Position numbers and translations under genes: made by a program | Notes under the pieces: model-generated | Databases searched by the model: none | The model's input: only the letters and a program-made list of their open reading frames with translations | What the model was told of the DNA's origin: nothing | Part shown: positions 1 through 64,000 of the stretch, one piece after another | Position numbering within the stretch: the stretch's first letter is position 1 | Layout of the letters: the number at the start of each line of letters is the position of its first letter | IMG/VR virus record: IMGVR_UViG_3300005537_000002 | Span: 64,001 to 128,000 of that record | Direction: 5' to 3' (one strand) | From: a virus | Length of the DNA stretch: 64,000 nt

Positions 1-351
1 CCTTACGGGGGTAGACTTTCGCTACTCGAACGTATCAAGTCCGATGTGCTGGGTAAGGTCGACGTACATCTCTTAGGCATGGATGAAGACCTAGTAGAGT
101 TGAGGGTAGGTGGACCTACGGTCTGTAGTTGGGTGCGTAGTACGGACTCATCAAAACCAGTGTGCTATGGTCTAGGGGGTGTGAAGTTAGATGCACAGTA
201 CGGTCCTAGGGGTGTGAAGTATCCTGGTAGATCGAAGGACTTCTTCGAGTGTACTGTATCACCCACACAACGTGAAGCGGTACTGCATAATGTGGATGTA
301 CTGCACGGGTGGTTAACTGATGAGTCGAGGGTGAAGTGTGTGGTACTGTAG
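1..351 (+). CDS. 5'-truncated TGT-fold / DpdA-like base-exchange protein (C-terminal part)
   Basis: Frame is open from position 1 (PYGGRLSLLERIKSDVLGKVDVHLLG...VRSTDSSKPV). VHLLG and S.DSS.P resemble TGT-family TIM barrels; adjacent to Gat-QueC. Confidence 0.5.
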   Translation, partial: PYGGRLSLLERIKSDVLGKVDVHLLGMDEDLVELRVGGPTVCSWVRSTDSSKPVCYGLGGVKLDAQYGPRGVKYPGRSKDFFECTVSPTQREAVLHNVDVLHGWLTDESRVKCVVL

Positions 352-473
352 ACTCGAGTTCAAACTCGAGGACATGTGGATAGGGGTGTACTGGAGAGAC
401 ACCCCTAGTCGTATAGACATATGGGTATGCATACTACCATGCATACCAATCCATATATGGAGGGAGCAGCACA

Positions 474-2048
474 GTGTGTAGTATATCCGGTGTGATTATG
501 CCCGAGGGTACTTCGTACCTGAGTACGAGGCTACGGCATATCATAGATCAGGCATGTGAGAGAGGTCGTGACAGTTGGGGTACTGTCACGCTGCATACAG
601 ATCATACATACAGCAGCGTACGCTATACTGGTAGTCCGATCGAGACAGGGGTCGCTGGTACGTATCTACCTAGTAGCGCTAGGATATGTATATCGACATG
701 TAGGGCGGAGCCAACTACAGAGTGGGTACGGGAGAAAGGTATATACGATATACCACCATTCGTACATGGGAATTGGGCTTGTGCTCATAATGGATGCATA
801 GCCAACGATAAAGAGTTGGTACAGCGGTATGGACTATCGTTGGGTACGTCTATAGATACAGCGGTTATACCGGCCGTGTTGGACAAGATATGTCCCGACG
901 AACTCGATCTGGATCGTATACAGGAGTTCCTACGAGACGAGATCGAGGGTTCGTATGCTCTTGCGCTTGTGAATAGACGACATCCGGATACGCTTATCCT
1001 AGCCGTGAACTATCAACAACTATACATCGCGTATGATCAGCAGGCGGGTGCGTTGTTCTTCACCTCTATGGAAGAACACCTGTACGATGATACAGATATA
1101 CACCGCAGACTCGTACAGGGAGGGGTAGTAGAAGTACCTGCATACTCCATGCAGGTAGTACATCTTCCATCCCATAGGGGTAGTACATCTGTCATGGGTA
1201 GCAGTACTACCCTGCATGCAGGGTACAGTACAGATACAGGGCAGGGTAGTAGTACAGCCATGCAGGGTACAGTACAGATACAGGGCAGGTCCTTAAGGCA
1301 GTCCAGGGATGTACATAAGGCCCTGGTGGTCTGTAGTGGTGGACTAGACAGTACAGTAGCTGCTAGGGAGATGCAGGTACGTGGGTACGATGTTACACTG
1401 CTGCACTTCCTGTACAAGTGCAGGGCACAGGAGGGTGAGGTAGAGGCTGTACGTAAGATAGCAGCTGCCATGAACGTACCCTACCTATTCTGGGAGACAG
1501 ACTTCTTCACCAAGGTAGGTGGGTCTAGACTCACTAACACACACGGAGAGATCAACCGAGAAGGTGGTGGAATAGCAGGAGCAGAACTAGCTTGGGAGTG
1601 GTGTCCCGCAAGAAACACTGTCTTTCTAGCTATGGCTGCAGCTATAGCCGAAGTGCACGACTTTGAGTGTATTGTGTTAGGAGCAAATTTAGAAGAGGCC
1701 GGAAGTTATGCAGATAATACTCTCCCATTCATACGTAAGTTGGATGCAGTACTACCGTATGCACTCAATCTACACCACTACGTACGACTGGAGGCACCTC
1801 TCGTCAACCTGATGAAGCACGAAATCGTAGCATTGGGCCTGAAAAATGGTGCGCCGATGGAGCATTCGTACTCGTGCTATGAGTACGGAGAGCACCACTG
1901 TAACAACTGCGGTCCTTGCTTCTTACGTAAGACGGCGTTTAAGATGAACGGGACAGTGGATCCAGTGTTCGAGCATCTGTCTGAGGACGAGTTTTGGAGT
2001 GGGTGCGTTCCCTACTCCAAACGATCGGATCCAGCCATAGTTCGTTAG
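474..2048 (+). CDS. queC: Gat-QueC fusion (class II glutamine amidotransferase + 7-cyano-7-deazaguanine synthase)
   Basis: N-terminal MCSISG (Ntn Cys2), RAEPTTE, HNGCIAN; QueC motifs SGGLDST, CPARNTVF, and Zn site SC..G..HC..CGPC..R. Confidence 0.92.
   Translation: MCSISGVIMPEGTSYLSTRLRHIIDQACERGRDSWGTVTLHTDHTYSSVRYTGSPIETGVAGTYLPSSARICISTCRAEPTTEWVREKGIYDIPPFVHGNWACAHNGCIANDKELVQRYGLSLGTSIDTAVIPAVLDKICPDELDLDRIQEFLRDEIEGSYALALVNRRHPDTLILAVNYQQLYIAYDQQAGALFFTSMEEHLYDDTDIHRRLVQGGVVEVPAYSMQVVHLPSHRGSTSVMGSSTTLHAGYSTDTGQGSSTAMQGTVQIQGRSLRQSRDVHKALVVCSGGLDSTVAAREMQVRGYDVTLLHFLYKCRAQEGEVEAVRKIAAAMNVPYLFWETDFFTKVGGSRLTNTHGEINREGGGIAGAELAWEWCPARNTVFLAMAAAIAEVHDFECIVLGANLEEAGSYADNTLPFIRKLDAVLPYALNLHHYVRLEAPLVNLMKHEIVALGLKNGAPMEHSYSCYEYGEHHCNNCGPCFLRKTAFKMNGTVDPVFEHLSEDEFWSGCVPYSKRSDPAIVR
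1215..1289 (+). repeat. 31-bp direct repeat (1215-1245, 1259-1289) in the Gat-QueC linker
   Basis: CATGCAGGGTACAGTACAGATACAGGGCAGG occurs twice, period 44 nt. Confidence 0.9.
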
Positions 2049-2270
2049 TGGATCCGATCGTTTGACTAGGTCTGTTGTTGTTTAGTTGCGAGAGTCTTCC
2101 GAAAGGGGAGAAAGGTACGTCTTTCGATATGATCCACTATTCCAAACAATAGTGGATCATATCGAATCGGTGGGCTCTCGCATATTTTCAAGTGTGGAAC
2201 GTGCTAAAGAGAGGTCGAGTAGATCATACCGGGTGGATCCACTATCGATGTGTTGGTGGATCATATCGAA
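2018..2270. repeat. Cluster of inverted repeats built on GTGGATC
   Basis: 16-bp IR at 2018-2033/2049-2064; 19-bp IR at 2123-2141/2148-2166; a third arm copy at 2256-2270; GTGGATCCAC palindrome at 2233. Confidence 0.85.
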
Positions 2271-2322
2271 AGGTACCCGCATTGCGCTGATACGAGCACC
2301 TTTCATAGAAAGGAATACGCTC

Positions 2323-2928
2323 ATGCGTAAGTTGGATAGTTCAGGCATGCCTAACAATTGGCGAACGAAACTGAGACCTCAAACTGTTCGCCCTTGGGTT
2401 ACGGTAGGGGGTTTAGTACTCGCAGCTATTGGGGTTGGCGAGGCCTTCGGCAAGCAGTACACGTTCGCCACGACGTTACTAGCTGGGTTAGTCGTACTGC
2501 TATTGGTAGCTGATCTTTGGCTCTACAACGCATCTTCATACTTATTAGAAGGTCGTATAGAAGGGCTACTCCAAGACGTTAACGAAGAACAACAACGTTA
2601 CGAGGCTCTGCTGAAACGTAACGATAAGTTGGAGAGGGAGCAGCAGGAGTTTGCTAGTTTGCTAAAGGAGGCGTATACGCAAGATCGGCAGGGAACTAAC
2701 CTACAAGCACGCGTAGTATCACCGGGTAGGTATCAAGTACAGAGCACCTTCGGTAAGTGGTATAACATTCACTGGAACTCTTCGGGACTCGCCTGTGAGT
2801 GTAGATTGTACGCCACCTGCAATGAATGTCCCCACAGTGCGAAGGCTCGCAGAATGCATGAAGTAGTTATCAAGACTGGACAGCAACCTTCCTCGACGAC
2901 AGACAACTTGGGTCCTTGGCTCAGGTAA
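2323..2928 (+). CDS. Membrane protein with coiled coil and C-terminal SWIM zinc finger
   Basis: GAAAGGA RBS before ATG 2323; two hydrophobic segments; CxC...CxH (CECRLYATCNECPH). Confidence 0.65.
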   Translation: MRKLDSSGMPNNWRTKLRPQTVRPWVTVGGLVLAAIGVGEAFGKQYTFATTLLAGLVVLLLVADLWLYNASSYLLEGRIEGLLQDVNEEQQRYEALLKRNDKLEREQQEFASLLKEAYTQDRQGTNLQARVVSPGRYQVQSTFGKWYNIHWNSSGLACECRLYATCNECPHSAKARRMHEVVIKTGQQPSSTTDNLGPWLR

Positions 2929-2932
2929 CCTC

Positions 2933-2961
2933 TTGTATACTTGAGTATAGTACACTATAAT
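2933..2961 (+). promoter_or_regulatory. Sigma70-like phage promoter
   Basis: CCTC-TTGTAT-17-TATAAT; member of a 21-copy family. Confidence 0.7.
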
Positions 2962-3003
2962 ATATTGTATAAGTATTCAAGCGTATACGAGGTTTTTAGC
3001 ACA

Positions 3004-4089
3004 GTGAGGTACACATTTAGTCCGTTCGTGACTAGGAGACCCAAGTTGCAGGAAGCAGTTGAGTACGCCACACCCATGTGGCGTACTCAGAGGCCTACAG
3101 TATTTCCTAAGTCGACTATGGACGTAATTACGTCATCTCCCCAGTTCGTTGACGTAGCTGTCAATAGTGGGTCGATGGTCTTCTCTCGTGCACTTGCTTC
3201 TCAACCTACTGCAAGCAATGACCAGAACATCTTCGCTATCGAGTCCTTAAAGTCGGTTTTGCAGTGTACTACCGACTTGAACGTGCCTAGAGACGACTGG
3301 TTCGAACGCTTCTGTGCTAACGTCCATCCAGACAACCTCAATTACGAACCCGGCTACATTACGGACCGGTTCGTGTACTCTCCTGCGAAGTCTAGGCCTC
3401 ACATGCTACGAAAGACAGCTGTGTACTTAGACACTCTACTGCAACGATACCCTACTTCACTTATGAGAGCTTGTGTGGGGTACGCTATACTGCGTACGTA
3501 TACTTGGCGAGAAGTGAGTTGGAGTAGACTGTCTAAACAGGGCAAGCTTATACAAGGGAGGAGGCCACACAAACTATGGGAGCCGATTTGTAGACGAGCT
3601 TGGTCTCTACGACTGGCAGCGGAAGAGTTTGCAAAGACTCCCACGAGAAGGCTACATCAAATATCGGAGACTAGCGTTCTACAGGCTATACGAACCTTCG
3701 ACATCTATACGGGTGCAGTCGTGTATGCAAACCCTCTGTGGCCGTGGATGTCCACAGACGACTGGTCCGCGTATAGTCAGTTTACCGCTGACCTGAACTC
3801 CATACTTATGCAATGTCCGGTCAAGACTTCCAACTGGAGTGACAATAGGAGCCTTGATACTATCTACAAGGAGGTGACTAGTTGGATTGAAGAATCCTTT
3901 GCAAGAGGCGCCGGATTCTTCATACTCAACACGCAAAGCTCTAACTTTCCACAACCTGACGACCTATATAGTTGGTTGAGAACTAGATACGGTCGTCATC
4001 TGCTACTTGTCGAAGAAGTAGCTACCCAAATTAGCGCCCAACAGCCGTTTTCTGAGTGGTTTGGAACTATCCGGAATCCGACACTATAA
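3004..4089 (+). CDS. Atypical DNA adenine methyltransferase-fold protein (paralog 1)
   Basis: Motif I-like FVDVAVNSG, motif IV-like YANPLW; colinear with 12143-13207. Start set at GTG 3004 from a GAGGT RBS and the paralog alignment. Confidence 0.55.
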   Translation: MRYTFSPFVTRRPKLQEAVEYATPMWRTQRPTVFPKSTMDVITSSPQFVDVAVNSGSMVFSRALASQPTASNDQNIFAIESLKSVLQCTTDLNVPRDDWFERFCANVHPDNLNYEPGYITDRFVYSPAKSRPHMLRKTAVYLDTLLQRYPTSLMRACVGYAILRTYTWREVSWSRLSKQGKLIQGRRPHKLWEPICRRAWSLRLAAEEFAKTPTRRLHQISETSVLQAIRTFDIYTGAVVYANPLWPWMSTDDWSAYSQFTADLNSILMQCPVKTSNWSDNRSLDTIYKEVTSWIEESFARGAGFFILNTQSSNFPQPDDLYSWLRTRYGRHLLLVEEVATQISAQQPFSEWFGTIRNPTL

Positions 4090-4105
4090 CCGAGAAAGGG
4101 TGTTA

Positions 4106-4396
4106 ATGTTGTCGACAATCCCCCCAGTGACAGCAGAGTCACTTAAAGCACTAGCCGCTGTGCTAGTACGTCTGCGATACCCATTAGCCAACTTAAATGG
4201 AGAAGCTGTCGCTATTCAAATAACCCTCACTGATATACCTCCACATCAAATGCAGGAGGTCCGCAACGTATACGGAGAAAAAGCTGTAGACTTCGAGTGG
4301 TGGACCGTTACGTGGTTCCGCTTTATAGTAACTATCGCTCGACTTGCGGATGCAAAAGCTACTATGTGGGTGACCTTCGTATACCCTGTTCAGTGA
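4106..4396 (+). CDS. Hypothetical protein
   Basis: ORF with GAAAGGG RBS. Confidence 0.55.
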   Translation: MLSTIPPVTAESLKALAAVLVRLRYPLANLNGEAVAIQITLTDIPPHQMQEVRNVYGEKAVDFEWWTVTWFRFIVTIARLADAKATMWVTFVYPVQ

Positions 4397-4410
4397 CAGG
4401 AGAGGCCCTC

Positions 4411-4439
4411 TTGTAATATCGTAGAGCGTCACATATAAT
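4411..4439 (+). promoter_or_regulatory. Sigma70-like phage promoter
   Basis: CCTC-TTGTAA-17-TATAAT. Confidence 0.7.
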
Positions 4440-4481
4440 ATAACTATAAGTGGTCTTGTAGGAAATCAGCAGTTCAGTCCC

Positions 4482-4730
4482 GTGCGGTCGTACGACGTAG
4501 TGCAAATCACGGTGACAAGCACACGTGAGAGGGTGCTTGTGACGTTTTACGATACTAAGACAGCGATTGTACTCTCGTGCGAAGAAGCAGTACGAGAGTA
4601 CGACGAACAAGTACCGGTCGTCTGCAGCTACAAGGTGTGGATTATGGTACTTGTTTTCGTGTCCGGGCTATTACTTATTAACATAGTACTTATCACTGTC
4701 ATACTCTTCCTCCTACTTCACCACAAATAA
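4482..4730 (+). CDS. Small membrane protein
   Basis: C-terminal hydrophobic helix; first ORF after the promoter. Confidence 0.45.
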   Translation: MRSYDVVQITVTSTRERVLVTFYDTKTAIVLSCEEAVREYDEQVPVVCSYKVWIMVLVFVSGLLLINIVLITVILFLLLHHK

Positions 4731-4748
4731 CTCAAAAGGTAACTTTAT

Positions 4749-4964
4749 ATGGATGTAAAATCAACCCTTCGCATAGCTTTCCTACTTATTGGTAGGCAAA
4801 TCGCGGCTGAGTTTCTGTCACAGGCAGTTTGTAAGAGACTCGAGCGAGAAGATATACCAGATGACTCGTGGATGTCTGAGAGCCACGAGTATCCATTTCA
4901 CACTATCGTAGCTCAAGCTATGTGCGACGCTTTATTCGATATACAGAGTACCTCGCACGACTAG
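4749..4964 (+). CDS. Hypothetical protein
   Basis: AAAGG RBS; operon packing. Confidence 0.45.
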   Translation: MDVKSTLRIAFLLIGRQIAAEFLSQAVCKRLEREDIPDDSWMSESHEYPFHTIVAQAMCDALFDIQSTSHD

Positions 4965-6184
4965 AACGGAGCTTGTGTTTGAGCGAAAAAAGGAGGGTAC
5001 GACTTTTAGGTATTAGTCTCATAGTAGTGATGGTGCTGTTCATAGTGGTGATGTCGCTACTATTATGGAACTTACTACTCAAACCTACGGAGGTAAAACA
5101 TCATATGACTCTTAATACTATGGGTGGCTATGTATTTCCGGACGACGCAGTTTGCGACGCACCTAGTCAGTACTCCGACGGAAGGGTTATCAATACTCTT
5201 AACGTCGAGTATCTACATGTTGATTCTGGTGGAGCACTTGTAACCCTGACTAGTGGGTGTAACGCGTATAACGACTCGAATGTAGCTTCTGTCAAAGCAC
5301 ACAGCAACAGGCAGTTCGTAACTGTCAGTGGGGATAGTGGTGGGTTTCAAGTACTCATAAGCGATACTCAGCTTACAAACACCTTTATCAGTACGGTACA
5401 AGCATTTCTCTCGAAGATAGGGTTTACCGGAGTTGAGTTGGACTTTGAGGACTTCGGTTCTTGGACTTCCTCTCAGTATGCCAGTTATGTAGCGTTCGTC
5501 AAACGTCTTAGTACTGAGTTGCATAGCACAGGGCACTTACTAGCTATCGACTGCCCAGCGATATCCGACCAAACCTATCAGAGCTACTATCCTCACTGGT
5601 CATATAAAGACTTCGACGGGGTTCAAGTAGAGTTACGCGTGATGGCGTACGACTACGAATACGACCAGGGTGCAGGTAATCCGATAGCGCCTATAGACTG
5701 GATCACCAACATTTGTAAGTGGACTAGGTCTCAAATCACTGATCCTAGTAGGATCACTATCATACTCAACTCTTACGGGTACCACGGAGTGAGAAATAAG
5801 TACGCCGCTAATCGAGATACATACAGCCAGTCAAAAGCCTACTACGGTTTTAATACAGCTTCAAGGGATGCTTCTTCTGGTGAGATGACTTGGTCTGTAG
5901 GGGGCGAGGTCTACTACTATACGGACAGCGAAACGTTGAACCAGAAAGTGACCGCTGTGCTAAACTCTGGTACGGGTATCAACAACATTGCCATCTTCCA
6001 CTTAGGTGGAGGAAACAAGTGGCCAACGGTTACTCCTCCACCTACACCGGTGTCCACACCAACAGTTACGAGTGACGTGTCTCCAGCACTCTCTTCTCTA
6101 CTGAAGTGGATGGAAGCCGAACTACCGAGTTGGTACGCAGCTAACTTCGACTCGACTGGAAAGTATATTGGAGGTAGTCACTAG
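4922..6184 (+). CDS. Membrane-anchored GH18 (chitinase-like) glycoside hydrolase
   Basis: N-terminal TM helix; GFTGVELDFE (DxDxE-like, catalytic E kept); VMAYDY; PIAPIDW; P/T-rich linker. Start uncertain. Confidence 0.8.
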   Translation: MRRFIRYTEYLARLERSLCLSEKRRVRLLGISLIVVMVLFIVVMSLLLWNLLLKPTEVKHHMTLNTMGGYVFPDDAVCDAPSQYSDGRVINTLNVEYLHVDSGGALVTLTSGCNAYNDSNVASVKAHSNRQFVTVSGDSGGFQVLISDTQLTNTFISTVQAFLSKIGFTGVELDFEDFGSWTSSQYASYVAFVKRLSTELHSTGHLLAIDCPAISDQTYQSYYPHWSYKDFDGVQVELRVMAYDYEYDQGAGNPIAPIDWITNICKWTRSQITDPSRITIILNSYGYHGVRNKYAANRDTYSQSKAYYGFNTASRDASSGEMTWSVGGEVYYYTDSETLNQKVTAVLNSGTGINNIAIFHLGGGNKWPTVTPPPTPVSTPTVTSDVSPALSSLLKWMEAELPSWYAANFDSTGKYIGGSH

Positions 6185-6651
6185 TGCCATCAACGTATTA
6201 CGAGGACTATGTAATACCTCCACCATTTACATTACCAGCTAAACAGGTTGGACAGATGACTCTACCGGAAGCGTTATCGATGGCACAGTGTGTAAGCGAC
6301 CCGTACGCTAAGAGGCGTAGGAAGGGGTATAGCATGATCACTGTGCTATATCTGCTGACGTATAGCGTGGTTGCGTTCGACATAGATAGTATAGTTTACT
6401 GGAACATCGAAACGTGGACCTTTCGAGTCGTGCTGTGGATAGCAGTTATGATAGTATGGGCTAACTTCGTTAGCGGAACCCTACGTATACGGCCGACTAG
6501 ACGGCAGGTTGTAGAGATGGCTACGACACTAAGTATGAAAGCAGTCTCGATCTCTAAGCTGGCACGCGGTCGGAAAATCTCTTTCCCAAAGGTTATACCA
6601 AACGAGGATACCACTACCTACTTAAGAGCCATTAAGCGGAAGCTAACGTGA
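6184..6651 (+). CDS. Two-TM membrane protein, possible synthase accessory subunit
   Basis: Two hydrophobic helices; overlaps both neighbouring genes. Confidence 0.5.
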   Translation: MPSTYYEDYVIPPPFTLPAKQVGQMTLPEALSMAQCVSDPYAKRRRKGYSMITVLYLLTYSVVAFDIDSIVYWNIETWTFRVVLWIAVMIVWANFVSGTLRIRPTRRQVVEMATTLSMKAVSISKLARGRKISFPKVIPNEDTTTYLRAIKRKLT

Positions 6652-7994
6652 GATCTGTTTATAAAAGTATTACGTATAGTGCATTGTGGATGGTTACGGC
6701 TGCTATAGCAGCTTCAACTAGGTTTATACAACCGCATCCATTCGATACGCCGTTTCTCGATACGATGAGACACGTTATAGTCTTCTTTGCGTCTATACTA
6801 CTAGCGAAATACTTCTTCTATATGGTAGTAGCTCCATTCTACGACGTAATAGAGAGTCGCAGAGTCGTTACTACGCTTATGGCGGACTACTACCCGTTAG
6901 TGTCAGTGATGATACCTGCCTGGAACGAAGAGGTAGGTCTACTAGGTACGGTCAAGACGCTACTAGACTCCACCTACAGACATGTGGAGCTCGTCATTGT
7001 GAACGATGGTAGCACAGATGGCTCGCACGCAATGATGCTCAACTTCGTCAGTAAGTATAACGAGCAGATGACTGACGTACCCGAGTACAAGCGCATACGT
7101 ATACTCTACCACTACCAACCAAACGGAGGCAAGGGAAGCGCACTAAACACAGCGATCCAACTGTCTCACGGAGCTATACTACTGTCCATTGACGCTGACT
7201 GTCACGTTCACGCCCGCTGTATTGAGGAGTTCGTGAACGCATTCCGTAACCCTAAAGTTATGGCTGCCGTCGGTAACGTGAGGGTAGGCAATACAAAGTC
7301 ACTCGTGGGTACAATCCAGTACCTAGAATATATCTTCGGATTCTACTTTAAGAAAGCGGACAGCTTGCTCAACACCATCTATATTATCGGTGGAGCGGCT
7401 GGTGCATTCCGGCGGGAAGTGTTTCAAGTGATTGGTGGGTATAATACCAAGAACATTACGGAAGACATTGAGCTATCCGTCCGAATACAGGAACAAGGTT
7501 GGAAAATCGTTTACTGTCCTGGAGCACTCGTACTAACTGAGGGAGCGTCTACACTCACAGGCTTGAAGAAGCAACGCTACCGTTGGAAGTACGGTCGGTT
7601 CCAAACGTTTATGCAGCATCGCAACTTGTTCTTCTCGACTGAGCGTAGGCATAACAAGTTGCTGTGCTGGGTGATACTACCGCTAGCGATATTTGGGGAG
7701 GTGCAACTCGGACTTGAGTTACTATTTATCACTATGCTATACGTATTCGCACTCCTATCGGGTGACTTCTCGGCATTTCTGAGTGGTGTATTTGTAGTCT
7801 CTCTCATGTTCGGCGTACAAGCACACGACAGTGGAGAGTTCAACATCAGCACTCTACTGCTAGCACCTATAGGGTGGCTACTATTCTACGTCACCACCTA
7901 CGTCGAGGTGTACGCACTTATCCGGAGTATATGGAATCTAATCCGCAAACGCGACGTACAGTGGCAGAAGTGGAAACGAACCGGTGTACAATGA
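6648..7994 (+). CDS. Processive GT2 glycosyltransferase (PgaC/IcaA/cellulose-synthase-like)
   Basis: IPAWNEE, NDGSTD, GGKGSALN, DAD, TED, QRYRW (QxxRW) and flanking TM helices. Confidence 0.92.
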   Translation: MRSVYKSITYSALWMVTAAIAASTRFIQPHPFDTPFLDTMRHVIVFFASILLAKYFFYMVVAPFYDVIESRRVVTTLMADYYPLVSVMIPAWNEEVGLLGTVKTLLDSTYRHVELVIVNDGSTDGSHAMMLNFVSKYNEQMTDVPEYKRIRILYHYQPNGGKGSALNTAIQLSHGAILLSIDADCHVHARCIEEFVNAFRNPKVMAAVGNVRVGNTKSLVGTIQYLEYIFGFYFKKADSLLNTIYIIGGAAGAFRREVFQVIGGYNTKNITEDIELSVRIQEQGWKIVYCPGALVLTEGASTLTGLKKQRYRWKYGRFQTFMQHRNLFFSTERRHNKLLCWVILPLAIFGEVQLGLELLFITMLYVFALLSGDFSAFLSGVFVVSLMFGVQAHDSGEFNISTLLLAPIGWLLFYVTTYVEVYALIRSIWNLIRKRDVQWQKWKRTGVQ

Positions 7995-8893
7995 CAAACA
8001 AAGAAAAAGGGTTCACTATGGCGGTGTGTATAAATTGTGGAAAAGGACTTTCTCTATGGAACAGACTTGTGAGACAGACCATATGCAGTGAATGTGGTGA
8101 ATACTTTCAGAACGAACGTTATAGGTGGCTGTCTGCGATCGAGAGGGACTTTTCTAGAGGAGGTGTATCCTTAGAGTTGGAGACCCAAATGTATCAACAC
8201 TTCCAAAGTATACATATGCCTGAGTATGAAGGCATCCCTGTCATAGAAAAGATGAGATACTTTAGAGAACTTTCGGAAGTGCAGTGGGGTAATGTACCAA
8301 CCATTCGTATAGATAGGCATCTAGACTCAGATGAGTACGCCTACTTCTCGTTCGAGACTACGTACTATAATAAACAGCTAAGACCCGTCGAGGGTATATT
8401 GGTAGGTACTAACAAGAAGTGCTACTTCCACCCCATATCTGGCGTAGGTGGAGTACATATCAATTGGGGTAATATAAGCCAAGTGAAGGAGGAGTCCGTA
8501 CGAGTATACACCCATCCCAGACCTCTACGAGGTGTTACAGAACAGTTGGTAGTCAAGAGGGTTTTAAGAATCTCCGTATCTGCCAGTTCCGGTGGAGGGG
8601 ATTACTACGTAAGAGACCCGTTTAAGGCTTGTATCTACATCGACACTCTTGTACGTATTTGGAAGAGACAACTAATCATTCGTAGAGAGTTAGGCACATA
8701 CGGAGACGTACCTAATCACGTAAAGTCTGATGTGTATAAACGAGATAAGGGATGCTGTCAACAATGCGGCTACAGTGGGGACTACATCGAGTATGACCAC
8801 ATCATACCTCGGAGTAAGGGAGGGTCGAATACGGTAGATAATATACAACTTCTTTGTAGGAGATGTAATTTGCAAAAGGGAGATAGGCTGTAA
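7991..8893 (+). CDS. HNH endonuclease with an extended N-terminal region
   Basis: RDKGCCQQC...EYDHIIPRSKGGSNTVDNIQLLCRRCN; N-terminal CxxC pairs. Confidence 0.85.
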   Translation: MTNKEKGFTMAVCINCGKGLSLWNRLVRQTICSECGEYFQNERYRWLSAIERDFSRGGVSLELETQMYQHFQSIHMPEYEGIPVIEKMRYFRELSEVQWGNVPTIRIDRHLDSDEYAYFSFETTYYNKQLRPVEGILVGTNKKCYFHPISGVGGVHINWGNISQVKEESVRVYTHPRPLRGVTEQLVVKRVLRISVSASSGGGDYYVRDPFKACIYIDTLVRIWKRQLIIRRELGTYGDVPNHVKSDVYKRDKGCCQQCGYSGDYIEYDHIIPRSKGGSNTVDNIQLLCRRCNLQKGDRL

Positions 8894-8919
8894 CAACCAA
8901 AAAAAAGGAGGCATACGGA

Positions 8920-10167
8920 TTGAGTCCGTATACAGCAACCGTCAAGAAGAGACGGTCACGCAAACTATATACTAAGTACGATGCTATAGTACGGTGGGTA
9001 GTCGTGGCATGTGCTAGCATGTTGTTGAATGCAGCATTATTAGATGTCGCATTATGGATATACCCCTTACAGAGTCTGAGTCAGCTAGTAGTGTGGAATA
9101 CGCTGGTGTCAGCTATCGCTTCGATATGCGGCATGGTAGGGTATCGATTGTGGGTATTGGGGAGATACCGTATGCTAACAGCAGAGGAGTTCGGTAAATG
9201 TCTATCTATACTCACTTTCGAGTCTTTGGTGGACACGATGTTAGCTGTACTAAGCCAGTTCGCTAGTATTATGCTAGTGGGAGACTTATTACCCACTACT
9301 ACTATGAAACTAATTGCGGTTATAGGGACGTTCATCCTGTCCACTGTGCTACTTAAACAATGGATGGGTAAGAAGCCTGTATATGAGTGCATCATGAAAC
9401 CTTCTCGAGCGTCTATACGTAGACAACACTACACGTTGTCAGTCGTAATGGTAGCACAGGACAATGCGGATTATATTCAGCATACTGTACATCAAATGTA
9501 CGAGTCCCTAACGTACATGGTCGATGACTTCGAAGTCATCGTAGTCAACGACGGTAGTGCCGATCATACAGGTGTGCTGTTAGAGGCTATATCTATCATG
9601 ACCCCGCGAGTTAGGGTAGTGAATTACGCCAAACCTCGAGGATACTCTACAGCTTTAGCGACCGGACTCAAACTAGCGTGTAAGGAACTGACATTCATTA
9701 CCTCTTCAGACGACCAGTTCGACATACAGGATCTAGCGTTCTTCCTTCCGTATATGTGTGAGTACGACGCGGTTTTCGGTTACCCCTTCGGCGAGACTGG
9801 CAGTCGTTTCGAGAGATTCTGTACGTGGAGTTGGAGTACGTTAGTCAGTCGGACGTTCGGACTTAACGTAAGAGACGTCGACTGCGAATTCAAACTATTT
9901 AGAACTGACTTCTTTACGGACTATGAACTGACTGTCACTGACTCTCGCTTAGTGTATGTAGACATGTTGTATCAGTTAGCACAGTCGGATAGGTCGTATA
10001 CCGAAATGGGCGTACTACAAACACCAACTGTACTAGAACGTAAGAGAGACACAAGCCTGCTGAGCTTGGTTAAGAACGCGTCTGCACTACGAAAGTATGT
10101 TAAGGAACGGAAAATCAGTAGTTACGGGCACCACCTACACTCGAACGCTGCGATACGTACCTCTTGA
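8920..10167 (+). CDS. GtrA-like membrane domain fused to a GT2 (polyprenol-phosphate glycosyltransferase-like) domain
   Basis: Four N-terminal TM helices; LSVVMVA, FEVIVVNDGSADHT, GYSTALATG, RDVDCEFKLFR. The DxD site reads SSDDQFD. Confidence 0.75.
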   Translation: MSPYTATVKKRRSRKLYTKYDAIVRWVVVACASMLLNAALLDVALWIYPLQSLSQLVVWNTLVSAIASICGMVGYRLWVLGRYRMLTAEEFGKCLSILTFESLVDTMLAVLSQFASIMLVGDLLPTTTMKLIAVIGTFILSTVLLKQWMGKKPVYECIMKPSRASIRRQHYTLSVVMVAQDNADYIQHTVHQMYESLTYMVDDFEVIVVNDGSADHTGVLLEAISIMTPRVRVVNYAKPRGYSTALATGLKLACKELTFITSSDDQFDIQDLAFFLPYMCEYDAVFGYPFGETGSRFERFCTWSWSTLVSRTFGLNVRDVDCEFKLFRTDFFTDYELTVTDSRLVYVDMLYQLAQSDRSYTEMGVLQTPTVLERKRDTSLLSLVKNASALRKYVKERKISSYGHHLHSNAAIRTS

Positions 10168-10193
10168 TTTCAACCGACTGGAACAATTATAAT
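10164..10193 (+). promoter_or_regulatory. Sigma70-like phage promoter
   Basis: CCTC-TTGATT-18-TATAAT. Confidence 0.75.
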
Positions 10194-10267
10194 ATAAATA
10201 ATGTATATCACAAAAACAAATCGAGGGATAATCCCTCGAGCGTCCAGTAGTAAAGGAGCAGTCAGCA

Positions 10268-10651
10268 GTGTCAGATTTAGACTTGGACTATGCATACGAC
10301 AGAGAAAGTGACCCACAAACTGATACTTGTAACAAGTACAGAGTATCCGGTGTGGATCCGAACCATAGAGTAAAGGTACACGCAGGTCAGGGAGACAACC
10401 GCACCCCAGTTAGTACGGAACGTGTAGCTGGTGCGGAGCCTCAGTGGTCGAGTGATAGGGTACGAGAGGATGCAATCTACTTCGATATCACTCACTCCCA
10501 AAAAGATACTCCGTTCGACATCGAGATTGAGAGTAAGTCGGATGGAAAGAGAGTTGGCAGACTCGATGCCGTGGTCCATGACGGTGTTACGTGGATCGCA
10601 GACGAAACTGGTGAGTGTAGGGGTATGGGGAATGGATTCAGACGACCGTAA
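10268..10651 (+). CDS. Hypothetical protein
   Basis: AAAGGAG RBS after the promoter. Confidence 0.6.
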   Translation: MSDLDLDYAYDRESDPQTDTCNKYRVSGVDPNHRVKVHAGQGDNRTPVSTERVAGAEPQWSSDRVREDAIYFDITHSQKDTPFDIEIESKSDGKRVGRLDAVVHDGVTWIADETGECRGMGNGFRRP

Positions 10652-10678
10652 TAATCTAGCCCGAAAGGAGCGCCCTTA

Positions 10679-11185
10679 GTGGAAAGCACAGTTACGTACA
10701 CAGTCGAAATCAGGCCGCCAGCAAAGGGAATGGTAAATCCAGTAAAAGTGTTGCTGGCAGCAGTCAATGGTGGTAACCCTACGAAAGTGGAGCTACCGCC
10801 GAACTCTAGAATCGGTATCGACTGGGGCAGAACCTCAGACGGTATGATATCCGACGGTACGACCCTGCTAGGTATGATGATACTAGCGCACTTGTTTGAG
10901 GAGACCGAACAGGTCGTCTCGAACGTTAAGACCGGACAGAAGTTTACCTGTTACGATAAAGCCTATGGGACAGGTAAGTATCTAGGTAACCGCTCGAAAT
11001 CGAAGCGATACCTAGAATACTTCGTTAGGGAGTATCTATCCAGACGAACAAGAACGAGCGGGTTCAGCGTCACCAAAACTGAAATTCTGCGAATGGCTAA
11101 CTCACAAGAAGCCGCTATTCGCAAGTCGATTGCAGATGCCGGTGTCAAAGTACCTGCAGGCGCGAGAAAGGTTGCTACTGCATGA
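10679..11185 (+). CDS. Hypothetical protein
   Basis: GAAAGGAG RBS; operon packing. Confidence 0.65.
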   Translation: MESTVTYTVEIRPPAKGMVNPVKVLLAAVNGGNPTKVELPPNSRIGIDWGRTSDGMISDGTTLLGMMILAHLFEETEQVVSNVKTGQKFTCYDKAYGTGKYLGNRSKSKRYLEYFVREYLSRRTRTSGFSVTKTEILRMANSQEAAIRKSIADAGVKVPAGARKVATA

Positions 11186-11505
11186 TCTACGTCGACTTCC
11201 TCATCAACCGTAGTACAGCAGGCGGAGGAAAACCACCAACTAAAAGCTGTAACATGTGGTCGAGCGAGCTAAACACTCCAGAAGGCTTGTTGGAGTTGCA
11301 TGAAGTAGCAGGACTACTAAGGGTACGTCAGTACTTTAGAGACCGACCCTACTTCCCACATTACGACCTCAACGAGAGCCAGCGTAAGCGGGCTCTCGCA
11401 CTGAGAAGGCCAGATGGTACTCCTTACGTCGAGGAAACGAGTTTGATCAACTTCTTCCGACCAAAAGCTCAATCAGTCGAGGAGGCTGTAAGCGTTCAAA
11501 GTTGA
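11182..11505 (+). CDS. DUF4031-like protein
   Basis: MIYVD...ELHEVA...HYDL...R.RAL pattern. Confidence 0.65.
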   Translation: MIYVDFLINRSTAGGGKPPTKSCNMWSSELNTPEGLLELHEVAGLLRVRQYFRDRPYFPHYDLNESQRKRALALRRPDGTPYVEETSLINFFRPKAQSVEEAVSVQS

Positions 11506-11521
11506 ACGCTTACATATTTGT

Positions 11522-12127
11522 ATGATAGACAGTCACGCTAAGCTCGTAGTGAAGCATAAACACTCGAAGACTCATTTGGGTCCGGAAAAAGGATGGCACG
11601 AACACGTGCTACCGATAGCAACCATATACAGTGGACTGCAGGATAGTGACATAGTGAGTTGGTCTGTTCAAGTGTTCAAATCCCTCGTCGGAGAACCTCC
11701 TCCCGCTCCAAACGCTCAGTATGATAAGAAGTACTTACGGCTGCTTATGCCCCTAGTAAGCTGGGAGAAGCTAAACAGGGTCGTGTACGACCCTGTACTC
11801 CAACCCTGTGTGGAAATACAGGTAGGAAATCTGTCACTTATCTGCAGCGACGATCAAGAGTTCATCACTCCGGACATAGGTTGGATACCCCTAGACCAGC
11901 TGAAGCCCCGACAGTACATTATGATGAACACTGTACGCGGTAGAGCACAGTACGCTCGTATCTCTCAGATCAAGAGAGTCTCGTCTCGTACGGGCTATAA
12001 CTTAGACTGTAGAAACTTTGTAAGCAACGACTTTATTAGCAGGTCGCCACAATTCGTAGCCGGTTATCCCATACCGAAGCGAATAGCTATGGCTGAGATA
12101 CTCGACTCGCCCACAGACATTCTATAG
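11522..12127 (+). CDS. Stand-alone degenerate Hint (intein-like) domain protein
   Basis: LICSDDQEFIT.DIGW...QLKP (block B), GYNL..RNFVSND (block F/G); no Cys1, no TxxH, no terminal HN. Confidence 0.55.
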   Translation: MIDSHAKLVVKHKHSKTHLGPEKGWHEHVLPIATIYSGLQDSDIVSWSVQVFKSLVGEPPPAPNAQYDKKYLRLLMPLVSWEKLNRVVYDPVLQPCVEIQVGNLSLICSDDQEFITPDIGWIPLDQLKPRQYIMMNTVRGRAQYARISQIKRVSSRTGYNLDCRNFVSNDFISRSPQFVAGYPIPKRIAMAEILDSPTDIL

Positions 12128-12142
12128 AGGAGATGCACTGTC

Positions 12143-13207
12143 GTGTTAAAGCCATTCAGTCAAATCGTTAGAGTACCCTCTACGGTAGGGTCTCTACCCT
12201 ACATCACATCATACTACCAATCCCCCTCTTGTAAGACCCTACATACTAAGTTCTGGCCCCTAGTCGAACAGCACACACAGTTTATAACGCTCTCTGCTGG
12301 AAACGGTGGAGTTGCATACGAGGCTGCGAGTAAAGGACTTAAGGTTGCGGCATACGACCGTTCGGTGTACACGATACTCTCGCTAGACGACGTACTCAAC
12401 CGAGATACGCTACCTCAACTATCCTATGACCTGCCTACCAACGAGTGGTTCGAACGTTGGTGTTCTCCTATTACACCTAGTACCACCAACGTAGCACAAG
12501 AAGGCGTACTAGTTGCCAGACATACGACACAGTTAGCTCCACACCTTTCGCTCGAGACTGCTAAGTACCTAGACACCTTACTCATCTGCAAGAACTACTG
12601 GCCTCTATTGATGAGTTCGATTGGCAGAACGCTACTACAACTGTGCTCCAATCGGGGTGTACGCTGGTCGAACTTAATGCCAGACGGTAGATCGACTAGG
12701 GAACTTACACCGGAAGAAGCCTTTCACTCGATAGCTAGGAGCACCTGGCGTACGAAGATGTTCTCAGACAGTTTGGATCACCACCTCGAGCATAACCTGT
12801 TCCAGCACAGCCTATTTGATGACCTACTGTCAGACTTCAGAGACTCTATATACCCAAACACACTCGTACACATTGATCCGGTGTATCCTTGGGAGACCTC
12901 ACTATATGAACGCTCTCATCACTACTTCTGTATGTCAGCTATCGACAGTATCCTAGTGCAGTCGGAATCAGCGTCAGTTCGGTCACCTTCGTACTGGCCC
13001 TCTACTATCTCAACCGACCTGACACTTTGGTTAGCTTGGTTTGGTGAGAGGCTACGTCGACTAAAGGATCGTACGGAAGCTACAATCGTAGTGACGTTTG
13101 GGTATCCCACTCCGACTGTACTTGAGACTGCTAGGTATCTTACGTCGTTGCTCCCTACTGCTAGTTGGGAGCAGTCGATTGCTGGTTGCATGCTTGTTAT
13201 CCATTAG
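12143..13207 (+). CDS. Atypical DNA adenine methyltransferase-fold protein (paralog 2)
   Basis: FITLSAGNGGVAYEA..KGLKVAAYD (motif I/II), VHIDPVY (motif IV variant). Confidence 0.65.
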   Translation: MLKPFSQIVRVPSTVGSLPYITSYYQSPSCKTLHTKFWPLVEQHTQFITLSAGNGGVAYEAASKGLKVAAYDRSVYTILSLDDVLNRDTLPQLSYDLPTNEWFERWCSPITPSTTNVAQEGVLVARHTTQLAPHLSLETAKYLDTLLICKNYWPLLMSSIGRTLLQLCSNRGVRWSNLMPDGRSTRELTPEEAFHSIARSTWRTKMFSDSLDHHLEHNLFQHSLFDDLLSDFRDSIYPNTLVHIDPVYPWETSLYERSHHYFCMSAIDSILVQSESASVRSPSYWPSTISTDLTLWLAWFGERLRRLKDRTEATIVVTFGYPTPTVLETARYLTSLLPTASWEQSIAGCMLVIH

Positions 13208-13216
13208 GAGCTGCCT

Positions 13217-13750
13217 ATGACGACTAAGTATTGTTGCGGATGTCAAAAATGGCTGTCGCTACATGAGTTTGGTAAAGACAAGTCGACTAAGGATGGTCTC
13301 AACGCTAAGTGTAAGGCTTGCATCAATGCTAGAGCCGCAATCAGCCGTGCGAAGCAGACTAGCGAGCAGTATGAGAGAGCGTCAGAGTACCAGAAGCAGT
13401 ACTATCGAGACCACCGAGAGCTGTTAGTAGCACAGGCTGCTATGCGTCGGGAGACACAGCGAGAGCATATACGGGCGATTGACAAGAGGTCTCGCTTAAA
13501 GCATAGGGCGAGCACGCAAGCTAGTACGTCTGCGTACCAGGCACGTCTGAGAGGTCAGTACGTAGCTCCGGTCTCATTGGACGTACTGTACGCTAGAGAC
13601 AAAGGAGTCTGTGCTTTATGTGGGGAGCCAGTCAACCGGTCAGAAGCCTCTATCGACCACATCGTACCCCTGTCGGAAGGTGGCTTACACGGTCCAGATA
13701 ACGTACAACTCGCCCATCGCAGTTGTAATTCTCGAAAGCAAAACGGTTAA
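13217..13750 (+). CDS. HNH homing endonuclease
   Basis: N-terminal CxxC..F.KD....DGL...CKAC; RDKGVCALC...IDHIVPLSEGG.H..DNVQLAHRSCN. Confidence 0.88.
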   Translation: MTTKYCCGCQKWLSLHEFGKDKSTKDGLNAKCKACINARAAISRAKQTSEQYERASEYQKQYYRDHRELLVAQAAMRRETQREHIRAIDKRSRLKHRASTQASTSAYQARLRGQYVAPVSLDVLYARDKGVCALCGEPVNRSEASIDHIVPLSEGGLHGPDNVQLAHRSCNSRKQNG

Positions 13751-13782
13751 ATATGTATTAGTGGGCACCCATTTTTGTGCTC

Positions 13783-13812
13783 TTGTAAAACACCATGTCG
13801 AACATTTATAAT
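13783..13812 (+). promoter_or_regulatory. Sigma70-like phage promoter
   Basis: CTC-TTGTAA-18-TATAAT. Confidence 0.7.
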
Positions 13813-13840
13813 ATATAATAAGAAGTAAATACTACTTCTT

Positions 13841-14068
13841 ATGCGAACAGACCTTGGAGGTTATATGCATAGATGTGTAAAGTGCGGTGCAGGGGATGCA
13901 AAGTGGAATACGAAGAGAGGCTGGTGGTGTGAAGATTGCGTACTAGCCTACCAAGGCCCACTCGCAGACTTAGTTGAGGGCATCCACGTAGCTATCGAGC
14001 TACTAGAACCAGCTATCGAACGGGCTAAACGGAAGCTTACTTCTACGAGACGTCCGTACTTGAACTAA
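13841..14068 (+). CDS. Small zinc-finger protein
   Basis: CxxC...CxxC; GGAGG upstream of the internal ATG. Confidence 0.55.
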   Translation: MRTDLGGYMHRCVKCGAGDAKWNTKRGWWCEDCVLAYQGPLADLVEGIHVAIELLEPAIERAKRKLTSTRRPYLN

Positions 14069-14127
14069 GACCCTCACATACAACTGCATATTGCACCCCA
14101 GAAGTGCAGACAGAAAGGTGAACACCG

Positions 14128-14289
14128 ATGACTGTTACTGCAGACACTTCACAAAGGCACTCGCTGCTTATGCTGGCGAAGTGCTCCACTTGCGGACTCT
14201 GCGACCAAAACGACTTCAAACCCGTACATGGGTACGGCAACCCCAACGCAAGGGTCATTTCTAGATATAGAGGTGATCATGTTCTCTAA
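14128..14289 (+). pseudogene. Orphaned original 5' end of the DNA polymerase gene (53 aa)
   Basis: Not in the ORF track. With a GAAAGGTG RBS it translates to MTVTADTSQRHSLLMLAKCSTCGLCDQNDFKPVHGYGNPNARVI|SRY..., nearly identical to the polymerase N-terminus SLLALCKCSTCGLCNQNDFKPVMGYGNSGARVIF. Confidence 0.85.
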
Positions 14290-14988
14290 ACCTTGTACGA
14301 AGTGTAGCGCTCCCGAAAGGCAGAAGGGCCAGTCTCTATGCGTAACCTGTCAACGTGAGTACGAGAGGCTGTGGCGAGAGAAAAATAGAGAGAAGATTAA
14401 CCACCAATACAAACAGTGGCGTGCGAATATGACAGAAGGTCAGCGCGAACGTGAAAGAGAATCCGGTAGAAGAGGAGAAGCAAAAGTTCGACAGAAGTTA
14501 CTCGAATACAGACTAGAACACCCGTGCATCGATTGTGGAGAGACTAATCCTATATGTCTACACTTCGATCATGTAACCGGTGAAAAACGTATGGATATCA
14601 CCCACTTACGAACGTACGGGTGGCCAAGCGTAGAAAAGGAACTTCAAAAATGTGTAGTGCGATGTGGGAACTGTCACGTCAAAAGACACTTCCTAACTAA
14701 AGGTACTACAAAGTACGGACCTAGTAAACATCTCTCGAAAGCAGCGAACGCTAGGAGAGATGTGTTTAGGCGCTATCTCCAACTGTGGGGGTGTATAGAC
14801 TGCGGTTTACAAGATGTAGACTGTTTGGAGTTCGATCACGTCTTCGGAGAGAAGTTAGCAGACGTAAGTATACTAATCGACAACGATACCAAAACTGGGA
14901 GGCTACAGTCGACGAAATCGCTAAGTGCGAAGTAGTCTGCGTAAACTGCCACGCTAAACGTACTGAGAGTAGGGGGTATCAATGGTAG
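14279..14988 (+). pseudogene. Tandem double-HNH endonuclease with a frameshift near 14885-14895
   Basis: Two CIDCG...FDHV.GEK modules. The second module's KCEVVCVNCHAKRT is in the -1 frame and ends at 14988, overlapping the pol ATG. Confidence 0.75.
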
Positions 14989-17900
14989 TAGAAACTTCAT
15001 GGGTGGGTTCAGCAGACAGAAGTCTGCTAGCACTATGCAAGTGCTCAACTTGTGGTCTATGCAATCAGAATGACTTCAAACCAGTAATGGGTTACGGAAA
15101 TAGTGGAGCTAGAGTTATATTCGTAGGGGAAGCAGCCGGCCGTAATGAACATATCCAGGGTATCCCGTTTGTAGGAGAGTCCGGTAGGCTCTTGACAGCT
15201 GTGCTCCAAAGGGTACAGCTGTCAGATGGAAGTTACCTGCAAAGAGATGACGTCTACCTTACGAACGCTTGTCTGTGTCGACCAGAAGACAATCGTACAC
15301 CGTCAGCTGCAGAAATCGTGGCTTGCAACGAGCGTTTGAAGGCGGAGATCAAATCTCTTCCTAACCGACACTTGATTGTAGTGTTGGGTAGTAGTGCGAT
15401 CAAGGCTGTAACTGGCAAGCACCAGAGTATGAACGCCATGCACGGTAAGATTGAGTGGAGTGCTGAGTTTCAGTGCTTCATTACGTATACGTGGCACCCA
15501 GCGTACATATTGAGGACTCCGAATGACTTTCCTGACCTTGACTACGTCATGAGTCAGATACCGAGCATTCTGGATACGCCTAAAGGGCCTATCCAATTTC
15601 AGCCGCCGAAGTATATCGTAGAAGACTCCATCGATATGGCGATTAAGCGATTGCTACACTTGCTTGATCACGTCGAAGGTGATGTCGCTTGTGACATCGA
15701 AACGACCAACTTGGAGTTAGCACAGCCAACTAACTTCATTCTCGAGATCGGCTTCTCTTGGGAGGATGGAAAGGCGTACATCTTACCTCACCACATCTTC
15801 AACGACAGTCAAGTGAAGGTAGTACTGATACGCTTCCTGGAAAAGAAGAGTGTGCGGTTTGTATACCACAACGGGATGTTCGACATTGCGTGGTTGCGCT
15901 ACAAGTTGGGAGCTAAACAGGCTTGGATTGGTGCGGACACGATGTTGATGTCTTCACTCTATGATCCAAGAGGTAGAGGCGGTGGAGAAGGAGATGAAGT
16001 GCAGGGGGTTGGAACGACACACGGCCTAAAGCCATTAAGCCGCAAACACTGTCAAGCACCAGCTTGGGAAGATGACATTCATGCGTACCTTCCGAATAAA
16101 GAAGCGAGCTTCGAACTCATACCGGCAGATGTCCGACAGAGGTATATGAGCTTCGACTTGGTGTACACGTTACGGCTCTTTAGGAGACTAACAGAGCTGT
16201 TAGAAAAGGAAGATCCCTCCGCTGAAGGTTACCCAACTCCACTTGAGTGCCACTACAATCTGCTCATACCCGCGGCTAACATGCTAGCGGACATTGAGTC
16301 TCACGGTATCCTCATCGACCGTAAGTACGTGGAGGAACTGAGAGACAAGATGGAAGAGCAGATGCGGGTCTCTAACGAGAAGATCCGAGAGGCCACTAAA
16401 GAATTCTTCAGACGAGACGGTCAAGAGATTACGTTACGTAAGTCGAGAGACGAAGAAGTAACCGAGCGTAAACGTAAGCTCGTAGGTACAGAAGTCCGGT
16501 GGAAAGCACGTAAGCGATATGACAAGTCAGCTAAGGCTTGGGTGCCGGACACTCCTGTACCGGACGGAGTGAGACAGCTGTACGAATACGAGTACATAAC
16601 TAGGGTAGTTAAGAGGTACTATGACGTTGTGCTTAGGGGTGAAGAAGCCGTTGAACACCTAGCGAACGAGTTCAACGTACGCTCTGCTTTACACTTACGA
16701 CACATTCTCTACGACCACTTAGGCTTACCGCCAGTTGAAGGTAAAGAAGTCACTGACAAAGATCAACTAGAACGATACAAGCATGCTCACCTCATTATTC
16801 CACTCATAATGGAATACAAGAACGTGAACCGGCTATATGGCATCTTCATCAAAGGGATGCTAGCTAGATTAGATCCGTATGACCGGTGTCACCCACGATT
16901 TAACATTCATGCAACTCGTACAGGACGATTGTCGAGTTCTAATCCTAATAGTCAGAACATCCCAAGGGATGGACTCATCAAACGTATGTTTACCGTTCCA
17001 AAGGGATACGTTTTTGTCGAAAGTGACTATAGCGGACTTGAGTTCACTGTCATTGCGTGGTACTGTAACGCTCACGTCAATCCAGCATTCCACGATCCGA
17101 CTTTAGCACAGGACGTAGCTGGCGATATCCACCAAGCCTTTGCTGAAGAAGCGTTCGCAGAGCTACTAGCGAAGATCCGAGCGAACAAACGTAGTCTATC
17201 GGCGCTCGAACAGATCATGCGTGAAGAAGTTATCATGACGGAGAAGCGCATCGAGCAGGAGCGAGATAAGCGAACCGATCCGGAGGAAGTAGCTTCACTA
17301 ATGCTGAAGCACGCACGCTTTATGGCAAAATTCTGTACCTTCGGCATTTTGTACGGACGTTCGGCTCACTCGCTAGCGTTTGATGATGATGGTATGCACG
17401 TCTCTCTCGAACAGGCTGAGGAGTACTTACGTAAGTTCTTCGCTAAGTATAATGGCTTGTACAGATTCTTGCAACAACAAACAAAGTACGCACTCGAACG
17501 TGGTTGGCAAGAGATGCCTAGCGGTAGACGAGCGAAGTATCCGTTCATCACTAGAGACAATCGGTCCCAAATTGAACGTCAGAGTTGGAACTCGCCTATT
17601 CAGGGAGGTGCAAGTGACATTTGCTTAGGGGCCTGTATAGACCTACAGAAAGAGCTAGTTGCTAGAGGTTGGGGTTACGTGCTCTTCATTGTACACGACG
17701 CTATCATGATGCAACTAAAAGAGGAGCATATGCATGAAGGTATTGCTCTTATGAAGTCGATCATGGAAGGAGTCACACAGAAACTAAAGTCGCCAGTTGA
17801 CTTTAGGGTTGAGACTAAAGTCGGTAAGAATTGGGGTGACGCAGTCGACATAGAAGTGGAGCACGAACTAGTACACCACCATACTAAAACTGCACACCAC

Positions 17901-18032
17901 GAGATTTCCAGTGACTGTTTCCAGTACGTGTTGTACACGTACACTGACAGCGAAACAGGCTTACCCAAAACGAAACGAGTCCCGCTATGTTCAGTACCGG
18001 TTGAAGACAGACAGGCAACTGTGCTAGCGTAA
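14982..18032 (+). CDS. polA: Family A DNA polymerase with N-terminal family-4 uracil-DNA glycosylase domain and 3'-5' exonuclease
   Basis: UDG: GEAAG, YLTNACLCRP, HPAYILR, four Fe-S Cys. Exonuclease: DIET, HNGMFD, YMSFD. Polymerase motifs A (SDYSGLE), B (RFMAKFCTFGILYG) and C (VHDA). Confidence 0.95.
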   Translation: MVVETSWVGSADRSLLALCKCSTCGLCNQNDFKPVMGYGNSGARVIFVGEAAGRNEHIQGIPFVGESGRLLTAVLQRVQLSDGSYLQRDDVYLTNACLCRPEDNRTPSAAEIVACNERLKAEIKSLPNRHLIVVLGSSAIKAVTGKHQSMNAMHGKIEWSAEFQCFITYTWHPAYILRTPNDFPDLDYVMSQIPSILDTPKGPIQFQPPKYIVEDSIDMAIKRLLHLLDHVEGDVACDIETTNLELAQPTNFILEIGFSWEDGKAYILPHHIFNDSQVKVVLIRFLEKKSVRFVYHNGMFDIAWLRYKLGAKQAWIGADTMLMSSLYDPRGRGGGEGDEVQGVGTTHGLKPLSRKHCQAPAWEDDIHAYLPNKEASFELIPADVRQRYMSFDLVYTLRLFRRLTELLEKEDPSAEGYPTPLECHYNLLIPAANMLADIESHGILIDRKYVEELRDKMEEQMRVSNEKIREATKEFFRRDGQEITLRKSRDEEVTERKRKLVGTEVRWKARKRYDKSAKAWVPDTPVPDGVRQLYEYEYITRVVKRYYDVVLRGEEAVEHLANEFNVRSALHLRHILYDHLGLPPVEGKEVTDKDQLERYKHAHLIIPLIMEYKNVNRLYGIFIKGMLARLDPYDRCHPRFNIHATRTGRLSSSNPNSQNIPRDGLIKRMFTVPKGYVFVESDYSGLEFTVIAWYCNAHVNPAFHDPTLAQDVAGDIHQAFAEEAFAELLAKIRANKRSLSALEQIMREEVIMTEKRIEQERDKRTDPEEVASLMLKHARFMAKFCTFGILYGRSAHSLAFDDDGMHVSLEQAEEYLRKFFAKYNGLYRFLQQQTKYALERGWQEMPSGRRAKYPFITRDNRSQIERQSWNSPIQGGASDICLGACIDLQKELVARGWGYVLFIVHDAIMMQLKEEHMHEGIALMKSIMEGVTQKLKSPVDFRVETKVGKNWGDAVDIEVEHELVHHHTKTAHHEISSDCFQYVLYTYTDSETGLPKTKRVPLCSVPVEDRQATVLA

Positions 18033-18034
18033 TT

Positions 18035-18077
18035 CAAGTGGGCACCTAGTTTATAAACTAGGTGCCCACTTGTTTTT
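18035..18077. terminator. 38-bp perfect palindrome plus T tract (intrinsic terminator) overlapping the next -35
   Basis: CAAGTGGGCACCTAGTTTA|TAAACTAGGTGCCCACTTG followed by TTTTT. Confidence 0.85.
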
Positions 18078-18099
18078 TGGTTATTAATTCATATATAAT
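18070..18099 (+). promoter_or_regulatory. Sigma70-like phage promoter
   Basis: TTGTTT-18-TATAAT. Confidence 0.7.
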
Positions 18100-18148
18100 A
18101 TTATTAGAGGTAGAAAGTCATTTATATCGAGAAAGGTCAACAAAGACA

Positions 18149-18583
18149 GTGAATGCACGAGAATTTAGGGAGTCAGTTGAGGACCGCTTAGCGCGTTTGG
18201 AGAGAGCCGTGTATCAAGACGACATCGGAGCTCCGTTAGAGACAGATACACCAGCTTCAGAGTTAGAGCAGCGTGTAAAGGAGTTTATGGAGAGTTGTAC
18301 TGTTCGGTATCGACGTAATCCGGAGGAGCATAGTAAACGTCGGAGTGACACCATCATCCGACAGGATGGTTGGAGAGCGTTTATACAGTGGGCAACAGAG
18401 AACAATCATGACATCGTTACGACACTAGGCAAGAACACGTTCTATAAAGCCGTCGTGGCGTTGTATCACCTGCCGTTGATGACAACGTATAACAAAGACG
18501 CTTGGGCCGGTCGGCGCTTTAACCTCGAGGGTAAGAGTCTACTCGACCGGTCGCTCGCATCAACAGAAGGTGTGAGTGAGTAA
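18149..18583 (+). CDS. Possible winged-helix DNA-binding protein (D5/primase C-terminal-like)
   Basis: EFMESC...W.AFIQWA.EN......GKNTFY pattern. Confidence 0.4.
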   Translation: MNAREFRESVEDRLARLERAVYQDDIGAPLETDTPASELEQRVKEFMESCTVRYRRNPEEHSKRRSDTIIRQDGWRAFIQWATENNHDIVTTLGKNTFYKAVVALYHLPLMTTYNKDAWAGRRFNLEGKSLLDRSLASTEGVSE

Positions 18584-18585
18584 AC

Positions 18586-19074
18586 ATGGCAGAGTGGAAA
18601 ATTGCGTTCTCCGGTGGGGCTTCGCTACTACCATATCAAGAAGCGAGTGTAAGGGAGATCACTACGGAGATCTTAACTAAATTCCAATCTAAACTCCCGC
18701 CTGGCGTAGAAGTTCGGGTCATTACTGGAGCCTGTGTTGGCGTAGACGCTATCGTCGCTGAAATAGCGCACGGGGCCGGCTTCTACGTACACACTTTCCT
18801 ACCTGCTAACCGATCGAAAGTAGACCCTTACTGGAACCTACACTGTACGGAGCACACAGAAGTGGGTGACGGTCCTGAGCCGTACAGGCTACGTAACCAA
18901 GCTATGGTTGACGCTGCTGACTCGCTCATCGCCTTTCCATGCACCCCCGAACGTTGGCCTGGCGGTACACTAAGTCGAGAGGGGACTTGGATGACCGTTC
19001 GAATGGCAGACAAAGCAAACAAGATCGACCGCAAAGCATGCATATTCCCACTATGGAATATGCCTCAACAATAG
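18586..19074 (+). CDS. SLOG-family (YspA/DprA-like) nucleotide-binding protein
   Basis: IAFSGG, ITGACVGVD..A, RNQAMVD.AD.LIAF, GTW.TV.MA. Confidence 0.8.
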   Translation: MAEWKIAFSGGASLLPYQEASVREITTEILTKFQSKLPPGVEVRVITGACVGVDAIVAEIAHGAGFYVHTFLPANRSKVDPYWNLHCTEHTEVGDGPEPYRLRNQAMVDAADSLIAFPCTPERWPGGTLSREGTWMTVRMADKANKIDRKACIFPLWNMPQQ

Positions 19075-19090
19075 TAGAAAGGACTCAACA

Positions 19091-19585
19091 ATGCCCCTAA
19101 ACTTTAGGGATAAGGATACGGATATGTTGTACGTTCAAGTACCATCGCTAATCTTTTCCAACGACGGAAAGGGATATGAACATGCGAACATCCAATGGAG
19201 GGCCTTCGCAGTAGTAGTAAACTGCGAGAGTCGTCGCAGACTAGACTGGGTCAAAAAGAACATTTGTCAGTGGATTGCAGACAGTCTCACAAGAAACGAT
19301 GTCGTAATGACTTTCTGGCACGGAGAAGAGATACTCTTTGAAACGATCCTCCAAGCTTTCAGTACTCAGAGCCAACTCGAAGAGGGTAACGAAGCATCAT
19401 TCGACCCTGACACGGGTATATACAACGATCAGTGGGAAGATAGCTGGCACGTCTTTCAGTATCATATTCACGGTACAGAAACTCTTACCATAACTTTCGC
19501 TCCTCATTGGAGAGCGCCGAACTACCCATACGAAAGGCCCAAACGTGGAGATAGGACTATATACGACTGGTATACTCGATCTTAA
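19091..19585 (+). CDS. Hypothetical protein
   Basis: GAAAGGA RBS; operon packing. Confidence 0.6.
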   Translation: MPLNFRDKDTDMLYVQVPSLIFSNDGKGYEHANIQWRAFAVVVNCESRRRLDWVKKNICQWIADSLTRNDVVMTFWHGEEILFETILQAFSTQSQLEEGNEASFDPDTGIYNDQWEDSWHVFQYHIHGTETLTITFAPHWRAPNYPYERPKRGDRTIYDWYTRS

Positions 19586-19595
19586 GGAGGTTCAC

Positions 19596-19874
19596 TTGAC
19601 TAGTGTCAAAAAGGTACGTAGACAGATTCGGGAGGACATGCTCTACGGTCTAGAACGTCTTTACGATAACAAACAGGTCTCGTATGAGGGTGACGACTTT
19701 GTGGTAGAACAGGGTACAGTTGACGGGGTAACAGGTAAGCCTAACATAGTATATTACAGTGGACCGTACGGAGCTTGGACGTGTAGACTAAACGATGGGA
19801 GGTTAGGCAAACTTATGCCATGTGACTCTATAGCGACGGCACTCGCTATGAAACCTCAGAAAGACGAAGTATGA
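19596..19874 (+). CDS. Hypothetical protein
   Basis: AAGGAGG RBS before TTG 19596. Confidence 0.55.
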   Translation: MTSVKKVRRQIREDMLYGLERLYDNKQVSYEGDDFVVEQGTVDGVTGKPNIVYYSGPYGAWTCRLNDGRLGKLMPCDSIATALAMKPQKDEV

Positions 19875-19875
19875 C

Positions 19876-20451
19876 ATGCTAGAATCGATAGAGACAACAC
19901 ACAACGGTTTCAGATTTCGTTCCCGAAAGGAGGCCCGTTGGGCTGTGTTTTTCGACACAGCCCAAATACCTTTCCTCTATGAACCGGAGGGCTTCAAGCT
20001 ATCATTCGATGCTTCGCAGAAAGACTACAGTTTCACTGACTCTGACGACATAGAGGAAACTCTATGGTACTTACCCGACTTTTGGCTGCCGCAACAAGAC
20101 TGCTATTGGGAAGTAAAGGGGGTAGAACCCGCAAGAATGGAAAACATTCGTGCGAAGAGACTAGCTTACGGGTCAGGTAAAGATGTATTCATCAGCTTCG
20201 GTGACATATGGCTCCCAGAAGAAGGTACAAATACAGACTATTGTAGCGCTCACGTCTTCTTCGGTAGTGGAGGTTGGGACCTAGCATACTGGTGGTGCCA
20301 ATGCGACTATTGTGGCAAACTCCAACTACAGTTTGAGGGTCGAGTAGAGCGCTGCTCTTGTAAACAGACTGAACGTAGGCTTAAAGGAGGAGGTACAAAC
20401 TCCGATCGATTAGTAAGGGCCTATAAAGCAGCTCGTAGTGCTAGATTTTGA
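19876..20451 (+). CDS. PD-(D/E)XK-family nuclease
   Basis: FRSRKEARWAVFFD...YEPEGF...YLPDFWLP....WEVKG. Confidence 0.8.
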   Translation: MLESIETTHNGFRFRSRKEARWAVFFDTAQIPFLYEPEGFKLSFDASQKDYSFTDSDDIEETLWYLPDFWLPQQDCYWEVKGVEPARMENIRAKRLAYGSGKDVFISFGDIWLPEEGTNTDYCSAHVFFGSGGWDLAYWWCQCDYCGKLQLQFEGRVERCSCKQTERRLKGGGTNSDRLVRAYKAARSARF

Positions 20452-20462
20452 GGAGTTGGTTC

Positions 20463-21476
20463 GTGATTGCTACAAACACGTTAGTGTGGACGGATGCTAG
20501 CGTGAAAACGTTAGCGCAGTTGAGCGTTGGAGACAAGGTCGTTTCCAACGCTCAACTTAAGCAGGTTCGAACGGTCGAACGGACTGAAGTAGATAGGACG
20601 CTTACTATACGTGCAGCAGGTGTGCAGGATGTGTGTATGTCACTCGACCAGCAAGTGTATAGTCGTAAGCCTAAAGATGTCGAATGTACGTGGCGTATAG
20701 CGGCTGAGCTAGATACGGAAGATTTTATTTGGGTTCCTCGTCTGACAGCCACGTCTTGGAACACTGACTATCGAAGTGTTGCACTAACTCGAGAGCTTGC
20801 CAACGTTATTGGCTGGTACTTAGCTGTAGGAAATGCTATACCTAGCACAGGTATGGTGTACTGGAACTTTACTCGAGCAGAGGAGGAATACGCCGCACAA
20901 CTCATGTCAGACCTGCTAGTCGTGCGTGCATTCTTCGTTACGGAATCATCGCACAATAGAATCGGTATGCCTCGTATGCAGCACACGGGCATCAATGGCA
21001 TACTGGTTAAGTTCGGGAGTAAGCGTATGTCTGACTGGCTGAAACTGAACTTCGGCAACGCTTCGGCTAACAAACACATTCCTCCGTGGGTGTATAGAAC
21101 GTCTCCTAAGTTTATTGACCAACTGCTAGCCTCGTATTCGCATGCCGACGGTATTGCGGGTCGTGAGTGGCTAGTTAGCACAGTGTCAATTGACCTAGCT
21201 TACGGCTTGCAACGCTTGCTCAATAAACTTGGGAAGTGCATACGGGTCATCACTAAAGATAACACGTACGGGTACCCCACACTCCATCAATGGGAGTACG
21301 TACTGTACTACGGGTGGCATAGAAGGCAGTCTCAGAAATTCGTCGGCGCTTATAAAGACCACTTCGAGTGTGCTATAGAACGGATTACGCCCTCGAATAA
21401 ACGTATGGAGGTAGGGACTATCCACACTGTAGGCTCGCTACCCTACGCAGTTCCGTACTTAGTGATGCCTACTTGA
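20463..21476 (+). CDS. Free-standing intein-derived Hint + LAGLIDADG protein, splicing-dead
   Basis: Starts at intein block A (M-IATNTLVWT...LSVGDKV). LAGLIDADG blocks IGWYLAVG and LLASYSHADG, KHIP, STVS.DLA.GLQRLL.KLG; no Cys1 or terminal HN. Confidence 0.75.
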   Translation: MIATNTLVWTDASVKTLAQLSVGDKVVSNAQLKQVRTVERTEVDRTLTIRAAGVQDVCMSLDQQVYSRKPKDVECTWRIAAELDTEDFIWVPRLTATSWNTDYRSVALTRELANVIGWYLAVGNAIPSTGMVYWNFTRAEEEYAAQLMSDLLVVRAFFVTESSHNRIGMPRMQHTGINGILVKFGSKRMSDWLKLNFGNASANKHIPPWVYRTSPKFIDQLLASYSHADGIAGREWLVSTVSIDLAYGLQRLLNKLGKCIRVITKDNTYGYPTLHQWEYVLYYGWHRRQSQKFVGAYKDHFECAIERITPSNKRMEVGTIHTVGSLPYAVPYLVMPT

Positions 21477-21502
21477 TTTTCCAAGCGCCATATATTATAA
21501 TT
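21473..21502 (+). promoter_or_regulatory. Sigma70-like phage promoter
   Basis: TTGATT-18-TATAAT. Confidence 0.7.
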
Positions 21503-21548
21503 AGTTTATATATAGTAGAAGGTTAGCACGCCTTCTGAAAGGAGCCAC

Positions 21549-22127
21549 GTGAGAACTGAGGACATACTACTGGACCTCCGACTTTCCATTTCGCCAACAA
21601 CGTTCGGGTTGAGTGCTGACGAAAAGCGACTACTAAAGTACGCTTTCACCATCAGTAGGAACTTCTTCCACGAGAGCGACCTACTACCTCTAAAAGAGTG
21701 GCAGAAATACTTCGCGGAAGAACTTTCAGAGTCCCAAGCAGCCGAAGAAGAGGGTAGACGTATTGTAGCAGATCCGAACGCAACTGAGGACCAAAAGATA
21801 CGGGCTTGGCTGAACGTCTATCTAGAGGGTTCAGACTTACTGTACGATGCCGTATGCTGTTACTATAGAGGTAGTAAAGATGAACTACGTTTCGCAAAGG
21901 ACTGTTTTGCGAACTCAGGTTGCACCTATGACGGTTTCTTGGCAGCGGCACTCATTAAGTACGAACTACGGCAGCGAGATAAAAACCCAGACGTAGAACT
22001 CGCGCGTATCGGAGCGCACTTCAGCTACGCTCTTATTAATGGGAAGTGGTCCGCTGACCCCAATGACTTACCGAAGTCAGAGGCGATGTCAGTCATCGGT
22101 AGAAGCGTAGAGTACCGCTTCGACTAG
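21549..22127 (+). CDS. Possible MazG-like all-alpha nucleotide pyrophosphohydrolase
   Basis: EELSE...LEGSDLLY...KYELR resembles EExxE...ExGD...K..R. Confidence 0.35.
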   Translation: MRTEDILLDLRLSISPTTFGLSADEKRLLKYAFTISRNFFHESDLLPLKEWQKYFAEELSESQAAEEEGRRIVADPNATEDQKIRAWLNVYLEGSDLLYDAVCCYYRGSKDELRFAKDCFANSGCTYDGFLAAALIKYELRQRDKNPDVELARIGAHFSYALINGKWSADPNDLPKSEAMSVIGRSVEYRFD

Positions 22128-22241
22128 GAGGTAGCAATGTCAGTAGCCCTGTGTCAAGACATACTACTATACCTCGCTATCGCTGGTAGCTCGCTTGGAG
22201 GCATCTACTTCGTTGTGCTATCTCTAGCGAGAGGATGAGTA

Positions 22242-22526
22242 ATGGCGGCAGTTACGTCTGCGGCGATACTTTCTGTGGCGCTATTAGTAATACTATCCGG
22301 TAGGTACAGAAAACGTAGAAGCAGGTGGAAAAGCAACCATCTCATCTTCAGTATCGGATGTGGATCGTTCTTTCTAGTGCTATTGTTAGCACTAGTTGCT
22401 AGTGCATTCACTGTACTGTACAGTGCAGAGCATGCGTTCTTTGTAGACGCAGTTGCAACTTGGATCGTTGCATTCTGCTGTGCTTGTATATGCCTCGGAA
22501 GTCTTTTTGCGTACTTCCGAGGCTAG
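22242..22526 (+). CDS. Small multi-TM membrane protein
   Basis: Three hydrophobic segments. Confidence 0.5.
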   Translation: MAAVTSAAILSVALLVILSGRYRKRRSRWKSNHLIFSIGCGSFFLVLLLALVASAFTVLYSAEHAFFVDAVATWIVAFCCACICLGSLFAYFRG

Positions 22527-22544
22527 CTACTTATATGGAGTCTT

Positions 22545-23108
22545 ATGTCAGCAGATACACCTATTGTAGATCAGCCTACGTCAGAGTTACCAGTAGTGCG
22601 ACCAACTCATACTTGGAGGGTAGTAGCAGATCCGAAGGGGGATCGGAAGCTACTGTCAGTTGGAACGAGCGTACTTGAAGCTATTCAAAGCTTCGCTCGT
22701 GGAGTACAGGATAACCAGCCGATTGGCATCTATTTAGATGATGTACCCGTCGCCGGAGTACACATCCAAGCAAACCAACCGCCGCTATGCTTACATATCC
22801 TAACGGATATGTCAGCGGCAGATATTGATTGGCACAGCGGACCTACTTCTGTTTGCACGATCGACGAGACGACGGTTATCGACTTGTTGAAAGTCGCATG
22901 TAACGGAGGTAGGATAACGTCCAAACTTCGATTGCCCCTCCCAGTTGTCAGTCGCACCTCAGATGTAAGTTCACTCACACTCGTGAAACTACTACTCTCC
23001 GCACTGTCCAACGAGACACAACCCCATGTGCTAACTGAGCAATGCCAAGCAATCGTCGTACAAGTTGACAAGACGTCGTGTAAATATCTACACGTCAAAC
23101 GTAGTTAA
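22545..23108 (+). CDS. Hypothetical protein
   Basis: GGAG RBS; directly upstream of the RAMP-like gene. Confidence 0.55.
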   Translation: MSADTPIVDQPTSELPVVRPTHTWRVVADPKGDRKLLSVGTSVLEAIQSFARGVQDNQPIGIYLDDVPVAGVHIQANQPPLCLHILTDMSAADIDWHSGPTSVCTIDETTVIDLLKVACNGGRITSKLRLPLPVVSRTSDVSSLTLVKLLLSALSNETQPHVLTEQCQAIVVQVDKTSCKYLHVKRS

Positions 23109-23129
23109 GTAGAAGGGAATACCACGAAT

Positions 23130-23693
23130 ATGGCTGCAGTTATCATCGTCTCCATTACGGGGATGACCCCACTTATTATGAACCGCTTCCACGAGGAAGC
23201 ACAGGCAGAAGCTACCTCCCGCGTACACTCACGTAAGGAAACGCTCTCTCCGGAAGACGACGCCAAAGGTAGACTCTACCAAAACGAAGAACTCGGAGTC
23301 TACATGCCGGCCGAGTGGGTCCGTCAGTCTGTTATTGAAGCAGCTAAGAGACACAAAATTGGTAGACGGGCCGCTACTACAGACATTGCTGCCGCTGTGT
23401 ACATCGAACCGTTCGCTATGAAGCTCGAAGGTGAGTGGCACGTAGACACTCGTCCAGTCGTTATACCTGCCACTCAAGGACGTATTCTCAGACACAGGCC
23501 GATGTTCGAAACCTGGTCCGTGAAGGGTTTTCGATTGCAAGTCGAAACTGACCTCGTCGACGAAAAGCTAGTACGAGCTGTGCTAGACGACAGCGGTAGA
23601 TTCGTAGGGGTAGGAGACTTCAGACCCACTAAGAAAGGCCCCTACGGCAGATTCCGTGTAGACAGTTGGGAACGTTTAAGCAACCACTCATAA
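23130..23693 (+). CDS. Minimal RAMP/Cas7-like protein (Vipr-like)
   Basis: beta1 ITGMTPLIM, YMPAEWVRQSV (Cas7-like y.P...+G/Q..), C-terminal Gly-rich loop GRFVGVGDFRPTKKGPYGRFRV; no other cas genes in the window. Confidence 0.8.
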   Translation: MAAVIIVSITGMTPLIMNRFHEEAQAEATSRVHSRKETLSPEDDAKGRLYQNEELGVYMPAEWVRQSVIEAAKRHKIGRRAATTDIAAAVYIEPFAMKLEGEWHVDTRPVVIPATQGRILRHRPMFETWSVKGFRLQVETDLVDEKLVRAVLDDSGRFVGVGDFRPTKKGPYGRFRVDSWERLSNHS

Positions 23694-23694
23694 A

Positions 23695-24886
23695 GGTTTG
23701 GTTTGTCAAGTTAGGCTATGGTGGGTCACGGCAAGGTAAGGACGCTTCGGCTCGGATTGGTGAGCTATAGTAAGTCACGGTAGGGTGTTGTAGGGTAAGG
23801 ATGGCGTGGTTTGGACTAGTGCGACTTGGAGCCGTGGGGTAAGTCACGTTCCGGTATCGCGCGGTGTGGATGCCCAGGTACGGATCGGTTTGCTAGTGCG
23901 AGGTTGACACTGGTAGAGTTTGGTTTGTCTAGCTGGCGTCAGGTGAGGAAGCTATGGTGAGGTCGAGCATGGCAGAGTTTGCTCGGGTACTGCTAGGCGG
24001 GTTAAGGTACGGTCCGGAAGCTTTGGTCAGGTTAGGTATGCTCGAGTTTGTTACGGTGTGTTAAGGTTCTGTTTGGCTTGCTACGTTATGTATAGGTTGG
24101 CTATGCTGAGATATGGTAAGGACGCTTTGGTTTGGACTGGTCGGGACAGTTAAGGGGTGGTCCGGTATAGCTTGCTACGGATTGGTTTCGTTCGGCTCGG
24201 TTAGGAAGCTTCGGTACGGTGAGTTGAGGCTAGGATTGCAATGGTCGGGTATGTTTTTATAGGGTTCGGTTAGATCAGTAGTGGTAAGGCGCCGTAGGGA
24301 CAGGTCTGAGAGGCGAGGTTGCATGCGGCTAGGAGTGGTGTCGTATGGTACGGATGCTAAGGAGAGGTTAGGACTGCAATGGTCTGTCGCGGTAATGACA
24401 GGCGTGTCGATGTGTGGTATGTTCAGGTGAGGATGCTTCGGTATGGATCGGCGCTGTTTGGAAAGGTTTGCTAGGGTAAGTCGAGGCTCACAGAGGTATG
24501 GTAGGTCGTGGTACAGAACGGTTCGGAAGCCTAGGTATGGTACGTAATGGCATGCTTTGGTAGTCTTTTGTCTGGCACGCTAAGTCGAGGTGGAGTTCGG
24601 TAAGCTGCGGAGAGGAAGCTAAGGTCTGGAACGTCGAGGTATGGTATGGGAAGCCATTGTACGGTGAGTCGGTGTGAGCGAAGGTTTGTTAGGCTGGGGT
24701 ATGGAAGTCCAGGAAAGGTGAGGTGCAGTTTGGCAGTGCGTGGTGAGGTAGGGCTGTGTCCCGGTAACGTGAGGTAAGGTACTGCAACGCGCGGTGAGGT
24801 TCGGATGCTAAGAACAGGCGTGGTACGGTATAGTGGGGAAATGCTAGGTAAGGCATGTCAAGTTGCGCTTGCGTAAGGTACGGTTT
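23695..24886 (+). repeat. Non-coding GGY-NN pentamer array (predicted guide-RNA precursor): 213 pentamers, 15 segments, 14 nine-nt delimiters
   Basis: Parsed by hand: 213x5 + 14x9 + one extra base = 1192 nt. Begins 1 nt after the RAMP stop codon; no + strand ORF. Confidence 0.9.
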
Positions 24887-25167
24887 TACAGCGCGTGATA
24901 GTATGCGGAACCGTTGTCGAAGCATACTATCACGCGTTCGTAGTGGTTTCGGTACGCTCTATCATAGTTTGGGGTTCCGATGAGATGTAGAGCCATCTCA
25001 ATTGTAGAGTCTGACGTGTATAGCACAGTGCCATCATTAGAGGCCTTTGCTAGGTAATAGCGTACTAGGCTACCCCTTCGGACTAGCACAGTTGCATTGT
25101 AGGTCGGTTCGTTTGTCCGAGCTCTCAACAGAGAAAACGGACGTTCATTGGCTTTCCCCTCTGACAT
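24886..25167 (-). CDS. Hypothetical protein, the only plausible minus-strand gene
   Basis: AAGGAG RBS on the minus strand; convergent on the array; divergent from the AT-rich promoter at 25204. Confidence 0.45.
   Translation of the reverse strand: MSEGKANERPFSLLRARTNEPTYNATVLVRRGSLVRYYLAKASNDGTVLYTSDSTIEMALHLIGTPNYDRAYRNHYERVIVCFDNGSAYYHAL
24892..24936. terminator. 15-bp perfect hairpin closing the array
   Basis: CGCGTGATAGTATGC-15 nt-GCATACTATCACGCG. Confidence 0.65.
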
Positions 25168-25203
25168 GGATACCTGTTCTCCTTCGTAGTAAACACAGCC
25201 CTC

Positions 25204-25233
25204 TTGAATTTAGTTTATGTAATTTATTATAAT
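25204..25233 (+). promoter_or_regulatory. Sigma70-like phage promoter
   Basis: CCTC-TTGAAT-18-TATAAT. Confidence 0.7.
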
Positions 25234-25294
25234 ATAAATAGAAGAGTAAAAACAAGGATCGCTGTATCTTTGGTACGAGCAACGGAGGACGCAA

Positions 25295-25777
25295 TTGAGC
25301 TATGACAACAATGTAGCGGAATACCCTCGCCCTAAGAGCAGGAGGGCGCAACGGGTTATGGAGGAGCGTATCGCAGCATTAGACTGCGATATCGTAAGTC
25401 GGACAGAGGATACGATAAGCGTCTCCTATCCCGACGACCTCACTAAATTTCAACTGGATCAAGTACTAATGCACGCGTATGAGTACCAACTGTTCACGTT
25501 GTGGGATGCCTTAGATGTAGGCATCGGAGCATCAACGTGTGGAGCGACGTCGAAAGGTTTGACCCTCATAGGTGTCACTCGAGTAAGGGGGAGAGCGTAC
25601 TGTTTACGTATCTCCTACAGCGTCTTAAGGTCAACTGAACAGGGAGTAGTCTGCATTTGGAAAGCAAATGAGAGCAACCAACTGGAACTAGCTATGAGAG
25701 CGATGTTCGGCCTAGAACTTTCTGATGCAGTCTGGTTTCCCTACTGGGAAGAGAGTTCCAACGGAGGAGGACAATGA
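25295..25777 (+). CDS. Hypothetical protein
   Basis: GGAGG RBS. Confidence 0.55.
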   Translation: MSYDNNVAEYPRPKSRRAQRVMEERIAALDCDIVSRTEDTISVSYPDDLTKFQLDQVLMHAYEYQLFTLWDALDVGIGASTCGATSKGLTLIGVTRVRGRAYCLRISYSVLRSTEQGVVCIWKANESNQLELAMRAMFGLELSDAVWFPYWEESSNGGGQ

Positions 25778-26040
25778 GAAAAGGTCAGGCTAAAATGCGC
25801 GAGCTGCAGGAGCACGTACATGCAAGTACAGACAACTTATGTCACTTTTGTAATACAAGGCCTGCTATAGGTGACTATACATACAAGCCGGGTAAAACGT
25901 CTATTATCGGTCGTCTGTGTACAGACTGCGTGCTAGAGTTGAATGGCAAACCGACAACTGCGACTGCTAAAGAGGGGCCTTGTATGATATTGTTTGTTAA
26001 CAAACTATTCCAGGAGGGTAGCAGTAATGTCACAGACTGA
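25774..26040 (+). CDS. Small zinc-finger protein
   Basis: CxxC...CxxC. Confidence 0.5.
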   Translation: MRKGQAKMRELQEHVHASTDNLCHFCNTRPAIGDYTYKPGKTSIIGRLCTDCVLELNGKPTTATAKEGPCMILFVNKLFQEGSSNVTD

Positions 26041-26443
26041 TGACAAGTTTAGCGCGTCGCTTACAGTAGACTTTAGTCAGTCTCCTAACGCAACGCTGGA
26101 GGTGTTTACACAGGGACCTTTGTGGACTCGACTGAACAACTACGATCCGGAGGTGTACTTCGAATGGTACGGTCGCGAGGTCCGAATGGAGCCCACGAGA
26201 GAGTACCCGGACTGTGTCAGGTTCGACTTCGAACTCATATCACTAGGAGGCTCGAGAGCTGAAGTGATGTGTCTTCGTATTATCGAACCCAAACGAAGTA
26301 TGGGAAATGAGTCGACGAAGTTCCATCAACAGTTCGCAAAGGTTATGATAGCTCTCGATGGCGAAGTTGTCTATGTACAACTAACCGGATCGGAGTACGA
26401 CATAGATGTGGAGGTTATCGGTGCAACGCGGGGAGAGTATTGA
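26027..26443 (+). CDS. Hypothetical protein
   Basis: AGGAGG RBS. Confidence 0.55.
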   Translation: MSQTDDKFSASLTVDFSQSPNATLEVFTQGPLWTRLNNYDPEVYFEWYGREVRMEPTREYPDCVRFDFELISLGGSRAEVMCLRIIEPKRSMGNESTKFHQQFAKVMIALDGEVVYVQLTGSEYDIDVEVIGATRGEY

Positions 26444-26633
26444 ACTCACAACAGATGAGTTCGCGGAGATTTTACAGTTGCTGTTCACGAGTACAGACCC
26501 GAATATACAACGACTGCTCTCCGTACACCAAGTCGGTATATCCAGCGAGAGCTGTTCAGGTAACTCGACTCTATGGGTACATACCGGTCTAGGTTCGTTT
26601 ACACTAACTATTACGAAGGACGGGCGACAATAG
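26406..26633 (+). CDS. Hypothetical protein
   Basis: Operon packing; start uncertain. Confidence 0.4.
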   Translation: MWRLSVQRGESIELTTDEFAEILQLLFTSTDPNIQRLLSVHQVGISSESCSGNSTLWVHTGLGSFTLTITKDGRQ

Positions 26634-26860
26634 TGTCTATCCGTATTGCGCTAGAGTACTTAGCGGTCATACTGACGACTTCAGGATTATATAGCACAGT
26701 TGTATGCCTCATCTGCCTATACTTCGGGAGCGGATGCCTTTCGAGTTGGATACCTTCCCCCAAGACTCGGGAGGATGCGTTTTGGACAATGTTGTTAGGA
26801 GCAGCATCCGTCGCTGTTGGAGTCTCGTTGCTACGCTTAGTCGCTATAGGCAACTTGTAA
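26573..26860 (+). CDS. Small membrane protein
   Basis: Two hydrophobic helices; start uncertain. Confidence 0.45.
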   Translation: MGTYRSRFVYTNYYEGRATIVSIRIALEYLAVILTTSGLYSTVVCLICLYFGSGCLSSWIPSPKTREDAFWTMLLGAASVAVGVSLLRLVAIGNL

Positions 26861-26884
26861 ACAATCGGTCGTTTATATTATAAT
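26855..26884 (+). promoter_or_regulatory. Sigma70-like phage promoter
   Basis: TTGTAA-18-TATAAT. Confidence 0.65.
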
Positions 26885-26935
26885 TAAATTATAAAAACAA
26901 CGTCGTAACGACCGAAGTGAACAGGAGAAGCTTTT

Positions 26936-27301
26936 TTGACACAACTAACTGACAAAGACAAACAACTAGAAAGGGTGGCGATATGCATCTCATATACGTT
27001 ATCCGAGCTACTCAAACCAATGGACGTACATATTGCCGACGGAAGCGTGTATACGGATGTAGGACAGTCACTGTCACTCAATAATGACGAGTGGTCAGTG
27101 ACTGTAGAAGGTTGGCGGATGCAGGGGGATCCGAAGTCAGATCTATACCCGTGTGAGACTCAGACAGTGTACCGAGGGAATAGTCCCCTCGATGCGGTAC
27201 GTAGTATGATAGCTTGGATACTCAACGCCAGTGATTTCAACGAGCTATCGGATACGCAGCAGCAAGTCATCGTTCGAGCATTAGCACACTGGTTTGCGTA
27301 G
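26936..27301 (+). CDS. Hypothetical protein
   Basis: AGGAG RBS after the promoter. Confidence 0.55.
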   Translation: MTQLTDKDKQLERVAICISYTLSELLKPMDVHIADGSVYTDVGQSLSLNNDEWSVTVEGWRMQGDPKSDLYPCETQTVYRGNSPLDAVRSMIAWILNASDFNELSDTQQQVIVRALAHWFA

Positions 27302-27326
27302 CAGGGACACCAACCCAAAGTTGTCG

Positions 27327-27357
27327 AGGGTGGTCGAAAGGCCACCCTTTATTTTTT
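27327..27357 (+). terminator. Intrinsic terminator
   Basis: AGGGTGGTC-GAAA-GGCCACCCT followed by a T-rich tract. Confidence 0.7.
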
Positions 27358-27419
27358 GTCTTATAATACGTTATAATATTAATAAAGGCGTCGTATACTA
27401 CACAGAAGGAGGGCAACTA

Positions 27420-28022
27420 TTGAAAAAACACCCGGCAGTTGTATTCGTACTAGAGTGGTTCCTGACTTGTGCGGGCTTGAGCTTGAGTCTACTACTCTAC
27501 AACTGGTTAGACTGGGTCATTAACCACATTGTAGACCGCGACATCAGAGGTAAGTACCCGCTAGAGCACTGGTTGCTAGTCGGTATGATTATCGCTGGAG
27601 GCTTCATCATCACGTACCTGATCTTCAAAGTAAAGTCATTCCGGATGCAAAAGAGACCAACACCCGGTGTGCCGAAGTTTGGTTACGGTGGACCTAACCT
27701 ACCAACCGTTAAGGACAGTAGAGTACCCAACCAGCAGACGATCCCACGCCCGAGAGATGACCGCCCTAGTCAGCAGCAACCATCTAAAAAGGATCGTCAG
27801 CAGGGAGCAGCATATGCTAGCAACCCAATGAACTCTCCCGTCATTAACGGACCTCGGGGGGACCAGAAAATGTTACCCCCGGGTAACAAGCAGCAAGCAC
27901 GTCGGCTAGACGAACTGTTCGACGACGAATACGAAGACCCACGTACGTTACAAGCACAGCGGGCTCGTGGATACCAACAACAGCAACAGCAACCCCGTTG
28001 GGTAGACGGAGATGACCAATGA
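27420..28022 (+). CDS. Two-TM membrane protein with a Q/P-rich disordered tail
   Basis: GGAGG RBS, TTG start; two TM helices. Confidence 0.6.
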   Translation: MKKHPAVVFVLEWFLTCAGLSLSLLLYNWLDWVINHIVDRDIRGKYPLEHWLLVGMIIAGGFIITYLIFKVKSFRMQKRPTPGVPKFGYGGPNLPTVKDSRVPNQQTIPRPRDDRPSQQQPSKKDRQQGAAYASNPMNSPVINGPRGDQKMLPPGNKQQARRLDELFDDEYEDPRTLQAQRARGYQQQQQQPRWVDGDDQ

Positions 28023-28303
28023 GTCCACTCGAACAAGCAGCTCAATCAGTGCAAAGGTTGCACAGCGTACTTACTCTCTTACCTACTGAGGACTTGCTTA
28101 GACCTGCACTGGAGTCTCGTTTAGCACAGCTGGACTTGCTGTTCACCATAGCTCGAGACGGGAAGGACCCAATAGCGTTTCGTGCTGTGCAGTTACTAGC
28201 AGACCTCACTATGCTAGCACTCTCTAAGAAGCAACCTCTAGATCTACTGTCACAAAGCTACCACGCTATGGACGAACTGCTGTCATCGATAACACAGTGG
28301 TAG
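28019..28303 (+). CDS. Hypothetical helical protein
   Basis: ATGA overlap with the previous gene. Confidence 0.55.
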   Translation: MSPLEQAAQSVQRLHSVLTLLPTEDLLRPALESRLAQLDLLFTIARDGKDPIAFRAVQLLADLTMLALSKKQPLDLLSQSYHAMDELLSSITQW

Positions 28304-28316
28304 TGTAACCTCTCTC

Positions 28317-28355
28317 AAAAACGCTTGTGTGAATGCATTCACACAAGCGTTTTTT
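28317..28355. terminator. Bidirectional terminator (perfect palindrome)
   Basis: AAAA-ACGCTTGTGTGAATGCATTCACACAAGCGT-TTTTT. Confidence 0.8.
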
Positions 28356-28830
28356 ATACGCTAAAAATATACCCCTTAAATTATATATTATTTAACGCTA
28401 TAGTTAGTTTTTACCCGGACTAAAATAAATAATATAGAAATATATTGCCCACAAAAAATTTCAATATAAAACGCGATGAAACACATGTATTAGTACTATA
28501 CAAGTATACGGTAGGCCCGTATACATCCTGCAGCCCTGCTGCTGCTGGCCGAAAAATATACGGTATACGGGTACAGGGTATGTTTTGCACGCACTTTAGA
28601 AATCATGAGTGTTTTCTGGATTTGCTTTCGAAATCCCTAGCACTTATACATGTTTGGTACGTATTTCTAAGGTAGAGATCGATAGCACCTATAATTTTTT
28701 AGTACCGCCGCGGTTATAATATATATAGGGGGGAGCTTAAAAAAAAATCCGAGTTCTCTCAGCTCTCGAGGATAATTAGTCGTTAGAGTACTCTTACTCG
28801 CTAATAGGGTATACAAGTATACGGCGTAAC
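28356..28830. other. AT-rich non-coding region with TATACGG repeats (possible origin or genome-end region)
   Basis: 15-bp direct repeat TATACAAGTATACGG at 28497 and 28810, further TATACGG copies, A and G homopolymer runs. Confidence 0.4.
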
Positions 28831-28838
28831 GTTACCTC

Positions 28839-28868
28839 TTGTTTTCAACCGGTGGAATTTATTATAAT
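28839..28868 (+). promoter_or_regulatory. Sigma70-like early promoter (45 bp identical to 34065-34109)
   Basis: CCTC-TTGTTT-18-TATAAT-ATAAATA. Confidence 0.8.
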
Positions 28869-28911
28869 ATAAATAGAGTTCACAATTAATAAACAAGGGA
28901 GGGTACAAGGC

Positions 28912-29289
28912 ATGATACGACCGTGGAGAAGCGAGCTACTGTGTTTCAAGCGGTTGCACACCGACGAGTTAGAGTATGCCGTCAAGATCGCAGGAGTGAA
29001 CTGTATAGAAGACCTAACTACCGGTAGTTGGGAGCTCGTTGCCCAACGTCAGTTTCGGGACGCCGTAGGTAGGTCGTACTGGTTAGAAGGCCCTAAGATT
29101 ACTGGTCTCATTATCGATTGGGAGACTTTAAGACTTATACGTACACTTTGGACTCGTATGGAACGGGAAGCACTAGCAGCTGTGCTCCAAGACACCAACG
29201 CACTAGATGTCGGTAACCTCGAACCCGAAGACAACTTACTAGATCTTAACGCAGCTTTGTTTAGCGAAGAACGTCTGTTCCACTTTTAG
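28912..29289 (+). CDS. Hypothetical protein, paralog of 29298-29678
   Basis: Shared ELLCF, YAVK..GV and WTR..REALA.VLQDTNAL. Confidence 0.7.
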   Translation: MIRPWRSELLCFKRLHTDELEYAVKIAGVNCIEDLTTGSWELVAQRQFRDAVGRSYWLEGPKITGLIIDWETLRLIRTLWTRMEREALAAVLQDTNALDVGNLEPEDNLLDLNAALFSEERLFHF

Positions 29290-29297
29290 GAGGTAAC

Positions 29298-29678
29298 ATG
29301 CTAACGCCACAACATACAGAACTGTTATGTTTTGCATCACTCACACGAATGCAAGTCTACGCAGTTAAACTGACTGGCGTAGACTTCGTCACACTACTAG
29401 TCAGTACTGATAACTGGCGACTAATTAGAGAGCCCGAGTTCGCAGCGAATGTAAGGATGCACTTTCTGCGACAACGTCGTATTACGGACTTAGTCATAAG
29501 TGAAGAGGTGCTCTACTACCTTAAGCACGCTTGGACTCGAGAACTGAGAGAAGCTCTTGCGGTTGTATTGCAAGACACTAACGCTTTAGGTTTGGGGGAC
29601 TTAACTGAGCCTCAAAACTTGCAGGCACTTAACGAACTGCTGTTCGATGCGACAGAAGGACCGATGTTTCAGTTCTAA
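29298..29678 (+). CDS. Hypothetical protein, paralog of 28912-29289
   Basis: Same shared motifs; AGGAGG RBS. Confidence 0.7.
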   Translation: MLTPQHTELLCFASLTRMQVYAVKLTGVDFVTLLVSTDNWRLIREPEFAANVRMHFLRQRRITDLVISEEVLYYLKHAWTRELREALAVVLQDTNALGLGDLTEPQNLQALNELLFDATEGPMFQF

Positions 29679-29688
29679 AGGAGGAACT

Positions 29689-30093
29689 ATGCACACACAC
29701 CTGTGCTTTAGGGAGTTGGATGCTAGTTGCGACTACAATGGACAGTTGGAGTGGCTGGATGACTTTTGCATCCTTGGGTTCTCCTTACAAGAACATGACA
29801 ATCCCGAACTGTTGTTGATGCTGTCCAGTCGGATATGGGTGTTAGTTAAGGATGAAGTGTTGTGGAGGGCTCTAGATGAAGATGACCGACATCCAGATAG
29901 GGGGAAACTAACTGTACACGCTAGCACTAACGCACTACGTATCATTGGCGGTAGCGGTACTTGGTACCACGAATACCGGCTACTGCTAGCCCACAAGTTG
30001 TGGACTCAGGAAGTAGATAAGAGTCCGAGTAACGTAGCTGCGTTTTGGGAGTCGATGCGCAAGACTTTGTTTGTAGATGACCCGAGAGGATAG
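29689..30093 (+). CDS. Hypothetical protein
   Basis: AAGGAGG RBS. Confidence 0.6.
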   Translation: MHTHLCFRELDASCDYNGQLEWLDDFCILGFSLQEHDNPELLLMLSSRIWVLVKDEVLWRALDEDDRHPDRGKLTVHASTNALRIIGGSGTWYHEYRLLLAHKLWTQEVDKSPSNVAAFWESMRKTLFVDDPRG

Positions 30094-30322
30094 TGCTATG
30101 TCGATGGAAGATTACGCGGCGTATAAAGGACGTTTGCAGTTTTTATATAACGTGCTACTAGCTCAGACCGTAGACCCCAGGAATCTGTTCTACGGTTGCC
30201 TTATCGGTGTACTCGTAGAACAAAATCGAACTGTTGGTTGGATACTATACAACCCAACTAACGACAAAGAGGTGATGAGAGCTCAGTTACCTCACCCAGG
30301 AAGGGGACAGCATGAACGATAG
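30077..30322 (+). CDS. Hypothetical protein
   Basis: Operon packing. Confidence 0.45.
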   Translation: MTREDSAMSMEDYAAYKGRLQFLYNVLLAQTVDPRNLFYGCLIGVLVEQNRTVGWILYNPTNDKEVMRAQLPHPGRGQHER

Positions 30323-30372
30323 GGTCACCGCAAGTATAATAGCGGAGCTAAACGCTCCAAAGCAGCTCTCTC

Positions 30373-30401
30373 TTGATTTAGTTATGTAAACACATTATAA
30401 T
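30373..30401 (+). promoter_or_regulatory. Sigma70-like phage promoter
   Basis: CTC-TTGATT-17-TATAAT. Confidence 0.7.
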
Positions 30402-30463
30402 ATAAATATAGGAGGTGAACAGTTCACACCTACAGCAGTTCCATTACGGAAAGGATTTGAGAT

Positions 30464-30739
30464 ATGACTCGAGAGGAAGCTGCAAGAGCGGCTAAACACT
30501 ACGCAATCGATGTGTTCGAAAAGGTGTTGGAGGAGACAACACTTCCTGAGTGGGAAGTACTGGCTGCCAAATACGGAGTACCTGCCGGTGAGGGTGCTCG
30601 ATTTGCCTCTGGCGTGCGTCAGTTGCAGACGCAGATTGCCAATCAACTCGAACAGGCAAAAAAGATGACCGGAATCAAACGCGGTCAGAAAGCTCCGGCT
30701 GCTCAGGCTGAGCCCGAGGCAGTGACTGCTGACAGTTAA
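30464..30739 (+). CDS. Small helical protein in its own transcription unit
   Basis: Promoter, GAAAGGA RBS and terminator flank this single ORF. Confidence 0.65.
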   Translation: MTREEAARAAKHYAIDVFEKVLEETTLPEWEVLAAKYGVPAGEGARFASGVRQLQTQIANQLEQAKKMTGIKRGQKAPAAQAEPEAVTADS

Positions 30740-30756
30740 GCTTTCCTGCCTACATG

Positions 30757-30795
30757 TATATGGCGTTGAGTTCGAACTCAACGCCATATAGTTTT
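30757..30795 (+). terminator. 34-bp perfect palindrome terminator
   Basis: TATATGGCGTTGAGTTC|GAACTCAACGCCATATA followed by GTTTT. Confidence 0.8.
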
Positions 30796-30820
30796 GGTGG
30801 TTGTCGCAATAATTACCCTC

Positions 30821-30850
30821 TTGATTTACATATGAGGGTTCACTTATAAT
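30821..30850 (+). promoter_or_regulatory. Sigma70-like phage promoter
   Basis: CCTC-TTGATT-18-TATAAT. Confidence 0.7.
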
Positions 30851-30857
30851 ATAAACA

Positions 30858-31151
30858 GTGTATAAAATACTAAGGAGGTTCCCCAAGATGGACCTTGACA
30901 TAGTGGTACAGATAACCCGTCCAAGTGGGTTTACACCCGCAGACGTACTTATAGAGTTGTTGTTGGAAGCCCTCAACAAGCAACACGTCTTTTCAGACGT
31001 AGGCCCTATGATCCACTCAGAGTCGAGTGCGCAGATTATAGTATCCCTAGGTGGGGAGGACTTTCGGGTCGAGGTCTCTCGAGTGGAACGAGACACACCT
31101 GTGCTAAACTCTGACAGGGAACCTCTAGAGCTGTTGGTAGATGAGGTGTAA
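30858..31151 (+). CDS. Hypothetical protein
   Basis: AAGGAGG upstream of the internal ATG. Confidence 0.55.
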   Translation: MYKILRRFPKMDLDIVVQITRPSGFTPADVLIELLLEALNKQHVFSDVGPMIHSESSAQIIVSLGGEDFRVEVSRVERDTPVLNSDREPLELLVDEV

Positions 31152-31368
31152 CTGTATGCACCCTCACATACCAACATACATAGCAGTTGTAGCTTTTAAT
31201 GTCGCTCTGCAACTGTTCGTACTACGTCTAGCACTATGGAGTCACACTGACTCGGACCCGGTAAAGGGTTCGCAGTTGGCTGAACTCGTATTAACTGTTC
31301 AAGCGACGATGTTACCGGTGTGGGCGATCTATCTACTCTCACTGTACACGCACCATATCCCACTTTGA
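31141..31368 (+). CDS. Small two-TM protein
   Basis: Hydrophobic helices. Confidence 0.45.
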   Translation: MRCNCMHPHIPTYIAVVAFNVALQLFVLRLALWSHTDSDPVKGSQLAELVLTVQATMLPVWAIYLLSLYTHHIPL

Positions 31369-31474
31369 TTGAGAGATGGTGCATGTTAAGTAATATGTAG
31401 TGCGAAAGGAGTATATCGATTTGGACGGCTAGCGAGTGCTAGCCGTATTTCTCGAGTAACTGCTAACATTTGCG

Positions 31475-31765
31475 ATGAGCCGCAGGGAAGGAACCGAAAC
31501 AGTGTCGTCATTCAACTACAGCCGAGATCCGAAAGCACGCCGGATCAGGGATTGGATGTGGGAGGAGCTGTTTCAGAATTGGAGAGACTATATGGACGGA
31601 GTCGAGCTAGACCTAACAAAGCTAGCTGAAGAGGCTTTTAAGGCGTTACAGCATGAGTTACAGGTCCCTCACGACGATCCTGAGGGGTTGCCAGACTTGT
31701 ACTTAGAGGTATCTATGGATACCGTCGAGAAATTTTTTCGGGATCCGGACTGTCCAATGCAGTAG
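31475..31765 (+). CDS. Hypothetical acidic protein
   Basis: ORF after the hairpin at 31425-31446. Confidence 0.5.
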   Translation: MSRREGTETVSSFNYSRDPKARRIRDWMWEELFQNWRDYMDGVELDLTKLAEEAFKALQHELQVPHDDPEGLPDLYLEVSMDTVEKFFRDPDCPMQ

Positions 31766-31789
31766 TAGTTAAAAGGAGTTGACCCCCTT

Positions 31790-32569
31790 ATGCACGTAGA
31801 CACTGAGATGCAACAGTTATTAACTCCACTCCAATGGCTGGAGTGGAAGTATAGGACTGCTGTCACTATCCAAAGCGAGTACTTTCCTTGGGACTACCGT
31901 ATCACTAAGGCGGTAGGTTCAGTGACAGTCTTCCAAAGGAGGACTCATGCCTCACTAACTCGTCTGTTCCCCCACGAGATTGATGAGTCAGGTGCAGCAG
32001 AACGCGCCCTACGAACAGTCCGAAGCTTACTCGCCGACGAAATCGAGTTCTTGCAGAAAGGCTGTCGGGTCGAGCAGGACCTAAGATCAGGCAAGACCGT
32101 TAAACGTCTTATACATCAGTTGGATTGTATCGAGAGTATAGAAGAAGCAGAGGGAATAGATAGTACGTTCGTACAAGACGTACTAGAGGAGTTGACGATT
32201 GCCGACTTTAGCACGCAGTGTACGACGTACGTGAGTTCGCTCACGCCGGATGTGGAGTATGACTTTACTATGTCCCTAGAGACTCACACGCCGATGCTGG
32301 TCTTTCTGTCGACAAGTACGGAAGAACGTATTCCCCTGGGGATGTTGAAAGTGCGTAGACACGATAGGCTACCGGAAGACCGTCTAGCACAGCTGGGCGC
32401 GTACTTGGAGCTGTTCCGTCGGGACGAGCTCGCCTTTGTTAGGCGAGCTCGTTTAATTGGACAGCCTAACCTACCTGAAGAGGTACAGTTAAGGTGTAAA
32501 AGAACGTGGGAAGAGGTGCTTGCACCGTTCTTTTACGAAGAGGGAGAAGAGCAAGCACAAGTAGTATAG
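31790..32569 (+). CDS. Hypothetical protein
   Basis: AAAGGAG RBS; 259 aa. Confidence 0.65.
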   Translation: MHVDTEMQQLLTPLQWLEWKYRTAVTIQSEYFPWDYRITKAVGSVTVFQRRTHASLTRLFPHEIDESGAAERALRTVRSLLADEIEFLQKGCRVEQDLRSGKTVKRLIHQLDCIESIEEAEGIDSTFVQDVLEELTIADFSTQCTTYVSSLTPDVEYDFTMSLETHTPMLVFLSTSTEERIPLGMLKVRRHDRLPEDRLAQLGAYLELFRRDELAFVRRARLIGQPNLPEEVQLRCKRTWEEVLAPFFYEEGEEQAQVV

Positions 32570-33588
32570 TTTTGGAGGTTGTCACTTTGGACGACAATGT
32601 ATTCATGAGCGGTACCTTCAGTGTCGGTGGTTGGGTCGTGACGACTCTTTCGAACGGCACGGTAGCGTATGTAAGTTCCGGGGTATCAACGGTGTATGTT
32701 ACACATAATGCAGTAGCTAGTACCTATACCCTCGAGTATAGAGACCCAACTAGGTTTCAGTCGAACCGACCACCGGACTTGCCGACATGCAAGTGTGCTA
32801 GATCAGATGGTTGGGAGAATGACCTTACGTTAGACCGACCATCGGTATTGAATGAACATCAGTGGCAGCTATTCAAGGCAACTGGGTCCTTACGTGTGAA
32901 TAGCAAGTTTACGGATGAACTACAACTACAAGTCCTAAAAGGGGAGCCTTGGATCCGACTCATCTCACGAGACGTAGCTGACCGTTACGAGGGTCACTAC
33001 CGAACCCTGTACGTCTGGAAGGACGAGTGGGTGTCCCGACTGTATAGCGAATATGAGCTAGCGTCAGTGATATTCGAGGCACTCGAGGACGAAGTTACGT
33101 TGATGACTGGAGACATTCGTACTACCGGTTGGAGTACTTCGGAGATTGACGGATATATGCCTTTGATGAGGTCGTTGCTGTTAGCACAGGAGACGCTGCC
33201 AGCTTCGGTGTCTCAAAAGCTGTTCGATGACTTACAGCGAGAGGATAGACATACGTTTGAGATAGTGATACCCAGTACGATCTGGCCTGACATTGAGTAT
33301 GCTATCGGTGGAGATGTGCTGCAGCATGCGTTTTCGGTCCGAGTACGCGAGCGAGGTATCATTGGGTTCCTCTGCATACAGCCGGAGGACTGTTACTTAC
33401 CACCTATCGATATGGTTGTGCTTCACTATGTGAGCCTAGCGACCGACGAACTGCGGCACGTATCTACGGGGGTATTCAGTACACATCATAGATATCCACT
33501 TGCAGAACACTACTGGAATAGTCTACTAAACGGCAACCTCAACGCTCCATTTCTGCTCATAGATCGGAAGGACTATTATGAGGAGTAA
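32506..33588 (+). CDS. Hypothetical protein
   Basis: Long ORF; true start probably about 32587. Confidence 0.65.
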   Translation: MGRGACTVLLRRGRRASTSSIVLEVVTLDDNVFMSGTFSVGGWVVTTLSNGTVAYVSSGVSTVYVTHNAVASTYTLEYRDPTRFQSNRPPDLPTCKCARSDGWENDLTLDRPSVLNEHQWQLFKATGSLRVNSKFTDELQLQVLKGEPWIRLISRDVADRYEGHYRTLYVWKDEWVSRLYSEYELASVIFEALEDEVTLMTGDIRTTGWSTSEIDGYMPLMRSLLLAQETLPASVSQKLFDDLQREDRHTFEIVIPSTIWPDIEYAIGGDVLQHAFSVRVRERGIIGFLCIQPEDCYLPPIDMVVLHYVSLATDELRHVSTGVFSTHHRYPLAEHYWNSLLNGNLNAPFLLIDRKDYYEE

Positions 33589-34036
33589 GCGAGCGACTTG
33601 CAGAGACTGTAGGAAACCACTAGACTCCGAGAACACCACCTACTGTAGAGAATGCGCTGCGAAACGAGCCGTAGAGCGACGTAGGAAAGGCCCCTTTGCT
33701 GAGCGGTGGCATGAAATACTCTACGTTATGGAGGATGTGTTACGTAGGGAGCAGTATAGTACGGGTTTAGTCTCTGGAGTTCGCTTCGTAAGATTGAGTC
33801 AGGTTAAGCGTATCGCACTTCTAAGTAGCGTAGCCCTACACTTATGGCCTAGGTCAAAATATGAAAGTCTGCTAGCAGAACTAGTAGATGCTCCAGTAGA
33901 CGGACTGTTGGGAGTCTATAACCATCGAGGACTCTCACGGGAGAGTATAGCTACTTACAGTGTAGGGTTCGAGCGGGACTTGAAGCGTGTCACTCGAGAC
34001 CGGTTAGGTTTCATCATAGTCGATGATACCGACTAG
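33578..34036 (+). CDS. Zinc-finger-containing hypothetical protein
   Basis: CRDC...CREC. Confidence 0.55.
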   Translation: MRSKRATCRDCRKPLDSENTTYCRECAAKRAVERRRKGPFAERWHEILYVMEDVLRREQYSTGLVSGVRFVRLSQVKRIALLSSVALHLWPRSKYESLLAELVDAPVDGLLGVYNHRGLSRESIATYSVGFERDLKRVTRDRLGFIIVDDTD

Positions 34037-34072
34037 GCGGGCGAGTGCGCTTGTTTTTGAGATAGTTACCTC

Positions 34073-34102
34073 TTGTTTTCAACCGGTGGAATTTATTATA
34101 AT
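34073..34102 (+). promoter_or_regulatory. Sigma70-like early promoter
   Basis: 45-bp copy identical to 28831-28875. Confidence 0.8.
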
Positions 34103-34144
34103 ATAAATAATAAATAAAATACTACACCACTAAAGGGAGGGAAA

Positions 34145-34678
34145 GTGCTTACTATTACTCAGTTGGGTGTGGAGACTGACAAACTCTACCTTAGGGAGTT
34201 CGAGACTCACGCTGTCCACTTGAGGAGGAAGTTTGCCGGAAGGGTACTACTTCGTACCGTAAACCTACTAGATCCGGTCGACGTAATAGATGCGTGGTCG
34301 AACGTGCAGAGTGCTGATATCGTCATAGCACACGTGAGTGCGGACTTTCTGTACGTGTTGGACTCATTGACCGATTATCAGTCCGGGCGTAACTTAGTCC
34401 GGGATGAGATTGTGAACAAGCGTAGTACGGGTGCTATGGTGATACTAGTAGCGCTTTCTCACTGCTCTTGGGATGAGGAAGCAGCCTTCGAAGGTTTGTA
34501 TCCCGTACCCAATCTTGCGGGAGTGAAGAAGTTCCCCGGTGGAAGGGATTCTGCTTGGAGAGCTGTCGTGACTGAAGTTGAGCGTACTATCAAGCACTAC
34601 TTGAGGATTTGCTCTAGGTGTGGTACTGATGTACCGACTGGCTTCAAATATTGCTCCGATTGTGGGGCTGAAGTCTAA
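34145..34678 (+). CDS. Divergent TIR-domain protein with C-terminal zinc ribbon
   Basis: DKLYLREFETH..HLRR, ADIVIAHVSADFL, VILVALSHCSW, RDSAW..VV..V match bacterial TIR_2 blocks; ends in CSRC...YCSDCG. Confidence 0.7.
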   Translation: MLTITQLGVETDKLYLREFETHAVHLRRKFAGRVLLRTVNLLDPVDVIDAWSNVQSADIVIAHVSADFLYVLDSLTDYQSGRNLVRDEIVNKRSTGAMVILVALSHCSWDEEAAFEGLYPVPNLAGVKKFPGGRDSAWRAVVTEVERTIKHYLRICSRCGTDVPTGFKYCSDCGAEV

Positions 34679-34694
34679 AAGAAGGGGGTTACAT

Positions 34695-35156
34695 ATGCCA
34701 AAAATTGTGTCAGTGTTCTGTGCTGAGAAGCAGAAGGCAGACCGTAAACTAGCTGATGAGTTGGGGGTTAGTCTAGAGTTGTGTGGTATTCCGTATTACG
34801 ATATGAGTACGTCACTCATAGCAGGTACCGAGTTGCGGACGGAACTGGATCGCTTCTGGAAGGAGTCGACGTTAGGAATACTGATCATGTCAAGTAGCTT
34901 ACTCTCAGAGGCTTCCAGGGAGAGTACTGTCATTGGGAGAATGGTACGGAAGTGCTTTGCAGAGGCTATGCCTAGTGAGAAGGCTAGTGGGAGCTACGCT
35001 GTGATGGCGAGTGACTGTCTCCTGGACTTCTCGGAGCTTTCTTACCTGAGACGGGAACTTACCGCCAGCGGTGACTTTTGGTTGAATGCTAATACTCAAG
35101 AACGGGATGTGTCGTGGAACCTCTTTATGAGAAAGTTGCTATCCGATCTGAGGTAA
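34695..35156 (+). CDS. Second divergent TIR-domain protein
   Basis: KIVSVF..E...D..L..EL, LIAGTE.RTELD, GILIMSSSLL, VMASDCL, RDVSW..F...L. Confidence 0.6.
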   Translation: MPKIVSVFCAEKQKADRKLADELGVSLELCGIPYYDMSTSLIAGTELRTELDRFWKESTLGILIMSSSLLSEASRESTVIGRMVRKCFAEAMPSEKASGSYAVMASDCLLDFSELSYLRRELTASGDFWLNANTQERDVSWNLFMRKLLSDLR

Positions 35157-35159
35157 TAT

Positions 35160-35501
35160 ATGTGTAACAATGGGGTAACTAATACTCACCCAACAGCAGG
35201 ACTAACGACAACCGGTTGGTTGTTTCAGTTCGGCCCTATCGATGTAGACTTGACAGAAAGGCCGTTTCTACATGAGGTTATGTGGCTATACGCGGTCAAG
35301 TCAAGAGACCGTAGACTGCCGGAAGACGTAAGACTGGCATGTTGCGAAGTTGTAGCTGTCTGTCAGTCAAAAACTATGCAGAATCACGGCCATCACAGAC
35401 GACGTGCTTTTACAGACAGAATGGTACGACCTGAGCTAACGCAAGCACAGTTAGCAGTGTTTACTGAGGCGAACGAGTGGATGCAACTAGTACGAAACTA
35501 A
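35160..35501 (+). CDS. Hypothetical protein
   Basis: GAGGT RBS. Confidence 0.55.
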   Translation: MCNNGVTNTHPTAGLTTTGWLFQFGPIDVDLTERPFLHEVMWLYAVKSRDRRLPEDVRLACCEVVAVCQSKTMQNHGHHRRRAFTDRMVRPELTQAQLAVFTEANEWMQLVRN

Positions 35502-35511
35502 GGAGAAATAT

Positions 35512-36270
35512 ATGTCGGATAACCCTACTAGCGCGACATTTAGACGACTTAAAGCGTTAATGGCTTTAAGAGACCACCCGGGTACGCCAGAAGAAGCTGC
35601 ATCCGCCGCAGCTAAAGTACAGGAGTTACTAGCTAAGTACAATCTAGAGGTAGCACAGGTGGAGCAGTTCGGTTCTACGGATGACTACACAGAAACACCC
35701 GTAGACCTGGGTGTTCCTTTCGGTGTACCTACCGCTTGGCGTAGACAGCTACTAGCCGAGATAGCCGGCTGTAACTTCTGCCAGACTGTCGGTATTAAGT
35801 ACGCTGCTAGTGCTATGCATCAACCTGCGACTAAGCAACCCCCACAGATCTCTATGCTAGTAGGTCAACCTCATAACATAGAGGTCGTTAAGTACCTCTT
35901 TACGTACTTAACTGGAGCTATCTCCTCTTTGGGGGAAGCGAGTTGGTTAGGCAATAGATATCGTGTCCGCATGCCGAAAATGCAGTACATGGACAGCTTC
36001 TACAAAGGAGCTGTATTAACTGTTGCGCGTCGGTTGAGGAGTCAGCAGTCAGTTACTAGCTCTGCTGACAGAAACATGCAAGCGTTGATGGTCGTGAAGG
36101 ACCAAGCTCTTGCGACCGCAGTCAAAAAGTTTCACCCGAAATTGGTTGCTGGACCAATAACTAATGCAACCAGTGCGGACGCTTTCAATGCCGGTGTACA
36201 GGCCGGCAACCGTATACAGATTAACAAAGGCCTAAGCGGAGCTACTCCGAAACCAAAGCAACTGAATTAA
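35512..36270 (+). CDS. DUF2786-domain protein
   Basis: RRLKALMAL..HPGTPEEAASAAAKVQELLAKYNL; C-terminal F.AG..AG. Confidence 0.8.
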   Translation: MSDNPTSATFRRLKALMALRDHPGTPEEAASAAAKVQELLAKYNLEVAQVEQFGSTDDYTETPVDLGVPFGVPTAWRRQLLAEIAGCNFCQTVGIKYAASAMHQPATKQPPQISMLVGQPHNIEVVKYLFTYLTGAISSLGEASWLGNRYRVRMPKMQYMDSFYKGAVLTVARRLRSQQSVTSSADRNMQALMVVKDQALATAVKKFHPKLVAGPITNATSADAFNAGVQAGNRIQINKGLSGATPKPKQLN

Positions 36271-36284
36271 GGAGTGGGTAAAGT

Positions 36285-36485
36285 ATGAAGTGGCAGTACT
36301 GGGTCGGCCAACTCGTAATAGGTGTAGCATCTGCGTCTGCAGGAGGTTTGCTAGGTTGGACGTTCTGGTACATCGGTATAGATTGGGTGATGTTACTAGT
36401 AGTAGCCGTTTGTACCATACTGGTATCTGCCAGTAACATCGTTTGGATAGAACTTTGCAAGCGAAAGGGGTGGTATAGTGTTTAA
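36285..36485 (+). CDS. Small two-TM protein
   Basis: AAGGAG RBS; hydrophobic helices. Confidence 0.5.
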   Translation: MKWQYWVGQLVIGVASASAGGLLGWTFWYIGIDWVMLLVVAVCTILVSASNIVWIELCKRKGWYSV

Positions 36486-36705
36486 GGGTAGGCATTTGCC
36501 TAAGAACTGGCGTTTTTGGTTAGGAGTTGTAGTTCTTACAACGCTAGTAGTATGGCTTACGTATACTAGTAGAGACCTCCTAACGGTGGGTTTGTACCCA
36601 GCGACGTGGCACACTTTTTTACGCTGTGCTTGTCGGTGTACTTGTATGATGTGTGGTCTTCGTGTGCTGGACTATCGTTTGTGGATTGATGAGGTGGTAT
36701 CGTGA
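36478..36705 (+). CDS. Small membrane protein
   Basis: Overlaps both neighbours; one TM helix. Confidence 0.4.
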   Translation: MFKGRHLPKNWRFWLGVVVLTTLVVWLTYTSRDLLTVGLYPATWHTFLRCACRCTCMMCGLRVLDYRLWIDEVVS

Positions 36706-37115
36706 CTAAAGACCCTATCGGTAGTAGGCTGGTTGGAGATGGTGCGTCCTCGGTCAGGACGTATACGCCGCCAGACGAGAGTAGGAAGACCGAACGTGAG
36801 TTATTGGAAGACGTTATTGAGTCGACCGGTGCAAAGTCAGCGGTTGCTGACAATCATTCAGGACATGGTTTGGTATGGGATACAGGCTATACGATGTCAC
36901 CCGCTCCTAAGTCTGGGGTAGGAACGTTAGCGTTTCGGCTGTACTACCACGGTCTAGGAGAAACTGAACGTCTCGCTTGGTTCTATCAAGTGCAAGCGGA
37001 GCTAGAGCGAGTAGGCTACTGTGCTAAACTAGTCGCAAATACGCGGGCGAATGCCGAGCTCGGTAGTCAAGAGTTGTTGGTGTGGATACCAACAAGAAAG
37101 AAGGAGAACGTATGA
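36702..37115 (+). CDS. Hypothetical protein
   Basis: GAGGTG RBS. Confidence 0.55.
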   Translation: MTKDPIGSRLVGDGASSVRTYTPPDESRKTERELLEDVIESTGAKSAVADNHSGHGLVWDTGYTMSPAPKSGVGTLAFRLYYHGLGETERLAWFYQVQAELERVGYCAKLVANTRANAELGSQELLVWIPTRKKENV

Positions 37116-37360
37116 GTCTACTAATAGTTGGTCTAGTCTGCTTAACTACAGTACTTATAACGTACATGACACTTTTGGCCACAAAGTTGGTGGCAGAAGC
37201 CTTTGTAAGCGTAAGTCAGGAACGTACTAAACAGCTGCCGTACGCAGTACAAATAGCGGATGCTCTAGCTCGAAAGGCAGAGTACGAGTACGGTGAAGAA
37301 GACGAGGAAGAGTCAGAAGACGATGACGAGGGTCCCTTTAAGGATATGGGTATGCGTTAG
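37112..37360 (+). CDS. Single-TM protein with acidic tail
   Basis: AAGGAG RBS; EEDEEESEDDDE tail. Confidence 0.55.
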   Translation: MSLLIVGLVCLTTVLITYMTLLATKLVAEAFVSVSQERTKQLPYAVQIADALARKAEYEYGEEDEEESEDDDEGPFKDMGMR

Positions 37361-37379
37361 GTTTCAAGACTAGAAAGGG

Positions 37380-37619
37380 TTGATGATGTCTCCGTACTAC
37401 ATCGATACATTTGTAGGGTTAATTATTGTTGTTGCTACTTTCACGATACCGTCTATCATCTCCCAACTTAAGAGTTGGCGAGTTGACATCGAGGTAGAGC
37501 ACACTAAACAGGAGGAGCTACGTCTAAAGCAACTCGAGTTAGAGGTGCAACTAAAGGGTCAGCCTAAAGAAGCCGTAGAAGAACAGGGTTGGCAGTACCT
37601 TCCCCCACAAGGGAGGTAG
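37380..37619 (+). CDS. Single-TM coiled-coil protein
   Basis: GAAAGG RBS. Confidence 0.55.
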   Translation: MMMSPYYIDTFVGLIIVVATFTIPSIISQLKSWRVDIEVEHTKQEELRLKQLELEVQLKGQPKEAVEEQGWQYLPPQGR

Positions 37620-37622
37620 AGT

Positions 37623-38000
37623 ATGTCAGAAGGGGAGTCTGTACCAGTAGATGAAGAACTGTTAGATAAGCTGTGCGAGAACTTTCGGTTCTACCTTATT
37701 AGGGTAGCAGATATGTGGTGGAGAGCTCATAAGGATGCGTGGCCGGAGGATCCTAACCAGTTCAAGATACCCGAAGCTCTTGCGGAGGTGTTGCACTCTT
37801 CTATGGAAGGTTGGGTGGTAGCACACTGGGACGAGTGGAGAGCTGTAGTGGGTTCGGGTAGTGTACTAGTAGGTCACGACGTAAAGAAAGAGTACGTTCT
37901 TCAGGTAATGGGGGAAGACCTGAGAATGTTGCGTAATGAGGGCTACGTTAGCTCACCACATTGGGTGAGTACGGGACCTAGTGAAGATCAACCGGAGTAG
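37623..38000 (+). CDS. Hypothetical protein
   Basis: GGAGGT RBS. Confidence 0.55.
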   Translation: MSEGESVPVDEELLDKLCENFRFYLIRVADMWWRAHKDAWPEDPNQFKIPEALAEVLHSSMEGWVVAHWDEWRAVVGSGSVLVGHDVKKEYVLQVMGEDLRMLRNEGYVSSPHWVSTGPSEDQPE

Positions 38001-38011
38001 TTACGTAGTAG

Positions 38012-38064
38012 AGTAGGCGAATATGTTCGCCTACTTGTTTTCAAACGTTTGTATATATTATAAT
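38012..38064 (+). promoter_or_regulatory. Terminator hairpin fused to a sigma70-like promoter
   Basis: AGTAGGCGAA-TATG-TTCGCCTACT; TTGTTT(38035)-18-TATAAT. Confidence 0.75.
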
Positions 38065-38103
38065 ATAAACGACCACAATTTATAAACAAAGGAGGTTACG
38101 GAC

Positions 38104-38427
38104 ATGTTGCTAGACAACTCTAATAGCACACCGTCAGCTGTGTACGCTCGTGCAGTGTCAGAAGCATTCGGCGAGATTGAGGAGATTTGTAATACGTATG
38201 TAGTAGGCCCGCGTATGTTAGGCATGATTGAAGTCGTATTACAGGATCTAATTGACAGAGTCGGTAGGGACATTGAGAGTAGGTGGCTAGATATGCGGTT
38301 GCGAGAGACGCAAGAGGCTCATAATACAATGATGCAAGCCTTATTCGCTGGCCTTGGTATGAGAGAACCCGTAGACGCTGTCGTTGTGCCAGTAGAGTAC
38401 GAAACTGCGGAGAACGGAGACGAGTGA
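38104..38427 (+). CDS. Hypothetical protein
   Basis: AAGGAGG RBS. Confidence 0.6.
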   Translation: MLLDNSNSTPSAVYARAVSEAFGEIEEICNTYVVGPRMLGMIEVVLQDLIDRVGRDIESRWLDMRLRETQEAHNTMMQALFAGLGMREPVDAVVVPVEYETAENGDE

Positions 38428-38717
38428 TGTCGGTCAAGCATGTTTCACATACAAGGGAGGAGTTACTAGAACTGATACCACTGAAGCTGAAGACGTATCC
38501 CGCTCTAGCGGCAGGACTTTTACTAAAGTTGTTTCAGGGTACACCAGCAGATAATGTCCACTATGCTTTAGAGCGACTTAGAGCGGATGGTATAGTTTTA
38601 CGGGCTGCTATACCAACTGGTAAGGATATCGTCGCAGTATACTACCATAGAACCTCTACTGTGTTTATAGAAGCGTTTTATAATGCCCAGTTCGGAGACC
38701 GATGGAGTAGATACTAG
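38424..38717 (+). CDS. Winged-helix-like protein, paralog of 41246-41560
   Basis: T.E/DL...IP..LK...V.Y/FAL..L...G+L.AA.IP....YY/FY. Confidence 0.5.
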   Translation: MMSVKHVSHTREELLELIPLKLKTYPALAAGLLLKLFQGTPADNVHYALERLRADGIVLRAAIPTGKDIVAVYYHRTSTVFIEAFYNAQFGDRWSRY

Positions 38718-39255
38718 AAGGGGTGTTGCTATAAAAATATGGACGCTTGACCGTAACTGGTGGGAGTGTTTTCGTGCGTTAGACACCCAACGGTTGCTGG
38801 CGCAACATTTTGAGCATCATACGATACTGTCGATGGTAGCTAGGGGTAGACGTTGGAAAGGCTGGGAGGAGCCTCAGTATAGGTTTGAGTTGGTAAGCTT
38901 GCATGATATGATAGTCGAGGAGCTACGAGTACGTAAGATGCCTTCTGGACTTAAGCATCTGACACCAGTCGAGCATGAAGTGTGCGTAGATGAGCAGCGA
39001 ACGTATCCTATCACCGATGACATGTTAGAGGACGAACGTTGGGCCTTAACATGTCGTTGGAATGGGGTGTATAAAGGTAGAGACGAACCTCCGTTTTGGT
39101 GGTTGGGGTATGAAGAGCGTTATCAAGCACAGGGAGGTGTCTGCCTTCATAACGGTGACGTAGAACGTATCGACAGCGACACCTACCTGTGCTTACTCTG
39201 CAAGCAGTTCACACGAGAAGCTGGAACTAAGTTATGGGAGCCAAAAAGAAAGTGA
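38683..39255 (+). CDS. Hypothetical protein with a C-terminal Cys/His cluster
   Basis: CLH...CLLC. Confidence 0.55.
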   Translation: MPSSETDGVDTRRGVAIKIWTLDRNWWECFRALDTQRLLAQHFEHHTILSMVARGRRWKGWEEPQYRFELVSLHDMIVEELRVRKMPSGLKHLTPVEHEVCVDEQRTYPITDDMLEDERWALTCRWNGVYKGRDEPPFWWLGYEERYQAQGGVCLHNGDVERIDSDTYLCLLCKQFTREAGTKLWEPKRK

Positions 39256-39617
39256 GTAAGCAGATGTTGACGACGTTGCAAAACTTCATTTGGGAACGAG
39301 TTCCTCCTGGCAGGATTGCTGCTAGATTCAAACATGAGTTGAGAGTACAGTTAGGGGTAAAGCCCTTTATGTCGGTCTCGTTAGATGAGGACGGTGTTAA
39401 GCAGTACGAAACGCTGCTGTCATCAGTGGTAGTAGCAGACTTTATACAACACATGCAAGAGCATGAAGCTGCTTACTGGTCGTCTTTAGGTTACGATCCA
39501 CCGCTAGTAACAGCGGCGACAGCATACGCGATAGCACTAGGCATACCGACTGTGCTATCAGAGATCTTCCAGAACAGCGTGTTGATGAGAGCCTGGACAA
39601 AGGAGACAGAAGAATGA
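39234..39617 (+). CDS. Hypothetical protein, paralog of 39614-39952
   Basis: TLQ.FI, RF.H.L, YW.S+, L.E+F shared. Confidence 0.6.
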   Translation: MGAKKKVSKQMLTTLQNFIWERVPPGRIAARFKHELRVQLGVKPFMSVSLDEDGVKQYETLLSSVVVADFIQHMQEHEAAYWSSLGYDPPLVTAATAYAIALGIPTVLSEIFQNSVLMRAWTKETEE

Positions 39618-39952
39618 TGACGCTACAAGAGTTTATACAGCAGTTTGTACCTTCGTTGTCTCTTCAACTTCGGTTTCTACACTCGTTGAAGTCCGAGTGG
39701 GGTATTAAGTCCGATCTTAACCTACAGCACACGTTGAACGCAGCTGACCTAGACGAGTGTAAAGATGTACTAGCTCAAGAGATAGCACACGAGTACGTAC
39801 GTGTTATGCAGGGAGCTGACGAGAACTATTGGAATAGTGTGAAGGACGATGAACTTCGAGGGATAGCTATTCAGCACATACTTGATGGCGTCGTAGGCGA
39901 TCTAGCGGAAGTAGTTTTCGGTAAGAGTAAGATCTTTAGCGATGAGGAGTAG
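39614..39952 (+). CDS. Hypothetical protein, paralog of 39234-39617
   Basis: Same shared blocks. Confidence 0.6.
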   Translation: MMTLQEFIQQFVPSLSLQLRFLHSLKSEWGIKSDLNLQHTLNAADLDECKDVLAQEIAHEYVRVMQGADENYWNSVKDDELRGIAIQHILDGVVGDLAEVVFGKSKIFSDEE

Positions 39953-39954
39953 GG

Positions 39955-40287
39955 ATGGCTATGACTCTAGGGAATGAATTGGAACGTATGATTCACGACG
40001 TCTTGTTGAAGGGGGGGTTCAGCGACTTTGTGACCCGACAGGTGTACGGTCGTAGGGGTGTGATAGTGTTCTATTCCGACCCTACCGGCGTGCAGATGTC
40101 TTCGCTCGAGAGAAAGCACAAGGTCGGTGGGATCTGTGACAGACTCATCAAATATGGGTTACCTGCTGAATACGACTGGTACCTCGGGTCGTACGTCTGT
40201 GTAGTATCTTTTAGGGAGGAGATTCCACCGTATGTAACTGCAGCAGAGGAAGATTGCGAGGAAGAGCAGTATGAAGAGACTGCCTGA
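39955..40287 (+). CDS. Hypothetical protein
   Basis: GAGGAG RBS. Confidence 0.55.
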   Translation: MAMTLGNELERMIHDVLLKGGFSDFVTRQVYGRRGVIVFYSDPTGVQMSSLERKHKVGGICDRLIKYGLPAEYDWYLGSYVCVVSFREEIPPYVTAAEEDCEEEQYEETA

Positions 40288-40319
40288 CGAGTAAGTGAGG
40301 TTAGCCTAGGGGTAGCCTC

Positions 40320-40349
40320 TTGTAAAAGCAGGAGGCTATATTTTATAAT
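40320..40349 (+). promoter_or_regulatory. Sigma70-like phage promoter
   Basis: CCTC-TTGTAA-18-TATAAT. Confidence 0.7.
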
Positions 40350-40365
40350 TATAGTATAAACATCG

Positions 40366-40992
40366 TTGGCACGCGATAGGAGCACAGGTATGCAGACCGG
40401 TATCCCCGACTACGACCGTTGGTACGTGGAACAAGCCCCTTACATTCAGGTAAGCTGGGCACAGATCATCGACGCTGTGCTATGCCGGCTTAGGACTGGA
40501 GTAACAGCGACTGACTTAGCGGGTATTAGATGGAGTGTCGCAGTAGACTTTGTGACACTGACTAAATCTCCTGATCCGATTAAGTACGCAATAGCGTACG
40601 CAGCAGTAGAAGGGGAGGAGTTCCACGACAACCGGGGAGAGTTTCCACAAGCTACATGGAAGAAGTTACTATGGGATATAAGGGTATCCCATATGGAAGG
40701 TTGCGCGGTAGGAGAGCTGTATGAACGTCATTATACGTCTTGGAGGTATTTTGAGGAGCTTTGGTTCCTCGACCCTATTAAGTACTCTTACTTGCATGAC
40801 GGTATGCAGTTGGAGAACCCCTCAGACAGTCAGTTGCTTGAAATCACGCACTATTGGGCTAGTGCGATCATGACTCGAGTAGACTACGTCAGCTTTCCGG
40901 ATAGAGCGTATGACCAGTGGCTGACAGCTAAACTAAGGCAACCCGGAGCTATAAGTAGACTACAGGAGAAACTGTTGGAGTTTTTAGCATAA
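40366..40992 (+). CDS. Hypothetical protein
   Basis: Long ORF after the promoter. Confidence 0.6.
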   Translation: MARDRSTGMQTGIPDYDRWYVEQAPYIQVSWAQIIDAVLCRLRTGVTATDLAGIRWSVAVDFVTLTKSPDPIKYAIAYAAVEGEEFHDNRGEFPQATWKKLLWDIRVSHMEGCAVGELYERHYTSWRYFEELWFLDPIKYSYLHDGMQLENPSDSQLLEITHYWASAIMTRVDYVSFPDRAYDQWLTAKLRQPGAISRLQEKLLEFLA

Positions 40993-41249
40993 TGGTACTA
41001 GTATCCGGTAGGGACGTAGACAGTATCTGTAGGTCGATCGACTTCATATGCGACGGGGTGCATAGCAACTGGTCGTTTTCAGCTAGTTTCCTGCTACCGT
41101 TTTCGTATGAACAGGTGGTAGCTATTCAGGAGTTTGTAGCTACCTTCTTACGTATACCGTCTGCGGCTACTGCAGGGCTTATCCAGATAGAGGTGAGGAT
41201 GCCGGGTAATCCTCATACAGTGACAGCGTATATAGGTAGAGTTGAGTGA
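40992..41249 (+). CDS. Hypothetical protein
   Basis: TAATG overlap. Confidence 0.5.
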   Translation: MVLVSGRDVDSICRSIDFICDGVHSNWSFSASFLLPFSYEQVVAIQEFVATFLRIPSAATAGLIQIEVRMPGNPHTVTAYIGRVE

Positions 41250-41560
41250 AGAAGAGCTACACGACAGACGACTTGAAGGTCGCCATACCAAAAACGTTGA
41301 AGATGCTACTAACTGCGACCGTTGGCAGCCTACGATCTCGTATGCCAAAGTCCAAAGTAGCTGATATAAGGTTTGTACTAAACCACTTAGTAAGTATAGG
41401 ACTTCTAAAGGCGGCACTTATACCTGCGGAGACGCATACAGGGTTAGAACTCGTCTTTTACCGTATAGAGTCCTCGGATGAAGTAGAAGCACTATACAAC
41501 TACTACTACGGTCAGTCTTGGGTCCCTTACAGGCTAGCAAGTATGGAGGAGGTAACGTAG
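41246..41560 (+). CDS. Winged-helix-like protein, paralog of 38424-38717
   Basis: Shared pattern with 38424-38717. Confidence 0.5.
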   Translation: MKKSYTTDDLKVAIPKTLKMLLTATVGSLRSRMPKSKVADIRFVLNHLVSIGLLKAALIPAETHTGLELVFYRIESSDEVEALYNYYYGQSWVPYRLASMEEVT

Positions 41561-42013
41561 TTGGCAAGTCAAACAGCACCTCGTTTAGCGGATACGGAGT
41601 TTGCAAATCGGTTACATCACGAGCTCTGGCCCTTTCACGGACATCCTAACGGTCCTAGGATGGCACAGATGGGTAACATTATGCAGGACCTGTCTAACTT
41701 AGCACAGGAGGGTGTGTACGTAGAACCCTCTTCCGTACGAGAGTACGTCTCGCTGAACCATCCTGAACTGAGTACGGGTAAGGATGTGGAGGAGTATGCA
41801 AAACTAGTGATGAAGGCTCACGTATTCTATCACCGGGAGATGCGAGACGTTGGTGAGACTCTAGCTAGGTCTAGCAAGCAGGAAGCTGTCAATGACAACG
41901 TTGCTACTACCAGGCCTAAGCTGCCTGTTAAGTCTATTGTACTGCATACGACTTGGATAGTTGTGTTTGTAGTCTGCATCGCAGTGATAGTGTTATACAT
42001 GCTACAGTCATAA
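41561..42013 (+). CDS. Hypothetical protein with a C-terminal TM anchor
   Basis: GGAGG RBS; hydrophobic C-terminus. Confidence 0.55.
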   Translation: MASQTAPRLADTEFANRLHHELWPFHGHPNGPRMAQMGNIMQDLSNLAQEGVYVEPSSVREYVSLNHPELSTGKDVEEYAKLVMKAHVFYHREMRDVGETLARSSKQEAVNDNVATTRPKLPVKSIVLHTTWIVVFVVCIAVIVLYMLQS

Positions 42014-42023
42014 GGGAGGTTTC

Positions 42024-42389
42024 GTGGACCACACACCATACGCACAGGAAGAGCTTCCGTATAGAGTCCCCAAACACGTGTGGGACAGAGCTAAGGAATT
42101 GTCGTACAAACTGCACGCTTTCGACTTAGAATCCGAGATGGATGCTGAAGATTGGTATCAGTGGGGCTTCATGTGGGCATGGGACTGCGTCCGTAGAGCA
42201 TACGCCGACTACTTACTAGAGGTCTGTACAGAGTCACTGGTCCAACTAATGCGAGGGCAACTCCAGTACGCTGTGCTATTCGACTCGCTGTTTAAGTCCG
42301 GCAACGATACACTATTCCCACTCGACATGGACGTCGGACTCGAACTCGCTAATTACGTGTGGTGTGAGCTGAAAGACTTGCCAAAGTAG
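42024..42389 (+). CDS. Hypothetical protein, paralog of 56511-56906
   Basis: W.+...+RRA+.+.L+E...+.GND.LFP...+D.++...+W. Confidence 0.6.
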   Translation: MDHTPYAQEELPYRVPKHVWDRAKELSYKLHAFDLESEMDAEDWYQWGFMWAWDCVRRAYADYLLEVCTESLVQLMRGQLQYAVLFDSLFKSGNDTLFPLDMDVGLELANYVWCELKDLPK

Positions 42390-42393
42390 GCTA

Positions 42394-42460
42394 ACAAGAG
42401 GCCGAAAGCTATTATACTTTCGGCCTCTTGTTTTCGATTGGGTGAATATTTTATAATATA
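42394..42460 (+). promoter_or_regulatory. Terminator-promoter cassette, 67 bp identical to 56911-56977
   Basis: 15-bp stem ACAAGAGGCCGAAAG/CTTTCGGCCTCTTGT whose 3' arm and T tract form the -35 (42428); TATAAT at 42452. Confidence 0.85.
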
Positions 42461-42498
42461 AATAGAAAATAAAATACTAGTTCCACAAGGAGGATACA

Positions 42499-42873
42499 TT
42501 GTCTAGGGAAGACCTTATTAGCAAACTACAACGTGCTTTAGAGTTTGCTATAGCAAACGATGCCGAAATCGCACAGTCTCTTGCTAACGTCCGTATATTG
42601 GGTGAGGCTTCTGAACCTGACTCTGCGGATGAGGGAATCATTACGCTACTAGAAAAAGTGGACCTTACGGAAGAGGCTCAAGAGATAGTCAACAAACACC
42701 CGTTGACTGACTCTATCGAGAGTGGGTACTTATACGACTTAGTCCTTAAGTACTACGGCAATCCGTATCAAAGGTCTGCCGGTGGTATGGTACGAGTATA
42801 CGGACTTGTACCGGGATCTGAAATACACTATCAAGTTTGGGACTATCCACCAGCTACAACAGAGGAGAACTAA
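42499..42873 (+). CDS. Hypothetical protein
   Basis: AAGGAGG RBS. Confidence 0.6.
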   Translation: MSREDLISKLQRALEFAIANDAEIAQSLANVRILGEASEPDSADEGIITLLEKVDLTEEAQEIVNKHPLTDSIESGYLYDLVLKYYGNPYQRSAGGMVRVYGLVPGSEIHYQVWDYPPATTEEN

Positions 42874-42877
42874 CACA

Positions 42878-43237
42878 ATGACAACAGTAGACGACCTGAT
42901 CGACCAGTTACTGTCACTGCAAGAGGACGGGTACGGAGCTCAAGAAGTGAAGATTGTGTACCAACCGAGCTACCCGGTGATGACTCACCTTCGACAGGTA
43001 GTTAGCGAGGAGGAGTATACGGTCGCACTCATACAAAGAGACACTGAGGAGGAGATAGAGCACGTAGAGGGGGGTAAAGAAGAGGAAGCGATGAAGTATG
43101 AAGGTGACTCGGAGTTGGTGGCTACGCTCAAACGCTTACGAGCGATGGAGTTCGAGAGAGGTGATTGTGTCTATATTCTAGCCGGTGATGGTGGAGGATA
43201 TGCACCATCTCACATCTACGACTCTACGGGTTGGTAG
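42878..43237 (+). CDS. Hypothetical acidic protein
   Basis: GAGGAG RBS. Confidence 0.55.
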   Translation: MTTVDDLIDQLLSLQEDGYGAQEVKIVYQPSYPVMTHLRQVVSEEEYTVALIQRDTEEEIEHVEGGKEEEAMKYEGDSELVATLKRLRAMEFERGDCVYILAGDGGGYAPSHIYDSTGW

Positions 43238-43252
43238 AAAGGAATCTGTCCA

Positions 43253-43519
43253 ATGGATGAGATAAAAGAACTGCCAGCGTTCGAAGCTAGCATACACAGT
43301 ATACTGGTGAGAACTGGTCATAGACGTTTTGTAACGCTAGTACATAAGACGTTTGTAGCAGTCCTCTACTACAACATCGAGCATCTCGGTGACTATGATC
43401 GGGATGAGTATGTAGAGGGGCTTGAGCAGTATAGAGCCGTACTCGAAGCTAATGGATATAGAGTCATACTACAGGACTCTCCTCGGTCGAAACCGTGGCT
43501 GATGGTTGCTACCCTCTGA
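43253..43519 (+). CDS. Hypothetical protein
   Basis: GAAAGGA RBS. Confidence 0.55.
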   Translation: MDEIKELPAFEASIHSILVRTGHRRFVTLVHKTFVAVLYYNIEHLGDYDRDEYVEGLEQYRAVLEANGYRVILQDSPRSKPWLMVATL

Positions 43520-43586
43520 GCTTAGTGAAGACGAAGTATATCGCAGTGATGACGCAGAGCCTTGATTGAGTATAAAGTATACCATC

Positions 43587-43616
43587 TTGTTTTCACCGGA
43601 TGGTATACTTTATAAT
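43587..43616 (+). promoter_or_regulatory. Sigma70-like promoter with the -35 enclosed by an 11-bp inverted repeat
   Basis: AGTATACCATC-TTGTTT..-GATGGTATACT, then TATAAT at 43611. Confidence 0.75.
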
Positions 43617-43664
43617 ATATTATATAAATATAAAAATTCTTACACACCCAAAGGAGGTCCCCAT

Positions 43665-44321
43665 ATGTCACAACTTCAATTCCAACCAGATACGATACCA
43701 ACGAATCCAGACGACCTGACCTACGAAGCTAAGGGAGATGTGTTCCTTTTAGGTGAGGTGAAGAAAATGTCAACCTATTACGGTGGCGAATGCTTCAAGT
43801 GCGGTCGTAGCTTCAAGAAGGGGGATGAGATAGCGTTTGTGCCTAGGGGAAATGGTAGGGAAAGAGGTAGAGCGTATTGTCCAACGTTACTGTGCTTCTC
43901 TAACCCGGATACAGTACCGGAGACTCAGGAAGCACCGCTAACTGTGCCAGACGGGTACTACACAGTCGTCTTGAATGGTGATGAAACTGACTACGTTACC
44001 ATACGCATTTGGACCGGACTGTGGGGAGGAGATATACGTACAGTGTTGTCCCACTTGGTAGGACCGGATAACCAAGACCACTACTGCGGCTTTGCGTCTC
44101 TGGTCAATGGTAAAGTACGTATGTGGGCCAAATTTAAGGATAGCACGCGGCTACGCACCGCTGCTGAGTTCTTAATAGCAACGGACTCTCGTAAGGAAGC
44201 TAGTAAAACGTATGCTATGCAGTCTGGTCGTTGTGCTAGATGCAACCTGCCGCTGACAGTTCCGGCTAGCCTTCACGCAGGCTACGGTCCGATCTGCGCA
44301 GCAAAAGTAGGAGTATTGTAA
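43665..44321 (+). CDS. DUF6011-like protein with zinc fingers
   Basis: YAMQSGRCARCNLPLTVPASLHAGYGPICA; N-terminal CFKC...YC. Confidence 0.7.
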   Translation: MSQLQFQPDTIPTNPDDLTYEAKGDVFLLGEVKKMSTYYGGECFKCGRSFKKGDEIAFVPRGNGRERGRAYCPTLLCFSNPDTVPETQEAPLTVPDGYYTVVLNGDETDYVTIRIWTGLWGGDIRTVLSHLVGPDNQDHYCGFASLVNGKVRMWAKFKDSTRLRTAAEFLIATDSRKEASKTYAMQSGRCARCNLPLTVPASLHAGYGPICAAKVGVL

Positions 44322-44645
44322 ATGAGGATGACTAAGTCGCGTCAAGCAGCTCAAACTGCTTGGGAGAAGTTAAAAGACCTAGCACGTGCTAGGTCTTATA
44401 CACAGACGTGGGAAGATAGGGCGTTCGTATTCGTGAGTGTGGGTCTTTACAACTTCCACATGTTTGACCTAACGTTTGCGGACCAGCAAATCTTGCAAAG
44501 CGACGCTGAGTTTGTAGAACTGGAAGATCAGCGACACGCGACATTGTATTGGGAGAGTGTAGACGACCGCAAGGCTATGGCAACCATATTGGGAGTTCTT
44601 ACACTGCCAGAGAAAGAGCTACCTAAAGAATGGCAGGTGGTATAA
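44322..44645 (+). CDS. Hypothetical protein
   Basis: Operon packing. Confidence 0.55.
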   Translation: MRMTKSRQAAQTAWEKLKDLARARSYTQTWEDRAFVFVSVGLYNFHMFDLTFADQQILQSDAEFVELEDQRHATLYWESVDDRKAMATILGVLTLPEKELPKEWQVV

Positions 44646-44646
44646 A

Positions 44647-44928
44647 ATGACTAGATACCTTTGGAAAGATGTCCGACGGGTGGTGATCTCCGACTGGGTG
44701 GAAGTCGACCAAGGACAACTTGAAGCGTTCGTAGAGAAGTGGAAGGAGGATCACCCGGAAGATCATAAGTACGCAGTTTACGCAGACAGACATTGGAAGT
44801 TACGTAGAGACGCGGTTAAGGCGTTCGTACAAGCACAGTTTGACGTGACGCACACGTTACCGGATTGGGTGATTGCTCAGGAAGAGTGGATAGTCATACA
44901 AGAAGTACTTATGGAAAGGGAGTTGTAA
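44647..44928 (+). CDS. Member of a three-gene paralog family (44647, 46066, 46374)
   Basis: D.VEVD...LEAFV..+...LR.+A+.AF+......H.LPDW. Confidence 0.6.
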   Translation: MTRYLWKDVRRVVISDWVEVDQGQLEAFVEKWKEDHPEDHKYAVYADRHWKLRRDAVKAFVQAQFDVTHTLPDWVIAQEEWIVIQEVLMEREL

Positions 44929-45402
44929 ATGACTTCCATATTCGACGATCGTGGAGGTAGTACTCCCATGTGGCCTACATTTAGGGGTGTAGACTTGAGC
45001 GAGGACGTAAAGGATGCAGTAGCTAGGGCGGTTAAGGGGTACATGTTTTTGACCGAAGGGATACAGGTCGGTAGTCACATGTTCGGTCTATCACATCACA
45101 AGTCCGTAATGTCGTTTGAGCTCTCTAAGATGTGCCGTCGGGCACATCTTAGCAGCGTAGGTCCGCTATACGTACTAGTAGCACTGTGTGAGTACGGTAA
45201 CGGACCTACGATTGGTATTGTACCTCATCTCTACCCTCAGTACCCACACGTACTGAGATTTGATGCTGTAGCGGTAGAACGCATCATGTTTGTATGCTAC
45301 CGACAGGTAGCATTAGCCGTATACGAAGCTAGTTCTTGTCCTACGCCAACGGAAGTGCTCAGCTTCCTACGCAAGGGGCAAGAGTTATATGGTACGAGGT
45401 GA
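44929..45402 (+). CDS. Hypothetical protein
   Basis: AAGGGAG RBS. Confidence 0.55.
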   Translation: MTSIFDDRGGSTPMWPTFRGVDLSEDVKDAVARAVKGYMFLTEGIQVGSHMFGLSHHKSVMSFELSKMCRRAHLSSVGPLYVLVALCEYGNGPTIGIVPHLYPQYPHVLRFDAVAVERIMFVCYRQVALAVYEASSCPTPTEVLSFLRKGQELYGTR

Positions 45403-45743
45403 GTATGAAGAAAGTCGAAGTCACGCGTCAGCAGGTAGCGGAGTTTAGCACACTACTGTCGATGCGGATCCTGTACGGAATCGGAGATACTATGCGAGCG
45501 TATCACCGAGATATGGATGAGATGCCCCAAGAACTCCGCGAGTTGCTAGAGTACTTGTTGAGAGACGGGGATGCTCCACTCTCTCAACACTTCATCAATA
45601 AGAACATTGCTTCTGCCATCGAAGAAGCAATTCGGGAAGACATATACTTACACTGCGGTTTCGAGCACCACAACATCGAACTCGTCGGTGAAGAACCCGA
45701 CGACGTATTCTACGACCTAGAACAGAAAGGTAAGATGGCATGA
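45336..45743 (+). CDS. Hypothetical protein
   Basis: GAGGTG RBS before the internal ATG. Confidence 0.5.
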   Translation: MSYANGSAQLPTQGARVIWYEVSMKKVEVTRQQVAEFSTLLSMRILYGIGDTMRAYHRDMDEMPQELRELLEYLLRDGDAPLSQHFINKNIASAIEEAIREDIYLHCGFEHHNIELVGEEPDDVFYDLEQKGKMA

Positions 45744-46063
45744 CTAACCAACGACCTAAAATCAAGCATGAAGGGAAACCTTCGGAACAACAAGAAGCCG
45801 TGTACGAAGCTATAGACGCTCACCTAGCAGACGAATGTAGGTATGAGTGGAGTCTACCTCTCTACAAACTGGATGGAACAGTACTCGTAGTACTCCATCC
45901 AGAACTGAACGCTCACGCGTACGAGTCCAAAGAACTAGTGTACTGCCTCGAGGGTCGCGTTATTAAGGTAATGGTTATAGACCTGGGTTCGATATCGCTA
46001 GAGGACGAGCGTAGAGTCCGTAGACAGCACGAGTTTGGCGATTGCGAAGACGAGGAGAACTAA
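45740..46063 (+). CDS. Hypothetical protein
   Basis: ATGA overlap. Confidence 0.55.
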   Translation: MTNQRPKIKHEGKPSEQQEAVYEAIDAHLADECRYEWSLPLYKLDGTVLVVLHPELNAHAYESKELVYCLEGRVIKVMVIDLGSISLEDERRVRRQHEFGDCEDEEN

Positions 46064-46065
46064 CA

Positions 46066-46374
46066 ATGGCTGATAGGAAGTTATGGTTTGGCTACTACGC
46101 AAAAGTGGAGGGGACGATAGCTGATGAGTTCGTAGTAGACGAGACCGAGTTCGAGGACTTCTTAGCACAGTACAAAGCTCGCTCACGAGACGAGTGGCAG
46201 AGTCAGAATCCAACGGATGCCGAACTGAGAGAAGAAGCAGTCGAAGCGTTCATTGAAGAGTGGCTTAGAAAGAACCATGGAGCTGATACCGTACCGAATT
46301 GGCTTGACATCGACCTCACAACAGATGAGGAGTTCACGACTGCAGTCGTTGACGAAGATAAGGAGAACCAATAA
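46066..46374 (+). CDS. Highly acidic paralog (possible DNA mimic)
   Basis: GAGGAG RBS; family motif. Confidence 0.6.
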   Translation: MADRKLWFGYYAKVEGTIADEFVVDETEFEDFLAQYKARSRDEWQSQNPTDAELREEAVEAFIEEWLRKNHGADTVPNWLDIDLTTDEEFTTAVVDEDKENQ

Positions 46375-46655
46375 TGAGTGGTAAGACGTTAAGGTTTAGC
46401 TACAGTGCGAGTATCGCAGTGGCAGTAGAGGATGAAGTAGAAGTCGATGAGGATGAATTGGAAGCCTTCGTTGCAGAGTATATAGAACAAAACAAACTTC
46501 GGCTAGAGGACGACACTGAGGAAGAGCTTAGAGACGAGGCGATAGCAGATTTCGTGGAGGAGAATTTCAAGGAAACCCACTACCTACCGGATTGGGCGTA
46601 CGAGTACGAGCAGAACGAGCGTACAGCAGAGCTTATCGAAGACGAAGGTGACTAA
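46374..46655 (+). CDS. Highly acidic paralog (possible DNA mimic)
   Basis: 32 D/E versus 7 K/R in 93 aa; family motif. Confidence 0.6.
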   Translation: MSGKTLRFSYSASIAVAVEDEVEVDEDELEAFVAEYIEQNKLRLEDDTEEELRDEAIADFVEENFKETHYLPDWAYEYEQNERTAELIEDEGD

Positions 46656-46660
46656 TCACT

Positions 46661-46930
46661 ATGCCGGAATACCTATTAGAAGCCCTTAAACAGTTGCTAG
46701 AGAGGCGGATTGAGTTTACGGAGAACTACTTAGGTGGAGGTGGAGGTGCTGAGTTAGCAAGGGACCTCTGTCGAATGGATCGACAGTTAGAGGTTGTGAA
46801 AGAACTTTTAGCAGACTACCCGAGCTTCGAATGGCTCAAGCAGATATGGAACGAGAACTTCTACGGTGGATACGACTCCTTAGAGGCGTACAAACTCGAC
46901 AACCCAGAAGAGAGGAGAACTAATGAGTAG
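46661..46930 (+). CDS. Hypothetical protein
   Basis: Operon packing. Confidence 0.5.
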   Translation: MPEYLLEALKQLLERRIEFTENYLGGGGGAELARDLCRMDRQLEVVKELLADYPSFEWLKQIWNENFYGGYDSLEAYKLDNPEERRTNE

Positions 46931-47204
46931 CAAACTCGACACGGCTATGAACCGGGGTATGGCAATGGTTGTTAGGATGGACACTCAAGCTATGCTTGAA
47001 CGGGCTAGGCAACTGGAAGCACAGTACCCCGCGTACTGCTGGGTGTCAGATATCAGTTCAGAAAGGGACCCGTTGAACAGACCCCTGTTGCGACCGACCT
47101 TTTACTACTTTACCCAAAGAGGTGCTTATTGGGTAAATGAGGATTGGATACAGACCGGAAGGGGAACCCCTACTATAGACAGTAGCTTAAAAGAGGAGAT
47201 CTAA
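46923..47204 (+). CDS. Hypothetical protein
   Basis: GAGGAG RBS. Confidence 0.5.
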   Translation: MSSKLDTAMNRGMAMVVRMDTQAMLERARQLEAQYPAYCWVSDISSERDPLNRPLLRPTFYYFTQRGAYWVNEDWIQTGRGTPTIDSSLKEEI

Positions 47205-47794
47205 TGTCGTATAAACACCCAACCTTTTACCTTGGTACGTCGGAGAGGATCGAGCGTCGCGTATGGGATGCTATTGTAGATACCGTTATACACTTGCTAG
47301 AGTCCGGTATGACGACGTCTCAAGCCGACGAGGCGTTACCGACAGCTGAACTATACACGACAGACACTGAAGTACGTGAGGCTCACCGACAACTACAAGC
47401 TAAAGTTAGGCAGTCTTTTGGTACACGTTGGTGGACTTATACCGATGAGGACCCTATATGGTGGGCTGTTGACATACTGACCGATCGACTAGCACAGGAG
47501 GGTATCGTCACCCCACGAATAATCGATGACCGACCAGCGGATGATTGCGTTTGCTGGATGAACACCATTATAGAGAAGGGTGTAGAAAACGATAACTCCG
47601 GTTGGAAGATGTCGGTTGACCTGAAAGAGATACAAGAGTCTGCTTTGTGGGGCCGTAAGTGTGATACCTTACCAGAGTGGAACGGCGACAGCTCATACTA
47701 CGTTATGGGTAGTGAAAAGCGTATTATACGCGTGACCGTAGAGGATCTCGGCTGCATGCCAAGAGACTTCGCCGAAGACTACGATGAGGACTAA
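47204..47794 (+). CDS. Hypothetical protein
   Basis: TAATG overlap; GAGGAG RBS. Confidence 0.6.
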   Translation: MSYKHPTFYLGTSERIERRVWDAIVDTVIHLLESGMTTSQADEALPTAELYTTDTEVREAHRQLQAKVRQSFGTRWWTYTDEDPIWWAVDILTDRLAQEGIVTPRIIDDRPADDCVCWMNTIIEKGVENDNSGWKMSVDLKEIQESALWGRKCDTLPEWNGDSSYYVMGSEKRIIRVTVEDLGCMPRDFAEDYDED

Positions 47795-47796
47795 GT

Positions 47797-48000
47797 ATGC
47801 AACGTTGGTGTATTAAGGACGAACGTGTCGTAGTACTGTTGCTCCTGAACGGATTCGTCGTACAGGATTTGGTGGGTGTTACAGATGGTACGAATTGGAT
47901 GTACACTGACCTCCCTATAGAGGTGAACTGTCAGTACCTACTACCAGACGGACACGTTATCAGATCGGTTGGTACAGAACTAAAACTAGTAGGAGAGTAG
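47797..48000 (+). CDS. Hypothetical protein
   Basis: GAGGA RBS. Confidence 0.45.
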   Translation: MQRWCIKDERVVVLLLLNGFVVQDLVGVTDGTNWMYTDLPIEVNCQYLLPDGHVIRSVGTELKLVGE

Positions 48001-48003
48001 GCG

Positions 48004-48381
48004 ATGAGTCGGGGTGAAGGTTACTTGCTAGCTAGGGATTATGAGTTTGCCGAGATAGTACGGAGTATTGGGGAGGATTGGTTAGGAGTGAGTATAAAGC
48101 CTCAGTACTCCGGTGGGATACGAGGGCCGATAATACGATATGCTATCGGTGCTAGGGGCAATGGTATGTGGTTTCTCGGAGCTGACTGTGCTCGAACGTA
48201 CTTGCAATGGAGTAGATTTGGTAGCTACTACGGACCAAACGGTACGATGACGTTGCGAAAGCGTATTCTGAGTAATCCTAACTGCCGTAGACTAGCGAAA
48301 ACACTACTAGTTGAGGTGTATTACTCGCACGTGTCCGAAGATATAGTAGCGGAAGCACACAGTCTAGTCGGAGGTAATTAA
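48004..48381 (+). CDS. Hypothetical protein
   Basis: AGGAG RBS. Confidence 0.55.
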   Translation: MSRGEGYLLARDYEFAEIVRSIGEDWLGVSIKPQYSGGIRGPIIRYAIGARGNGMWFLGADCARTYLQWSRFGSYYGPNGTMTLRKRILSNPNCRRLAKTLLVEVYYSHVSEDIVAEAHSLVGGN

Positions 48382-48383
48382 CA

Positions 48384-48827
48384 ATGACAGGCACCGATTA
48401 CAGCCAGGTGTTCAATCCTGTGCTAGATGGAGACGGTCTGGAAGTAGAAGGTCATAGACACGACCTTTATTGGGAGGTTGAACGTCGCACCGAAAATTGG
48501 TGGCAGTGGTATTGGATTGTACCAGTTCGACGTAGCGAGTTTGTCTACAAGGTGAGTATAGATAACTGCATGGGTAGGTTCATCGCACTCAGACGAGGTT
48601 TAACTGAGGAGTTGGTTGACAGCACTCGCCTGCGGAAGAAAGAAGACCTAGCGAACTCACTCAAACTGACTGTAGAAGCCTATGAGGGTGACTACATTGT
48701 ACTCACTGACGGTTGGCATCTAGCAGGCAGGTGGCAAGTCGAGCACGGCAAGCTCGTAGCAGTTAGCGTTCCGGATGACGTTAAGTGGAGGCAAGGACCA
48801 CCGAGACTGTACGGAATGGCCTCATAG
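48384..48827 (+). CDS. Hypothetical protein
   Basis: GGAGGT RBS. Confidence 0.55.
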   Translation: MTGTDYSQVFNPVLDGDGLEVEGHRHDLYWEVERRTENWWQWYWIVPVRRSEFVYKVSIDNCMGRFIALRRGLTEELVDSTRLRKKEDLANSLKLTVEAYEGDYIVLTDGWHLAGRWQVEHGKLVAVSVPDDVKWRQGPPRLYGMAS

Positions 48828-48842
48828 AAAAGGACTAAGCAA

Positions 48843-49076
48843 ATGACTTTAGACCCACACGGTCGCAGTGACATTGAGACCGCGATACTGTACTACACCG
48901 AACTGCTGCGACGTATACCTGAGCTACAGGAGAACACCCTCCGTATACAGCAGATTTCGTTTAAGATTGCTGTGCTGAACTCTATACCGAGTATGGACAG
49001 TATACGAGACCAGCTAGCGTATTGGGAGCAGTTCGGAGCACCCAAAGAGGGCCTACTTGGAGATGAGCCTGAATGA
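48843..49076 (+). CDS. Hypothetical protein
   Basis: AAAGGA RBS. Confidence 0.5.
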   Translation: MTLDPHGRSDIETAILYYTELLRRIPELQENTLRIQQISFKIAVLNSIPSMDSIRDQLAYWEQFGAPKEGLLGDEPE

Positions 49077-49540
49077 GTCGTAGGACGCATATGCTGTCAC
49101 TGGTGTTCGTCGGCATGGCATTGTGTACTGTGCTAATATTATTATGGCAAGCTATTACTAATCCTACCAACTACTTCCATGTCAGTTTTGATGCCTCAAC
49201 TCCGGTAGTGATGTACGACTTGCCCCCGGGTTCTCCTCATAGTTTCGAACGCTTTAGAGCACAGTACAAAGTGGTAGTACCCTACTGTGCTATGCCTCAA
49301 ATCGAACCTTGGCTTAACAACCGGCAGGGTACAGTTACTGCCAGTGATCAGAACGGCAACGGCTGTTTAGTAAGTGTGAACTCGAAACCCGTATGGATGC
49401 CGCCTACACAGTCGCAGTACTGGATTTGGTACGGATACACCTCGTGGAGAGACTGCAACCTCAGAACTCCAATTAGAGCGGCGTGCGACTTTTGGAATGC
49501 AAACGGTACCGAGTTGCTCGCTCGGTACAACAAATTATAG
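49073..49540 (+). CDS. Membrane-anchored or secreted protein
   Basis: N-terminal signal/TM helix; Cys pairs. Confidence 0.55.
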   Translation: MSRRTHMLSLVFVGMALCTVLILLWQAITNPTNYFHVSFDASTPVVMYDLPPGSPHSFERFRAQYKVVVPYCAMPQIEPWLNNRQGTVTASDQNGNGCLVSVNSKPVWMPPTQSQYWIWYGYTSWRDCNLRTPIRAACDFWNANGTELLARYNKL

Positions 49541-49550
49541 GTTTGCCATC

Positions 49551-49580
49551 TTGTAAAACACCCGTAAGATTTATTATAAT
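49551..49580 (+). promoter_or_regulatory. Sigma70-like phage promoter
   Basis: CATC-TTGTAA-18-TATAAT-ATAAAT. Confidence 0.75.
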
Positions 49581-49630
49581 ATAAATAGTAATAAATTATT
49601 ACTACATACCACCACTTAGGAGGTTAACGC

Positions 49631-50284
49631 ATGTCAGACGACGTAACACTCACGCAGGTAGAGTTGGAAAAAGCTAATGCATACATGTACTCACGGAAGA
49701 CCATTATGCACGACGATGGAGAGTTCTACTTCTATCACGGACTAAAAGGTGCACTACATCATGCTTTGCGTGTGGCAATTAACGATTACCACGAAGAGCA
49801 CAGGATGGACTACGAACGCTTTATGAGTATGCCAACAGCTAAGGAAGGCCGGCGTAAGACTATTCTGTACGCCGAACTAGACTCGGAAGGGCTTATGCCT
49901 ATCTGTGCTGACTGGCAGACGACTCACCAGGAGTTGGAAGACGTAGTTAGACGATGTCTAGAGACAAAGCCTTTCACTGACGATGACTTAGCAGACGCTC
50001 TCGTTTGGGGACTTCGCGCTCGTATGGTACTAGCTGTGCAGAGAGTGATAGCCGAATGGAGACCAAAGCTAGAGGCGTTGACGTATACTGTTTGGCTTGC
50101 TAACCAGATTGACCTAGCTTGCCAACACATACCGACAGACAGCGAACGGACGTTGGACATCGAGATCGTTGTAGAATGGATGCTATCGCAAGACAAGGCC
50201 AAAGTAATGGACCACTGTCTGCGTGGAGTACAGCCATACTACGACACAGACGTTTGCGATCTGTGGTTTGCCTATTACAACTAA
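49631..50284 (+). CDS. Hypothetical protein
   Basis: AGGAGG RBS. Confidence 0.6.
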   Translation: MSDDVTLTQVELEKANAYMYSRKTIMHDDGEFYFYHGLKGALHHALRVAINDYHEEHRMDYERFMSMPTAKEGRRKTILYAELDSEGLMPICADWQTTHQELEDVVRRCLETKPFTDDDLADALVWGLRARMVLAVQRVIAEWRPKLEALTYTVWLANQIDLACQHIPTDSERTLDIEIVVEWMLSQDKAKVMDHCLRGVQPYYDTDVCDLWFAYYN

Positions 50285-50297
50285 GTACAGTTAGTTT

Positions 50298-50330
50298 ACA
50301 GTGTAGAGTACGTAAAGTACTCTACACTGT
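50298..50330. other. 14-bp intergenic hairpin without a T tract
   Basis: ACAGTGTAGAGTAC-GTAAA-GTACTCTACACTGT. Confidence 0.6.
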
Positions 50331-50350
50331 GCTATGAAGGGGGTATAAAC

Positions 50351-50572
50351 ATGCCTTTATGGAAAGTCTCTGATTTCAAGTTGTATCGTGGGACATTTAC
50401 AGACTCTGAAGGGTTTCACGCGGTTGTGTTCCATGCGCTTGACGAGCTCAACGAGGTATATGTTCTTGGGGATGAGTACACTGACGCCAAGGATATAGAG
50501 GTCGAGTTGCATAAACAGCCTTCACTCTACGCCGACCTGGAAATCGGTATCATTATTAAGGAGAGGGAGTAA
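50351..50572 (+). CDS. Hypothetical protein
   Basis: AAGGGGG RBS. Confidence 0.5.
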   Translation: MPLWKVSDFKLYRGTFTDSEGFHAVVFHALDELNEVYVLGDEYTDAKDIEVELHKQPSLYADLEIGIIIKERE

Positions 50573-50574
50573 TT

Positions 50575-50868
50575 ATGCCGAATACAGCACTAGGCAATGA
50601 GTATTGGGATAAAGCTATCCCCTTTCCAGATGCAAGTCCGGAAGTGGACGTGTACACCAATATCCGAGGTATTGCGGACATGCACAACGGAGACGTAACC
50701 AAAGTTGTAGAGCACCTGAAAGTGCATATACTTGACCGGTGGCGAAAAGTGGCAAAGATTCCAGGCTTTGACCAGCAGTATTACGACAACTGGAACCGTC
50801 GAGTACAGTTGTTAGAGACTGAGATACAACATCTCGAACAGCGACAGAAAGGGCACGCGAATGCCTAA
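50575..50868 (+). CDS. Hypothetical protein
   Basis: GGGAG RBS. Confidence 0.5.
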   Translation: MPNTALGNEYWDKAIPFPDASPEVDVYTNIRGIADMHNGDVTKVVEHLKVHILDRWRKVAKIPGFDQQYYDNWNRRVQLLETEIQHLEQRQKGHANA

Positions 50869-51316
50869 AACCGTAGAGCAGTTAGCGTTGGAGTTGGATG
50901 ACGAAGAAGTACTGGCTGCGTATGCGTACTTGCAGTTCAACTCAGCCGTAGACAACGACTGTTGGTTGAGAGTCATTCTATCATGCGGTAACGAAGAGGA
51001 CCGTACTTCGATTGAAGCCTATCTAGCGAAGCTATGGCCTAGCATACGACTGCCTTCAACTGACGACATGAGAGAGTTCGTCAAGCAGCAGTGGACTAAG
51101 TACCCACCGAAGGTACGGGAGACTCCTAGGTTCGTGCAAGCACAGTTGTATGTGGAGCTTATCAAAGAGGCTCAACAAGGTATCAAGATAGAACGTAACC
51201 TCAAACCTAACCCAAATCTAGAGCGCACGACACAACAGTATACGGATGCCATTGATAGATACCTGTGGTGGTTACGAGTCAATGGCTATGAAGTGGCTGA
51301 CAGAGCTCATACTTAG
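50861..51316 (+). CDS. Hypothetical protein
   Basis: Overlap packing. Confidence 0.55.
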   Translation: MPKTVEQLALELDDEEVLAAYAYLQFNSAVDNDCWLRVILSCGNEEDRTSIEAYLAKLWPSIRLPSTDDMREFVKQQWTKYPPKVRETPRFVQAQLYVELIKEAQQGIKIERNLKPNPNLERTTQQYTDAIDRYLWWLRVNGYEVADRAHT

Positions 51317-51346
51317 GACTCTGTCAGTAAGAAATGGAGGTCAACT

Positions 51347-51682
51347 ATGGGAGCGCTATTTGAGCGCCGACCGGAAAACGCTATTCCGAGGCACGTGAGA
51401 ACTATGCTGCAAATGTTGTTAGACAACCAGCCGGAGTTTGCTGGTCGAACGTATCCTGGTATGCCAGATGAGATGTTAGGACCTCACTCGGCAAGCTTCG
51501 TAATGGAGTACCATGGACAGGCACTAGTTGTTACTGTCACTGACGTGGACTCTGTCGCACTAGCGAGGGAGGACGAAAGTGACATGCCCGAGTTTGTGGA
51601 GGCTCAGTTGTATCGTATGTGGGAGAACGGACCAACCGACGAACCCGTCGTACAACCACCACTCTGGTATGAGGAGGACTAA
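51347..51682 (+). CDS. Hypothetical protein
   Basis: GGAGGT RBS. Confidence 0.55.
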   Translation: MGALFERRPENAIPRHVRTMLQMLLDNQPEFAGRTYPGMPDEMLGPHSASFVMEYHGQALVVTVTDVDSVALAREDESDMPEFVEAQLYRMWENGPTDEPVVQPPLWYEED

Positions 51683-51685
51683 ACT

Positions 51686-52078
51686 ATGTCTAAGATCTCT
51701 TGGTACACACTACTAAGCCGTCTGAACGAATCTTGGTTAGAAGAGAATGACATGTTAGGAGAAGTAACTGAGATATACTTGCAAGAACCCGAACACAAGG
51801 TAGGAGATATGGTAGCACTCTTCTACCACCTACTCGACTGTGGTGATGACTTTTTCTGCCACTCGGATAGACATAACCCAGCTTATGCTGCTGAGAACGC
51901 TCTTACCAGCGACGGAGACGAAGTTATCCGATTCACATTCCCCAACGGTAGCGAGTTTTACCTGACAGTAAGTAAAACTCCACCGGAAGGAGTCTCTACT
52001 GCATTCGAAAACACGTTCGACAGAGGTTCTAGCTACCGTACCGAGGAGTTGCTAGAACGACTCGGTTGGGAGGACTAA
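51686..52078 (+). CDS. Hypothetical acidic protein
   Basis: GGAGG RBS. Confidence 0.55.
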   Translation: MSKISWYTLLSRLNESWLEENDMLGEVTEIYLQEPEHKVGDMVALFYHLLDCGDDFFCHSDRHNPAYAAENALTSDGDEVIRFTFPNGSEFYLTVSKTPPEGVSTAFENTFDRGSSYRTEELLERLGWED

Positions 52079-52081
52079 GCT

Positions 52082-52357
52082 ATGTCTAGACGAAGTTGGA
52101 AACGTATACCACTCCGACAACGCTTGGAGGAAGCTTGGCAGTCGAACCCATGGTACGAACAATCGCTGTACACGTACAGGCTGTATACGAGTGAGGACGA
52201 TACTTGGAGCTTCCAACAGCACCCGTTGCCGGAACGTTGCGGTCAGTGTCAGGAACTCTCCGGTTGGTGGGATCCGAGAATCGGTACATACCACTGTGCT
52301 AATTGCGGGTCGTACCGAACTCAACTTGCTATACAGGGCATCGTTTGGGTGCTATAG
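52082..52357 (+). CDS. Zinc-ribbon protein
   Basis: CGQC...CANCG. Confidence 0.5.
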   Translation: MSRRSWKRIPLRQRLEEAWQSNPWYEQSLYTYRLYTSEDDTWSFQQHPLPERCGQCQELSGWWDPRIGTYHCANCGSYRTQLAIQGIVWVL

Positions 52358-52367
52358 TATAGGCCTC

Positions 52368-52397
52368 TTGTTTTCAGTGGGAGGTTTATATTATAAT
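52368..52397 (+). promoter_or_regulatory. Sigma70-like phage promoter
   Basis: CCTC-TTGTTT-18-TATAAT. Confidence 0.75.
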
Positions 52398-52437
52398 ATA
52401 ATATATAAATGAACTTACAATACACGAAGGAGGGATC

Positions 52438-53088
52438 ATGCTACTACTACGCATACACGTACCAAGTAAAGAGGAGGGGGATCGGTTTCACCATACGGGG
52501 CCTACTGACAAGATGGTGGAAGGTGTACGACTATATGGCACGTTTGGTGTCATTACTAGAGAAGACAAACCCACTTCAGTGGGGTATCGCGGTGGTGGGA
52601 GTTACGAGTCTGACGATAGTTATGTAGGATCTGCAGACATCACTTGCGACGACGACCAGATAGAGGCTACCTTCCAGTGGTTGCACTCCAACGGCTTTTG
52701 GAACGTAACGATAGAAGATGCTGGCTTCTATGTCGAACATGATCAACGAGAGGCCGACCGGAAAGCACAATTGCAATGGAAGAAGGACCACGCAACTGAA
52801 CTGTTGGACCAGATCGTTACGATAGCCGTAGCAGAAGAACACCAAGCAGTATACAGACTTCCTTACCGGTGCATCTACGAAGTTATGTTGAGAGCATCAG
52901 TTAACTTCTCGATTCCAGACGATGAGGACGATCCGAACAGTTCAACACACCCACTTACTCCCGCGGAGTTCTTTGAGATGCTCGACGAAGTCGGTTTGTG
53001 TAACCGGTGGTTCCGACTAAGTAACGCATTGTACGAAGCCGACTGGCAACAGTATAAAGTAGCTGACATTAACCACTGGGTTGTATAG
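52438..53088 (+). CDS. Hypothetical protein
   Basis: AAGGAGG RBS. Confidence 0.6.
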   Translation: MLLLRIHVPSKEEGDRFHHTGPTDKMVEGVRLYGTFGVITREDKPTSVGYRGGGSYESDDSYVGSADITCDDDQIEATFQWLHSNGFWNVTIEDAGFYVEHDQREADRKAQLQWKKDHATELLDQIVTIAVAEEHQAVYRLPYRCIYEVMLRASVNFSIPDDEDDPNSSTHPLTPAEFFEMLDEVGLCNRWFRLSNALYEADWQQYKVADINHWVV

Positions 53089-53103
53089 ATATGGAGTCTA
53101 GCC

Positions 53104-53445
53104 GTGATGAGTGAACGCGAAGATGCCCGATCAGAGGAGTACGTAGAGTTACCCCTACCGAAGCGTATCTACTATCAAATGTTGGATGCTGTTTCTCGTG
53201 TTTTGAAAAGAGATATGACTGACACCGAGTGGTATGCAGCCGGTAGACCTATGCTTGCAGCAGAAGTCCCACCCAGACGTACTCGCAAGGTGTATAACAC
53301 ATCGTACTGCAGACATTGCAACCGAAATAAAGTTGCAAGTTGGTCAAAGACCAAACTCTGTAGGTCTTGTAGGCAGCTACACTACACCCGGGGTTGGCCT
53401 ACCGAAGCTCCGAATACTGTAGAGGAGTCCAACGATGTTCAGTAG
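53104..53445 (+). CDS. Zinc-finger-containing hypothetical protein
   Basis: CRHC...CRSC. Confidence 0.5.
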   Translation: MMSEREDARSEEYVELPLPKRIYYQMLDAVSRVLKRDMTDTEWYAAGRPMLAAEVPPRRTRKVYNTSYCRHCNRNKVASWSKTKLCRSCRQLHYTRGWPTEAPNTVEESNDVQ

Positions 53446-53842
53446 TAGGGATAACCGGTTGCACGCACGTTATATCAACGGTATACCCGTGGGTGAGTGG
53501 TTGATGCAACAGCCAGAGTGGGTAGAGGTGTTTGAGCGTATTAAGCCGACCTACTTAGGTATGACAGTGACTTGCCGCTATAATGGGTACGACGAGTCGA
53601 CAAGTACTTACTACACTCGTAGGTCTACTGTCGTGGATGTGGATATGGGGGCTCACGGTAATGGAGTCTGGTTGGTCGTTGCAAGTAGGGAGTTTGGTAA
53701 GTTAGTACGATTGCCGGGATATGCAATCGTCGTAAGGAATAGACTTATTAAGACTTACCTCGACGATTTGGATCGAGAGCGTAGAGCTAGGTACTTACTA
53801 CGTTCGCAATTACATGTAGCTGTCGATGTACCAATGGACTAG
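53435..53842 (+). CDS. Hypothetical protein
   Basis: GAGGAG RBS. Confidence 0.55.
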   Translation: MFSSRDNRLHARYINGIPVGEWLMQQPEWVEVFERIKPTYLGMTVTCRYNGYDESTSTYYTRRSTVVDVDMGAHGNGVWLVVASREFGKLVRLPGYAIVVRNRLIKTYLDDLDRERRARYLLRSQLHVAVDVPMD

Positions 53843-53866
53843 TCACTGTGCTAGAGGAGGTCAACT

Positions 53867-54271
53867 ATGACACTGGAAGAACTGAACGAACGGTTACCGG
53901 AAGAGTTGAGAAGCCGTACGTTAGAGGGAATCAACGAACGCATCATCAACCATCCAGCGTTGGGGGTTACATATTGTATCTCGCAAGGGCAATTGGACCG
54001 TACAATTGCGGGAGATGAGTGGTCAGAGTACGCGAGTAACTTAGTCTTAGCCGACATTCAGCAGGAGGTTGTGGCAGCTCGAATGCGTCTGTTCTTAGGA
54101 GACATCTTCTCGAAGATGGTTGAGTTCGGTGCCGAACTTATCGAACTGGAAGCTGATAGATGGCGTCGGCTACTAGACTACAACGGAGACTGGACGAGTT
54201 CTCTCAACTATGATAACGATTGGTTTGCTGTGAGACTTAGTAAAGAGCTTGAAAAGAAGGGGTTACTATGA
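53867..54271 (+). CDS. Hypothetical protein
   Basis: GGAGGT RBS. Confidence 0.55.
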   Translation: MTLEELNERLPEELRSRTLEGINERIINHPALGVTYCISQGQLDRTIAGDEWSEYASNLVLADIQQEVVAARMRLFLGDIFSKMVEFGAELIELEADRWRRLLDYNGDWTSSLNYDNDWFAVRLSKELEKKGLL

Positions 54272-54600
54272 GTGACAATCCGTATGAGTTGCGTAGTTTT
54301 GATCGAGAAGCACTGATAAAGGCAGTGCAACCCGAACATCCGGATGAGTTTAGCGCGTATTACTACTTGATGGAGCAGGCAGGCTTGTTCCGATGGCTGG
54401 CATTCGAGACAGATGAAATGTCTACCGCAGCTCAGGAGCAGGTCGCGGAGACATTTGAGAGCGTTGCCGCAGCAAAAATCTGCTGCTTTGACTTTGACTC
54501 TGTGTCAACAGACTGCAACCTGCTACTAGTTTATACTGACACCCAGTTACATAGCGTACTAACGCACGCGTGTCAGTACTACGAAGAGGAGGTCGAGTAG
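54268..54600 (+). CDS. Hypothetical acidic protein
   Basis: ATGA overlap. Confidence 0.55.
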   Translation: MSDNPYELRSFDREALIKAVQPEHPDEFSAYYYLMEQAGLFRWLAFETDEMSTAAQEQVAETFESVAAAKICCFDFDSVSTDCNLLLVYTDTQLHSVLTHACQYYEEEVE

Positions 54601-54606
54601 ACTACT

Positions 54607-54930
54607 ATGCAGACCGGCGGATATGAAGGGTACACGCTACGCAAGTTCGATTACGTCGACGTACGTGAGATCACTGGCAGATACGAGATGAGCCTTGAGG
54701 ATTGCCAAGCATATGTACAAGGGCATATACAAGTAGACGTCACCATACCTTTTAGTGCAGAAGTCGTAGGTAAGGTAGGGGTAGTAAGAAAGGTTGCAGA
54801 AGTAATAGAGTACCTAAGGCCGGACCTTATATGCTTTCAGTACGTCGTAGTAGGAGGTGCCTTGTTAGTAATCGCCCATCGCAACGGATCGTTCGCTAGA
54901 CAACTGCTACAAAGGTGTACGTATGAGTGA
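54607..54930 (+). CDS. Hypothetical protein
   Basis: GGAGG RBS. Confidence 0.5.
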   Translation: MQTGGYEGYTLRKFDYVDVREITGRYEMSLEDCQAYVQGHIQVDVTIPFSAEVVGKVGVVRKVAEVIEYLRPDLICFQYVVVGGALLVIAHRNGSFARQLLQRCTYE

Positions 54931-55318
54931 CAGGCTAGACGACGAGTATGCTAAGGCTGTAGAAGACCTAGCCCGATCGGAGTTGCGAGGAGAGGTTACT
55001 GCAGAGGAGTTGGTGTGGCTGTACTCTAACCTACAGTGGTGGCGAGATGCTCTCCAACGCATTTACGAAGACCAAATGAGGTTTATCGAGTCGATGGCTC
55101 GATCGATGGAGTCCATCGGCAAGATAAAGAAGGGAAGTGACACGCAACGGACGTCACAGGAAGCTAGAGAACGGAAGTCTGCTCTCTTCAACCGTATTAA
55201 AAGTCGTAAGCGTTACCTGGAGTGTATCAAAGCACGTAAGTTGACGGTAGACAACTACATCTACATACGAAACCGACAAGCACAGATCTCGGACGCAGAA
55301 GGGGACGACAATGGGTAG
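54923..55318 (+). CDS. Coiled-coil hypothetical protein
   Basis: Overlap packing. Confidence 0.55.
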   Translation: MSDRLDDEYAKAVEDLARSELRGEVTAEELVWLYSNLQWWRDALQRIYEDQMRFIESMARSMESIGKIKKGSDTQRTSQEARERKSALFNRIKSRKRYLECIKARKLTVDNYIYIRNRQAQISDAEGDDNG

Positions 55319-55631
55319 AGAAGACCCTAGAACAGATCCTTATGAATCATATTATGGAGAAGAACCGTTTGACAAGACTCCCTATACTCGATCAGAGGAG
55401 TTTCAGTCGGCTCTGGATAGCTCTGACTGTAAGGGGGTTGAAGAGGCACACGCTTTAGGTTTAGCACAGTTGTATGAGCTGCAGGACGAAGTTAACGACG
55501 CTATTAGGATAGCTATTGCAAAGAAGGTGATGAAAGTACTCGGTCGTATGTTGACTGAGGACGAGCAGGAAGATCTTAGAGACTGGTACGTGTCCGAGAC
55601 TAGATGGCTGATAGGAGTTATAGAAAGCTAG
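55311..55631 (+). CDS. Hypothetical protein, paralog of 55646-55945
   Basis: MGR+D...EEA/V...LA+...+L.R.L+.+E.+D+.+W. Confidence 0.55.
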   Translation: MGREDPRTDPYESYYGEEPFDKTPYTRSEEFQSALDSSDCKGVEEAHALGLAQLYELQDEVNDAIRIAIAKKVMKVLGRMLTEDEQEDLRDWYVSETRWLIGVIES

Positions 55632-55645
55632 GAGGGAAATCGACA

Positions 55646-55945
55646 ATGGGTAGAGACATTGATCCGGACGAGTATGAGTACGAGCGACCTACGGATTTGG
55701 ATGAGGCGTTAAAGACCGTAGGAGATCTACCGACAGTTAAGGATGCTGAAGAAGTGGCATTCGGTCGCCTAGCGGAAGCAGCTGGAGTAGCAGATGAGTA
55801 TATAAGGGACGTAATAGTACGCGAACTGTCCGCCATGTTGCAACGTACACTGAGTAGGGAGGAGGTTGACGACGTAATGGAGTGGGTGCAGTCTAGTCTC
55901 CCGTCAGTTGGTTGGAGCATAGTTAGCAGAAGAGACGGAGTATAG
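55646..55945 (+). CDS. Hypothetical protein, paralog of 55311-55631
   Basis: AGGAGG RBS; shared pattern. Confidence 0.55.
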   Translation: MGRDIDPDEYEYERPTDLDEALKTVGDLPTVKDAEEVAFGRLAEAAGVADEYIRDVIVRELSAMLQRTLSREEVDDVMEWVQSSLPSVGWSIVSRRDGV

Positions 55946-55947
55946 CC

Positions 55948-56475
55948 ATGATGAGGGTGAGTGAGTTGTTACACTCACTACAAGCTCTAAAAGAGGACGA
56001 ACAGTTCTCTACGCTATATCCACTTATGTTAGGTATTAGCGGACCGTATAGCTTCCAGACTAGAAGAGGGCGACGACAGTACTACACGACACTGCAGGGC
56101 ATAGCTGACATAGCAGACGACGACACTGTGCTAGGCCACAAAACTGGAGATTTCTTTAGCGAGGCAGATAGAGAGTCCGCCGGCGAGTACGAGATCGGCA
56201 TCGAGCGGTTGGTGTATATTATAGGTAATATGGTACCCAACGCTGAAGATGCTATGACCGTGTCTGAAGCCGAGCGTAAGTTAGCACAGCTGTGTAAGTA
56301 CGGTTTAGGGAACGCTGGCGTGGTATTGATACTGGACTGTGACGAGGACGTACCTTGTACGGAGGTTGCGTCAGTGGCAGTAAGTAATGGTCGAGTAGAG
56401 CTAGTTTCGACTGGAGCTACCAGTTGGTGTCACATCGGCTTACAGAACTGGTCGAGGTTTCAGAGGAGGATGTAA
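55948..56475 (+). CDS. Hypothetical protein
   Basis: GGAG RBS. Confidence 0.55.
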   Translation: MMRVSELLHSLQALKEDEQFSTLYPLMLGISGPYSFQTRRGRRQYYTTLQGIADIADDDTVLGHKTGDFFSEADRESAGEYEIGIERLVYIIGNMVPNAEDAMTVSEAERKLAQLCKYGLGNAGVVLILDCDEDVPCTEVASVAVSNGRVELVSTGATSWCHIGLQNWSRFQRRM

Positions 56476-56510
56476 GAGTATATGTCACACTACGATGATT
56501 AAGGAGAAGT

Positions 56511-56906
56511 ATGTCGTATAATAACAGTCGAGGACCTAGGAGAATACCTCTGACATGGTTTGAGTTGAAATCAATCACTCCTCAACCTCTATTACATAAG
56601 GGTACAGTATATGCACAACAGTTAACTGGTACACACTTCGATCCTGAGAGATGCTCAACTCAAGCATGGCGTGAGTGGGCTTATGATGCCATGCTTGTCG
56701 GCATTCGAAGAGCCTTTTGCGAGGAGCTGATTGAACGCTTACAGAAAGTTGCACTAGAGTACACTACTCAAACACACCAGCACATTAGTGCTTTCCAAGT
56801 ACTGTATAGTGTCGGGAACGACAACTTGTTCCCGGATAACTTAGGAGTCGACCTAGATAGGGACATTGGCGACAACATCTGGCGTCGAGTATCCCGACCT
56901 GACTAG
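56511..56906 (+). CDS. Hypothetical protein, paralog of 42024-42389
   Basis: AAGGAG RBS; GND.LFP motif. Confidence 0.6.
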   Translation: MSYNNSRGPRRIPLTWFELKSITPQPLLHKGTVYAQQLTGTHFDPERCSTQAWREWAYDAMLVGIRRAFCEELIERLQKVALEYTTQTHQHISAFQVLYSVGNDNLFPDNLGVDLDRDIGDNIWRRVSRPD

Positions 56907-56910
56907 GTCC

Positions 56911-56977
56911 ACAAGAGGCCGAAAGCTATTATACTTTCGGCCTCTTGTTTTCGATTGGGTGAATATTTTATAATATA
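56911..56977 (+). promoter_or_regulatory. Terminator-promoter cassette identical to 42394-42460
   Basis: 67-bp identity; -35 at 56945, TATAAT at 56969. Confidence 0.85.
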
Positions 56978-57021
56978 TTATATAAATATAATTCTTTCAC
57001 ACCTAACGAAAGGGGTAGCTA

Positions 57022-57333
57022 ATGAATACACTAGTTGGTACAGTTACGGACATCTCTCCGCGGAGGCTTAGGCTTTCACTCATTCGCGGCGGTGGACCTA
57101 TCGGTACGCCATTGGTTGTAGTCGAGATGTCCGTAGAGGACCCCTACCGATCTTACTTTGGAGTGAGTTCACGGCAGGAGTTCTGGGGTAGCCGATGGGA
57201 TGAGATTGCAGCCCCACAAGATATTCAGGTCGGTACGCGAGTGCGTATCGGTCTCAACCCCATCGGTATCCCGATGGACATTCGAAAGGAGGCACTGAGT
57301 GAGACAAACACCATCGACCCCCGAGTTCTTTGA
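57022..57333 (+). CDS. Hypothetical beta-rich (possible OB-fold) protein
   Basis: GTVTDI...VGTRVRI pattern. Confidence 0.45.
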   Translation: MNTLVGTVTDISPRRLRLSLIRGGGPIGTPLVVVEMSVEDPYRSYFGVSSRQEFWGSRWDEIAAPQDIQVGTRVRIGLNPIGIPMDIRKEALSETNTIDPRVL

Positions 57334-57664
57334 TCAGTGGGTACAGAGCTTTGCTAGGCGTGGAGAGCGGCCACGACACTGGAACGTTCCACCGGAGCAT
57401 CCGCGTCTAGTAGAGTTATGCACTCTGCTCGGAACAGAGGTGAGTGATATAGCGGTCATTCACAGTATACAGTCAGAACCACCGGAGGAGTGTCGCACAT
57501 CAAAAAGTGGGCGGAGGTACTCAATGCAAATTGGGTCTCGTGTGACATGGAAGATGGGGTATGACTTCCGAACGGCTGCTCCATACGCCTTCGTATGGCT
57601 TGATGGAGAGCAGGTCGTCTACAGATGGCCACAACAAGGCCAGTCATCACACTGGCTAGATTAA
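57299..57664 (+). CDS. Hypothetical protein
   Basis: AAGGAGG RBS. Confidence 0.5.
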   Translation: MRQTPSTPEFFDQWVQSFARRGERPRHWNVPPEHPRLVELCTLLGTEVSDIAVIHSIQSEPPEECRTSKSGRRYSMQIGSRVTWKMGYDFRTAAPYAFVWLDGEQVVYRWPQQGQSSHWLD

Positions 57665-58293
57665 ATGCTAGTTTATGTTGTTTAGTAGGGAGAACCAACT
57701 TGAGAGAGGACGAGCTAAAAGCTCTATACGACGAACTGGTAGGCGTCGCTAAGTTCTCAGTCATGAGAGCGTTGCTAGACGTAGCGGATAACAACGGAAG
57801 TAGATGGAGTGAGGACCTAGCAGACACCTGCTACTCGATGACGGAGCAAGAGGCTGAAGGATTAGCACAGGTGTTTGTCGAGGATCCGGTTGGTGACATG
57901 CTAGTCTACTTCACGGACGAGCTTAGACACCTGATAAGGAAATATACCCACAAACCAGTCGAGGTAGTTGAGCGTGAAGGCTTTACTATCGGAGACCACA
58001 TGGCAGTGGACGGTAGCGTAGAGGTACGCTACTATACCATTGCTGGACCAGGGGTGTACACGAAGTCTTCAGCTGGTTTACAGCACTGCCTCGACGTGTT
58101 ACGAGCACAGCCAGACCTCACTGTGCTACCAAACCGAAATGGGATTTATCAGGCCTATGTCAGTTGCAGTCTGATACAACGACCCTCACTAGACGCCCTG
58201 CGGAGCTATATCGGAGGCATACTTGTTGAGGCGGGCATCCAGCCACTACAGACAAGTATCGTCTTGCAGTTTGGAGGAGAGCCGTATGAATAA
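57625..58293 (+). CDS. Hypothetical protein
   Basis: Long ORF; start uncertain. Confidence 0.55.
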   Translation: MATTRPVITLARLNASLCCLVGRTNLREDELKALYDELVGVAKFSVMRALLDVADNNGSRWSEDLADTCYSMTEQEAEGLAQVFVEDPVGDMLVYFTDELRHLIRKYTHKPVEVVEREGFTIGDHMAVDGSVEVRYYTIAGPGVYTKSSAGLQHCLDVLRAQPDLTVLPNRNGIYQAYVSCSLIQRPSLDALRSYIGGILVEAGIQPLQTSIVLQFGGEPYE

Positions 58294-58765
58294 AGACCAG
58301 TTTACAGCATACGTTGAGTCGTTACCTGGGAAGTTTGTACTCGCAGTTGCAGAGCGTATTACAAACGGCGAGTGCGGTCTTTATGAGAGATTCGAGGTGC
58401 ACAAGACGCTAACGTACGCCATCGTGTGTAATGACTTACCTCATTGGGTGGATAAGTATATATTGGACTCCGAGCATCCCATCGAGTTTCCATACACTGG
58501 CGTCCACGAAGACTGGTGGTTGGTGCTCTACAACGCCTTTAACCGAGAGGCTCAAGTAGTTATAGCGGACAAAGCGATAGAGCACATGGGAGATGTGCTT
58601 AAGGAGTTCATGGAGGCTGTGCGTAACAATCTAGCGCCTCACTTCGAAGGGGAGTTCTACGAAGACCCGAACGATTTCTACAACATACTAGAGAAGTCGA
58701 TGGATAGTAAAGCGTTCCAAGTGTACATGCCGAACATCGCGGCTAAGAAGGAATTCACGATATGA
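58223..58765 (+). CDS. Hypothetical protein
   Basis: GGAGGAG RBS before the internal MNKDQ start. Confidence 0.55.
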   Translation: MLRRASSHYRQVSSCSLEESRMNKDQFTAYVESLPGKFVLAVAERITNGECGLYERFEVHKTLTYAIVCNDLPHWVDKYILDSEHPIEFPYTGVHEDWWLVLYNAFNREAQVVIADKAIEHMGDVLKEFMEAVRNNLAPHFEGEFYEDPNDFYNILEKSMDSKAFQVYMPNIAAKKEFTI

Positions 58766-59568
58766 GTACGTGGTCTGGACTAACGGTACTCGATGAGGAG
58801 ACGCAATACCTCATCGAGTACGTAGAAGCGTTACTAGGGGAGCTGCGGTATACTCGTAGTCAGGTTGAGTACGTAACTGAAGCTGGTTTCTCAGTCCGTA
58901 GGGTACTATTAGAAGGGGAGCACTACCCTAGAGGCTCTTGGTGCTATGAGATACGGTACGAGATTCCTGAAGCGGACGTAGTAGCACACCCCAGCCGTAT
59001 TGGATTCCGTCGAGGTACTAAGTTGTGGAAAGTCCAGTTGGATCATCACACCGACCAGCAAATGATCAAGCAGCATTATGTCAGTCGGTATGCGAGAACC
59101 ATTAACCTATGGCTCTCTCACTATAAAGCGTATGAGTTCGTCGCCATAGACGACGTTAGTAGCTTACCAGAACCCGTATGTAGAGTTGAGTTCGTGGACG
59201 ACTACCCAAAACTGGAGACGTATTGGGGGGTTACTAACGAACGTCTGAAGTCTTACTGGCTGCGGTTCGCATTTAGTCATTGGAAGCTCATTAGAACACA
59301 GTTACATGAGTCCGAGGGGTTTACCATTTGCAAGACGCTAGTCGGTACTGTACCCGGATACGTTATTGGAGTAGATTATCCATCGTCCGCTAAGGATACT
59401 AGCATCTCTCTATACTATTATGATCCGAACGCGGACGTAGACGAGATTCAAGCGGAATCTGCTAAGTTAGCCAGAAGTTTACACGAGGTAGGAGAGGGTA
59501 TCTACGTCCGTACGAACTTGATGGGCATATCTCCGTATGCCCATATTCGAGTCTTCTTAACCGACTGA
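58762..59568 (+). CDS. Hypothetical protein
   Basis: ATGA overlap; 268 aa. Confidence 0.65.
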   Translation: MSTWSGLTVLDEETQYLIEYVEALLGELRYTRSQVEYVTEAGFSVRRVLLEGEHYPRGSWCYEIRYEIPEADVVAHPSRIGFRRGTKLWKVQLDHHTDQQMIKQHYVSRYARTINLWLSHYKAYEFVAIDDVSSLPEPVCRVEFVDDYPKLETYWGVTNERLKSYWLRFAFSHWKLIRTQLHESEGFTICKTLVGTVPGYVIGVDYPSSAKDTSISLYYYDPNADVDEIQAESAKLARSLHEVGEGIYVRTNLMGISPYAHIRVFLTD

Positions 59569-59580
59569 CAAGGAGGATCT

Positions 59581-59958
59581 ATGACAGTAGACCCAGATCG
59601 AGAGTGGGACGACGAGTTCGATCCACGCAACCTACATCAAGTACGAGAGGTGATCTTAGACGCACTGTCGTTTAGAGTCACTCAGAACTCTGCCCGTAAG
59701 TTATACCCTAATGTATACAACTGGCTGTGTACGTATGCTTCGTCCATGAGTAACGTCCAGCACTCACCCGACGATAGGATTCAGTCCTTTGACTTGTACA
59801 ACAGAGTCCGTTGGTACGGAGAGGAAGATTTGAGCTCTCCGACGCGGGCTGTCACTGACAACGGACTACAACCTGTGCTACCTGGATTCGAACCTCCACA
59901 GTCAAGCCCAAGACGTTATCATATTACTATCGAAGTATTAGACAACTGGAAGGATTAG
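59581..59958 (+). CDS. Hypothetical protein
   Basis: AAGGAGG RBS. Confidence 0.55.
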   Translation: MTVDPDREWDDEFDPRNLHQVREVILDALSFRVTQNSARKLYPNVYNWLCTYASSMSNVQHSPDDRIQSFDLYNRVRWYGEEDLSSPTRAVTDNGLQPVLPGFEPPQSSPRRYHITIEVLDNWKD

Positions 59959-59962
59959 GTAT

Positions 59963-60193
59963 ATGTATAGAGCAGAGTGGGATAGGAGACTGCGAGAGAG
60001 CAAACGTCAGTTGGAGGAGATAGCTGAAGAGTTCTATCCGACGTGGCTCACAGAACTCGCCTCACTAACTGGAGAGAGTGTAGAGACGATAGACCGTAAG
60101 GTGATGTACATTGCAGAGCACACGACGTTAGGAGACAAGTACATAGTCATCAATACCTTGCTTATGTACTACCGACTCCCGTGGAAAGGCTAA
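59963..60193 (+). CDS. Hypothetical protein
   Basis: Operon packing. Confidence 0.5.
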   Translation: MYRAEWDRRLRESKRQLEEIAEEFYPTWLTELASLTGESVETIDRKVMYIAEHTTLGDKYIVINTLLMYYRLPWKG

Positions 60194-60210
60194 ACGAGCA
60201 ACTACAAGTA

Positions 60211-60265
60211 GAGGTGCAAACGTAGTTTGCACCTCTTGTTTTCAACCGGTAGAATTATTTATAAT
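60211..60265 (+). promoter_or_regulatory. Terminator hairpin fused to a sigma70-like promoter
   Basis: GAGGTGCAAA-CGTAG-TTTGCACCTC, then TTGTTT(60236)-18-TATAAT. Confidence 0.75.
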
Positions 60266-60309
60266 ATATTATATAAATATAATCTTACACACCACATGGA
60301 GGACTAGTC

Positions 60310-60621
60310 ATGGATATGCGTACTTGGACCCGAACGATGTCCTTACAGGAGTACATCGCGTATGAGTGGAATGAGGGTGATTTGAAACTGGTTACAGATT
60401 TCATGCGTAAGTATACAGAAAAGTCGTGGACTGAAGTGTGCAGGCTCCGATTCGTCACGTTCTTTGCAGACCCTACGATGGAACTCCCCATACAACCGAA
60501 TGGGGAGTGCACTTTAATGGCGTACCAGTTCGGTATTTGGCATGAGGAAAGGCGGCCAACTCTAACCGTAGGCAACGATGTGTACATTTGTTGGGATATA
60601 GAAGAAGGTAAGGAGAACTAA
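60310..60621 (+). CDS. Hypothetical protein
   Basis: GGAGG RBS. Confidence 0.55.
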   Translation: MDMRTWTRTMSLQEYIAYEWNEGDLKLVTDFMRKYTEKSWTEVCRLRFVTFFADPTMELPIQPNGECTLMAYQFGIWHEERRPTLTVGNDVYICWDIEEGKEN

Positions 60622-60622
60622 T

Positions 60623-60946
60623 ATGACGCTAGAAGAGTTACGAGCAAGAGTCGGAGAACGAGACTGGGAAGCGTTCGAGTCAGTGTATGACGTAGCTAGC
60701 ATGCTTGCAGACGACGAGTTCGAGCTAGATTGGATTGACACCTGGGTCCGAGGTATGAACGACATGCACTGTGCTAGAGCTTTGCCTCGAGTACTAGCTA
60801 TGTGGACTATCGACTATATTCGCCGTTGCGATGCGAATATAGAAGTTGTACTCTCGGCAACTTCTTTTGCTAACCAAGCGTCGCCGAATTTCGGTGATGC
60901 CTTTATAGCGGCGGTACGACAGGAACTTCACAAAGAGGAGTCGTAA
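60623..60946 (+). CDS. Cassette gene A (paralog of 61385-61705)
   Basis: MTLE.+R..VGE+.WEAF...D+...L...E.EL.++D.W. Confidence 0.6.
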   Translation: MTLEELRARVGERDWEAFESVYDVASMLADDEFELDWIDTWVRGMNDMHCARALPRVLAMWTIDYIRRCDANIEVVLSATSFANQASPNFGDAFIAAVRQELHKEES

Positions 60947-60950
60947 GCAC

Positions 60951-61388
60951 ATGTCAAACGTCATTGTGCTACGTCACCAAAAGACGTATATCGTGATAGG
61001 AACTCCGCTCGACGACTTAGACAAAATTCGAGCGGAGATACCAAATCTAAAACAGGGTGAGTGGAAGCTGTCCAGTCTAGACGACCTCTATCGAGCGTAT
61101 CAGGCACCGAGGGTGGGTCAAGTCTATGTAGGCGTAGAACTAGCGAAGGAGTTGCGTAGACTGACCGGCTGGATCGAACATGAGTACAGTGACGACACCG
61201 AGTACAAGCTCGTCACTAACGGTGAGGTCGGTAGAGTACTCATGTTCTACGCCTGTCACTTACGTAAGTGGAAGCACAGGTACTGGCCCATCAACCGTAA
61301 TACACTAGGTCAATGTGCTACGTGCTACAACTATGCACAAGCTGTTGGTGTACGTCCAGTTAAACTTAAGAAGGAGACAAGCAAATGA
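60951..61388 (+). CDS. Cassette gene B (paralog of 61722-62207)
   Basis: +LRH.K.YIV+G, W.LS.LD+L, V..VYVG..+A.E. Confidence 0.6.
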   Translation: MSNVIVLRHQKTYIVIGTPLDDLDKIRAEIPNLKQGEWKLSSLDDLYRAYQAPRVGQVYVGVELAKELRRLTGWIEHEYSDDTEYKLVTNGEVGRVLMFYACHLRKWKHRYWPINRNTLGQCATCYNYAQAVGVRPVKLKKETSK

Positions 61389-61705
61389 TGACACTCGAAC
61401 GTGTACGTGAACTCGTCGGAGAGAAGCACTGGGAGGCTTTTCAGCAAGAGATGGATATGTCCGTGGTGCTCGAGTCTGAAGAGGAAGAACTCTCGTTTTT
61501 GGATGCGTGGAAGTACCAACGCGACACTGCTGCGTGCGCAAGTGACATCTACGAGCAACTCGCTAAGTATGCGGTAGACTACATACTAGGTTGTGGAGTC
61601 TCCGTAGAGGACTACCTCGACTTCACTGACATGATCTATCGACCAGACTTCGCAGAACAAATGCTAGTAGCTATAGACAAAGAGGGCAGCTCTCGTAAAC
61701 AGTAA
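61385..61705 (+). CDS. Cassette gene A'
   Basis: Paralog of 60623-60946. Confidence 0.6.
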   Translation: MMTLERVRELVGEKHWEAFQQEMDMSVVLESEEEELSFLDAWKYQRDTAACASDIYEQLAKYAVDYILGCGVSVEDYLDFTDMIYRPDFAEQMLVAIDKEGSSRKQ

Positions 61706-61721
61706 GACTAAAGGAGGAACT

Positions 61722-62207
61722 ATGCCAATCACACTCATATTAAGACATTGGAAGCACGCTAAATATATCGTGCTTGGGGTAGCAGAGACAGCTAACGAGG
61801 ATGGGCTAGCTGAATACGACTCGATAGATGCCATCATGAACGAGTCTAAGTATCTAGACTCACATAGATGGATTCTATCAGGCTTAGACGAACTTGCCTA
61901 CGAGTTCGGGGAACAAGCTGTAGCAAGTGTGTATGTAGGCTCCGTTGTAGCAGCTGAGTGTATAGAACGTGTCGGTTGGCCGTACTACCAACTGAGAATG
62001 GCTCTAGAACATGCCTTAGAAGATGAAGGAGATGGTATAGCACGTCGGTCTCACACAAGTGGAATCTTCGGTAGGGATCTCATATACGCTGTGTTACACC
62101 TGAATAGCACAGGTCACTTGTACAACCCGGTCAATCCAGAGGAAGGTGTTCCTTCTGGTAACTGTTGCTTTTGTATAGCAGAAAACGTAAACAAAGAAGA
62201 GTCGTAA
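61722..62207 (+). CDS. Cassette gene B'
   Basis: Paralog of 60951-61388; AAGGAGG RBS. Confidence 0.6.
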   Translation: MPITLILRHWKHAKYIVLGVAETANEDGLAEYDSIDAIMNESKYLDSHRWILSGLDELAYEFGEQAVASVYVGSVVAAECIERVGWPYYQLRMALEHALEDEGDGIARRSHTSGIFGRDLIYAVLHLNSTGHLYNPVNPEEGVPSGNCCFCIAENVNKEES

Positions 62208-62252
62208 GTGGATGAGCGAGCGTATATGGAACGTATGATGGAGTAGGAGTTA

Positions 62253-62561
62253 ATGTTGCGTAGTAGAAGGATTATTACTAGTGTCGTTGCTCTCGCGGTC
62301 TGTGCAGTCGCTGGCACAGCAAGCGGAGCGTTAGTGGAGCTAACTTGGCCTACCGGTCAAGCACAGTGTGTTGTGTTGTTAGCAGGTATGGTCGGACTAG
62401 TACTTGGAGGTATGTCCGTACACTACTGGACCCTAACCGAACCCAAGTACAAGCAGGTCGCAGTAGTGGAGGAAGATAACTTGCCAACGGCAAGTGCAAC
62501 TGTGCTAGCGTTAGAGGACTATACGAACGACGAGTTAGTTCTAGAGGAGGATGCCGTATGA
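62253..62561 (+). CDS. Two-TM membrane protein
   Basis: AGGAG RBS; two hydrophobic helices. Confidence 0.55.
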   Translation: MLRSRRIITSVVALAVCAVAGTASGALVELTWPTGQAQCVVLLAGMVGLVLGGMSVHYWTLTEPKYKQVAVVEEDNLPTASATVLALEDYTNDELVLEEDAV

Positions 62562-62959
62562 GCCTACTACACGATTACTTTGCGATTAGAGTGTTTGGTA
62601 CTCATAAACAGGCTAGGTGGTTTCATAGTTGGGGTATACGAGAACCCCTTACGGTACACGTCGTGCACAGATGGACATACTCCTTAATGCTAGGTGAGAG
62701 AGGAGAAGTTGGATTTAGACCTACAGAACTGGACGAGCTACTGCCAGTGGTAGGCCTTCCAAGGCCGAAGATGTATCGGGCAGAGGGTGCAGCTGCTAAA
62801 GAGCTAGGGATACTAGTCTCATGCGTGGAGTGGAAGAGTATATCGCCTCAGACACCGCATGCTGATGAAGTTGGATATTGGAGGGTACTCAATGGAGTAT
62901 GGACGTTTTACCTCCGACATGATTGGCTCTGGTTTATGTACTCACCCGTAAAGGAATAA
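62558..62959 (+). CDS. Hypothetical protein
   Basis: GGAGG RBS. Confidence 0.55.
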   Translation: MSLLHDYFAIRVFGTHKQARWFHSWGIREPLTVHVVHRWTYSLMLGERGEVGFRPTELDELLPVVGLPRPKMYRAEGAAAKELGILVSCVEWKSISPQTPHADEVGYWRVLNGVWTFYLRHDWLWFMYSPVKE

Positions 62960-63003
62960 CGCCAACCCGAGTCGAAAACAAGGTACATTTACTCTATGTC
63001 CTC

Positions 63004-63033
63004 TTGTTTTCGACCGGGGTAATTATTTATAAT
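63004..63033 (+). promoter_or_regulatory. Sigma70-like phage promoter
   Basis: CCTC-TTGTTT-18-TATAAT. Confidence 0.75.
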
Positions 63034-63078
63034 ATAATTAATAAATAATATTAACTACACCCAAAGGAGGTTGGCATC

Positions 63079-63537
63079 ATGCGTACAGACAGCGGAGAAG
63101 AGTTAGTCGAGTTGGATATAGCTACACTAGAGCGTCATATCCAACAGTCGAAAGAATATAGACTTTGGTACAGTATATGGGAACTGACTGAGTGGCTCTT
63201 TAGCGAAGACGCAAACCATGTGTGGGTGAGGTACTCTAGAACTGCCGGTAGGTATAGCGTCCAAGTGAAGACAGTAGATGGAGTAGAGATACTCGCCCTA
63301 GATAGTCGTGTGAGAGAACTGATGGCTAAGGAAGAGAATGTGCGACTCTTCCCTACCGTAGACAACATCTACGAGTATGCACAGTTGTGCATAGAGATGT
63401 CGTACACGGACATCATCAAGGAGAAGGCTTGCGGAATCTCTCTCCCGAACGGATTCTGGAGGGATAAGCCCCCAATCGTAGAGTATGCCGTATACGGCTG
63501 GCGTATACCACAACTAGAAGAGGACCAAGAAGTATGA
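63079..63537 (+). CDS. Hypothetical protein
   Basis: AAAGGAGG RBS. Confidence 0.6.
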   Translation: MRTDSGEELVELDIATLERHIQQSKEYRLWYSIWELTEWLFSEDANHVWVRYSRTAGRYSVQVKTVDGVEILALDSRVRELMAKEENVRLFPTVDNIYEYAQLCIEMSYTDIIKEKACGISLPNGFWRDKPPIVEYAVYGWRIPQLEEDQEV

Positions 63538-64000
63538 GAGCAGAAGAACTGCTGTACAGGCTATTGAAGTTACGGTCGGGGTCAATCATCAACTTCGTAG
63601 GAGACCCTAACGACATGACGTTCCCGACCGTATATGCGATCCGGTCATTGCAACCGGGTCTCTTTACGGATACTAGCACAGCTACGCTGCCAGCTGTGCC
63701 AATGGGTTTCGTATTCGGAGACCCAACAGACTACAAGCCGAATACGAACAGCGGAGGCTACCCCGTAGGCAACGGCTGGACCGTATGGGATCCGTACGCG
63801 GGTAGACCAAACTTGGCGAGAACTGCAGAAGAGTCCCTGATAACACAGACCTCATATGGTTGGAGTACGTTTCTGCAAGGTCTGCTACAACACCCAAAAC
63901 CACCGAAGTACGAGACCTACTACACGTACTTCGACTTTACAGCTCACTTACCTCAGGATGCAAGTCCAGACTCGAGCGTAGTCATACTGGCTGCGTTTGT
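63534..64000 (+). CDS. 3'-truncated hypothetical protein
   Basis: ATGA overlap; frame stays open (MRAEELLYRLLKLRSG...) to the window end. Confidence 0.5.
   Translation, partial: MRAEELLYRLLKLRSGSIINFVGDPNDMTFPTVYAIRSLQPGLFTDTSTATLPAVPMGFVFGDPTDYKPNTNSGGYPVGNGWTVWDPYAGRPNLARTAEESLITQTSYGWSTFLQGLLQHPKPPKYETYYTYFDFTAHLPQDASPDSSVVILAAF

Follow-up and report, generated by a model that had tools for sequence, protein, structure and literature searches.

The UDG-PolA gene of a 177-kb soil phage appears to have had its 5' end replaced by a free-standing HNH homing-endonuclease cassette, the mirror image of published cases in which a 3' end is exchanged; this is the probable, if by no means certain, origin of the locus. 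The genome (177,637 bp, record IMGVR_UViG_3300005537_000002) is metagenome-assembled, and the window is the whole stretch of 64,000 nucleotides that was analysed, with positions counted from its first letter. Along the + strand the order is a polymerase 5' stump, an HNH gene and a complete UDG-exonuclease-PolA gene, which are set out below with the neighbouring features.

13783..13812, + strand: promoter-like site TTGTAA-18-TATAAT, with 10/12 matches to the sigma-70 consensus, the host probably not being a sigma-70 model organism.
13841..14068, + strand: ORF of 75 aa with a CxxC...CxxC zinc ribbon, directly 5' of the stump and downstream of the promoter-like site.
14128..14259, + strand: copy A, a UDG-PolA 5' end of 44 codons left as a displaced stump that retains a start and a ribosome-binding site (self-BLAST E = 1.4e-14).
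14253..14278, + strand: RNA hairpin across the junction (predicted fold, -14.1 kcal/mol).
14260..14289, + strand: junction, in which the stump ORF runs through nine unrelated codons to its stop; it includes GAGGTGA, the ribosome-binding site of the HNH gene, and overlaps that gene's ATG at 14279.
14279..14935, + strand: HNH endonuclease ORF of 218 aa (phrog_2255, E = 3.3e-27, in two stretches).
14760..14988, + strand: second HNH unit, broken (phrog_2255, E = 5e-8 for its 67-aa piece).
14982..15119, + strand: copy B, the working polymerase 5' end of 46 codons, recoded relative to copy A.
15120..18032, + strand: core of the gene for UDG (family 4), 3'-5' exonuclease and family A DNA polymerase, opening with FVGEAAG, which is UDG motif A.
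18035..18072, + strand: strong intrinsic-terminator-like hairpin, a 17-bp stem and then a T run, right after the polymerase stop.

Nothing occupies the interval 14260-15119 except the HNH units, the ribosome-binding site before them and the replacement 5' end. Judged from its letters, the promoter-like site is a possible origin of a transcript running through stump, HNH gene and polymerase, while family searches with the zinc-ribbon ORF gave no match. HNH genes are frequent in the region, with two others at 7874-8893 and 13217-13750.

The polymerase ORF (14982-18032) is a single, full-length reading frame of 1016 aa. It unites a UDG domain (PF03167, 5e-29), a 3'-5' exonuclease (PF01612, 6e-11) and PolA (PF00476, 6e-66) in one protein, as is characteristic of the family 4 UDG-PolA fusions, and at least 60 homologs share the fused UDG-PolA architecture. 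This refutes one claim of an earlier, sequence-only reading of the DNA, namely that the HNH gene had split the polymerase gene. The N-terminus, ...SLLALCKCSTCGLCNQNDFKPVMGYGNSGARVIFVGE, aligns to the T. maritima UDG (1L9G/1VK2) from residue 19 and its CxxC lies within the UDG fold; copy B, with its own start and ribosome-binding site, yields a complete UDG fold.

Upstream of the HNH gene, the 53-aa ORF at 14128-14289 reads ...SLLMLAKCSTCGLCDQNDFKPVHGYGNPNARVI, followed by nine codons without relation to the polymerase. The ORF overlaps the HNH start with its stop (14287-14289) and has, 8 nt upstream, AAGGTG as a plausible ribosome-binding site. The 44 codons of this stump (14128-14259) are homologous to 14982-15119, the two copies lying 860 bp apart on the same strand, and a six-frame BLAST of the complete genome (177,637 bp) against itself returned the pair (E = 1.4e-14) as the sole gene-end duplicate of its kind. 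Over the 33 best-aligned codons (14161-14259 versus 15021-15119) 27 residues are identical and 6 are replaced, and weaker homology extends back to both start codons. Nucleotide identity over the same codons is 63/99 (64%), the identical bases being distributed as 26, 27 and 10 of 33 over first, second and third codon positions, and synonymous codons are used for 17 of the 27 identical residues. Two observations of the sequence-only reading are thereby borne out: that the small ORF, with a ribosome-binding site of its own, duplicates the polymerase start, and that the copies differ at many synonymous positions.

Third positions have diverged while residues have been kept, so each copy must have served as a functional gene end in a lineage of its own; in simulation, 36 random differences retained at least 27 residues in 0 of 100,000 trials. 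Copy A retains both N-terminal Fe-S cluster cysteines and 7/7 residues invariant among the nearest polymerases. Because the stump keeps its start, its ribosome-binding site and these seven residues, its displacement appears recent relative to the divergence of A and B. By this pattern of substitution the copies are old alleles, separately constrained, and not a recent in-place duplicate. The homology ends at ARVI|FVGE, two codons ahead of UDG catalytic motif A (GE-A-x-G), and 13/30 nt differ between the copies just before the junction. Homing endonucleases favour conserved sites, of which UDG motif A would be one, and the position at which the homology ends supports a target site of the homing type.

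Base composition also separates the two ends. GC3 is 28/44 (0.64) in copy A versus 0.30 in copy B (Fisher 0.003), the latter being the lowest value among 46-codon windows of the polymerase gene (0/924 lower; Fisher versus core 0.006), while the stump does not differ from the polymerase core (0.13). The low GC3 of copy B agrees with a foreign origin of this end, although the change point, based on 46 codons, is blurred over 15153-15315 and not sharp at 15120.

The endonuclease gene adjoins its full-length putative target, the HNH units (14279-14988) abutting the polymerase start at 14982. Its product is an HNH protein of the phrog_2255 type (about 150 aa), as established by profile match (E rounded to 3e-27), and the sequence-only reading was right to place an HNH endonuclease gene between an orphaned stump and a complete polymerase. 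The protein opens with a CxxC...CxxC zinc ribbon, after which comes a complete HNH core (residues about 83-133), so that unit 1 (residues 1 to about 150) is whole. The zinc ligands and the catalytic His, Asn and His are present, C83, C86, D97, H98, C129, N131, C132 and H133 are invariant with homologs, and all family-invariant residues are kept; the Pfam HNH models gave no match to the ORF at E <= 0.01. The homologs, of 147-162 aa, carry one unit only. Here no stop follows unit 1, and the ORF takes in the N-terminal half of a second HNH core. This unit 2 is about 49% identical to unit 1, is without the N-terminal zinc ribbon and is disrupted by the lack of a single base between 14884 and 14887. 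No canonical slippery heptamer is found at the frameshift site (GAT ACC AAA ACT). Apart from this lesion, the second half of unit 2 (ORF 14785-14988) is undamaged, and it ends in a stop that shares bases with the polymerase ATG (ATGGTAG, 14982-14988). This is the frame of the broken unit, whereas the frame from the HNH start ends at 14933-14935. The earlier suggestions that the HNH needs repair and that the polymerase N-terminus is translationally coupled to it hold in part: unit 2 has lost one base but unit 1 is complete, and coupling would apply to the frameshifted unit-2 frame and not to the translated frame.

The junction itself is predicted to fold. The last 7 nt of the stump and 4 further nt pair with the HNH ribosome-binding site, and the three outer pairs enter the AUG. 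The hairpin (14253..14278, -14.1 kcal/mol) has z = -3.85, was equalled by 0/200 shuffles and was flagged in a second analysis too. As modelled, it is likely to exert translational control over the HNH gene, being opened by a ribosome on the stump ORF. With the stump ORF terminating on the HNH start, and with the stump's final bases paired to the HNH ribosome-binding site, HNH translation is probably tied to that of the stump.

These observations may be joined in a homing scheme. The mobile unit would span roughly 14260-15119, perhaps to about 15300, and would consist of a ribosome-binding site, the HNH gene with its decayed second unit and a foreign, recoded UDG-PolA 5' end. The nuclease is proposed to cut nuclease-free polymerase alleles near the ARVI|FVGE codons, ahead of the conserved UDG motif, with the cassette-bearing genome serving as template for break repair. 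Homology on the right would come from the gene core, and on the left from the old 5' end or, in the first event, from an illegitimate join. The A/B DNA identity is only 64%, so any homology-driven step must have relied on the gene core. The recipient would gain the nuclease gene and an intact new 5' end without the target sequence, while its former 5' end would be shifted upstream as the 44-codon stump, still starting translation. The sequence-only reading had proposed such a cassette with a cleavage-resistant 5' end; as a published mechanism it stands as the most economical reading of the locus, with the resistance of copy B itself putative.

Nuclease genes that lie beside conserved genes and spread via double-strand-break repair, with co-conversion of flanking polymorphisms, are familiar from the T-even phages as SegF, SegG and MobE. 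Endonuclease genes of this kind lie between genes or split one (Aeh1 nrdA), and are not known to leave a duplicated target end. Hairpins that sequester the ribosome-binding site are documented for T-even homing endonucleases, where in SegF, SegG and MobE they control translation (PMC2988022), and the like is predicted here. The T4-type MobA is likewise a phage HNH cassette in an essential replication gene, bringing an element-encoded HomR homologous to the target region and having its own allele protected from cutting (bioRxiv 10.1101/2022.08.31.505936, citing Bonocora et al. 2011). As described there, MobA deletes 55-75 nt and splits gene 39/60 into two ORFs, with terminal extensions and a 50-nt bypass; by comparison with that account, at the present locus nothing is split, a bypass is unnecessary and the former end survives as a stump. 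A split-gene cassette of the MobA type was rejected, the polymerase being one 1016-aa ORF with all three domains.

Closer counterparts are found outside phages. In the WHO elements, described in Torulaspora and Lachancea yeasts, an endonuclease has on one side a resistant target gene of full length and on the other a displaced piece of that gene's former end, the same layout as here, and the unit consists of a nuclease gene and a resistance-conferring gene end, like the cassette proposed for the phage (Coughlan et al. 2020, eLife, PMC7282813). The WHO fragment serves as a homology arm, and divergence in the replaced end greatly exceeds that in the remainder of the gene (PMC7282813). In fungal mitochondria, a free-standing endonuclease ORF (mORF) travels with a diverged copy of the target end while the native end is left as a duplicate beyond the ORF, as in Allomyces atp6 and Glomus atp6, atp9, cox2 and nad3; native and inserted ends share 64-81% DNA identity, against 64% here, and encode near-identical protein (PMC3630166). 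The phage locus shares with both systems an endonuclease adjoining a full-length target, a displaced target-end fragment beyond it, and a fragment and working end that are diverged, constrained alleles. The differences are also clear. WHO elements replace the 3' end of FBA1 in the eukaryotic nucleus by means of an intein-like LAGLIDADG/zinc-finger protein, and the fungal mORFs, which are LAGLIDADG or GIY-YIG ORFs of organelle genomes, replace the C-terminal end and are often fused to the gene in frame, whereas in the phage an HNH gene accompanies the 5' end of a UDG-PolA gene, in mirror image. Moreover, for WHO allele-specific cleavage has been demonstrated and both empty and filled alleles are available, while the phage locus is known from sequence alone. 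By this analogy the cassette type would, with somewhat better than even confidence, be the one known from yeast and fungal mitochondria, the phage 5'-end version being its mirror image. WHO clusters follow a rule for the order of intact and decayed nucleases from which the order of units here departs. The degenerate HNH unit adjoins the polymerase and the intact one lies farther away, the reverse of the order from simple WHO-like serial insertions.

Relatives and empty alleles were sought widely. A distant-mode blastn of phage GenBank records gave no match to 13800-15600, and IMG/VR gave none with the polymerase as sole query; with a 5-sequence alignment it yielded 36 loci, none of which exceeded 38% identity over the best-matching segment or had a duplicated N-terminus. 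The stump, used as query for longer proteins, found no match in a collection of 5.8 billion proteins. Among JGI metagenome contigs, the A/B alignment gave 195 pattern matches, of which 0 were related, and the polymerase alignment gave a best match of 37% identity. Across the 5.8 billion proteins, IMG/VR and the JGI metagenome contigs, neither a polymerase above about 40% identity nor an A-type allele was found. The searches likewise brought up neither an empty nor a second filled allele, and the relatives are too distant for trees. The only synteny common to the relatives' polymerase loci is a QueC-like gene (474-2048), and the flanks are therefore uninformative on which copy is resident. None of the best 80 relatives of the HNH has a UDG-PolA gene within 4 kb or a duplicated target end, and among these there is no family-level tie between the HNH and a UDG-PolA target. 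Two loci of HNH relatives (L100 and L057) that were considered as bearers of a duplicate instead show paralogous HNH-like genes and an unrelated N-terminal repeat. The putative target specificity of the HNH for UDG-PolA thus rests on one locus. The evidence as a whole comes from one unreplicated locus of an uncultured phage, and in the open-access text of the phage literature no description was found of a homing endonuclease next to a duplicate of its target's 5' end.

A plain mosaic junction is the main competitor to the cassette, though a doubtful one. Two distant phages would have undergone illegitimate recombination inside the polymerase 5' end, everything to the right (or everything to the left) of 14260 coming from a parent with an HNH already upstream of its polymerase, with the nuclease uninvolved and the stump accidental. 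Phage genomes are mosaics, the HNH genes at 7874-8893 and 13217-13750 show how common such genes are nearby, the HNH family shows no preference for UDG-PolA genes, and no relatives display a cassette-sized insertion; furthermore, the synonymous saturation between A and B points to two distant parents, poorly suited to homologous repair. Such a junction nevertheless needs two coincidences, a break in the resident gene two codons before its top-conserved motif and a break in the other parent 19 nt before the HNH start, leaving just nuclease and gene start in between; it also forms a stable hairpin over the HNH ribosome-binding site. That copy B is a compositional outlier and the core is not suggests a short foreign tract rather than a whole foreign gene. 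An in-place tandem duplication of the 5' end, with later HNH insertion and decay of the upstream copy, would suit two copies 860 bp apart on the same strand, but third positions at the random level (10/33) beside 27/33 kept residues, a combination that unselected decay produced in none of the 100,000 simulations, and the difference in GC3 (0.64 versus 0.30, Fisher 0.003) make it very improbable.

An artefact that joined two strains into a chimera is conceivable for a metagenome-assembled record of only about 17-fold depth. It is nonetheless extremely unlikely, since a 16.8-kb Logan contig (depth 16.7) from a soil-metagenome run, produced by a second assembler, shows 0 differences over 13700-15700, with no alternative contigs or joints, and there is no shared sequence at 14259/14260 that a de Bruijn graph could have joined wrongly. 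The run probably derives from the source sample itself, hence from the same data and not an independent sample, so the comparison tests the assembler and not the biology. An intron of group I or II that encodes the HNH protein, with 14128-14259 as exon 1, exon 2 starting at 15120 and copy B serving as a decoy, is barely credible. Positions 14259 and 15120 do join in frame, and T would be the last base of the 5' exon; against this, the Rfam families gave no match in 11000-19000 with the threshold relaxed to E = 1, HNH coding sequence and copy B take up the whole 860 nt with no space for a ribozyme core, and copy B has its own start, ribosome-binding site and complete UDG fold. A look for RNA runs containing this DNA gave none. 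Group I introns end in a terminal G, and the base before 15120 is A. The intron was therefore judged unlikely on the Rfam null, the coding-filled interval and this A, in keeping with the sequence-only reading, which had favoured no intron.

Taking the end-replacing cassette as the preferred reading, a further and more speculative step would see the locus as an active member of an undescribed phage class of 5'-end-replacing elements, in which the stump acts both as left homology arm and as a leader ORF that opens the hairpin, and the tandem HNH units record successive invasions. The nuclease would then be made only while the polymerase operon is translated. If so, invading an essential gene with a resistant spare end, a strategy so far proven by WHO at the 3' end of a yeast nuclear gene and, in fungal mitochondria, described at 3' ends, would also work at the 5' end and in a phage replication gene, with the old promoter-proximal stump reused to drive and gate the nuclease. 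Stumps of this kind would readily be mis-annotated as small genes, and replaced gene ends may distort polymerase phylogenies. In addition, the point at which the stump ends (ARVI|FVGE) is probably where cleavage or recombination occurs, and it offers a substrate for a new HNH specificity.

The locus belongs to a 177,637-bp soil-metagenome record, an IMG/VR virus with direct terminal repeats of which the window covers positions 64001-128000, and its features are arranged on one strand as follows.

Features of the polymerase locus (window positions)
13841-14068, + strand, zinc-ribbon ORF of 75 aa
14128-14289, + strand, 53-aa ORF containing the stump (14128-14259) and junction codons
14279-14935, + strand, HNH endonuclease ORF of 218 aa, matching phrog_2255
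14785-14988, + strand, ORF in another frame after the HNH ORF, comprising the second half of HNH unit 2
14982-18032, + strand, 1016-aa ORF with family-4 uracil-DNA glycosylase (UDG), 3'-5' exonuclease and family-A polymerase domains
18035-18072, + strand, strong terminator-like hairpin after the polymerase ORF

Codons 1-44 of the 53-aa ORF (the stump, copy A) are homologous to codons 1-46 of the polymerase (copy B, 14982-15119), a pair which gives E = 1.4e-14 when the whole genome is compared with itself in six frames, a comparison that showed no further gene-end duplicate of this kind. Over the 33 codons aligned between 14161-14259 and 15021-15119, 27 residues agree, of which 17 are encoded by synonymous codons, confirming the duplicated, recoded polymerase start that a sequence-only reading had noticed on the two sides of the HNH gene. 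The homology ends at ARVI, after which the polymerase continues with FVGEAAG, conserved motif A of the family-4 UDGs, while the stump runs into nine unrelated codons that hold the HNH ribosome-binding site and start. This segment forms part of the UDG fold, with the T. maritima UDG aligning from residue 19 onwards, and it includes C21 and C24; these two, like C99 and C115, do not vary among relatives, and in family-4 UDGs the four cysteines bind the Fe-S cluster. It follows that a functional gene cannot do without the duplicated segment, and that the stump by itself cannot act as a glycosylase. The stump retains its ribosome-binding site and start codon, along with each of the seven residues that the nearest polymerases share without exception, and it belonged to a working gene until recently.

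Identity between the copies is distributed unevenly over the codon, with 26, 27 and 10 of 33 bases shared at first, second and third positions, respectively; third positions are at the level expected at random, so dS cannot be estimated. When the 36 differences were placed randomly in 100,000 trials, no more than 20 of 33 residues survived, as opposed to the 27 observed, which contradicts a local duplication. Together, the codon-position pattern and these trials indicate that copies A and B are old alleles, each evolved under protein constraint, rather than products of local duplication and decay. Base composition agrees with separate histories, in a suggestive manner only. GC3 of copy B (14/46) differs from that of the core, 15120-18032 (Fisher, 0.006), and is the lowest among the gene's windows of 46 codons (0 of 924 lower), whereas the stump (28/44) shows no difference from the core (0.13) and the two copies differ from each other (0.003). 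The tract is short and the GC3 change point is not sharp, with best positions at 15153 and about 15315.

The 218-aa HNH product matches phrog_2255 (HNH endonuclease, E = 3.3e-27) in two stretches. Unit 1, residues 1 to about 150, is complete and retains all the family-invariant cysteines, Asp-His, Asn and His, and it may well be active. A second core (14760-14988), about 49% identical to unit 1 and without the N-terminal zinc ribbon, continues from it without a stop; tandem cores in one frame are unusual for the family, whose homologs in databases have only one unit and are 147-162 aa long. This core is undamaged save for the loss of a single base between 14884 and 14887, its latter half being intact in the other frame and ending on the polymerase start (ATGGTAG). 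The proposal that the HNH gene needs repair thus holds for unit 2 and not for unit 1. Two nuclease genes may have fused recently, or the second core may be left over from a previous invasion of this site.

At the junction, an 11-bp hairpin with three outer pairs (14253-14278) pairs the last stump bases with the Shine-Dalgarno sequence of the HNH gene and with part of its AUG (-14.1 kcal/mol, z = -3.85; none of 200 shuffles folds as stably). Several phage homing endonucleases, for example I-TevI-III, segB and mobE, are known to be controlled by hairpins masking the ribosome-binding site (PMC2988022). With the stump ORF ending 8 nt past the start codon of the HNH gene, a ribosome that translates it would melt this structure, from which we infer that HNH translation is coupled to that of the stump.

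This arrangement is best explained, with reasonable probability, as an HNH homing cassette that replaced the 5' end of the UDG-PolA gene. The explanation keeps part of the sequence-only reading, namely an HNH cassette with a replacement 5' end, but not the claim that the polymerase gene was split, since that gene is one 1016-aa ORF with three domains. The main rival, an accidental mosaic junction with the HNH gene as bystander, is less likely: both breaks would have to be placed so that only the nuclease gene and a gene start separate homologous positions, and it does not account for copy B alone, not the whole gene, being compositionally odd. For an intron, Rfam gives no hit with E relaxed to 1, and there is neither non-coding space nor a terminal G. 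Against an assembly error stands a 16.8-kb Logan contig, probably from the same reads, which is identical across the stretch.

Known systems resemble the proposed end-replacing cassette in part. Yeast WHO elements, for which allele-specific cleavage is demonstrated, replace the 3' end of FBA1 each time they home, and the former end stays behind as a fragment acting as the homology arm (PMC7282813); fungal mitochondrial mORFs carry a foreign C-terminus (PMC3630166). The layout here mirrors both, with the 5' end involved instead of the 3' end in the case of WHO. Phage MobA cassettes likewise bring their own homologous substitute for the target region; they split the gene, however, and need ribosomal bypass (bioRxiv 10.1101/2022.08.31.505936), unlike the uninterrupted polymerase ORF. 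Open-access text yielded no phage study describing a duplicated target end next to a nuclease.

The nearest polymerases are 33-40% identical and none has a duplicated start, nor was an A-type allele found in a 5.8-billion-protein collection or in JGI metagenome contigs. Relatives of the HNH gene are frequent in viral contigs (296 of them); among the best 80, none has a UDG-PolA neighbour or a target-end duplicate. In four related marine or aquatic IMG/VR contigs (L029-L032, e.g. L031:6001-8681) the UDG/exonuclease and polymerase parts of the UDG-PolA homolog lie about 1.3 kb apart in different frames, which may reflect an insertion into the gene or a split gene. In another contig (L100:968-3406) a homolog of the HNH gene (2365-2814) sits between two paralogs from a different HNH-like family (968-1378 and 3002-3406, 67% identical), forming a small nest of nuclease genes.

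Elsewhere in the genome, about 11 kb before the window start, an ORF of about 950 aa (G000:C1:52784-55645, coordinates of the whole record) encodes a second family-A polymerase, 26% identical to residues 493-961 of UDG-PolA (self-BLAST E = 1.8e-33), so that one phage has two PolA genes. The 12 kb upstream of the polymerase contain a GATase-QueC fusion (474-2048; PF06508, 2e-50), a GH18-like gene (4922-6184) and GT2 glycosyltransferases (6648-7994 and 8920-10167). This set, with the HNH gene at 7874-8893, suggests 7-deazaguanine and perhaps sugar modification of DNA, and the QueC-like gene is the only neighbour shared with relatives' polymerase loci. Two canonical PF01844 HNH genes (7874-8893, in the same region, and 13217-13750) resemble each other at the C-terminus (47% over 51 aa); one of them is separated by just 380 bp from the stump downstream of it, and with the cassette there are three HNH genes within 7 kb. 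Further away, a 23-residue stretch recurs at 91% identity 14.5 kb apart (42373-42453 and 56857-56970), each time just after one of two weakly related paralogous ORFs (41991-42386 and 56499-56903).

What the first reader, a model, noticed from the sequence alone, without database searches (positions are those of the whole stretch)
23130..24886. Minimal Cas7/RAMP-like gene + 1.2-kb GGY-NN pentamer array: candidate phage RNA-guided system with a non-contiguous guide code
Seen: a 187-aa ORF with RAMP-like hallmarks (ITGMTPLIM; YMPAEWVRQSV; Gly-rich loop GVGDFRP..GPYGRF). One base after its stop begins an ORF-free 1,192-nt tract with strict 5-nt periodicity (e.g. GGTGA GGTCG AGCAT GGCAG AGTTT GCTCG GGTAC). 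Positions 1-3 are GGY or a near variant and positions 4-5 vary freely. No cas1/2/3 and no CRISPR repeat-spacer array occur in the window. Established: Cas7-family RAMPs polymerise along RNA with fixed nucleotide periodicity. Inference: one protomer binds each pentamer, gripping GGY and displaying NN, so the NN string specifies a gapped nucleic-acid target, plausibly in competing phages or mobile elements. This matches my recollection of recently reported phage VIPR (Viral Interference Programmable Repeat) systems; that is recalled, not verified here, so the class may not be wholly new.
Basis: partly seen in the sequence, partly recalled or inferred. Interest (0 to 1): 0.96.

Follow-up and report, generated by a model that had tools for sequence, protein, structure and literature searches.

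The report
Phage VIPR locus with staggered guides
A 178-kb uncultured phage carries a genuine VIPR system, the CRISPR-like RNA-guided DNA silencer described in 2026 preprints: a small Cas7-like protein gene followed by about 16 guide RNAs built of five-base repeats. It is a new example of a published class, and its targets remain unknown.

Summary
ORF 23130-23693 (187 aa) is followed, three bases after its stop codon, by 1.19 kb of non-coding YNNGG (= GGY-NN) pentamers.

The protein is a Vipr:
- It matches the solved SUSP1 Vipr by sequence (PDB 36pp, E 4.5e-9).
- It keeps the GGY-contact residues.

All six close homologue loci, and most of the 17 distant ones, have a pentamer tract next to the gene. 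The phage genome has no Cas1, Cas2 or CRISPR array.

The rhythm is not strict. Fifteen register slips, 14 of them -1, cut the tract into 16 runs of 8-20 units. Most of the 14 four-base slips sit in a conserved GGA-N-GC boundary. This fits the "staggered, 1-nt-overlapping" arrays of the VIPR preprint rather than the tailed SUSP1 type.

Three things differ from close relatives or stay open:
- Interior units are degenerate (46% perfect GG, against 96% at run ends).
- No recognisable vap gene is adjacent.
- Gapped (xNN) target searches gave only chance-level hits.

This is a new member of a known kind. The scan has noted VIPR-like loci in at least 146 other genomes.

The parts
23130..23693 (+). 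vipr gene: 187-aa stand-alone RAMP (Cas7-like) protein
23694..24888 (+). vrRNA array: 226 YNNGG pentamers in 16 in-phase runs, same strand as vipr, probably in its 3' UTR
   Evidence: No sigma-70-like promoter between the vipr stop codon and the start of the array; the one consensus match in the tract (24395-24423, 9 of 12) is at chance level. No Rfam family and no hammerhead.
23697..23741 (+). guide run 1 (9 units)
23746..23800 (+). guide run 2 (11 units), after boundary GGACGC at 23740
23805..23869 (+). guide run 3 (13 units), after slip ATGG at 23801
23874..23948 (+). guide run 4 (15 units), after boundary GGATGC at 23868
23953..24017 (+). guide run 5 (13 units), after boundary GGAAGC at 23947
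24022..24121 (+). guide run 6 (20 units), after boundary GGAAGC at 24016
24126..24205 (+). guide run 7 (16 units), after boundary GGACGC at 24120
24210..24304 (+). guide run 8 (19 units), after boundary GGAAGC at 24204
24309..24353 (+). guide run 9 (9 units), after atypical slip TCTG at 24305
24358..24432 (+). guide run 10 (15 units), after boundary GGATGC at 24352
24437..24526 (+). guide run 11 (18 units), after boundary GGATGC at 24431
24531..24615 (+). guide run 12 (17 units), after boundary GGAAGC at 24525
24620..24704 (+). guide run 13 (17 units), after boundary GGAAGC at 24614; holds a boundary-like GGAAGC at 24649 with no slip
24709..24758 (+). guide run 14 (10 units), after boundary GGAAGT at 24703
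24765..24804 (+). guide run 15 (8 units), after the only +1 slip (TCCCGG at 24759)
24809..24888 (+). guide run 16 (16 units), after boundary GGATGC at 24803
24892..24936 (+). Hairpin directly after the array: perfect 15-bp stem (24892-24906 with 24922-24936). Probable 3' end or terminator of the vipr-array transcript.
   Evidence: RNA fold -38.9 kcal/mol, z -4.2, 0 of 200 shuffles fold as well. Coordinates. No T-run, so the consensus terminator scan does not call it. The next promoter-like site is at 25204-25233 and the next + gene at 25295.

Best explanation
This is a VIPR (Viral Interference Programmable Repeat) system of a complete 177.6-kb uncultured phage.

The 187-aa Vipr protein is a minimal Cas7-like RAMP. 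Its gene is probably transcribed together with the 1.19-kb array behind it. The array is of the 'staggered' kind: 16 in-phase runs of 8-20 YNNGG units follow each other with no tail, leader or ribozyme. Each is offset from the next by one base at a conserved boundary, GGT-nn-GGA-n-GC-Ynn-GG. This can be read as a last unit GGANG sharing its final G with a first unit GCYNN.

By homology with SUSP1 Vipr, one protomer should bind each pentamer. It would hold GG and Y in protein pockets and present the NN pair. The NN string of a run would then read double-stranded DNA with one skipped base per unit (xNN), giving sequence-specific binding and silencing of a competing mobile element or a host gene.

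Inference made here: the register slip, and the purine in the pyrimidine-only Y pocket at each boundary, end one filament and start the next. One transcript would thus yield about 16 separate guide complexes.

Shown here: homology, fold, residue conservation, array grammar, boundary grammar and co-occurrence with homologues.

Inferred from the literature and not tested here: transcription, RNP assembly, the skip rule, silencing, and what is targeted.
For: Protein identity
- Homologous to the solved SUSP1 Vipr (E 4.5e-9). tblastn also hits phage phiSUSP1 itself and 160 other phage records, all annotated as hypothetical.
- The alignment with SUSP1 Vipr keeps the residues that cryo-EM shows contacting GGY: H17=H21, E71=E62, R138=R123, D177=D163, W178=F164, R179=R165. 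Five are invariant and F164 nearly so among 34 close homologues.
- The family is large: 2649 cluster representatives at E <= 0.001.

Array
- YNNGG logo.
- 14 of 15 slips are -1 (p 5e-4). 13 of the 14 four-base slip units begin with A, against 13% A at that position in ordinary units (p 4e-11).
- A 27-nt boundary repeat family was found independently of the segmentation, and information content peaks at the boundaries.
- My segmentation recovers the published 1 + 3 tailed vrRNAs of SUSP1, as a positive control.

Context
- All 6 close homologue loci have arrays abutting vipr, with -1 four-base slips in the five whose arrays were segmented. One array spans about 1.55-1.85 kb.
- About 12 of 17 distant homologue loci in bacterial and archaeal genomes have short 5-periodic tracts abutting the gene.
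- The record is a complete virus with direct terminal repeats and has no Cas1, Cas2 or CRISPR array.
- No self-target scores above shuffled guides, as the preprint also reports for its own systems.
- NN composition correlates with codon positions 1-2 in the sense orientation (r 0.56) and not with the other frames. This is weak and confounded.
Against: - No target was found. Eight exact seed scans of 9-11 units (six in IMG/VR, two in JGI metagenomes) and mismatch-tolerant scans of the phage's own genome and of three Vipr-carrying phages gave only chance-level matches. The best were 24/32 (75%) and 25/36 (69%), below the preprint's 80% cut-off.
- Only 59% of units carry a perfect GG, against 78-96% in relatives. 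Interior units are 46% perfect, so some decay cannot be excluded.
- No vap-like accessory gene is recognisable. The upstream ORF 22545-23108 has no homologue among 5.8 billion proteins. The DUF559 nuclease and the other adjacent genes of relatives have no homologue in this genome, and the one helicase homologue lies about 37 kb away.
- No sigma-70-like promoter or canonical terminator was found.
- Expression, processing and binding are untested.
- The end-versus-interior contrast is partly biased, because the segmentation places each slip where the flanks score best.
Confidence: 0.9

Rival explanations
1. It is a VIPR locus in decay. vipr is intact, but the array interior is eroding and most guides no longer work, so only the boundary elements and a few guides remain under selection.
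For: Only 59% of units have a perfect GG, against 78-96% in six arrays of relatives. Interior units are 46% perfect. No targets were found.
Against: 140 of 145 interior units keep at least one G of the pair. The preprint notes frequent internal degeneracy, and even YNNNG and NNNNG repeat types, in working classes. Boundaries and the run-end units are 96% perfect. All GGY-contact residues of the protein are intact. Uniform neutral decay would also erase the boundaries and produce +1 slips as often as -1 slips.
Confidence: 0.12
2. The array works mainly as a decoy or sponge rather than as a set of guides. Its RNAs would load or titrate the Vipr proteins of rival phages, or redirect them, as the solo vrRNAs of the E. 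coli F5 satellites do.
For: The October 2026 preprint shows satellites encoding stand-alone vrRNAs that hijack a phage's Vipr. The array is unusually long and has no detectable targets.
Against: The array sits directly behind its own intact vipr on the same strand with no promoter between them. Relatives have the same gene-plus-array layout. Nothing tested here separates decoy from guide.
Confidence: 0.05
3. It is an orphan CRISPR Cas7 gene next to an unrelated G-rich simple repeat (a satellite, or G-quadruplex-prone DNA) with no guide function.
For: The fold is Cas7-like. GG every five bases could form two-tetrad quadruplexes (general knowledge, not tested).
Against: By sequence the protein is nearest to SUSP1 Vipr, not to any Cas7. 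There are no cas genes or CRISPR array. The repeat has two free positions and three fixed ones, which is not the pattern of a decaying satellite. Gene and repeat travel together in 6 of 6 close and most distant relatives, although the neighbouring genes differ.
Confidence: 0.02

Closest known systems
VIPR systems with 'staggered' vrRNA arrays (bioRxiv 10.64898/2026.04.26.720920, main text and legend of fig. S18)
   Same: A stand-alone Vipr gene lies beside a continuous GGY/NN pentamer array. Successive vrRNAs start at positions that overlap by one nucleotide, so the end of one marks the start of the next. Here 14 of 15 slips are exactly -1.
   Different: The figure and data tables are not held, so I cannot tell whether the boundary grammar seen here is described. 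That grammar is an invariant purine in the Y position (GGA), then GC in place of GG, inside a roughly 27-nt conserved context. Relatives use other boundary words: T[AT]GG in L003 and L004, CTG[GCT] in L023. The preprint says staggered arrays were not among the architectures confirmed by small-RNA sequencing. The VIPR type (I-VII) of this locus could not be assigned.
Type II VIPR of Escherichia phage SUSP1 (Vipr, vap1, four vrRNAs; PDB 36pp; bioRxiv 10.64898/2026.04.26.720920, .720927, 10.64898/2026.10.15.759431)
   Same: The protein is homologous (28% identity, E 4.5e-9) and keeps the GGY-contact residues. It has the same YNNGG unit and the same phage setting near replication genes: a DNA ligase lies upstream in SUSP1, and PolA lies upstream here.
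   Different: SUSP1 has 4 separate vrRNAs of 12-16 units, each with a conserved leader and a roughly 40-nt pseudoknot tail, one of them upstream of vipr, plus a second annotated gene directly after vipr (presumably the paper's vap1). Here there are 16 abutting runs of 8-20 units, all downstream, with no tails, no recognisable vap and much more interior degeneracy.
Cas7 backbone subunits of class 1 CRISPR effectors (Csm3, Cmr4, type VII Cas7)
   Different: The period is 5 nt with three bases sequestered, not 6 nt with one base flipped. There is no crRNA repeat handle, no Cas5, Cas6, Cas10 or Cas11 partner, no Cas1-Cas2 adaptation and no CRISPR array. The published target is dsDNA read with gaps.

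Membership tests
VIPR system | Protein homologous to an experimentally characterised Vipr | tested here: met
   phmmer against PDB chains: the only hit is 36pp_D 'SUSP1 Vipr protein', E 4.5e-9. tblastn hits phage phiSUSP1, E 8e-7. Alignment.
VIPR system | Residues that hold G1, G2 and Y3 of the GGY motif in the SUSP1 structure | tested here: met
   H21, E62, R123, D163, F164 (W in SUSP1) and R165 align with H17, E71, R138, D177, W178 and R179. Five are invariant and F164 nearly so in the clade. K33 of the helical bundle aligns with H33, with basic R35 and K36 nearby, in a low-confidence region.
VIPR system | Tandem YNNGG (GGY/NN) repeats, at least 4 units, beside the vipr gene on its strand | tested here: met
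   226 units in 16 runs starting 3 nt after the stop codon. This is the only such tract in the genome.
VIPR system | Not part of a CRISPR-Cas locus; mostly viral or proviral setting | tested here: met
   No Cas1, Cas2 or CRISPR-like array in the 177.6-kb genome. The record is a complete virus with terminal repeats.
VIPR system | Homologues co-occur with pentamer arrays | tested here: met
   6 of 6 close loci and about 12 of 17 distant loci.
VIPR system | Adjacent vipr-accessory (vap) gene (typical, not universal: six vap families for seven types) | tested here: inconclusive
   The upstream ORF 22545-23108 has no Pfam, PHROG, NCBIfam or PADLOC hit and no homologue. The DUF559 nuclease and the DinG-like helicase next to relatives' vipr genes are not adjacent here.
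VIPR system | vrRNAs are expressed and co-purify with Vipr | not testable with these tools
   Needs small-RNA sequencing and a pull-down.
VIPR system | Guides match natural targets by the 1-nt skip rule better than shuffled guides do | tested here: inconclusive
   The phage's own genome and three Vipr-carrying phage genomes show nothing above shuffles. Eight exact-seed scans of IMG/VR and JGI metagenomes gave only chance-level hits, at most 75% NN match. No mismatch-tolerant search of a large database was possible.
Type II (SUSP1-like) VIPR architecture | Separate vrRNAs, each ending in a conserved structured 3' tail of about 40 nt | tested here: not met
   Runs abut at 4-nt slips with no tail or leader. 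The SUSP1 control shows tails with the same method. No Rfam structure was found.
Staggered-array VIPR architecture | Successive vrRNAs overlap by one nucleotide within one continuous array | tested here: met
   14 of 15 slips are -1. Actual processing sites were not tested.
Class 1 CRISPR-Cas effector (Cas7 member) | Cas7 encoded with other cas genes and a CRISPR repeat-spacer array | tested here: not met
   No PADLOC or NCBIfam Cas model hits the protein.

The most novel reading that the evidence does not exclude
In this clade the guides may be delimited by the protein's own reading rule rather than by an RNA tail, a ribozyme or a dedicated nuclease. Each boundary would stop one Vipr filament and seed the next in a new register. 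It does so with a -1 slip and, in this phage, an invariant purine in the pyrimidine-only Y pocket followed by GC in place of GG. One 1.2-kb transcript would then carry about 16 self-limiting guide filaments. The two near-perfect units at each run end would serve as nucleation or cap sites, and interior units would need only one G. If so, this would be a tail-free way of making multiplexed guides. It would also show how much of the GGY scaffold is dispensable.
Probability: 0.3. Interest if true: 0.55.

Novelty: new member of a known kind. Interest (0 to 1): 0.35.

Why it matters
VIPR is a very recent class of RNA-guided DNA binders that reads DNA with gaps and is proposed to predate CRISPR. Its experimental work rests on a few type II systems from enterobacterial and Pseudomonas phages.

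This locus adds a well-delimited natural example from a distant, uncultured clade:
- Its Vipr is at most 37% identical to that of any cultured phage.
- It has one of the longer arrays seen here (16 guides).
- It has a clear boundary grammar and a degree of scaffold degeneracy that could inform guide design.

It does not change what is known about the class, and its biological targets remain unidentified.

Tried and rejected
- **Pfam, NCBIfam and PADLOC** give nothing significant for the protein. Only phrog_4652, of unknown function, matches.
- **megablast** of 12 kb around the locus against INPHARED phages found no match.
- **Tandem Repeats Finder** finds no array. **Rfam** finds no family, so the array is not interspersed with hammerhead ribozymes.
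- **Two other 5-periodic places** in the genome (genome 26876-27201 and 56826-57126) are not arrays on inspection.
- **Self-targeting and cross-targeting.** I scored this phage's 16 guides against its own genome and three Vipr-carrying phage genomes, and 19 guides of those relatives against all four genomes, at skips of 0-3. Nothing exceeded shuffled guides. The only perfect matches were the relatives' arrays matching themselves at skip 3, which shows that the code works.
- **Exact xNN seed scans.** The 20-base seed of run 11 hit one IMG/VR contig, but its extension matched 5 of 16. The 18-base 3' seed of run 12 hit six contigs. Five of them encode the same recombinase peptide LTKEGSKAE, in an ORF I read as UvsX/RecA-like from its Walker-A motif only, not from a family search. 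The 5' half of the guide matched 2 of 16, and about one or two chance families are expected per seed. The 20-base seed of run 7 hit one metagenome contig at 24/32. The other seeds gave nothing, apart from one more chance-level hit (23/38).
- **A shared vap gene.** No ORF within 18-31 kb of the window matches the neighbours of vipr in L002-L004. A homologue of the L023 helicase exists about 37 kb upstream, too far away to call accessory.
- **VIPR type (I-VII).** It could not be assigned, because the preprint's supplementary tables are not held.
Full report
**Observation.** The window lies at 64001-128000 of a 177,637-bp IMG/VR virus record with direct terminal repeats, estimated 100% complete. 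ORFs of 110 aa or more lie almost all on the + strand.

From 23694 to about 24888 there is no ORF over 49 aa. G makes up 39% of the tract. G autocorrelation at lag 5 is 0.37, and the Fourier peak is at 4.95 nt. Across the whole genome, the lag-5 value in 200-nt windows has mean -0.02 and sd 0.08 and reaches 0.51 only here. Two weaker places elsewhere are not arrays.

A dynamic-programming segmentation that allows units of 3-7 nt gives 239 pentamers over 23694-24960. The logo is Y 86%, N, N, G 80%, G 72%. This is the YNNGG (= GGY/NN) unit. Tandem Repeats Finder sees nothing, which fits two hypervariable positions in every five.

**What is known.** Three preprints describe VIPR systems:
- bioRxiv 10.64898/2026.04.26.720920: discovery, the 1-nt skip rule, seven types, vap genes.
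- bioRxiv 10.64898/2026.04.26.720927: 21 cryo-EM structures.
- bioRxiv 10.64898/2026.10.15.759431: competition between phage and satellite.

In these systems a stand-alone RAMP protein, Vipr, polymerises with one protomer per repeat on vrRNAs of 9-16 YNNGG units. It sequesters GGY and presents NN. The NN string pairs with dsDNA while skipping every third base, and binding represses transcription. Besides the tailed type II arrays, the first paper names staggered arrays with vrRNAs overlapping by 1 nt, hammerhead-interspersed arrays, and single-vrRNA loci.

**The protein is a Vipr.**
- Pfam, NCBIfam and PADLOC give nothing significant. PHROGs gives phrog_4652, of unknown function, at E 9e-25.
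- Against all PDB chain sequences, the only hit is 36pp_D, 'SUSP1 Vipr protein', at E 4.5e-9 over residues 38-178.
- tblastn against 50,697 phage records finds 161 records, including phage phiSUSP1 itself. All are at most 37% identical and annotated as hypothetical.
- Aligned with the SUSP1 protein taken from its genome record, the residues that contact G1, G2 and Y3 in the cryo-EM structure are kept: H17=H21, E71=E62, R138=R123, D177=D163, W178=F164, R179=R165. Five of these are invariant and F164 nearly so among 34 close homologues.
- An AlphaFold2 model built on that alignment has mean pLDDT 89.7 and pTM 0.83.
- The family is large, with 2649 cluster representatives at E <= 0.001. The close clade (55-71% identity, at least 150 proteins) is purely metagenomic.

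**Co-occurrence.** All six close homologue loci that I fetched have YNNGG arrays abutting the gene (L002-L004, L021-L023). The array is upstream in some, downstream in others, or on both sides, and L023 has a periodic tract of about 1.55-1.85 kb. Among 17 distant homologue loci (26-40% identity) in bacterial and archaeal genomes, about 12 have a short 5-periodic G or C tract touching the gene. The organisms named in the records include Bradyrhizobiaceae, Geobacter, Mesorhizobium, Thermoplasmata, Bathyarchaeia and Saccharibacteria. The neighbouring genes differ between loci, so the gene and the array are what travel together. The phage has no Cas1, Cas2 or CRISPR-like array.

**Anatomy of the array.** The rhythm is punctuated. 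Within 23694-24890 the segmentation finds 15 register slips. Fourteen are 4-nt units (-1) and one is a 6-nt unit (+1). The method penalises both directions equally, so the excess of -1 slips is significant (p 5e-4).

The slips divide the tract into 16 in-phase runs of 9, 11, 13, 15, 13, 20, 16, 19, 9, 15, 18, 17, 17, 10, 8 and 16 units. Thirteen of the fourteen 4-nt units begin with A, although A is penalised by the method and occupies that position in only 13% of ordinary units (p 4e-11).

Aligning twelve of the boundaries gives GGT-nn-GGA-n-GC-Ynn-GG-ynn-GG, with information content peaking at the boundary. The GGA in that alignment was required by the search pattern. An independent repeat search finds the same element as a 27-nt family without that requirement.

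Read in the GGYNN register, a boundary is a last unit GGANG that shares its final G with a first unit GCYNN. This is the 1-nt overlap that the preprint describes for staggered arrays.

The segmented arrays of relatives also show regular -1 slips, but with other boundary words: T[AT]GG in L003 and L004, CTG[GCT] in L023, and a mixture in L002. As a control, the same segmentation of the SUSP1 locus recovers one upstream and three downstream vrRNAs of 12-16 units, each with its conserved tail. The architecture here is therefore truly different from type II. Rfam finds no hammerhead or any other family.

**Degeneracy.** Only 59% of units have a perfect GG, against 78-96% in six arrays of relatives. 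The two units at each end of a run are 96% perfect (54/56). Interior units are 46% perfect (67/145; Fisher p 1e-12). Part of this contrast may come from the segmentation choosing the best-scoring slip position.

Nearly all interior units keep at least one G: 67 GG, 44 Gx, 29 xG and 5 with neither. The preprint mentions frequent internal degeneracy and even YNNNG and NNNNG repeat types. I read this as tolerated degeneracy, with partial decay as the main rival explanation.

**Expression signals.** The first clear unit starts 3 nt after the vipr stop codon. The sigma-70 consensus scan finds no promoter-like site between the stop codon and the start of the array. It does find one weak match inside the tract (24395-24423, 9 of 12), but the total of 3 sites in 22000-25500 equals the 3.1 expected from shuffles. 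That scan may not suit this host.

Directly after the last unit lies a hairpin with a perfect 15-bp stem (24892-24906 with 24922-24936). Its fold energy is -38.9 kcal/mol and z is -4.2. A 355-nt gap follows, holding the best promoter-like site of the region (25204-25233), and the next + strand gene starts at 25295. The simplest reading is a vipr-array transcript that ends at the hairpin. This is inferred, not shown.

**Mechanism.** Steps taken from the literature, not tested here:
- One protomer binds each pentamer.
- GG is held by the G-loop, the thumb and the beta-sheet.
- Y sits in a pocket that sterically excludes purines.
- NN is presented for pairing.
- The R-loop forms from the 3' end towards the 5' end with one skipped base per unit.

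My own inference is that a boundary ends one filament and starts the next. It combines a register shift with, in this phage, an invariant purine where only a pyrimidine fits and a GC where GG is expected. Sixteen guide complexes would then form on, or be trimmed from, one transcript without tails or ribozymes.

**Targets.** None of the 16 guides matches the phage's own genome better than shuffled guides at any skip length. This agrees with the absence of self-targeting reported in the preprint. There is also no match in three fully fetched Vipr-carrying phage contigs, and none of the 19 guides of those relatives matches any of the four genomes.

Large collections can only be searched with exact patterns, so I used 9-11-unit xNN seeds and tested the rest of each guide as an extension. 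Six scans of IMG/VR and two of JGI metagenomes gave 0-6 hits each, in line with chance. The extensions were also at chance. The best totals were 24/32 and 25/36, below the 80% cut-off.

The 3' nine units of run 12 spell LTKEGSKAE in a recombinase ORF present in five viral contigs. I read that ORF as UvsX/RecA-like from its Walker-A motif alone. The wobble bases differ between the contigs, which is how a true VIPR target would look. However, the 5' half of the guide matches only 2 of 16 positions, and one or two chance families are expected per seed.

NN composition correlates with codon positions 1-2 of this phage's genes in the sense orientation (r 0.56) and not with other frames. This is weakly in line with wobble-skipping targets but is confounded by constraints on the RNA itself. 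The target question stays open. These searches were too insensitive to count against function.

**Accessory gene and type.** The ORF 22 nt upstream of vipr (22545-23108, 187 aa) has no homologue among 5.8 billion proteins and no family hit. Relatives carry a DUF559/MTES_1575 nuclease-like gene (L002-L004, L022) or a DinG-like helicase (L023) next to vipr. This phage has only a distant helicase homologue about 37 kb away. The preprint lists six vap families for seven types, so a locus without a vap is not excluded. The type cannot be assigned without the supplementary tables, which are not held.

**Verdict.** This is a bona fide VIPR locus of the staggered-array kind in a large uncultured phage. 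Earlier notes of this scan suggest a soil phage of Chloroflexota. I did not test that, although one homologue is labelled as coming from a Ktedonobacteraceae MAG.

It is a new member of a known kind. Earlier notes of this scan hold 176 VIPR-like findings in at least 146 genomes. Three features deserve a specialist's attention: the boundary grammar, the strong contrast between run ends and interiors, and the lack of an adjacent vap.

Noticed in passing
window 474-2048: A 524-aa fusion of a glutamine amidotransferase domain with QueC (PF06508, E 2e-50), as found in phages that put 7-deazaguanine derivatives into their DNA. Whether such modified DNA can be read by a VIPR complex, the phage's own or a rival's, is an open question.
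   Followed up: partly
window 14982-18032: A 1016-aa DNA polymerase A with an N-terminal uracil-DNA-glycosylase-superfamily domain and a 3'-5' exonuclease domain. The VIPR locus lies about 5 kb downstream of it, in the replication module.
   Followed up: partly
window 20448-21476: A free-standing 342-aa ORF. Its only hit is to the middle part (positions 369-621 of 761) of a PHROG of anaerobic ribonucleotide reductase large subunits. That part might be an intein or homing-endonuclease insert rather than reductase sequence, but this was not tested.
   Followed up: no
window 22545-23108: A 187-aa ORF 22 nt upstream of vipr with no homologue among 5.8 billion proteins and no family hit. It is either a lineage-specific accessory gene or not a gene.
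   Followed up: partly
L023:5776-7626 (JGI metagenome contig of 139 kb): A Vipr homologue (60% identity) preceded by a 662-aa DinG/XPD-like helicase and followed by a YNNGG tract of about 1.55-1.85 kb. It has roughly 330-350 units, 86% with perfect GG, and about 20 boundaries of the form [CA]AGG-CTG[GCT]. It is longer and cleaner than the array in the window.
   Followed up: partly
L002:3244-3669, L003:2875-3540, L004:2790-3446, L022:4162-4761: In four relatives a homologous gene sits just upstream of the array and vipr. It is a DUF559/MTES_1575 restriction-endonuclease-like gene in L003 and L022 by Pfam, and in L002 and L004 by similarity to L003. It is a candidate nuclease-type vap for this clade and is absent from the window's genome.
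   Followed up: partly
window 24571-24615 (3' nine units of guide run 12) versus L043, L044, L046-L048: The NN string CT-AC-AA-GA-GG-TC-AA-GC-GA matches codon positions 1-2 of the peptide LTKEGSKAE in a recombinase ORF, read as UvsX/RecA-like from its Walker-A motif only, in five viral contigs that differ at the wobble bases. The rest of the guide does not match, so this is consistent with chance.
   Followed up: yes
window 24226-24246 and 24364-24384: Two guides (runs 8 and 10) share a 21-nt stretch at 90% identity, with NN strings GA-TA-TT-AT-CG and GA-TA-CT-AT-CT. This suggests guide duplication, or two guides aimed at variants of one site.
   Followed up: no
window 7874-8893 and 13217-13750: Two HNH endonuclease genes (PF01844) lie in the nucleotide-modification and replication region. 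They are probably homing endonucleases.
   Followed up: no

What the first reader, a model, noticed from the sequence alone, without database searches (positions are those of the whole stretch)
23740..24811. Nine-nt delimiters (GGAHGCYNN) cut the array into 15 guide-sized units and shift the pentamer phase
Seen: delimiters start at 23740 GGACGCTTC, 23799 GGATGGCGT, 23868 GGATGCCCA, 23947 GGAAGCTAT, 24016 GGAAGCTTT, 24120 GGACGCTTT, 24204 GGAAGCTTC, 24303 GGTCTGAGA (degenerate), 24352 GGATGCTAA, 24431 GGATGCTTC, 24525 GGAAGCCTA, 24614 GGAAGCTAA, 24703 GGAAGTCCA and 24803 GGATGCTAA. Spacings are 9+5n in every case but one (one extra C near 24762). Segments contain 9,10,12,14,12,19,15,18,8,14,17,16,16,18,15 pentamers, i.e. 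16-38 variable nt each, similar to CRISPR spacer information content. Inference: delimiters are processing or filament start/stop signals, making this a multiplexed guide array analogous to pre-crRNA.
Basis: partly seen in the sequence, partly recalled or inferred. Interest (0 to 1): 0.85.

Follow-up and report, generated by a model that had tools for sequence, protein, structure and literature searches.

The report
Phage VIPR staggered guide-RNA array
The five-base rhythm and its regular one-base "hiccups" are real and mark the guide-RNA array of a VIPR system, a CRISPR-related, phage-borne DNA-silencing machine first described in 2026 preprints. This is therefore a clear new example of a known kind, not a new system.

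Summary
Observation confirmed. Window 23693-24886 (+) is the only 5-nt-periodic tract in this 177.6-kb soil phage. It holds about 225 GGT-NN pentamers.

The 9-nt delimiter is better read as a 4-nt unit (GGA+N) followed by a near-normal first pentamer (GCY-NN).

The gene ending 1 nt upstream (23130-23693) is a Vipr protein. It matches SUSP1 Vipr in PDB 36pp at E 4.5e-9, has a Cas7/Csm3-like RAMP fold, and keeps the GGY-binding residues.

The locus matches the "staggered vrRNA array" of VIPR systems (bioRxiv 10.64898/2026.04.26.720920, fig. S18 legend: adjacent guides overlap by 1 nt).

Metagenomic relatives (55-71% identical Vipr) have the same -1 breaks every 59-139 nt. Their break 4-mers differ by lineage (GGTW, GGCW). 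One pair of near-identical arrays differs by exactly one 59-nt unit.

Cleavage or filament stop at the breaks remains inferred. No RNA data were available, and exact sub-pattern scans for 8 of the 15 units found no target. This scan had already noted VIPR staggered arrays in at least 36 other genomes.

The parts
23130..23693 (+). vipr gene (187 aa): lone RAMP/Cas7-like protein that should coat the pentamer RNA
   Evidence: phmmer hit to PDB 36pp_D 'SUSP1 Vipr protein', E 4.5e-9. AF2 model has pLDDT 89. Top Foldseek PDB hits are Csm3/Cas7 subunits, prob 1.0, TM about 0.6. R123, D163, F164 and R165 align to SUSP1 R138, D177, W178 and R179 and are invariant or nearly so in 42 homologues. phrog_4652.
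23694..24885 (+). vrRNA array: about 225 GGT-NN pentamers in 15 units (16 if the +1 break also counts). It starts 1 nt after the vipr stop codon.
   Evidence: It is the only such tract on either strand of the 177.6-kb genome. GC skew is 0.43-0.50. There is no ORF over 49 aa on +, no Rfam family and no TRF repeat.
23740..23748 (+). register break 1: GGAC + GCTTC
   Evidence: -1 shift at 23742
23799..23807 (+). register break 2: GGAT + GGCGT (G in place of C)
   Evidence: -1 shift at 23801
23868..23876 (+). register break 3: GGAT + GCCCA
   Evidence: -1 shift at 23870
23947..23955 (+). register break 4: GGAA + GCTAT
   Evidence: -1 shift at 23949
24016..24024 (+). register break 5: GGAA + GCTTT
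   Evidence: -1 shift at 24018
24120..24128 (+). register break 6: GGAC + GCTTT
   Evidence: -1 shift at 24122
24204..24212 (+). register break 7: GGAA + GCTTC
   Evidence: -1 shift at 24206
24303..24311 (+). register break 8, degenerate (GGTCTGAGA). The -1 shift is real but the motif is lost.
   Evidence: -1 shift placed at 24309
24352..24360 (+). register break 9: GGAT + GCTAA
   Evidence: -1 shift at 24354
24431..24439 (+). register break 10: GGAT + GCTTC
   Evidence: -1 shift at 24433
24525..24533 (+). register break 11: GGAA + GCCTA
   Evidence: -1 shift at 24527
24614..24622 (+). register break 12: GGAA + GCTAA
   Evidence: -1 shift at 24616
24703..24711 (+). register break 13: GGAA + GTCCA
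   Evidence: -1 shift at 24705
24757..24762 (+). 6-nt unit (TGTCC+C), a +1 register break. It is either an indel scar or a second kind of boundary. It would split the 100-nt segment into 59 + 41 nt.
   Evidence: +1 shift. A +1 break (GGT+TTC) is conserved between relatives L013 and L016.
24803..24811 (+). register break 14: GGAT + GCTAA
   Evidence: -1 shift at 24805
24886..24936 (+). Long near-perfect hairpin directly after the last pentamer. It is probably the terminator or 3' cap of the vipr-array transcript. It overlaps the 3' end of the convergent ORF 24886-25167 (-).
   Evidence: Fold of 24860-24960: -38.9 kcal/mol, z -2.9. The tracker ends the array at 24886. The simple terminator scan finds no T-run terminator.
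22545..23108 (+). ORF directly upstream of vipr (187 aa). It sits where a vipr-accessory (vap) gene would be, but its function is unknown.
   Evidence: No Pfam, PHROG or PADLOC hit. No PDB sequence hit. No homologue other than itself among 5.8 billion proteins. AF2 pLDDT 36. Not similar to the ORF at the same position in L013.

Best explanation
This is the guide-RNA (vrRNA) array of a VIPR system, in the 'staggered' architecture.

Proposed mechanism:
1. vipr (23130-23693) and the array (23694-24885) are transcribed as one RNA that ends at the hairpin 24886-24936.
2. Vipr protomers bind one per pentamer. They sequester G1-G2-Y3 and present N4-N5.
3. Each run of 9-20 pentamers is one guide. It reads double-stranded DNA by the published gapped code, two paired bases then one skipped (xNN), and silences a competing mobile element.
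4. The 14 'delimiters' are 4-nt units (GGA+N, one base short) followed by a relaxed first pentamer (GCY-NN). The missing base moves the next GGY out of the 5-nt spacing that adjacent protomers need. In this phage the 4-mer also puts a purine where the Y pocket excludes purines. A filament therefore cannot run across the break. One filament ends on the always-canonical pentamer before it, and a new one starts on the two always-canonical pentamers after it.
5. The exposed junction is then probably cut or trimmed into RNPs of about 50-105 nt.

Shown here: the Vipr homology and fold, the array, the breaks, their conservation in relatives, and a whole-unit indel.

Taken from the literature for SUSP1 and P. 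fulva VIPR: the one-protomer-per-repeat filament, the xNN code and transcriptional silencing.

Inferred: co-transcription, filament stop/start at the break, and cleavage.
For: Protein:
- Vipr identity.

Array and breaks:
- Pentamer statistics and unbiased break detection.
- The array abuts the vipr stop codon, here and in relatives L013 and L015.
- Canonical GG pentamers flank every break (14/14, 13/14, 14/14), against about 50% inside units.

Relatives:
- Seven loci, six of them distinct (L004 and L005 are the same array), with 55-71% identical Vipr all show -1 breaks every 59-139 nt.
- The break 4-mers are lineage-specific: GGT[TA] in L003, L004, L006 and L017; GGC[AT] in L013-L016; GGA[ACT] in the window.
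- L016 lacks exactly one 59-nt unit that L013 and L015 have.
- L014 encodes the same Vipr protein as L013 but carries largely different guides.

Literature:
- GGY/NN vrRNAs of 9-16 repeats, the 1-nt skip rule, seven VIPR types, and 'staggered arrays with overlapping vrRNAs ... [quoted passage not shown]
- G1/G2 are held by one protomer and Y3 by the next, in a pocket that excludes purines (10.64898/2026.04.26.720927).

No ribozyme or other Rfam family lies between units.
Against: - Only 121 of 224 pentamers have GG at positions 1-2, so many interior repeats are degenerate. The preprint does mention frequent internal degeneracy.
- Relatives also show in-phase indels that ignore unit boundaries, so units are not the only quantum of change.
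- The break 4-mer keeps a pyrimidine at position 3 in the relatives. The 'purine blocks the Y pocket' part can therefore hold only for this lineage.
- No accessory (vap) gene could be recognised.
- The preprint itself did not confirm staggered arrays by sRNA-seq.
Confidence: 0.82

Rival explanations
1. Same VIPR array, but the breaks are not cleavage sites. The 1.2-kb RNA stays whole and carries about 15 separate Vipr filaments like beads on a string. The 4-nt units only keep neighbouring filaments out of register.
For: There is no ribozyme, no long repeat or handle and no tail structure between units. Only 4 nt separate the filaments. Staggered arrays lack sRNA-seq confirmation in the preprint. 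A single strong hairpin caps only the 3' end of the whole array.
Against: The preprint's fig. S18 legend speaks of 'individual processed vrRNAs'. SUSP1 vrRNAs are discrete species of about 100 nt. A DNA-wrapping filament tethered to 14 others seems sterically awkward (inference).
Confidence: 0.2
2. The breaks are neutral slippage scars in a decaying or inactive array and carry no function.
For: About half of the interior pentamers are degenerate. One break (24303) has lost the motif, and one extra base (24762) looks like a plain indel.
Against: All 14 shifts are -1, and 11 share GGAHGCY against 0.19 expected. The flanking pentamers are the best conserved in the array. Six distinct relative arrays keep -1 breaks at similar spacing. 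vipr is intact with its invariant residues.
Confidence: 0.03
3. The tract is not a guide array. It is a protein sponge (for example for CsrA-type GGA binders) or a DNA-level element such as an origin, a pac site or a G-quadruplex tract.
For: GGA motifs recur, the strand is G-rich with GG every 5 nt, and the GC skew is strong.
Against: A Vipr gene abuts the tract. The 5-nt GGY/NN grammar is exactly that of published vrRNAs. There is no Rfam CsrB/RsmZ-type hit. The same arrays sit beside vipr in all relatives examined, whatever the surrounding genes.
Confidence: 0.02

Closest known systems
VIPR systems with 'staggered' vrRNA arrays (bioRxiv 10.64898/2026.04.26.720920, fig. S18 legend)
   Same: A lone Vipr RAMP gene lies next to a long run of GGY-NN pentamers. 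Successive guides abut with a 1-nt overlap (a -1 register shift), with no tail, ribozyme or long repeat between them. The element is carried by a virus.
   Different: The figure itself is not held, so the published boundary sequence could not be compared. Here the break is GGA+N followed by GCY, with a purine at the Y position and C at G2. The metagenomic relatives examined use GGT+W or GGC+W followed by GG. The VIPR type (I-VII) could not be assigned, and no vap gene was recognised.
Type II VIPR of Escherichia phage SUSP1 and the P. fulva prophage (same preprint; structures in 10.64898/2026.04.26.720927; PDB 36pp)
   Same: The protein is homologous (E 4.5e-9) and keeps the G1/G2/Y3-binding residues. 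Guides have 9-20 pentamers against 9-16. The presumed xNN code is the same.
   Different: Each SUSP1 vrRNA ends in an invariant tail of about 40 nt with a pseudoknot, and each is a separate unit of about 100 nt. Here there is no tail, only a 4-nt break, and one hairpin after the whole array. Protein identity is below 37% to any cultured-phage Vipr.
CRISPR arrays / pre-crRNA of class 1 systems
   Same: One transcript carries many guides bound by a RAMP backbone whose thumb interrupts pairing periodically. The units hold spacer-like information (18-40 nt).
   Different: There are no 24-48-nt direct repeats, no cas genes or adaptation module, and no contiguous spacers. The punctuation is 4 nt. 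The guide is read two bases in every five.

Membership tests
VIPR system | Vipr protein: minimal single-RRM RAMP with G-loop and thumb, homologous to characterised Vipr | tested here: met
   PDB 36pp_D SUSP1 Vipr, E 4.5e-9. pLDDT 89 model. Csm3/Cas7 are the top structural matches.
VIPR system | GGY-contacting residues kept (SUSP1 R138, D177, W178, R179) | tested here: met
   They align to R123, D163, F164 and R165. R123, D163 and R165 are invariant and F164 is kept in at least 90% of 42 homologues. P. fulva has Y at the stacking position. H17 was not covered by the alignment.
VIPR system | Adjacent non-coding tract of at least 4 tandem GGY/NN (YNNGG) pentamers with conserved GGY and variable NN | tested here: met
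   About 225 pentamers with G .79, G .71, T .62 and variable positions 4-5.
VIPR system | Guides turn over while the protein stays constant (hypervariable NN between related loci) | tested here: met
   Shown in relatives only. L013 and L014 encode the identical Vipr (P0108) but mostly different units. No variant of the window's own array exists in the data.
VIPR system | Accessory vap gene next to vipr | tested here: inconclusive
   The upstream ORF 22545-23108 is an orphan with no usable fold. Relatives carry DUF559/MTES_1575 or DEAD/Helicase_C_2 genes instead.
VIPR system | vrRNAs expressed and bound by Vipr | not testable with these tools
   Only one soil DNA run holds the sequence, and no RNA holder is listed.
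VIPR system | Natural targets that obey the 1-nt-skip (xNN) rule | tested here: inconclusive
   There is no self-target and no target in the fetched loci above shuffled controls. Ten exact sub-pattern scans of viral, metagenome and genome collections, covering 8 of 15 units, gave only two chance hits.
Staggered vrRNA array architecture | Neighbouring guides offset by 1 nt (4-nt unit, -1 register), abutting without tail or ribozyme | tested here: met
   There are 14 of 14 -1 breaks. No Rfam family is present. Relatives show the same.
CRISPR-Cas | Array of 24-48-nt direct repeats with unique spacers, plus cas operon | tested here: not met
   TRF finds no repeat. PADLOC and Pfam find no Cas family in the five neighbouring ORFs.

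The most novel reading that the evidence does not exclude
A bare 4-nt unit is the whole punctuation mark of this guide array. It needs no handle, tail, ribozyme or dedicated nuclease, and filament geometry alone sets guide length. Each Vipr lineage has its own break 'dialect' (GGA-N/GCY here, GGT-W or GGC-W in relatives), co-evolved with its protein. This would be the most compact known way to multiplex RNA guides, and it may work without any cleavage, as 15 filaments on one 1.2-kb RNA.
Probability: 0.3. Interest if true: 0.55.

Novelty: new member of a known kind. Interest (0 to 1): 0.3.

Why it matters
VIPR was published only in 2026, and its staggered arrays are so far documented by one supplementary figure without RNA data.

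This locus and its relatives give an explicit grammar for that architecture:
- a one-base-short unit every 49-139 nt;
- canonical pentamers on both sides of it;
- a break sequence that differs by lineage;
- whole-unit gain or loss between near-identical arrays.

This is a concrete, testable hypothesis for how guide length is set without a repeat handle, and it would be useful for building compact multiplexed VIPR arrays. It does not change the picture of what VIPR is.

Tried and rejected
- RNA evidence: no RNA holder is listed for this sequence. Only one soil-metagenome DNA run holds it, and that run may be the source.
- Natural targets: the local xNN search of the phage's own genome and the fetched relatives gave best scores equal to shuffled-guide controls. 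Exact xNN scans with the 3'-most 8-12 dinucleotides of units U02, U04, U07, U09, U10, U12 and U13 covered viral contigs, metagenome contigs and genome contigs. The only two hits (L011, L012) matched nothing beyond the seed and were rejected as chance.
- Close relatives of the phage: none by blastn of the array, by peptide patterns of Vipr or the DNA polymerase in IMG/VR, or in GenBank phages (polymerase 25% identity at best). The two other contigs that carry the identical Vipr are the same sequence, so no variant of this very array could be compared.
- Upstream ORF as vap: no family, no homologue, and an unusable fold with pLDDT 36.
- Rfam (hammerhead and others): nothing found.
- The idea that the +4/-1 shifts keep the tract in phase with the DNA helix was rejected, because unit lengths are not whole numbers of turns.
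- A CsrA-sponge reading of the GGA motifs was rejected once the Vipr gene was identified.
- The preprint's supplementary files are not held, so the VIPR type and the published boundary sequence could not be checked.

Full report
**What is there.** The window is bases 64001-128000 of a 177.6-kb IMG/VR virus record with direct terminal repeats. It was assembled from soil. Between the stop codon of ORF 23130-23693 and a long hairpin at 24886-24936 lies a 1.19-kb tract with no ORF longer than 49 aa on the + strand. The tract has GC skew 0.43-0.50, no tandem repeat by TRF and no Rfam family.

The G autocorrelation peaks at every multiple of 5 (0.37 at lag 5). Laid out in fives, the tract reads GGTNN, with G 0.79, G 0.71, T 0.62 and two variable positions. 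A hidden-state tracker with a background state finds this as the only pentamer-periodic tract on either strand of the whole genome, at window 23693-24886.

**Check of the delimiters.** A Viterbi phase tracker was given only the pentamer weights and a uniform penalty for any phase jump.
- Twelve of 13 spacings are 4 mod 5.
- GGAHGCY occurs 12 times in the array, 11 at breaks, against a mean of 0.19 and a maximum of 3 in 5000 phase-preserving simulations.
- In the whole window GGAHGCY occurs 64 times against 30.7 in shuffles.

The simplest description of a delimiter is a 4-nt unit GGA[A/C/T], one base short, followed by a first pentamer GCYNN whose NN vary. The pentamer before the break and the two pentamers after GCYNN have GG in 14/14, 13/14 and 14/14 units. 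Interior pentamers have GG only about half the time. The punctuation is thus a frame of about 24 nt of well-kept GG positions around a one-base deletion.

**What it is.** The ORF that ends 1 nt before the array (187 aa) has no Pfam or PADLOC hit but matches phrog_4652. By phmmer it matches PDB chain 36pp_D, 'SUSP1 Vipr protein', at E 4.5e-9. An AlphaFold model built on 42 homologues has pLDDT 89. Its best structural matches are Csm3/Cas7 backbone subunits of type III and type VII CRISPR complexes.

The HMMER alignment puts R123, D163, F164 and R165 opposite SUSP1 R138, D177, W178 and R179. According to the cryo-EM preprint (10.64898/2026.04.26.720927), these residues hold G2, G1, G2 (by stacking) and Y3 of each GGY. 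R123, D163 and R165 are invariant, and F164 nearly so, in the family alignment.

The lead to this literature came from an earlier first-reader note on the same stretch that used the word 'VIPR-like'. I then read the papers. The discovery preprint (10.64898/2026.04.26.720920) reports the following:
- VIPR systems consist of a lone Vipr RAMP, usually one accessory gene, and vrRNAs of 9-16 YNNGG repeats.
- One protomer binds per repeat.
- The NN dinucleotides read double-stranded DNA while skipping every third base.
- The outcome is transcriptional silencing of competing phages and satellites.
- Among the array architectures are 'staggered arrays with overlapping vrRNAs'. The fig. S18 legend says that individual vrRNAs come from positions overlapping by 1 nt, so that the end of one marks the start of the next.

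A 1-nt overlap between pentamer runs is the same thing as the -1 register break found here. The same paragraph says that only the ribozyme-interspersed and single-vrRNA architectures were confirmed by sRNA-seq. The two later VIPR preprints say nothing about staggered arrays or vrRNA processing.

**Relatives.** The Vipr protein has more than 150 homologues at 55-71% identity, almost all from metagenomes. Cultured-phage homologues are below 37% identical. I fetched ten loci.
- In L003, L004 (and its duplicate L005), L006 and L017 the array lies upstream of vipr, next to a DUF559/MTES_1575 gene.
- In L013-L016, which all encode the identical protein P0108, the array starts at the vipr stop codon as in the window. 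It runs for at least 1.7 kb in L013.
- L002 has only an unbroken 171-nt tract. L009 and L010 were not scanned.

The L003-L006, L013-L016 and L017 arrays all show -1 breaks every 59-139 nt. The 4-nt unit is GGT[T/A] in the first group and GGC[A/T] in the second, against GGA[A/C/T] in the window. So the one-base-short unit is the conserved feature, and its third base and surroundings are lineage-specific.

Near-identical arrays allow it:
- L016 lacks exactly one 59-nt unit (4 + 11x5) that L013 and L015 carry between otherwise 98-100% identical neighbours.
- Units also differ by internal in-phase indels of 10 and 25 nt.
- L015 has a 214-nt deletion that fuses the 5' part of one unit to the 3' part of a later one.

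Since every pentamer is a micro-repeat, in-phase recombination anywhere is expected. These events do not argue against the units, but they show that units are not the only quantum of change. L014, with the same protein, has largely different guides, which fits fast guide turnover.

**How it most likely works.** The following steps are taken from the SUSP1 and P. fulva work, not tested here. Vipr coats the RNA with one protomer per pentamer. G1 and G2 are held by one protomer and Y3 by the next, in a pocket that excludes purines. N4-N5 pair with the target. DNA engagement starts near the 3' end of the guide and proceeds 3' to 5'.

The following steps are inferred here. A unit with a single N brings the next GGY one base too close, so the protomer-protomer lattice cannot continue. 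One filament ends on the canonical pentamer before the break, and a new one nucleates on the two canonical pentamers after the relaxed GCYNN. In this phage the purine at position 3 of the 4-mer would add a second block. Relatives keep a pyrimidine there, so that part is not general. The naked junction is then probably cut or trimmed by a host RNase or by Vipr itself.

The array begins at the vipr stop codon, and no promoter-like site separates them. The one weak match, at 24395-24423, lies inside the array. The next good match, at 25204-25233, lies beyond the hairpin. Co-transcription that ends at the 24886-24936 hairpin is therefore likely.

I put about 0.93 on 'VIPR staggered array'. I put about 0.8 on 'breaks are guide boundaries' and about 0.5 on 'boundaries are cleaved rather than only filament breaks'.

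**What could not be shown.** No RNA run holds this phage. No target was found:
- The phage does not target itself, and the fetched loci give nothing above shuffled controls.
- Ten exact xNN sub-pattern scans of the viral, metagenome and genome collections gave only two hits, which failed on extension.
- The scans cover eight of the fifteen units and tolerate no mismatch, so this is a weak negative.

The ORF upstream of vipr is an orphan with no usable fold. The phage has no close relative in any collection searched. The VIPR type could not be assigned because the preprint's supplements are not held.

**Novelty.** The system and the staggered architecture are published as 2026 preprints. This scan has already recorded VIPR staggered arrays in at least 36 other genomes (unchecked notes). 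The locus is a new, divergent member of a known kind. The modest new content is the explicit break grammar, its lineage dialects, the canonical flanks and the whole-unit indel. Together these make the unconfirmed 'staggered' model directly testable.

Noticed in passing
window 24757-24762: There is one +1 register break (6-nt unit TGTCC+C) inside the 100-nt segment. Counted as a boundary, it splits the segment into 59 + 41 nt and gives 16 units. Relatives L013 (4185) and L016 (1798) share a conserved +1 break (GGT+TTC), so hexamer breaks may be a second kind of punctuation rather than sequencing or indel noise.
   Followed up: partly
window 24886-24936: A long near-perfect hairpin sits exactly where the pentamer tract ends (-38.9 kcal/mol for 24860-24960). 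It has no T-run and overlaps the last codons of the convergent ORF 24886-25167 (-). It is possibly a shared terminator or a 3' cap of the array transcript.
   Followed up: partly
window 24649-24655: GGAAGCC occurs once in phase (GGGAA GCCAT) without any register break. The motif alone therefore does not make a break; the missing base does.
   Followed up: yes
L013:3556-5280 and L014-L016: In this relative clade the two pentamers before each break and the one after it have NN biased to GA/AA (GGCGA, GGCAA, GGTGA). This makes a low-information, repeat-like handle of about 20 nt written in pentamers. The window's array shows no such bias.
   Followed up: partly
L004:662-2204 (and L005): A gene with a Pfam Csf3 (type IV CRISPR Cas5-like) hit and a PAPS-reductase gene lie 1.3-2.8 kb upstream of a vipr homologue, with a DUF559/MTES_1575 endonuclease-like gene in between. 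DUF559/MTES genes flank vipr in L003, L004, L006, L009 and L017, and a DEAD/Helicase_C_2 helicase does so in L013. These are candidate vap genes of this clade.
   Followed up: no
window 474-2048: A 524-aa ORF matches PHROGs annotated as glutamine-fructose-6-phosphate aminotransferase and QueC-like queuosine biosynthesis (E 8e-109 and 3e-42). This hints that the phage modifies its DNA (7-deazaguanine pathway).
   Followed up: no
window 23694-24885, NN dinucleotides: The variable dinucleotides are AT-rich (AA 28, TT 26, AT 26 of 224) and poor in GG (8), CC (4) and CG (5). Either the targets are AT-rich or GG is avoided because it would create false registers.
   Followed up: no
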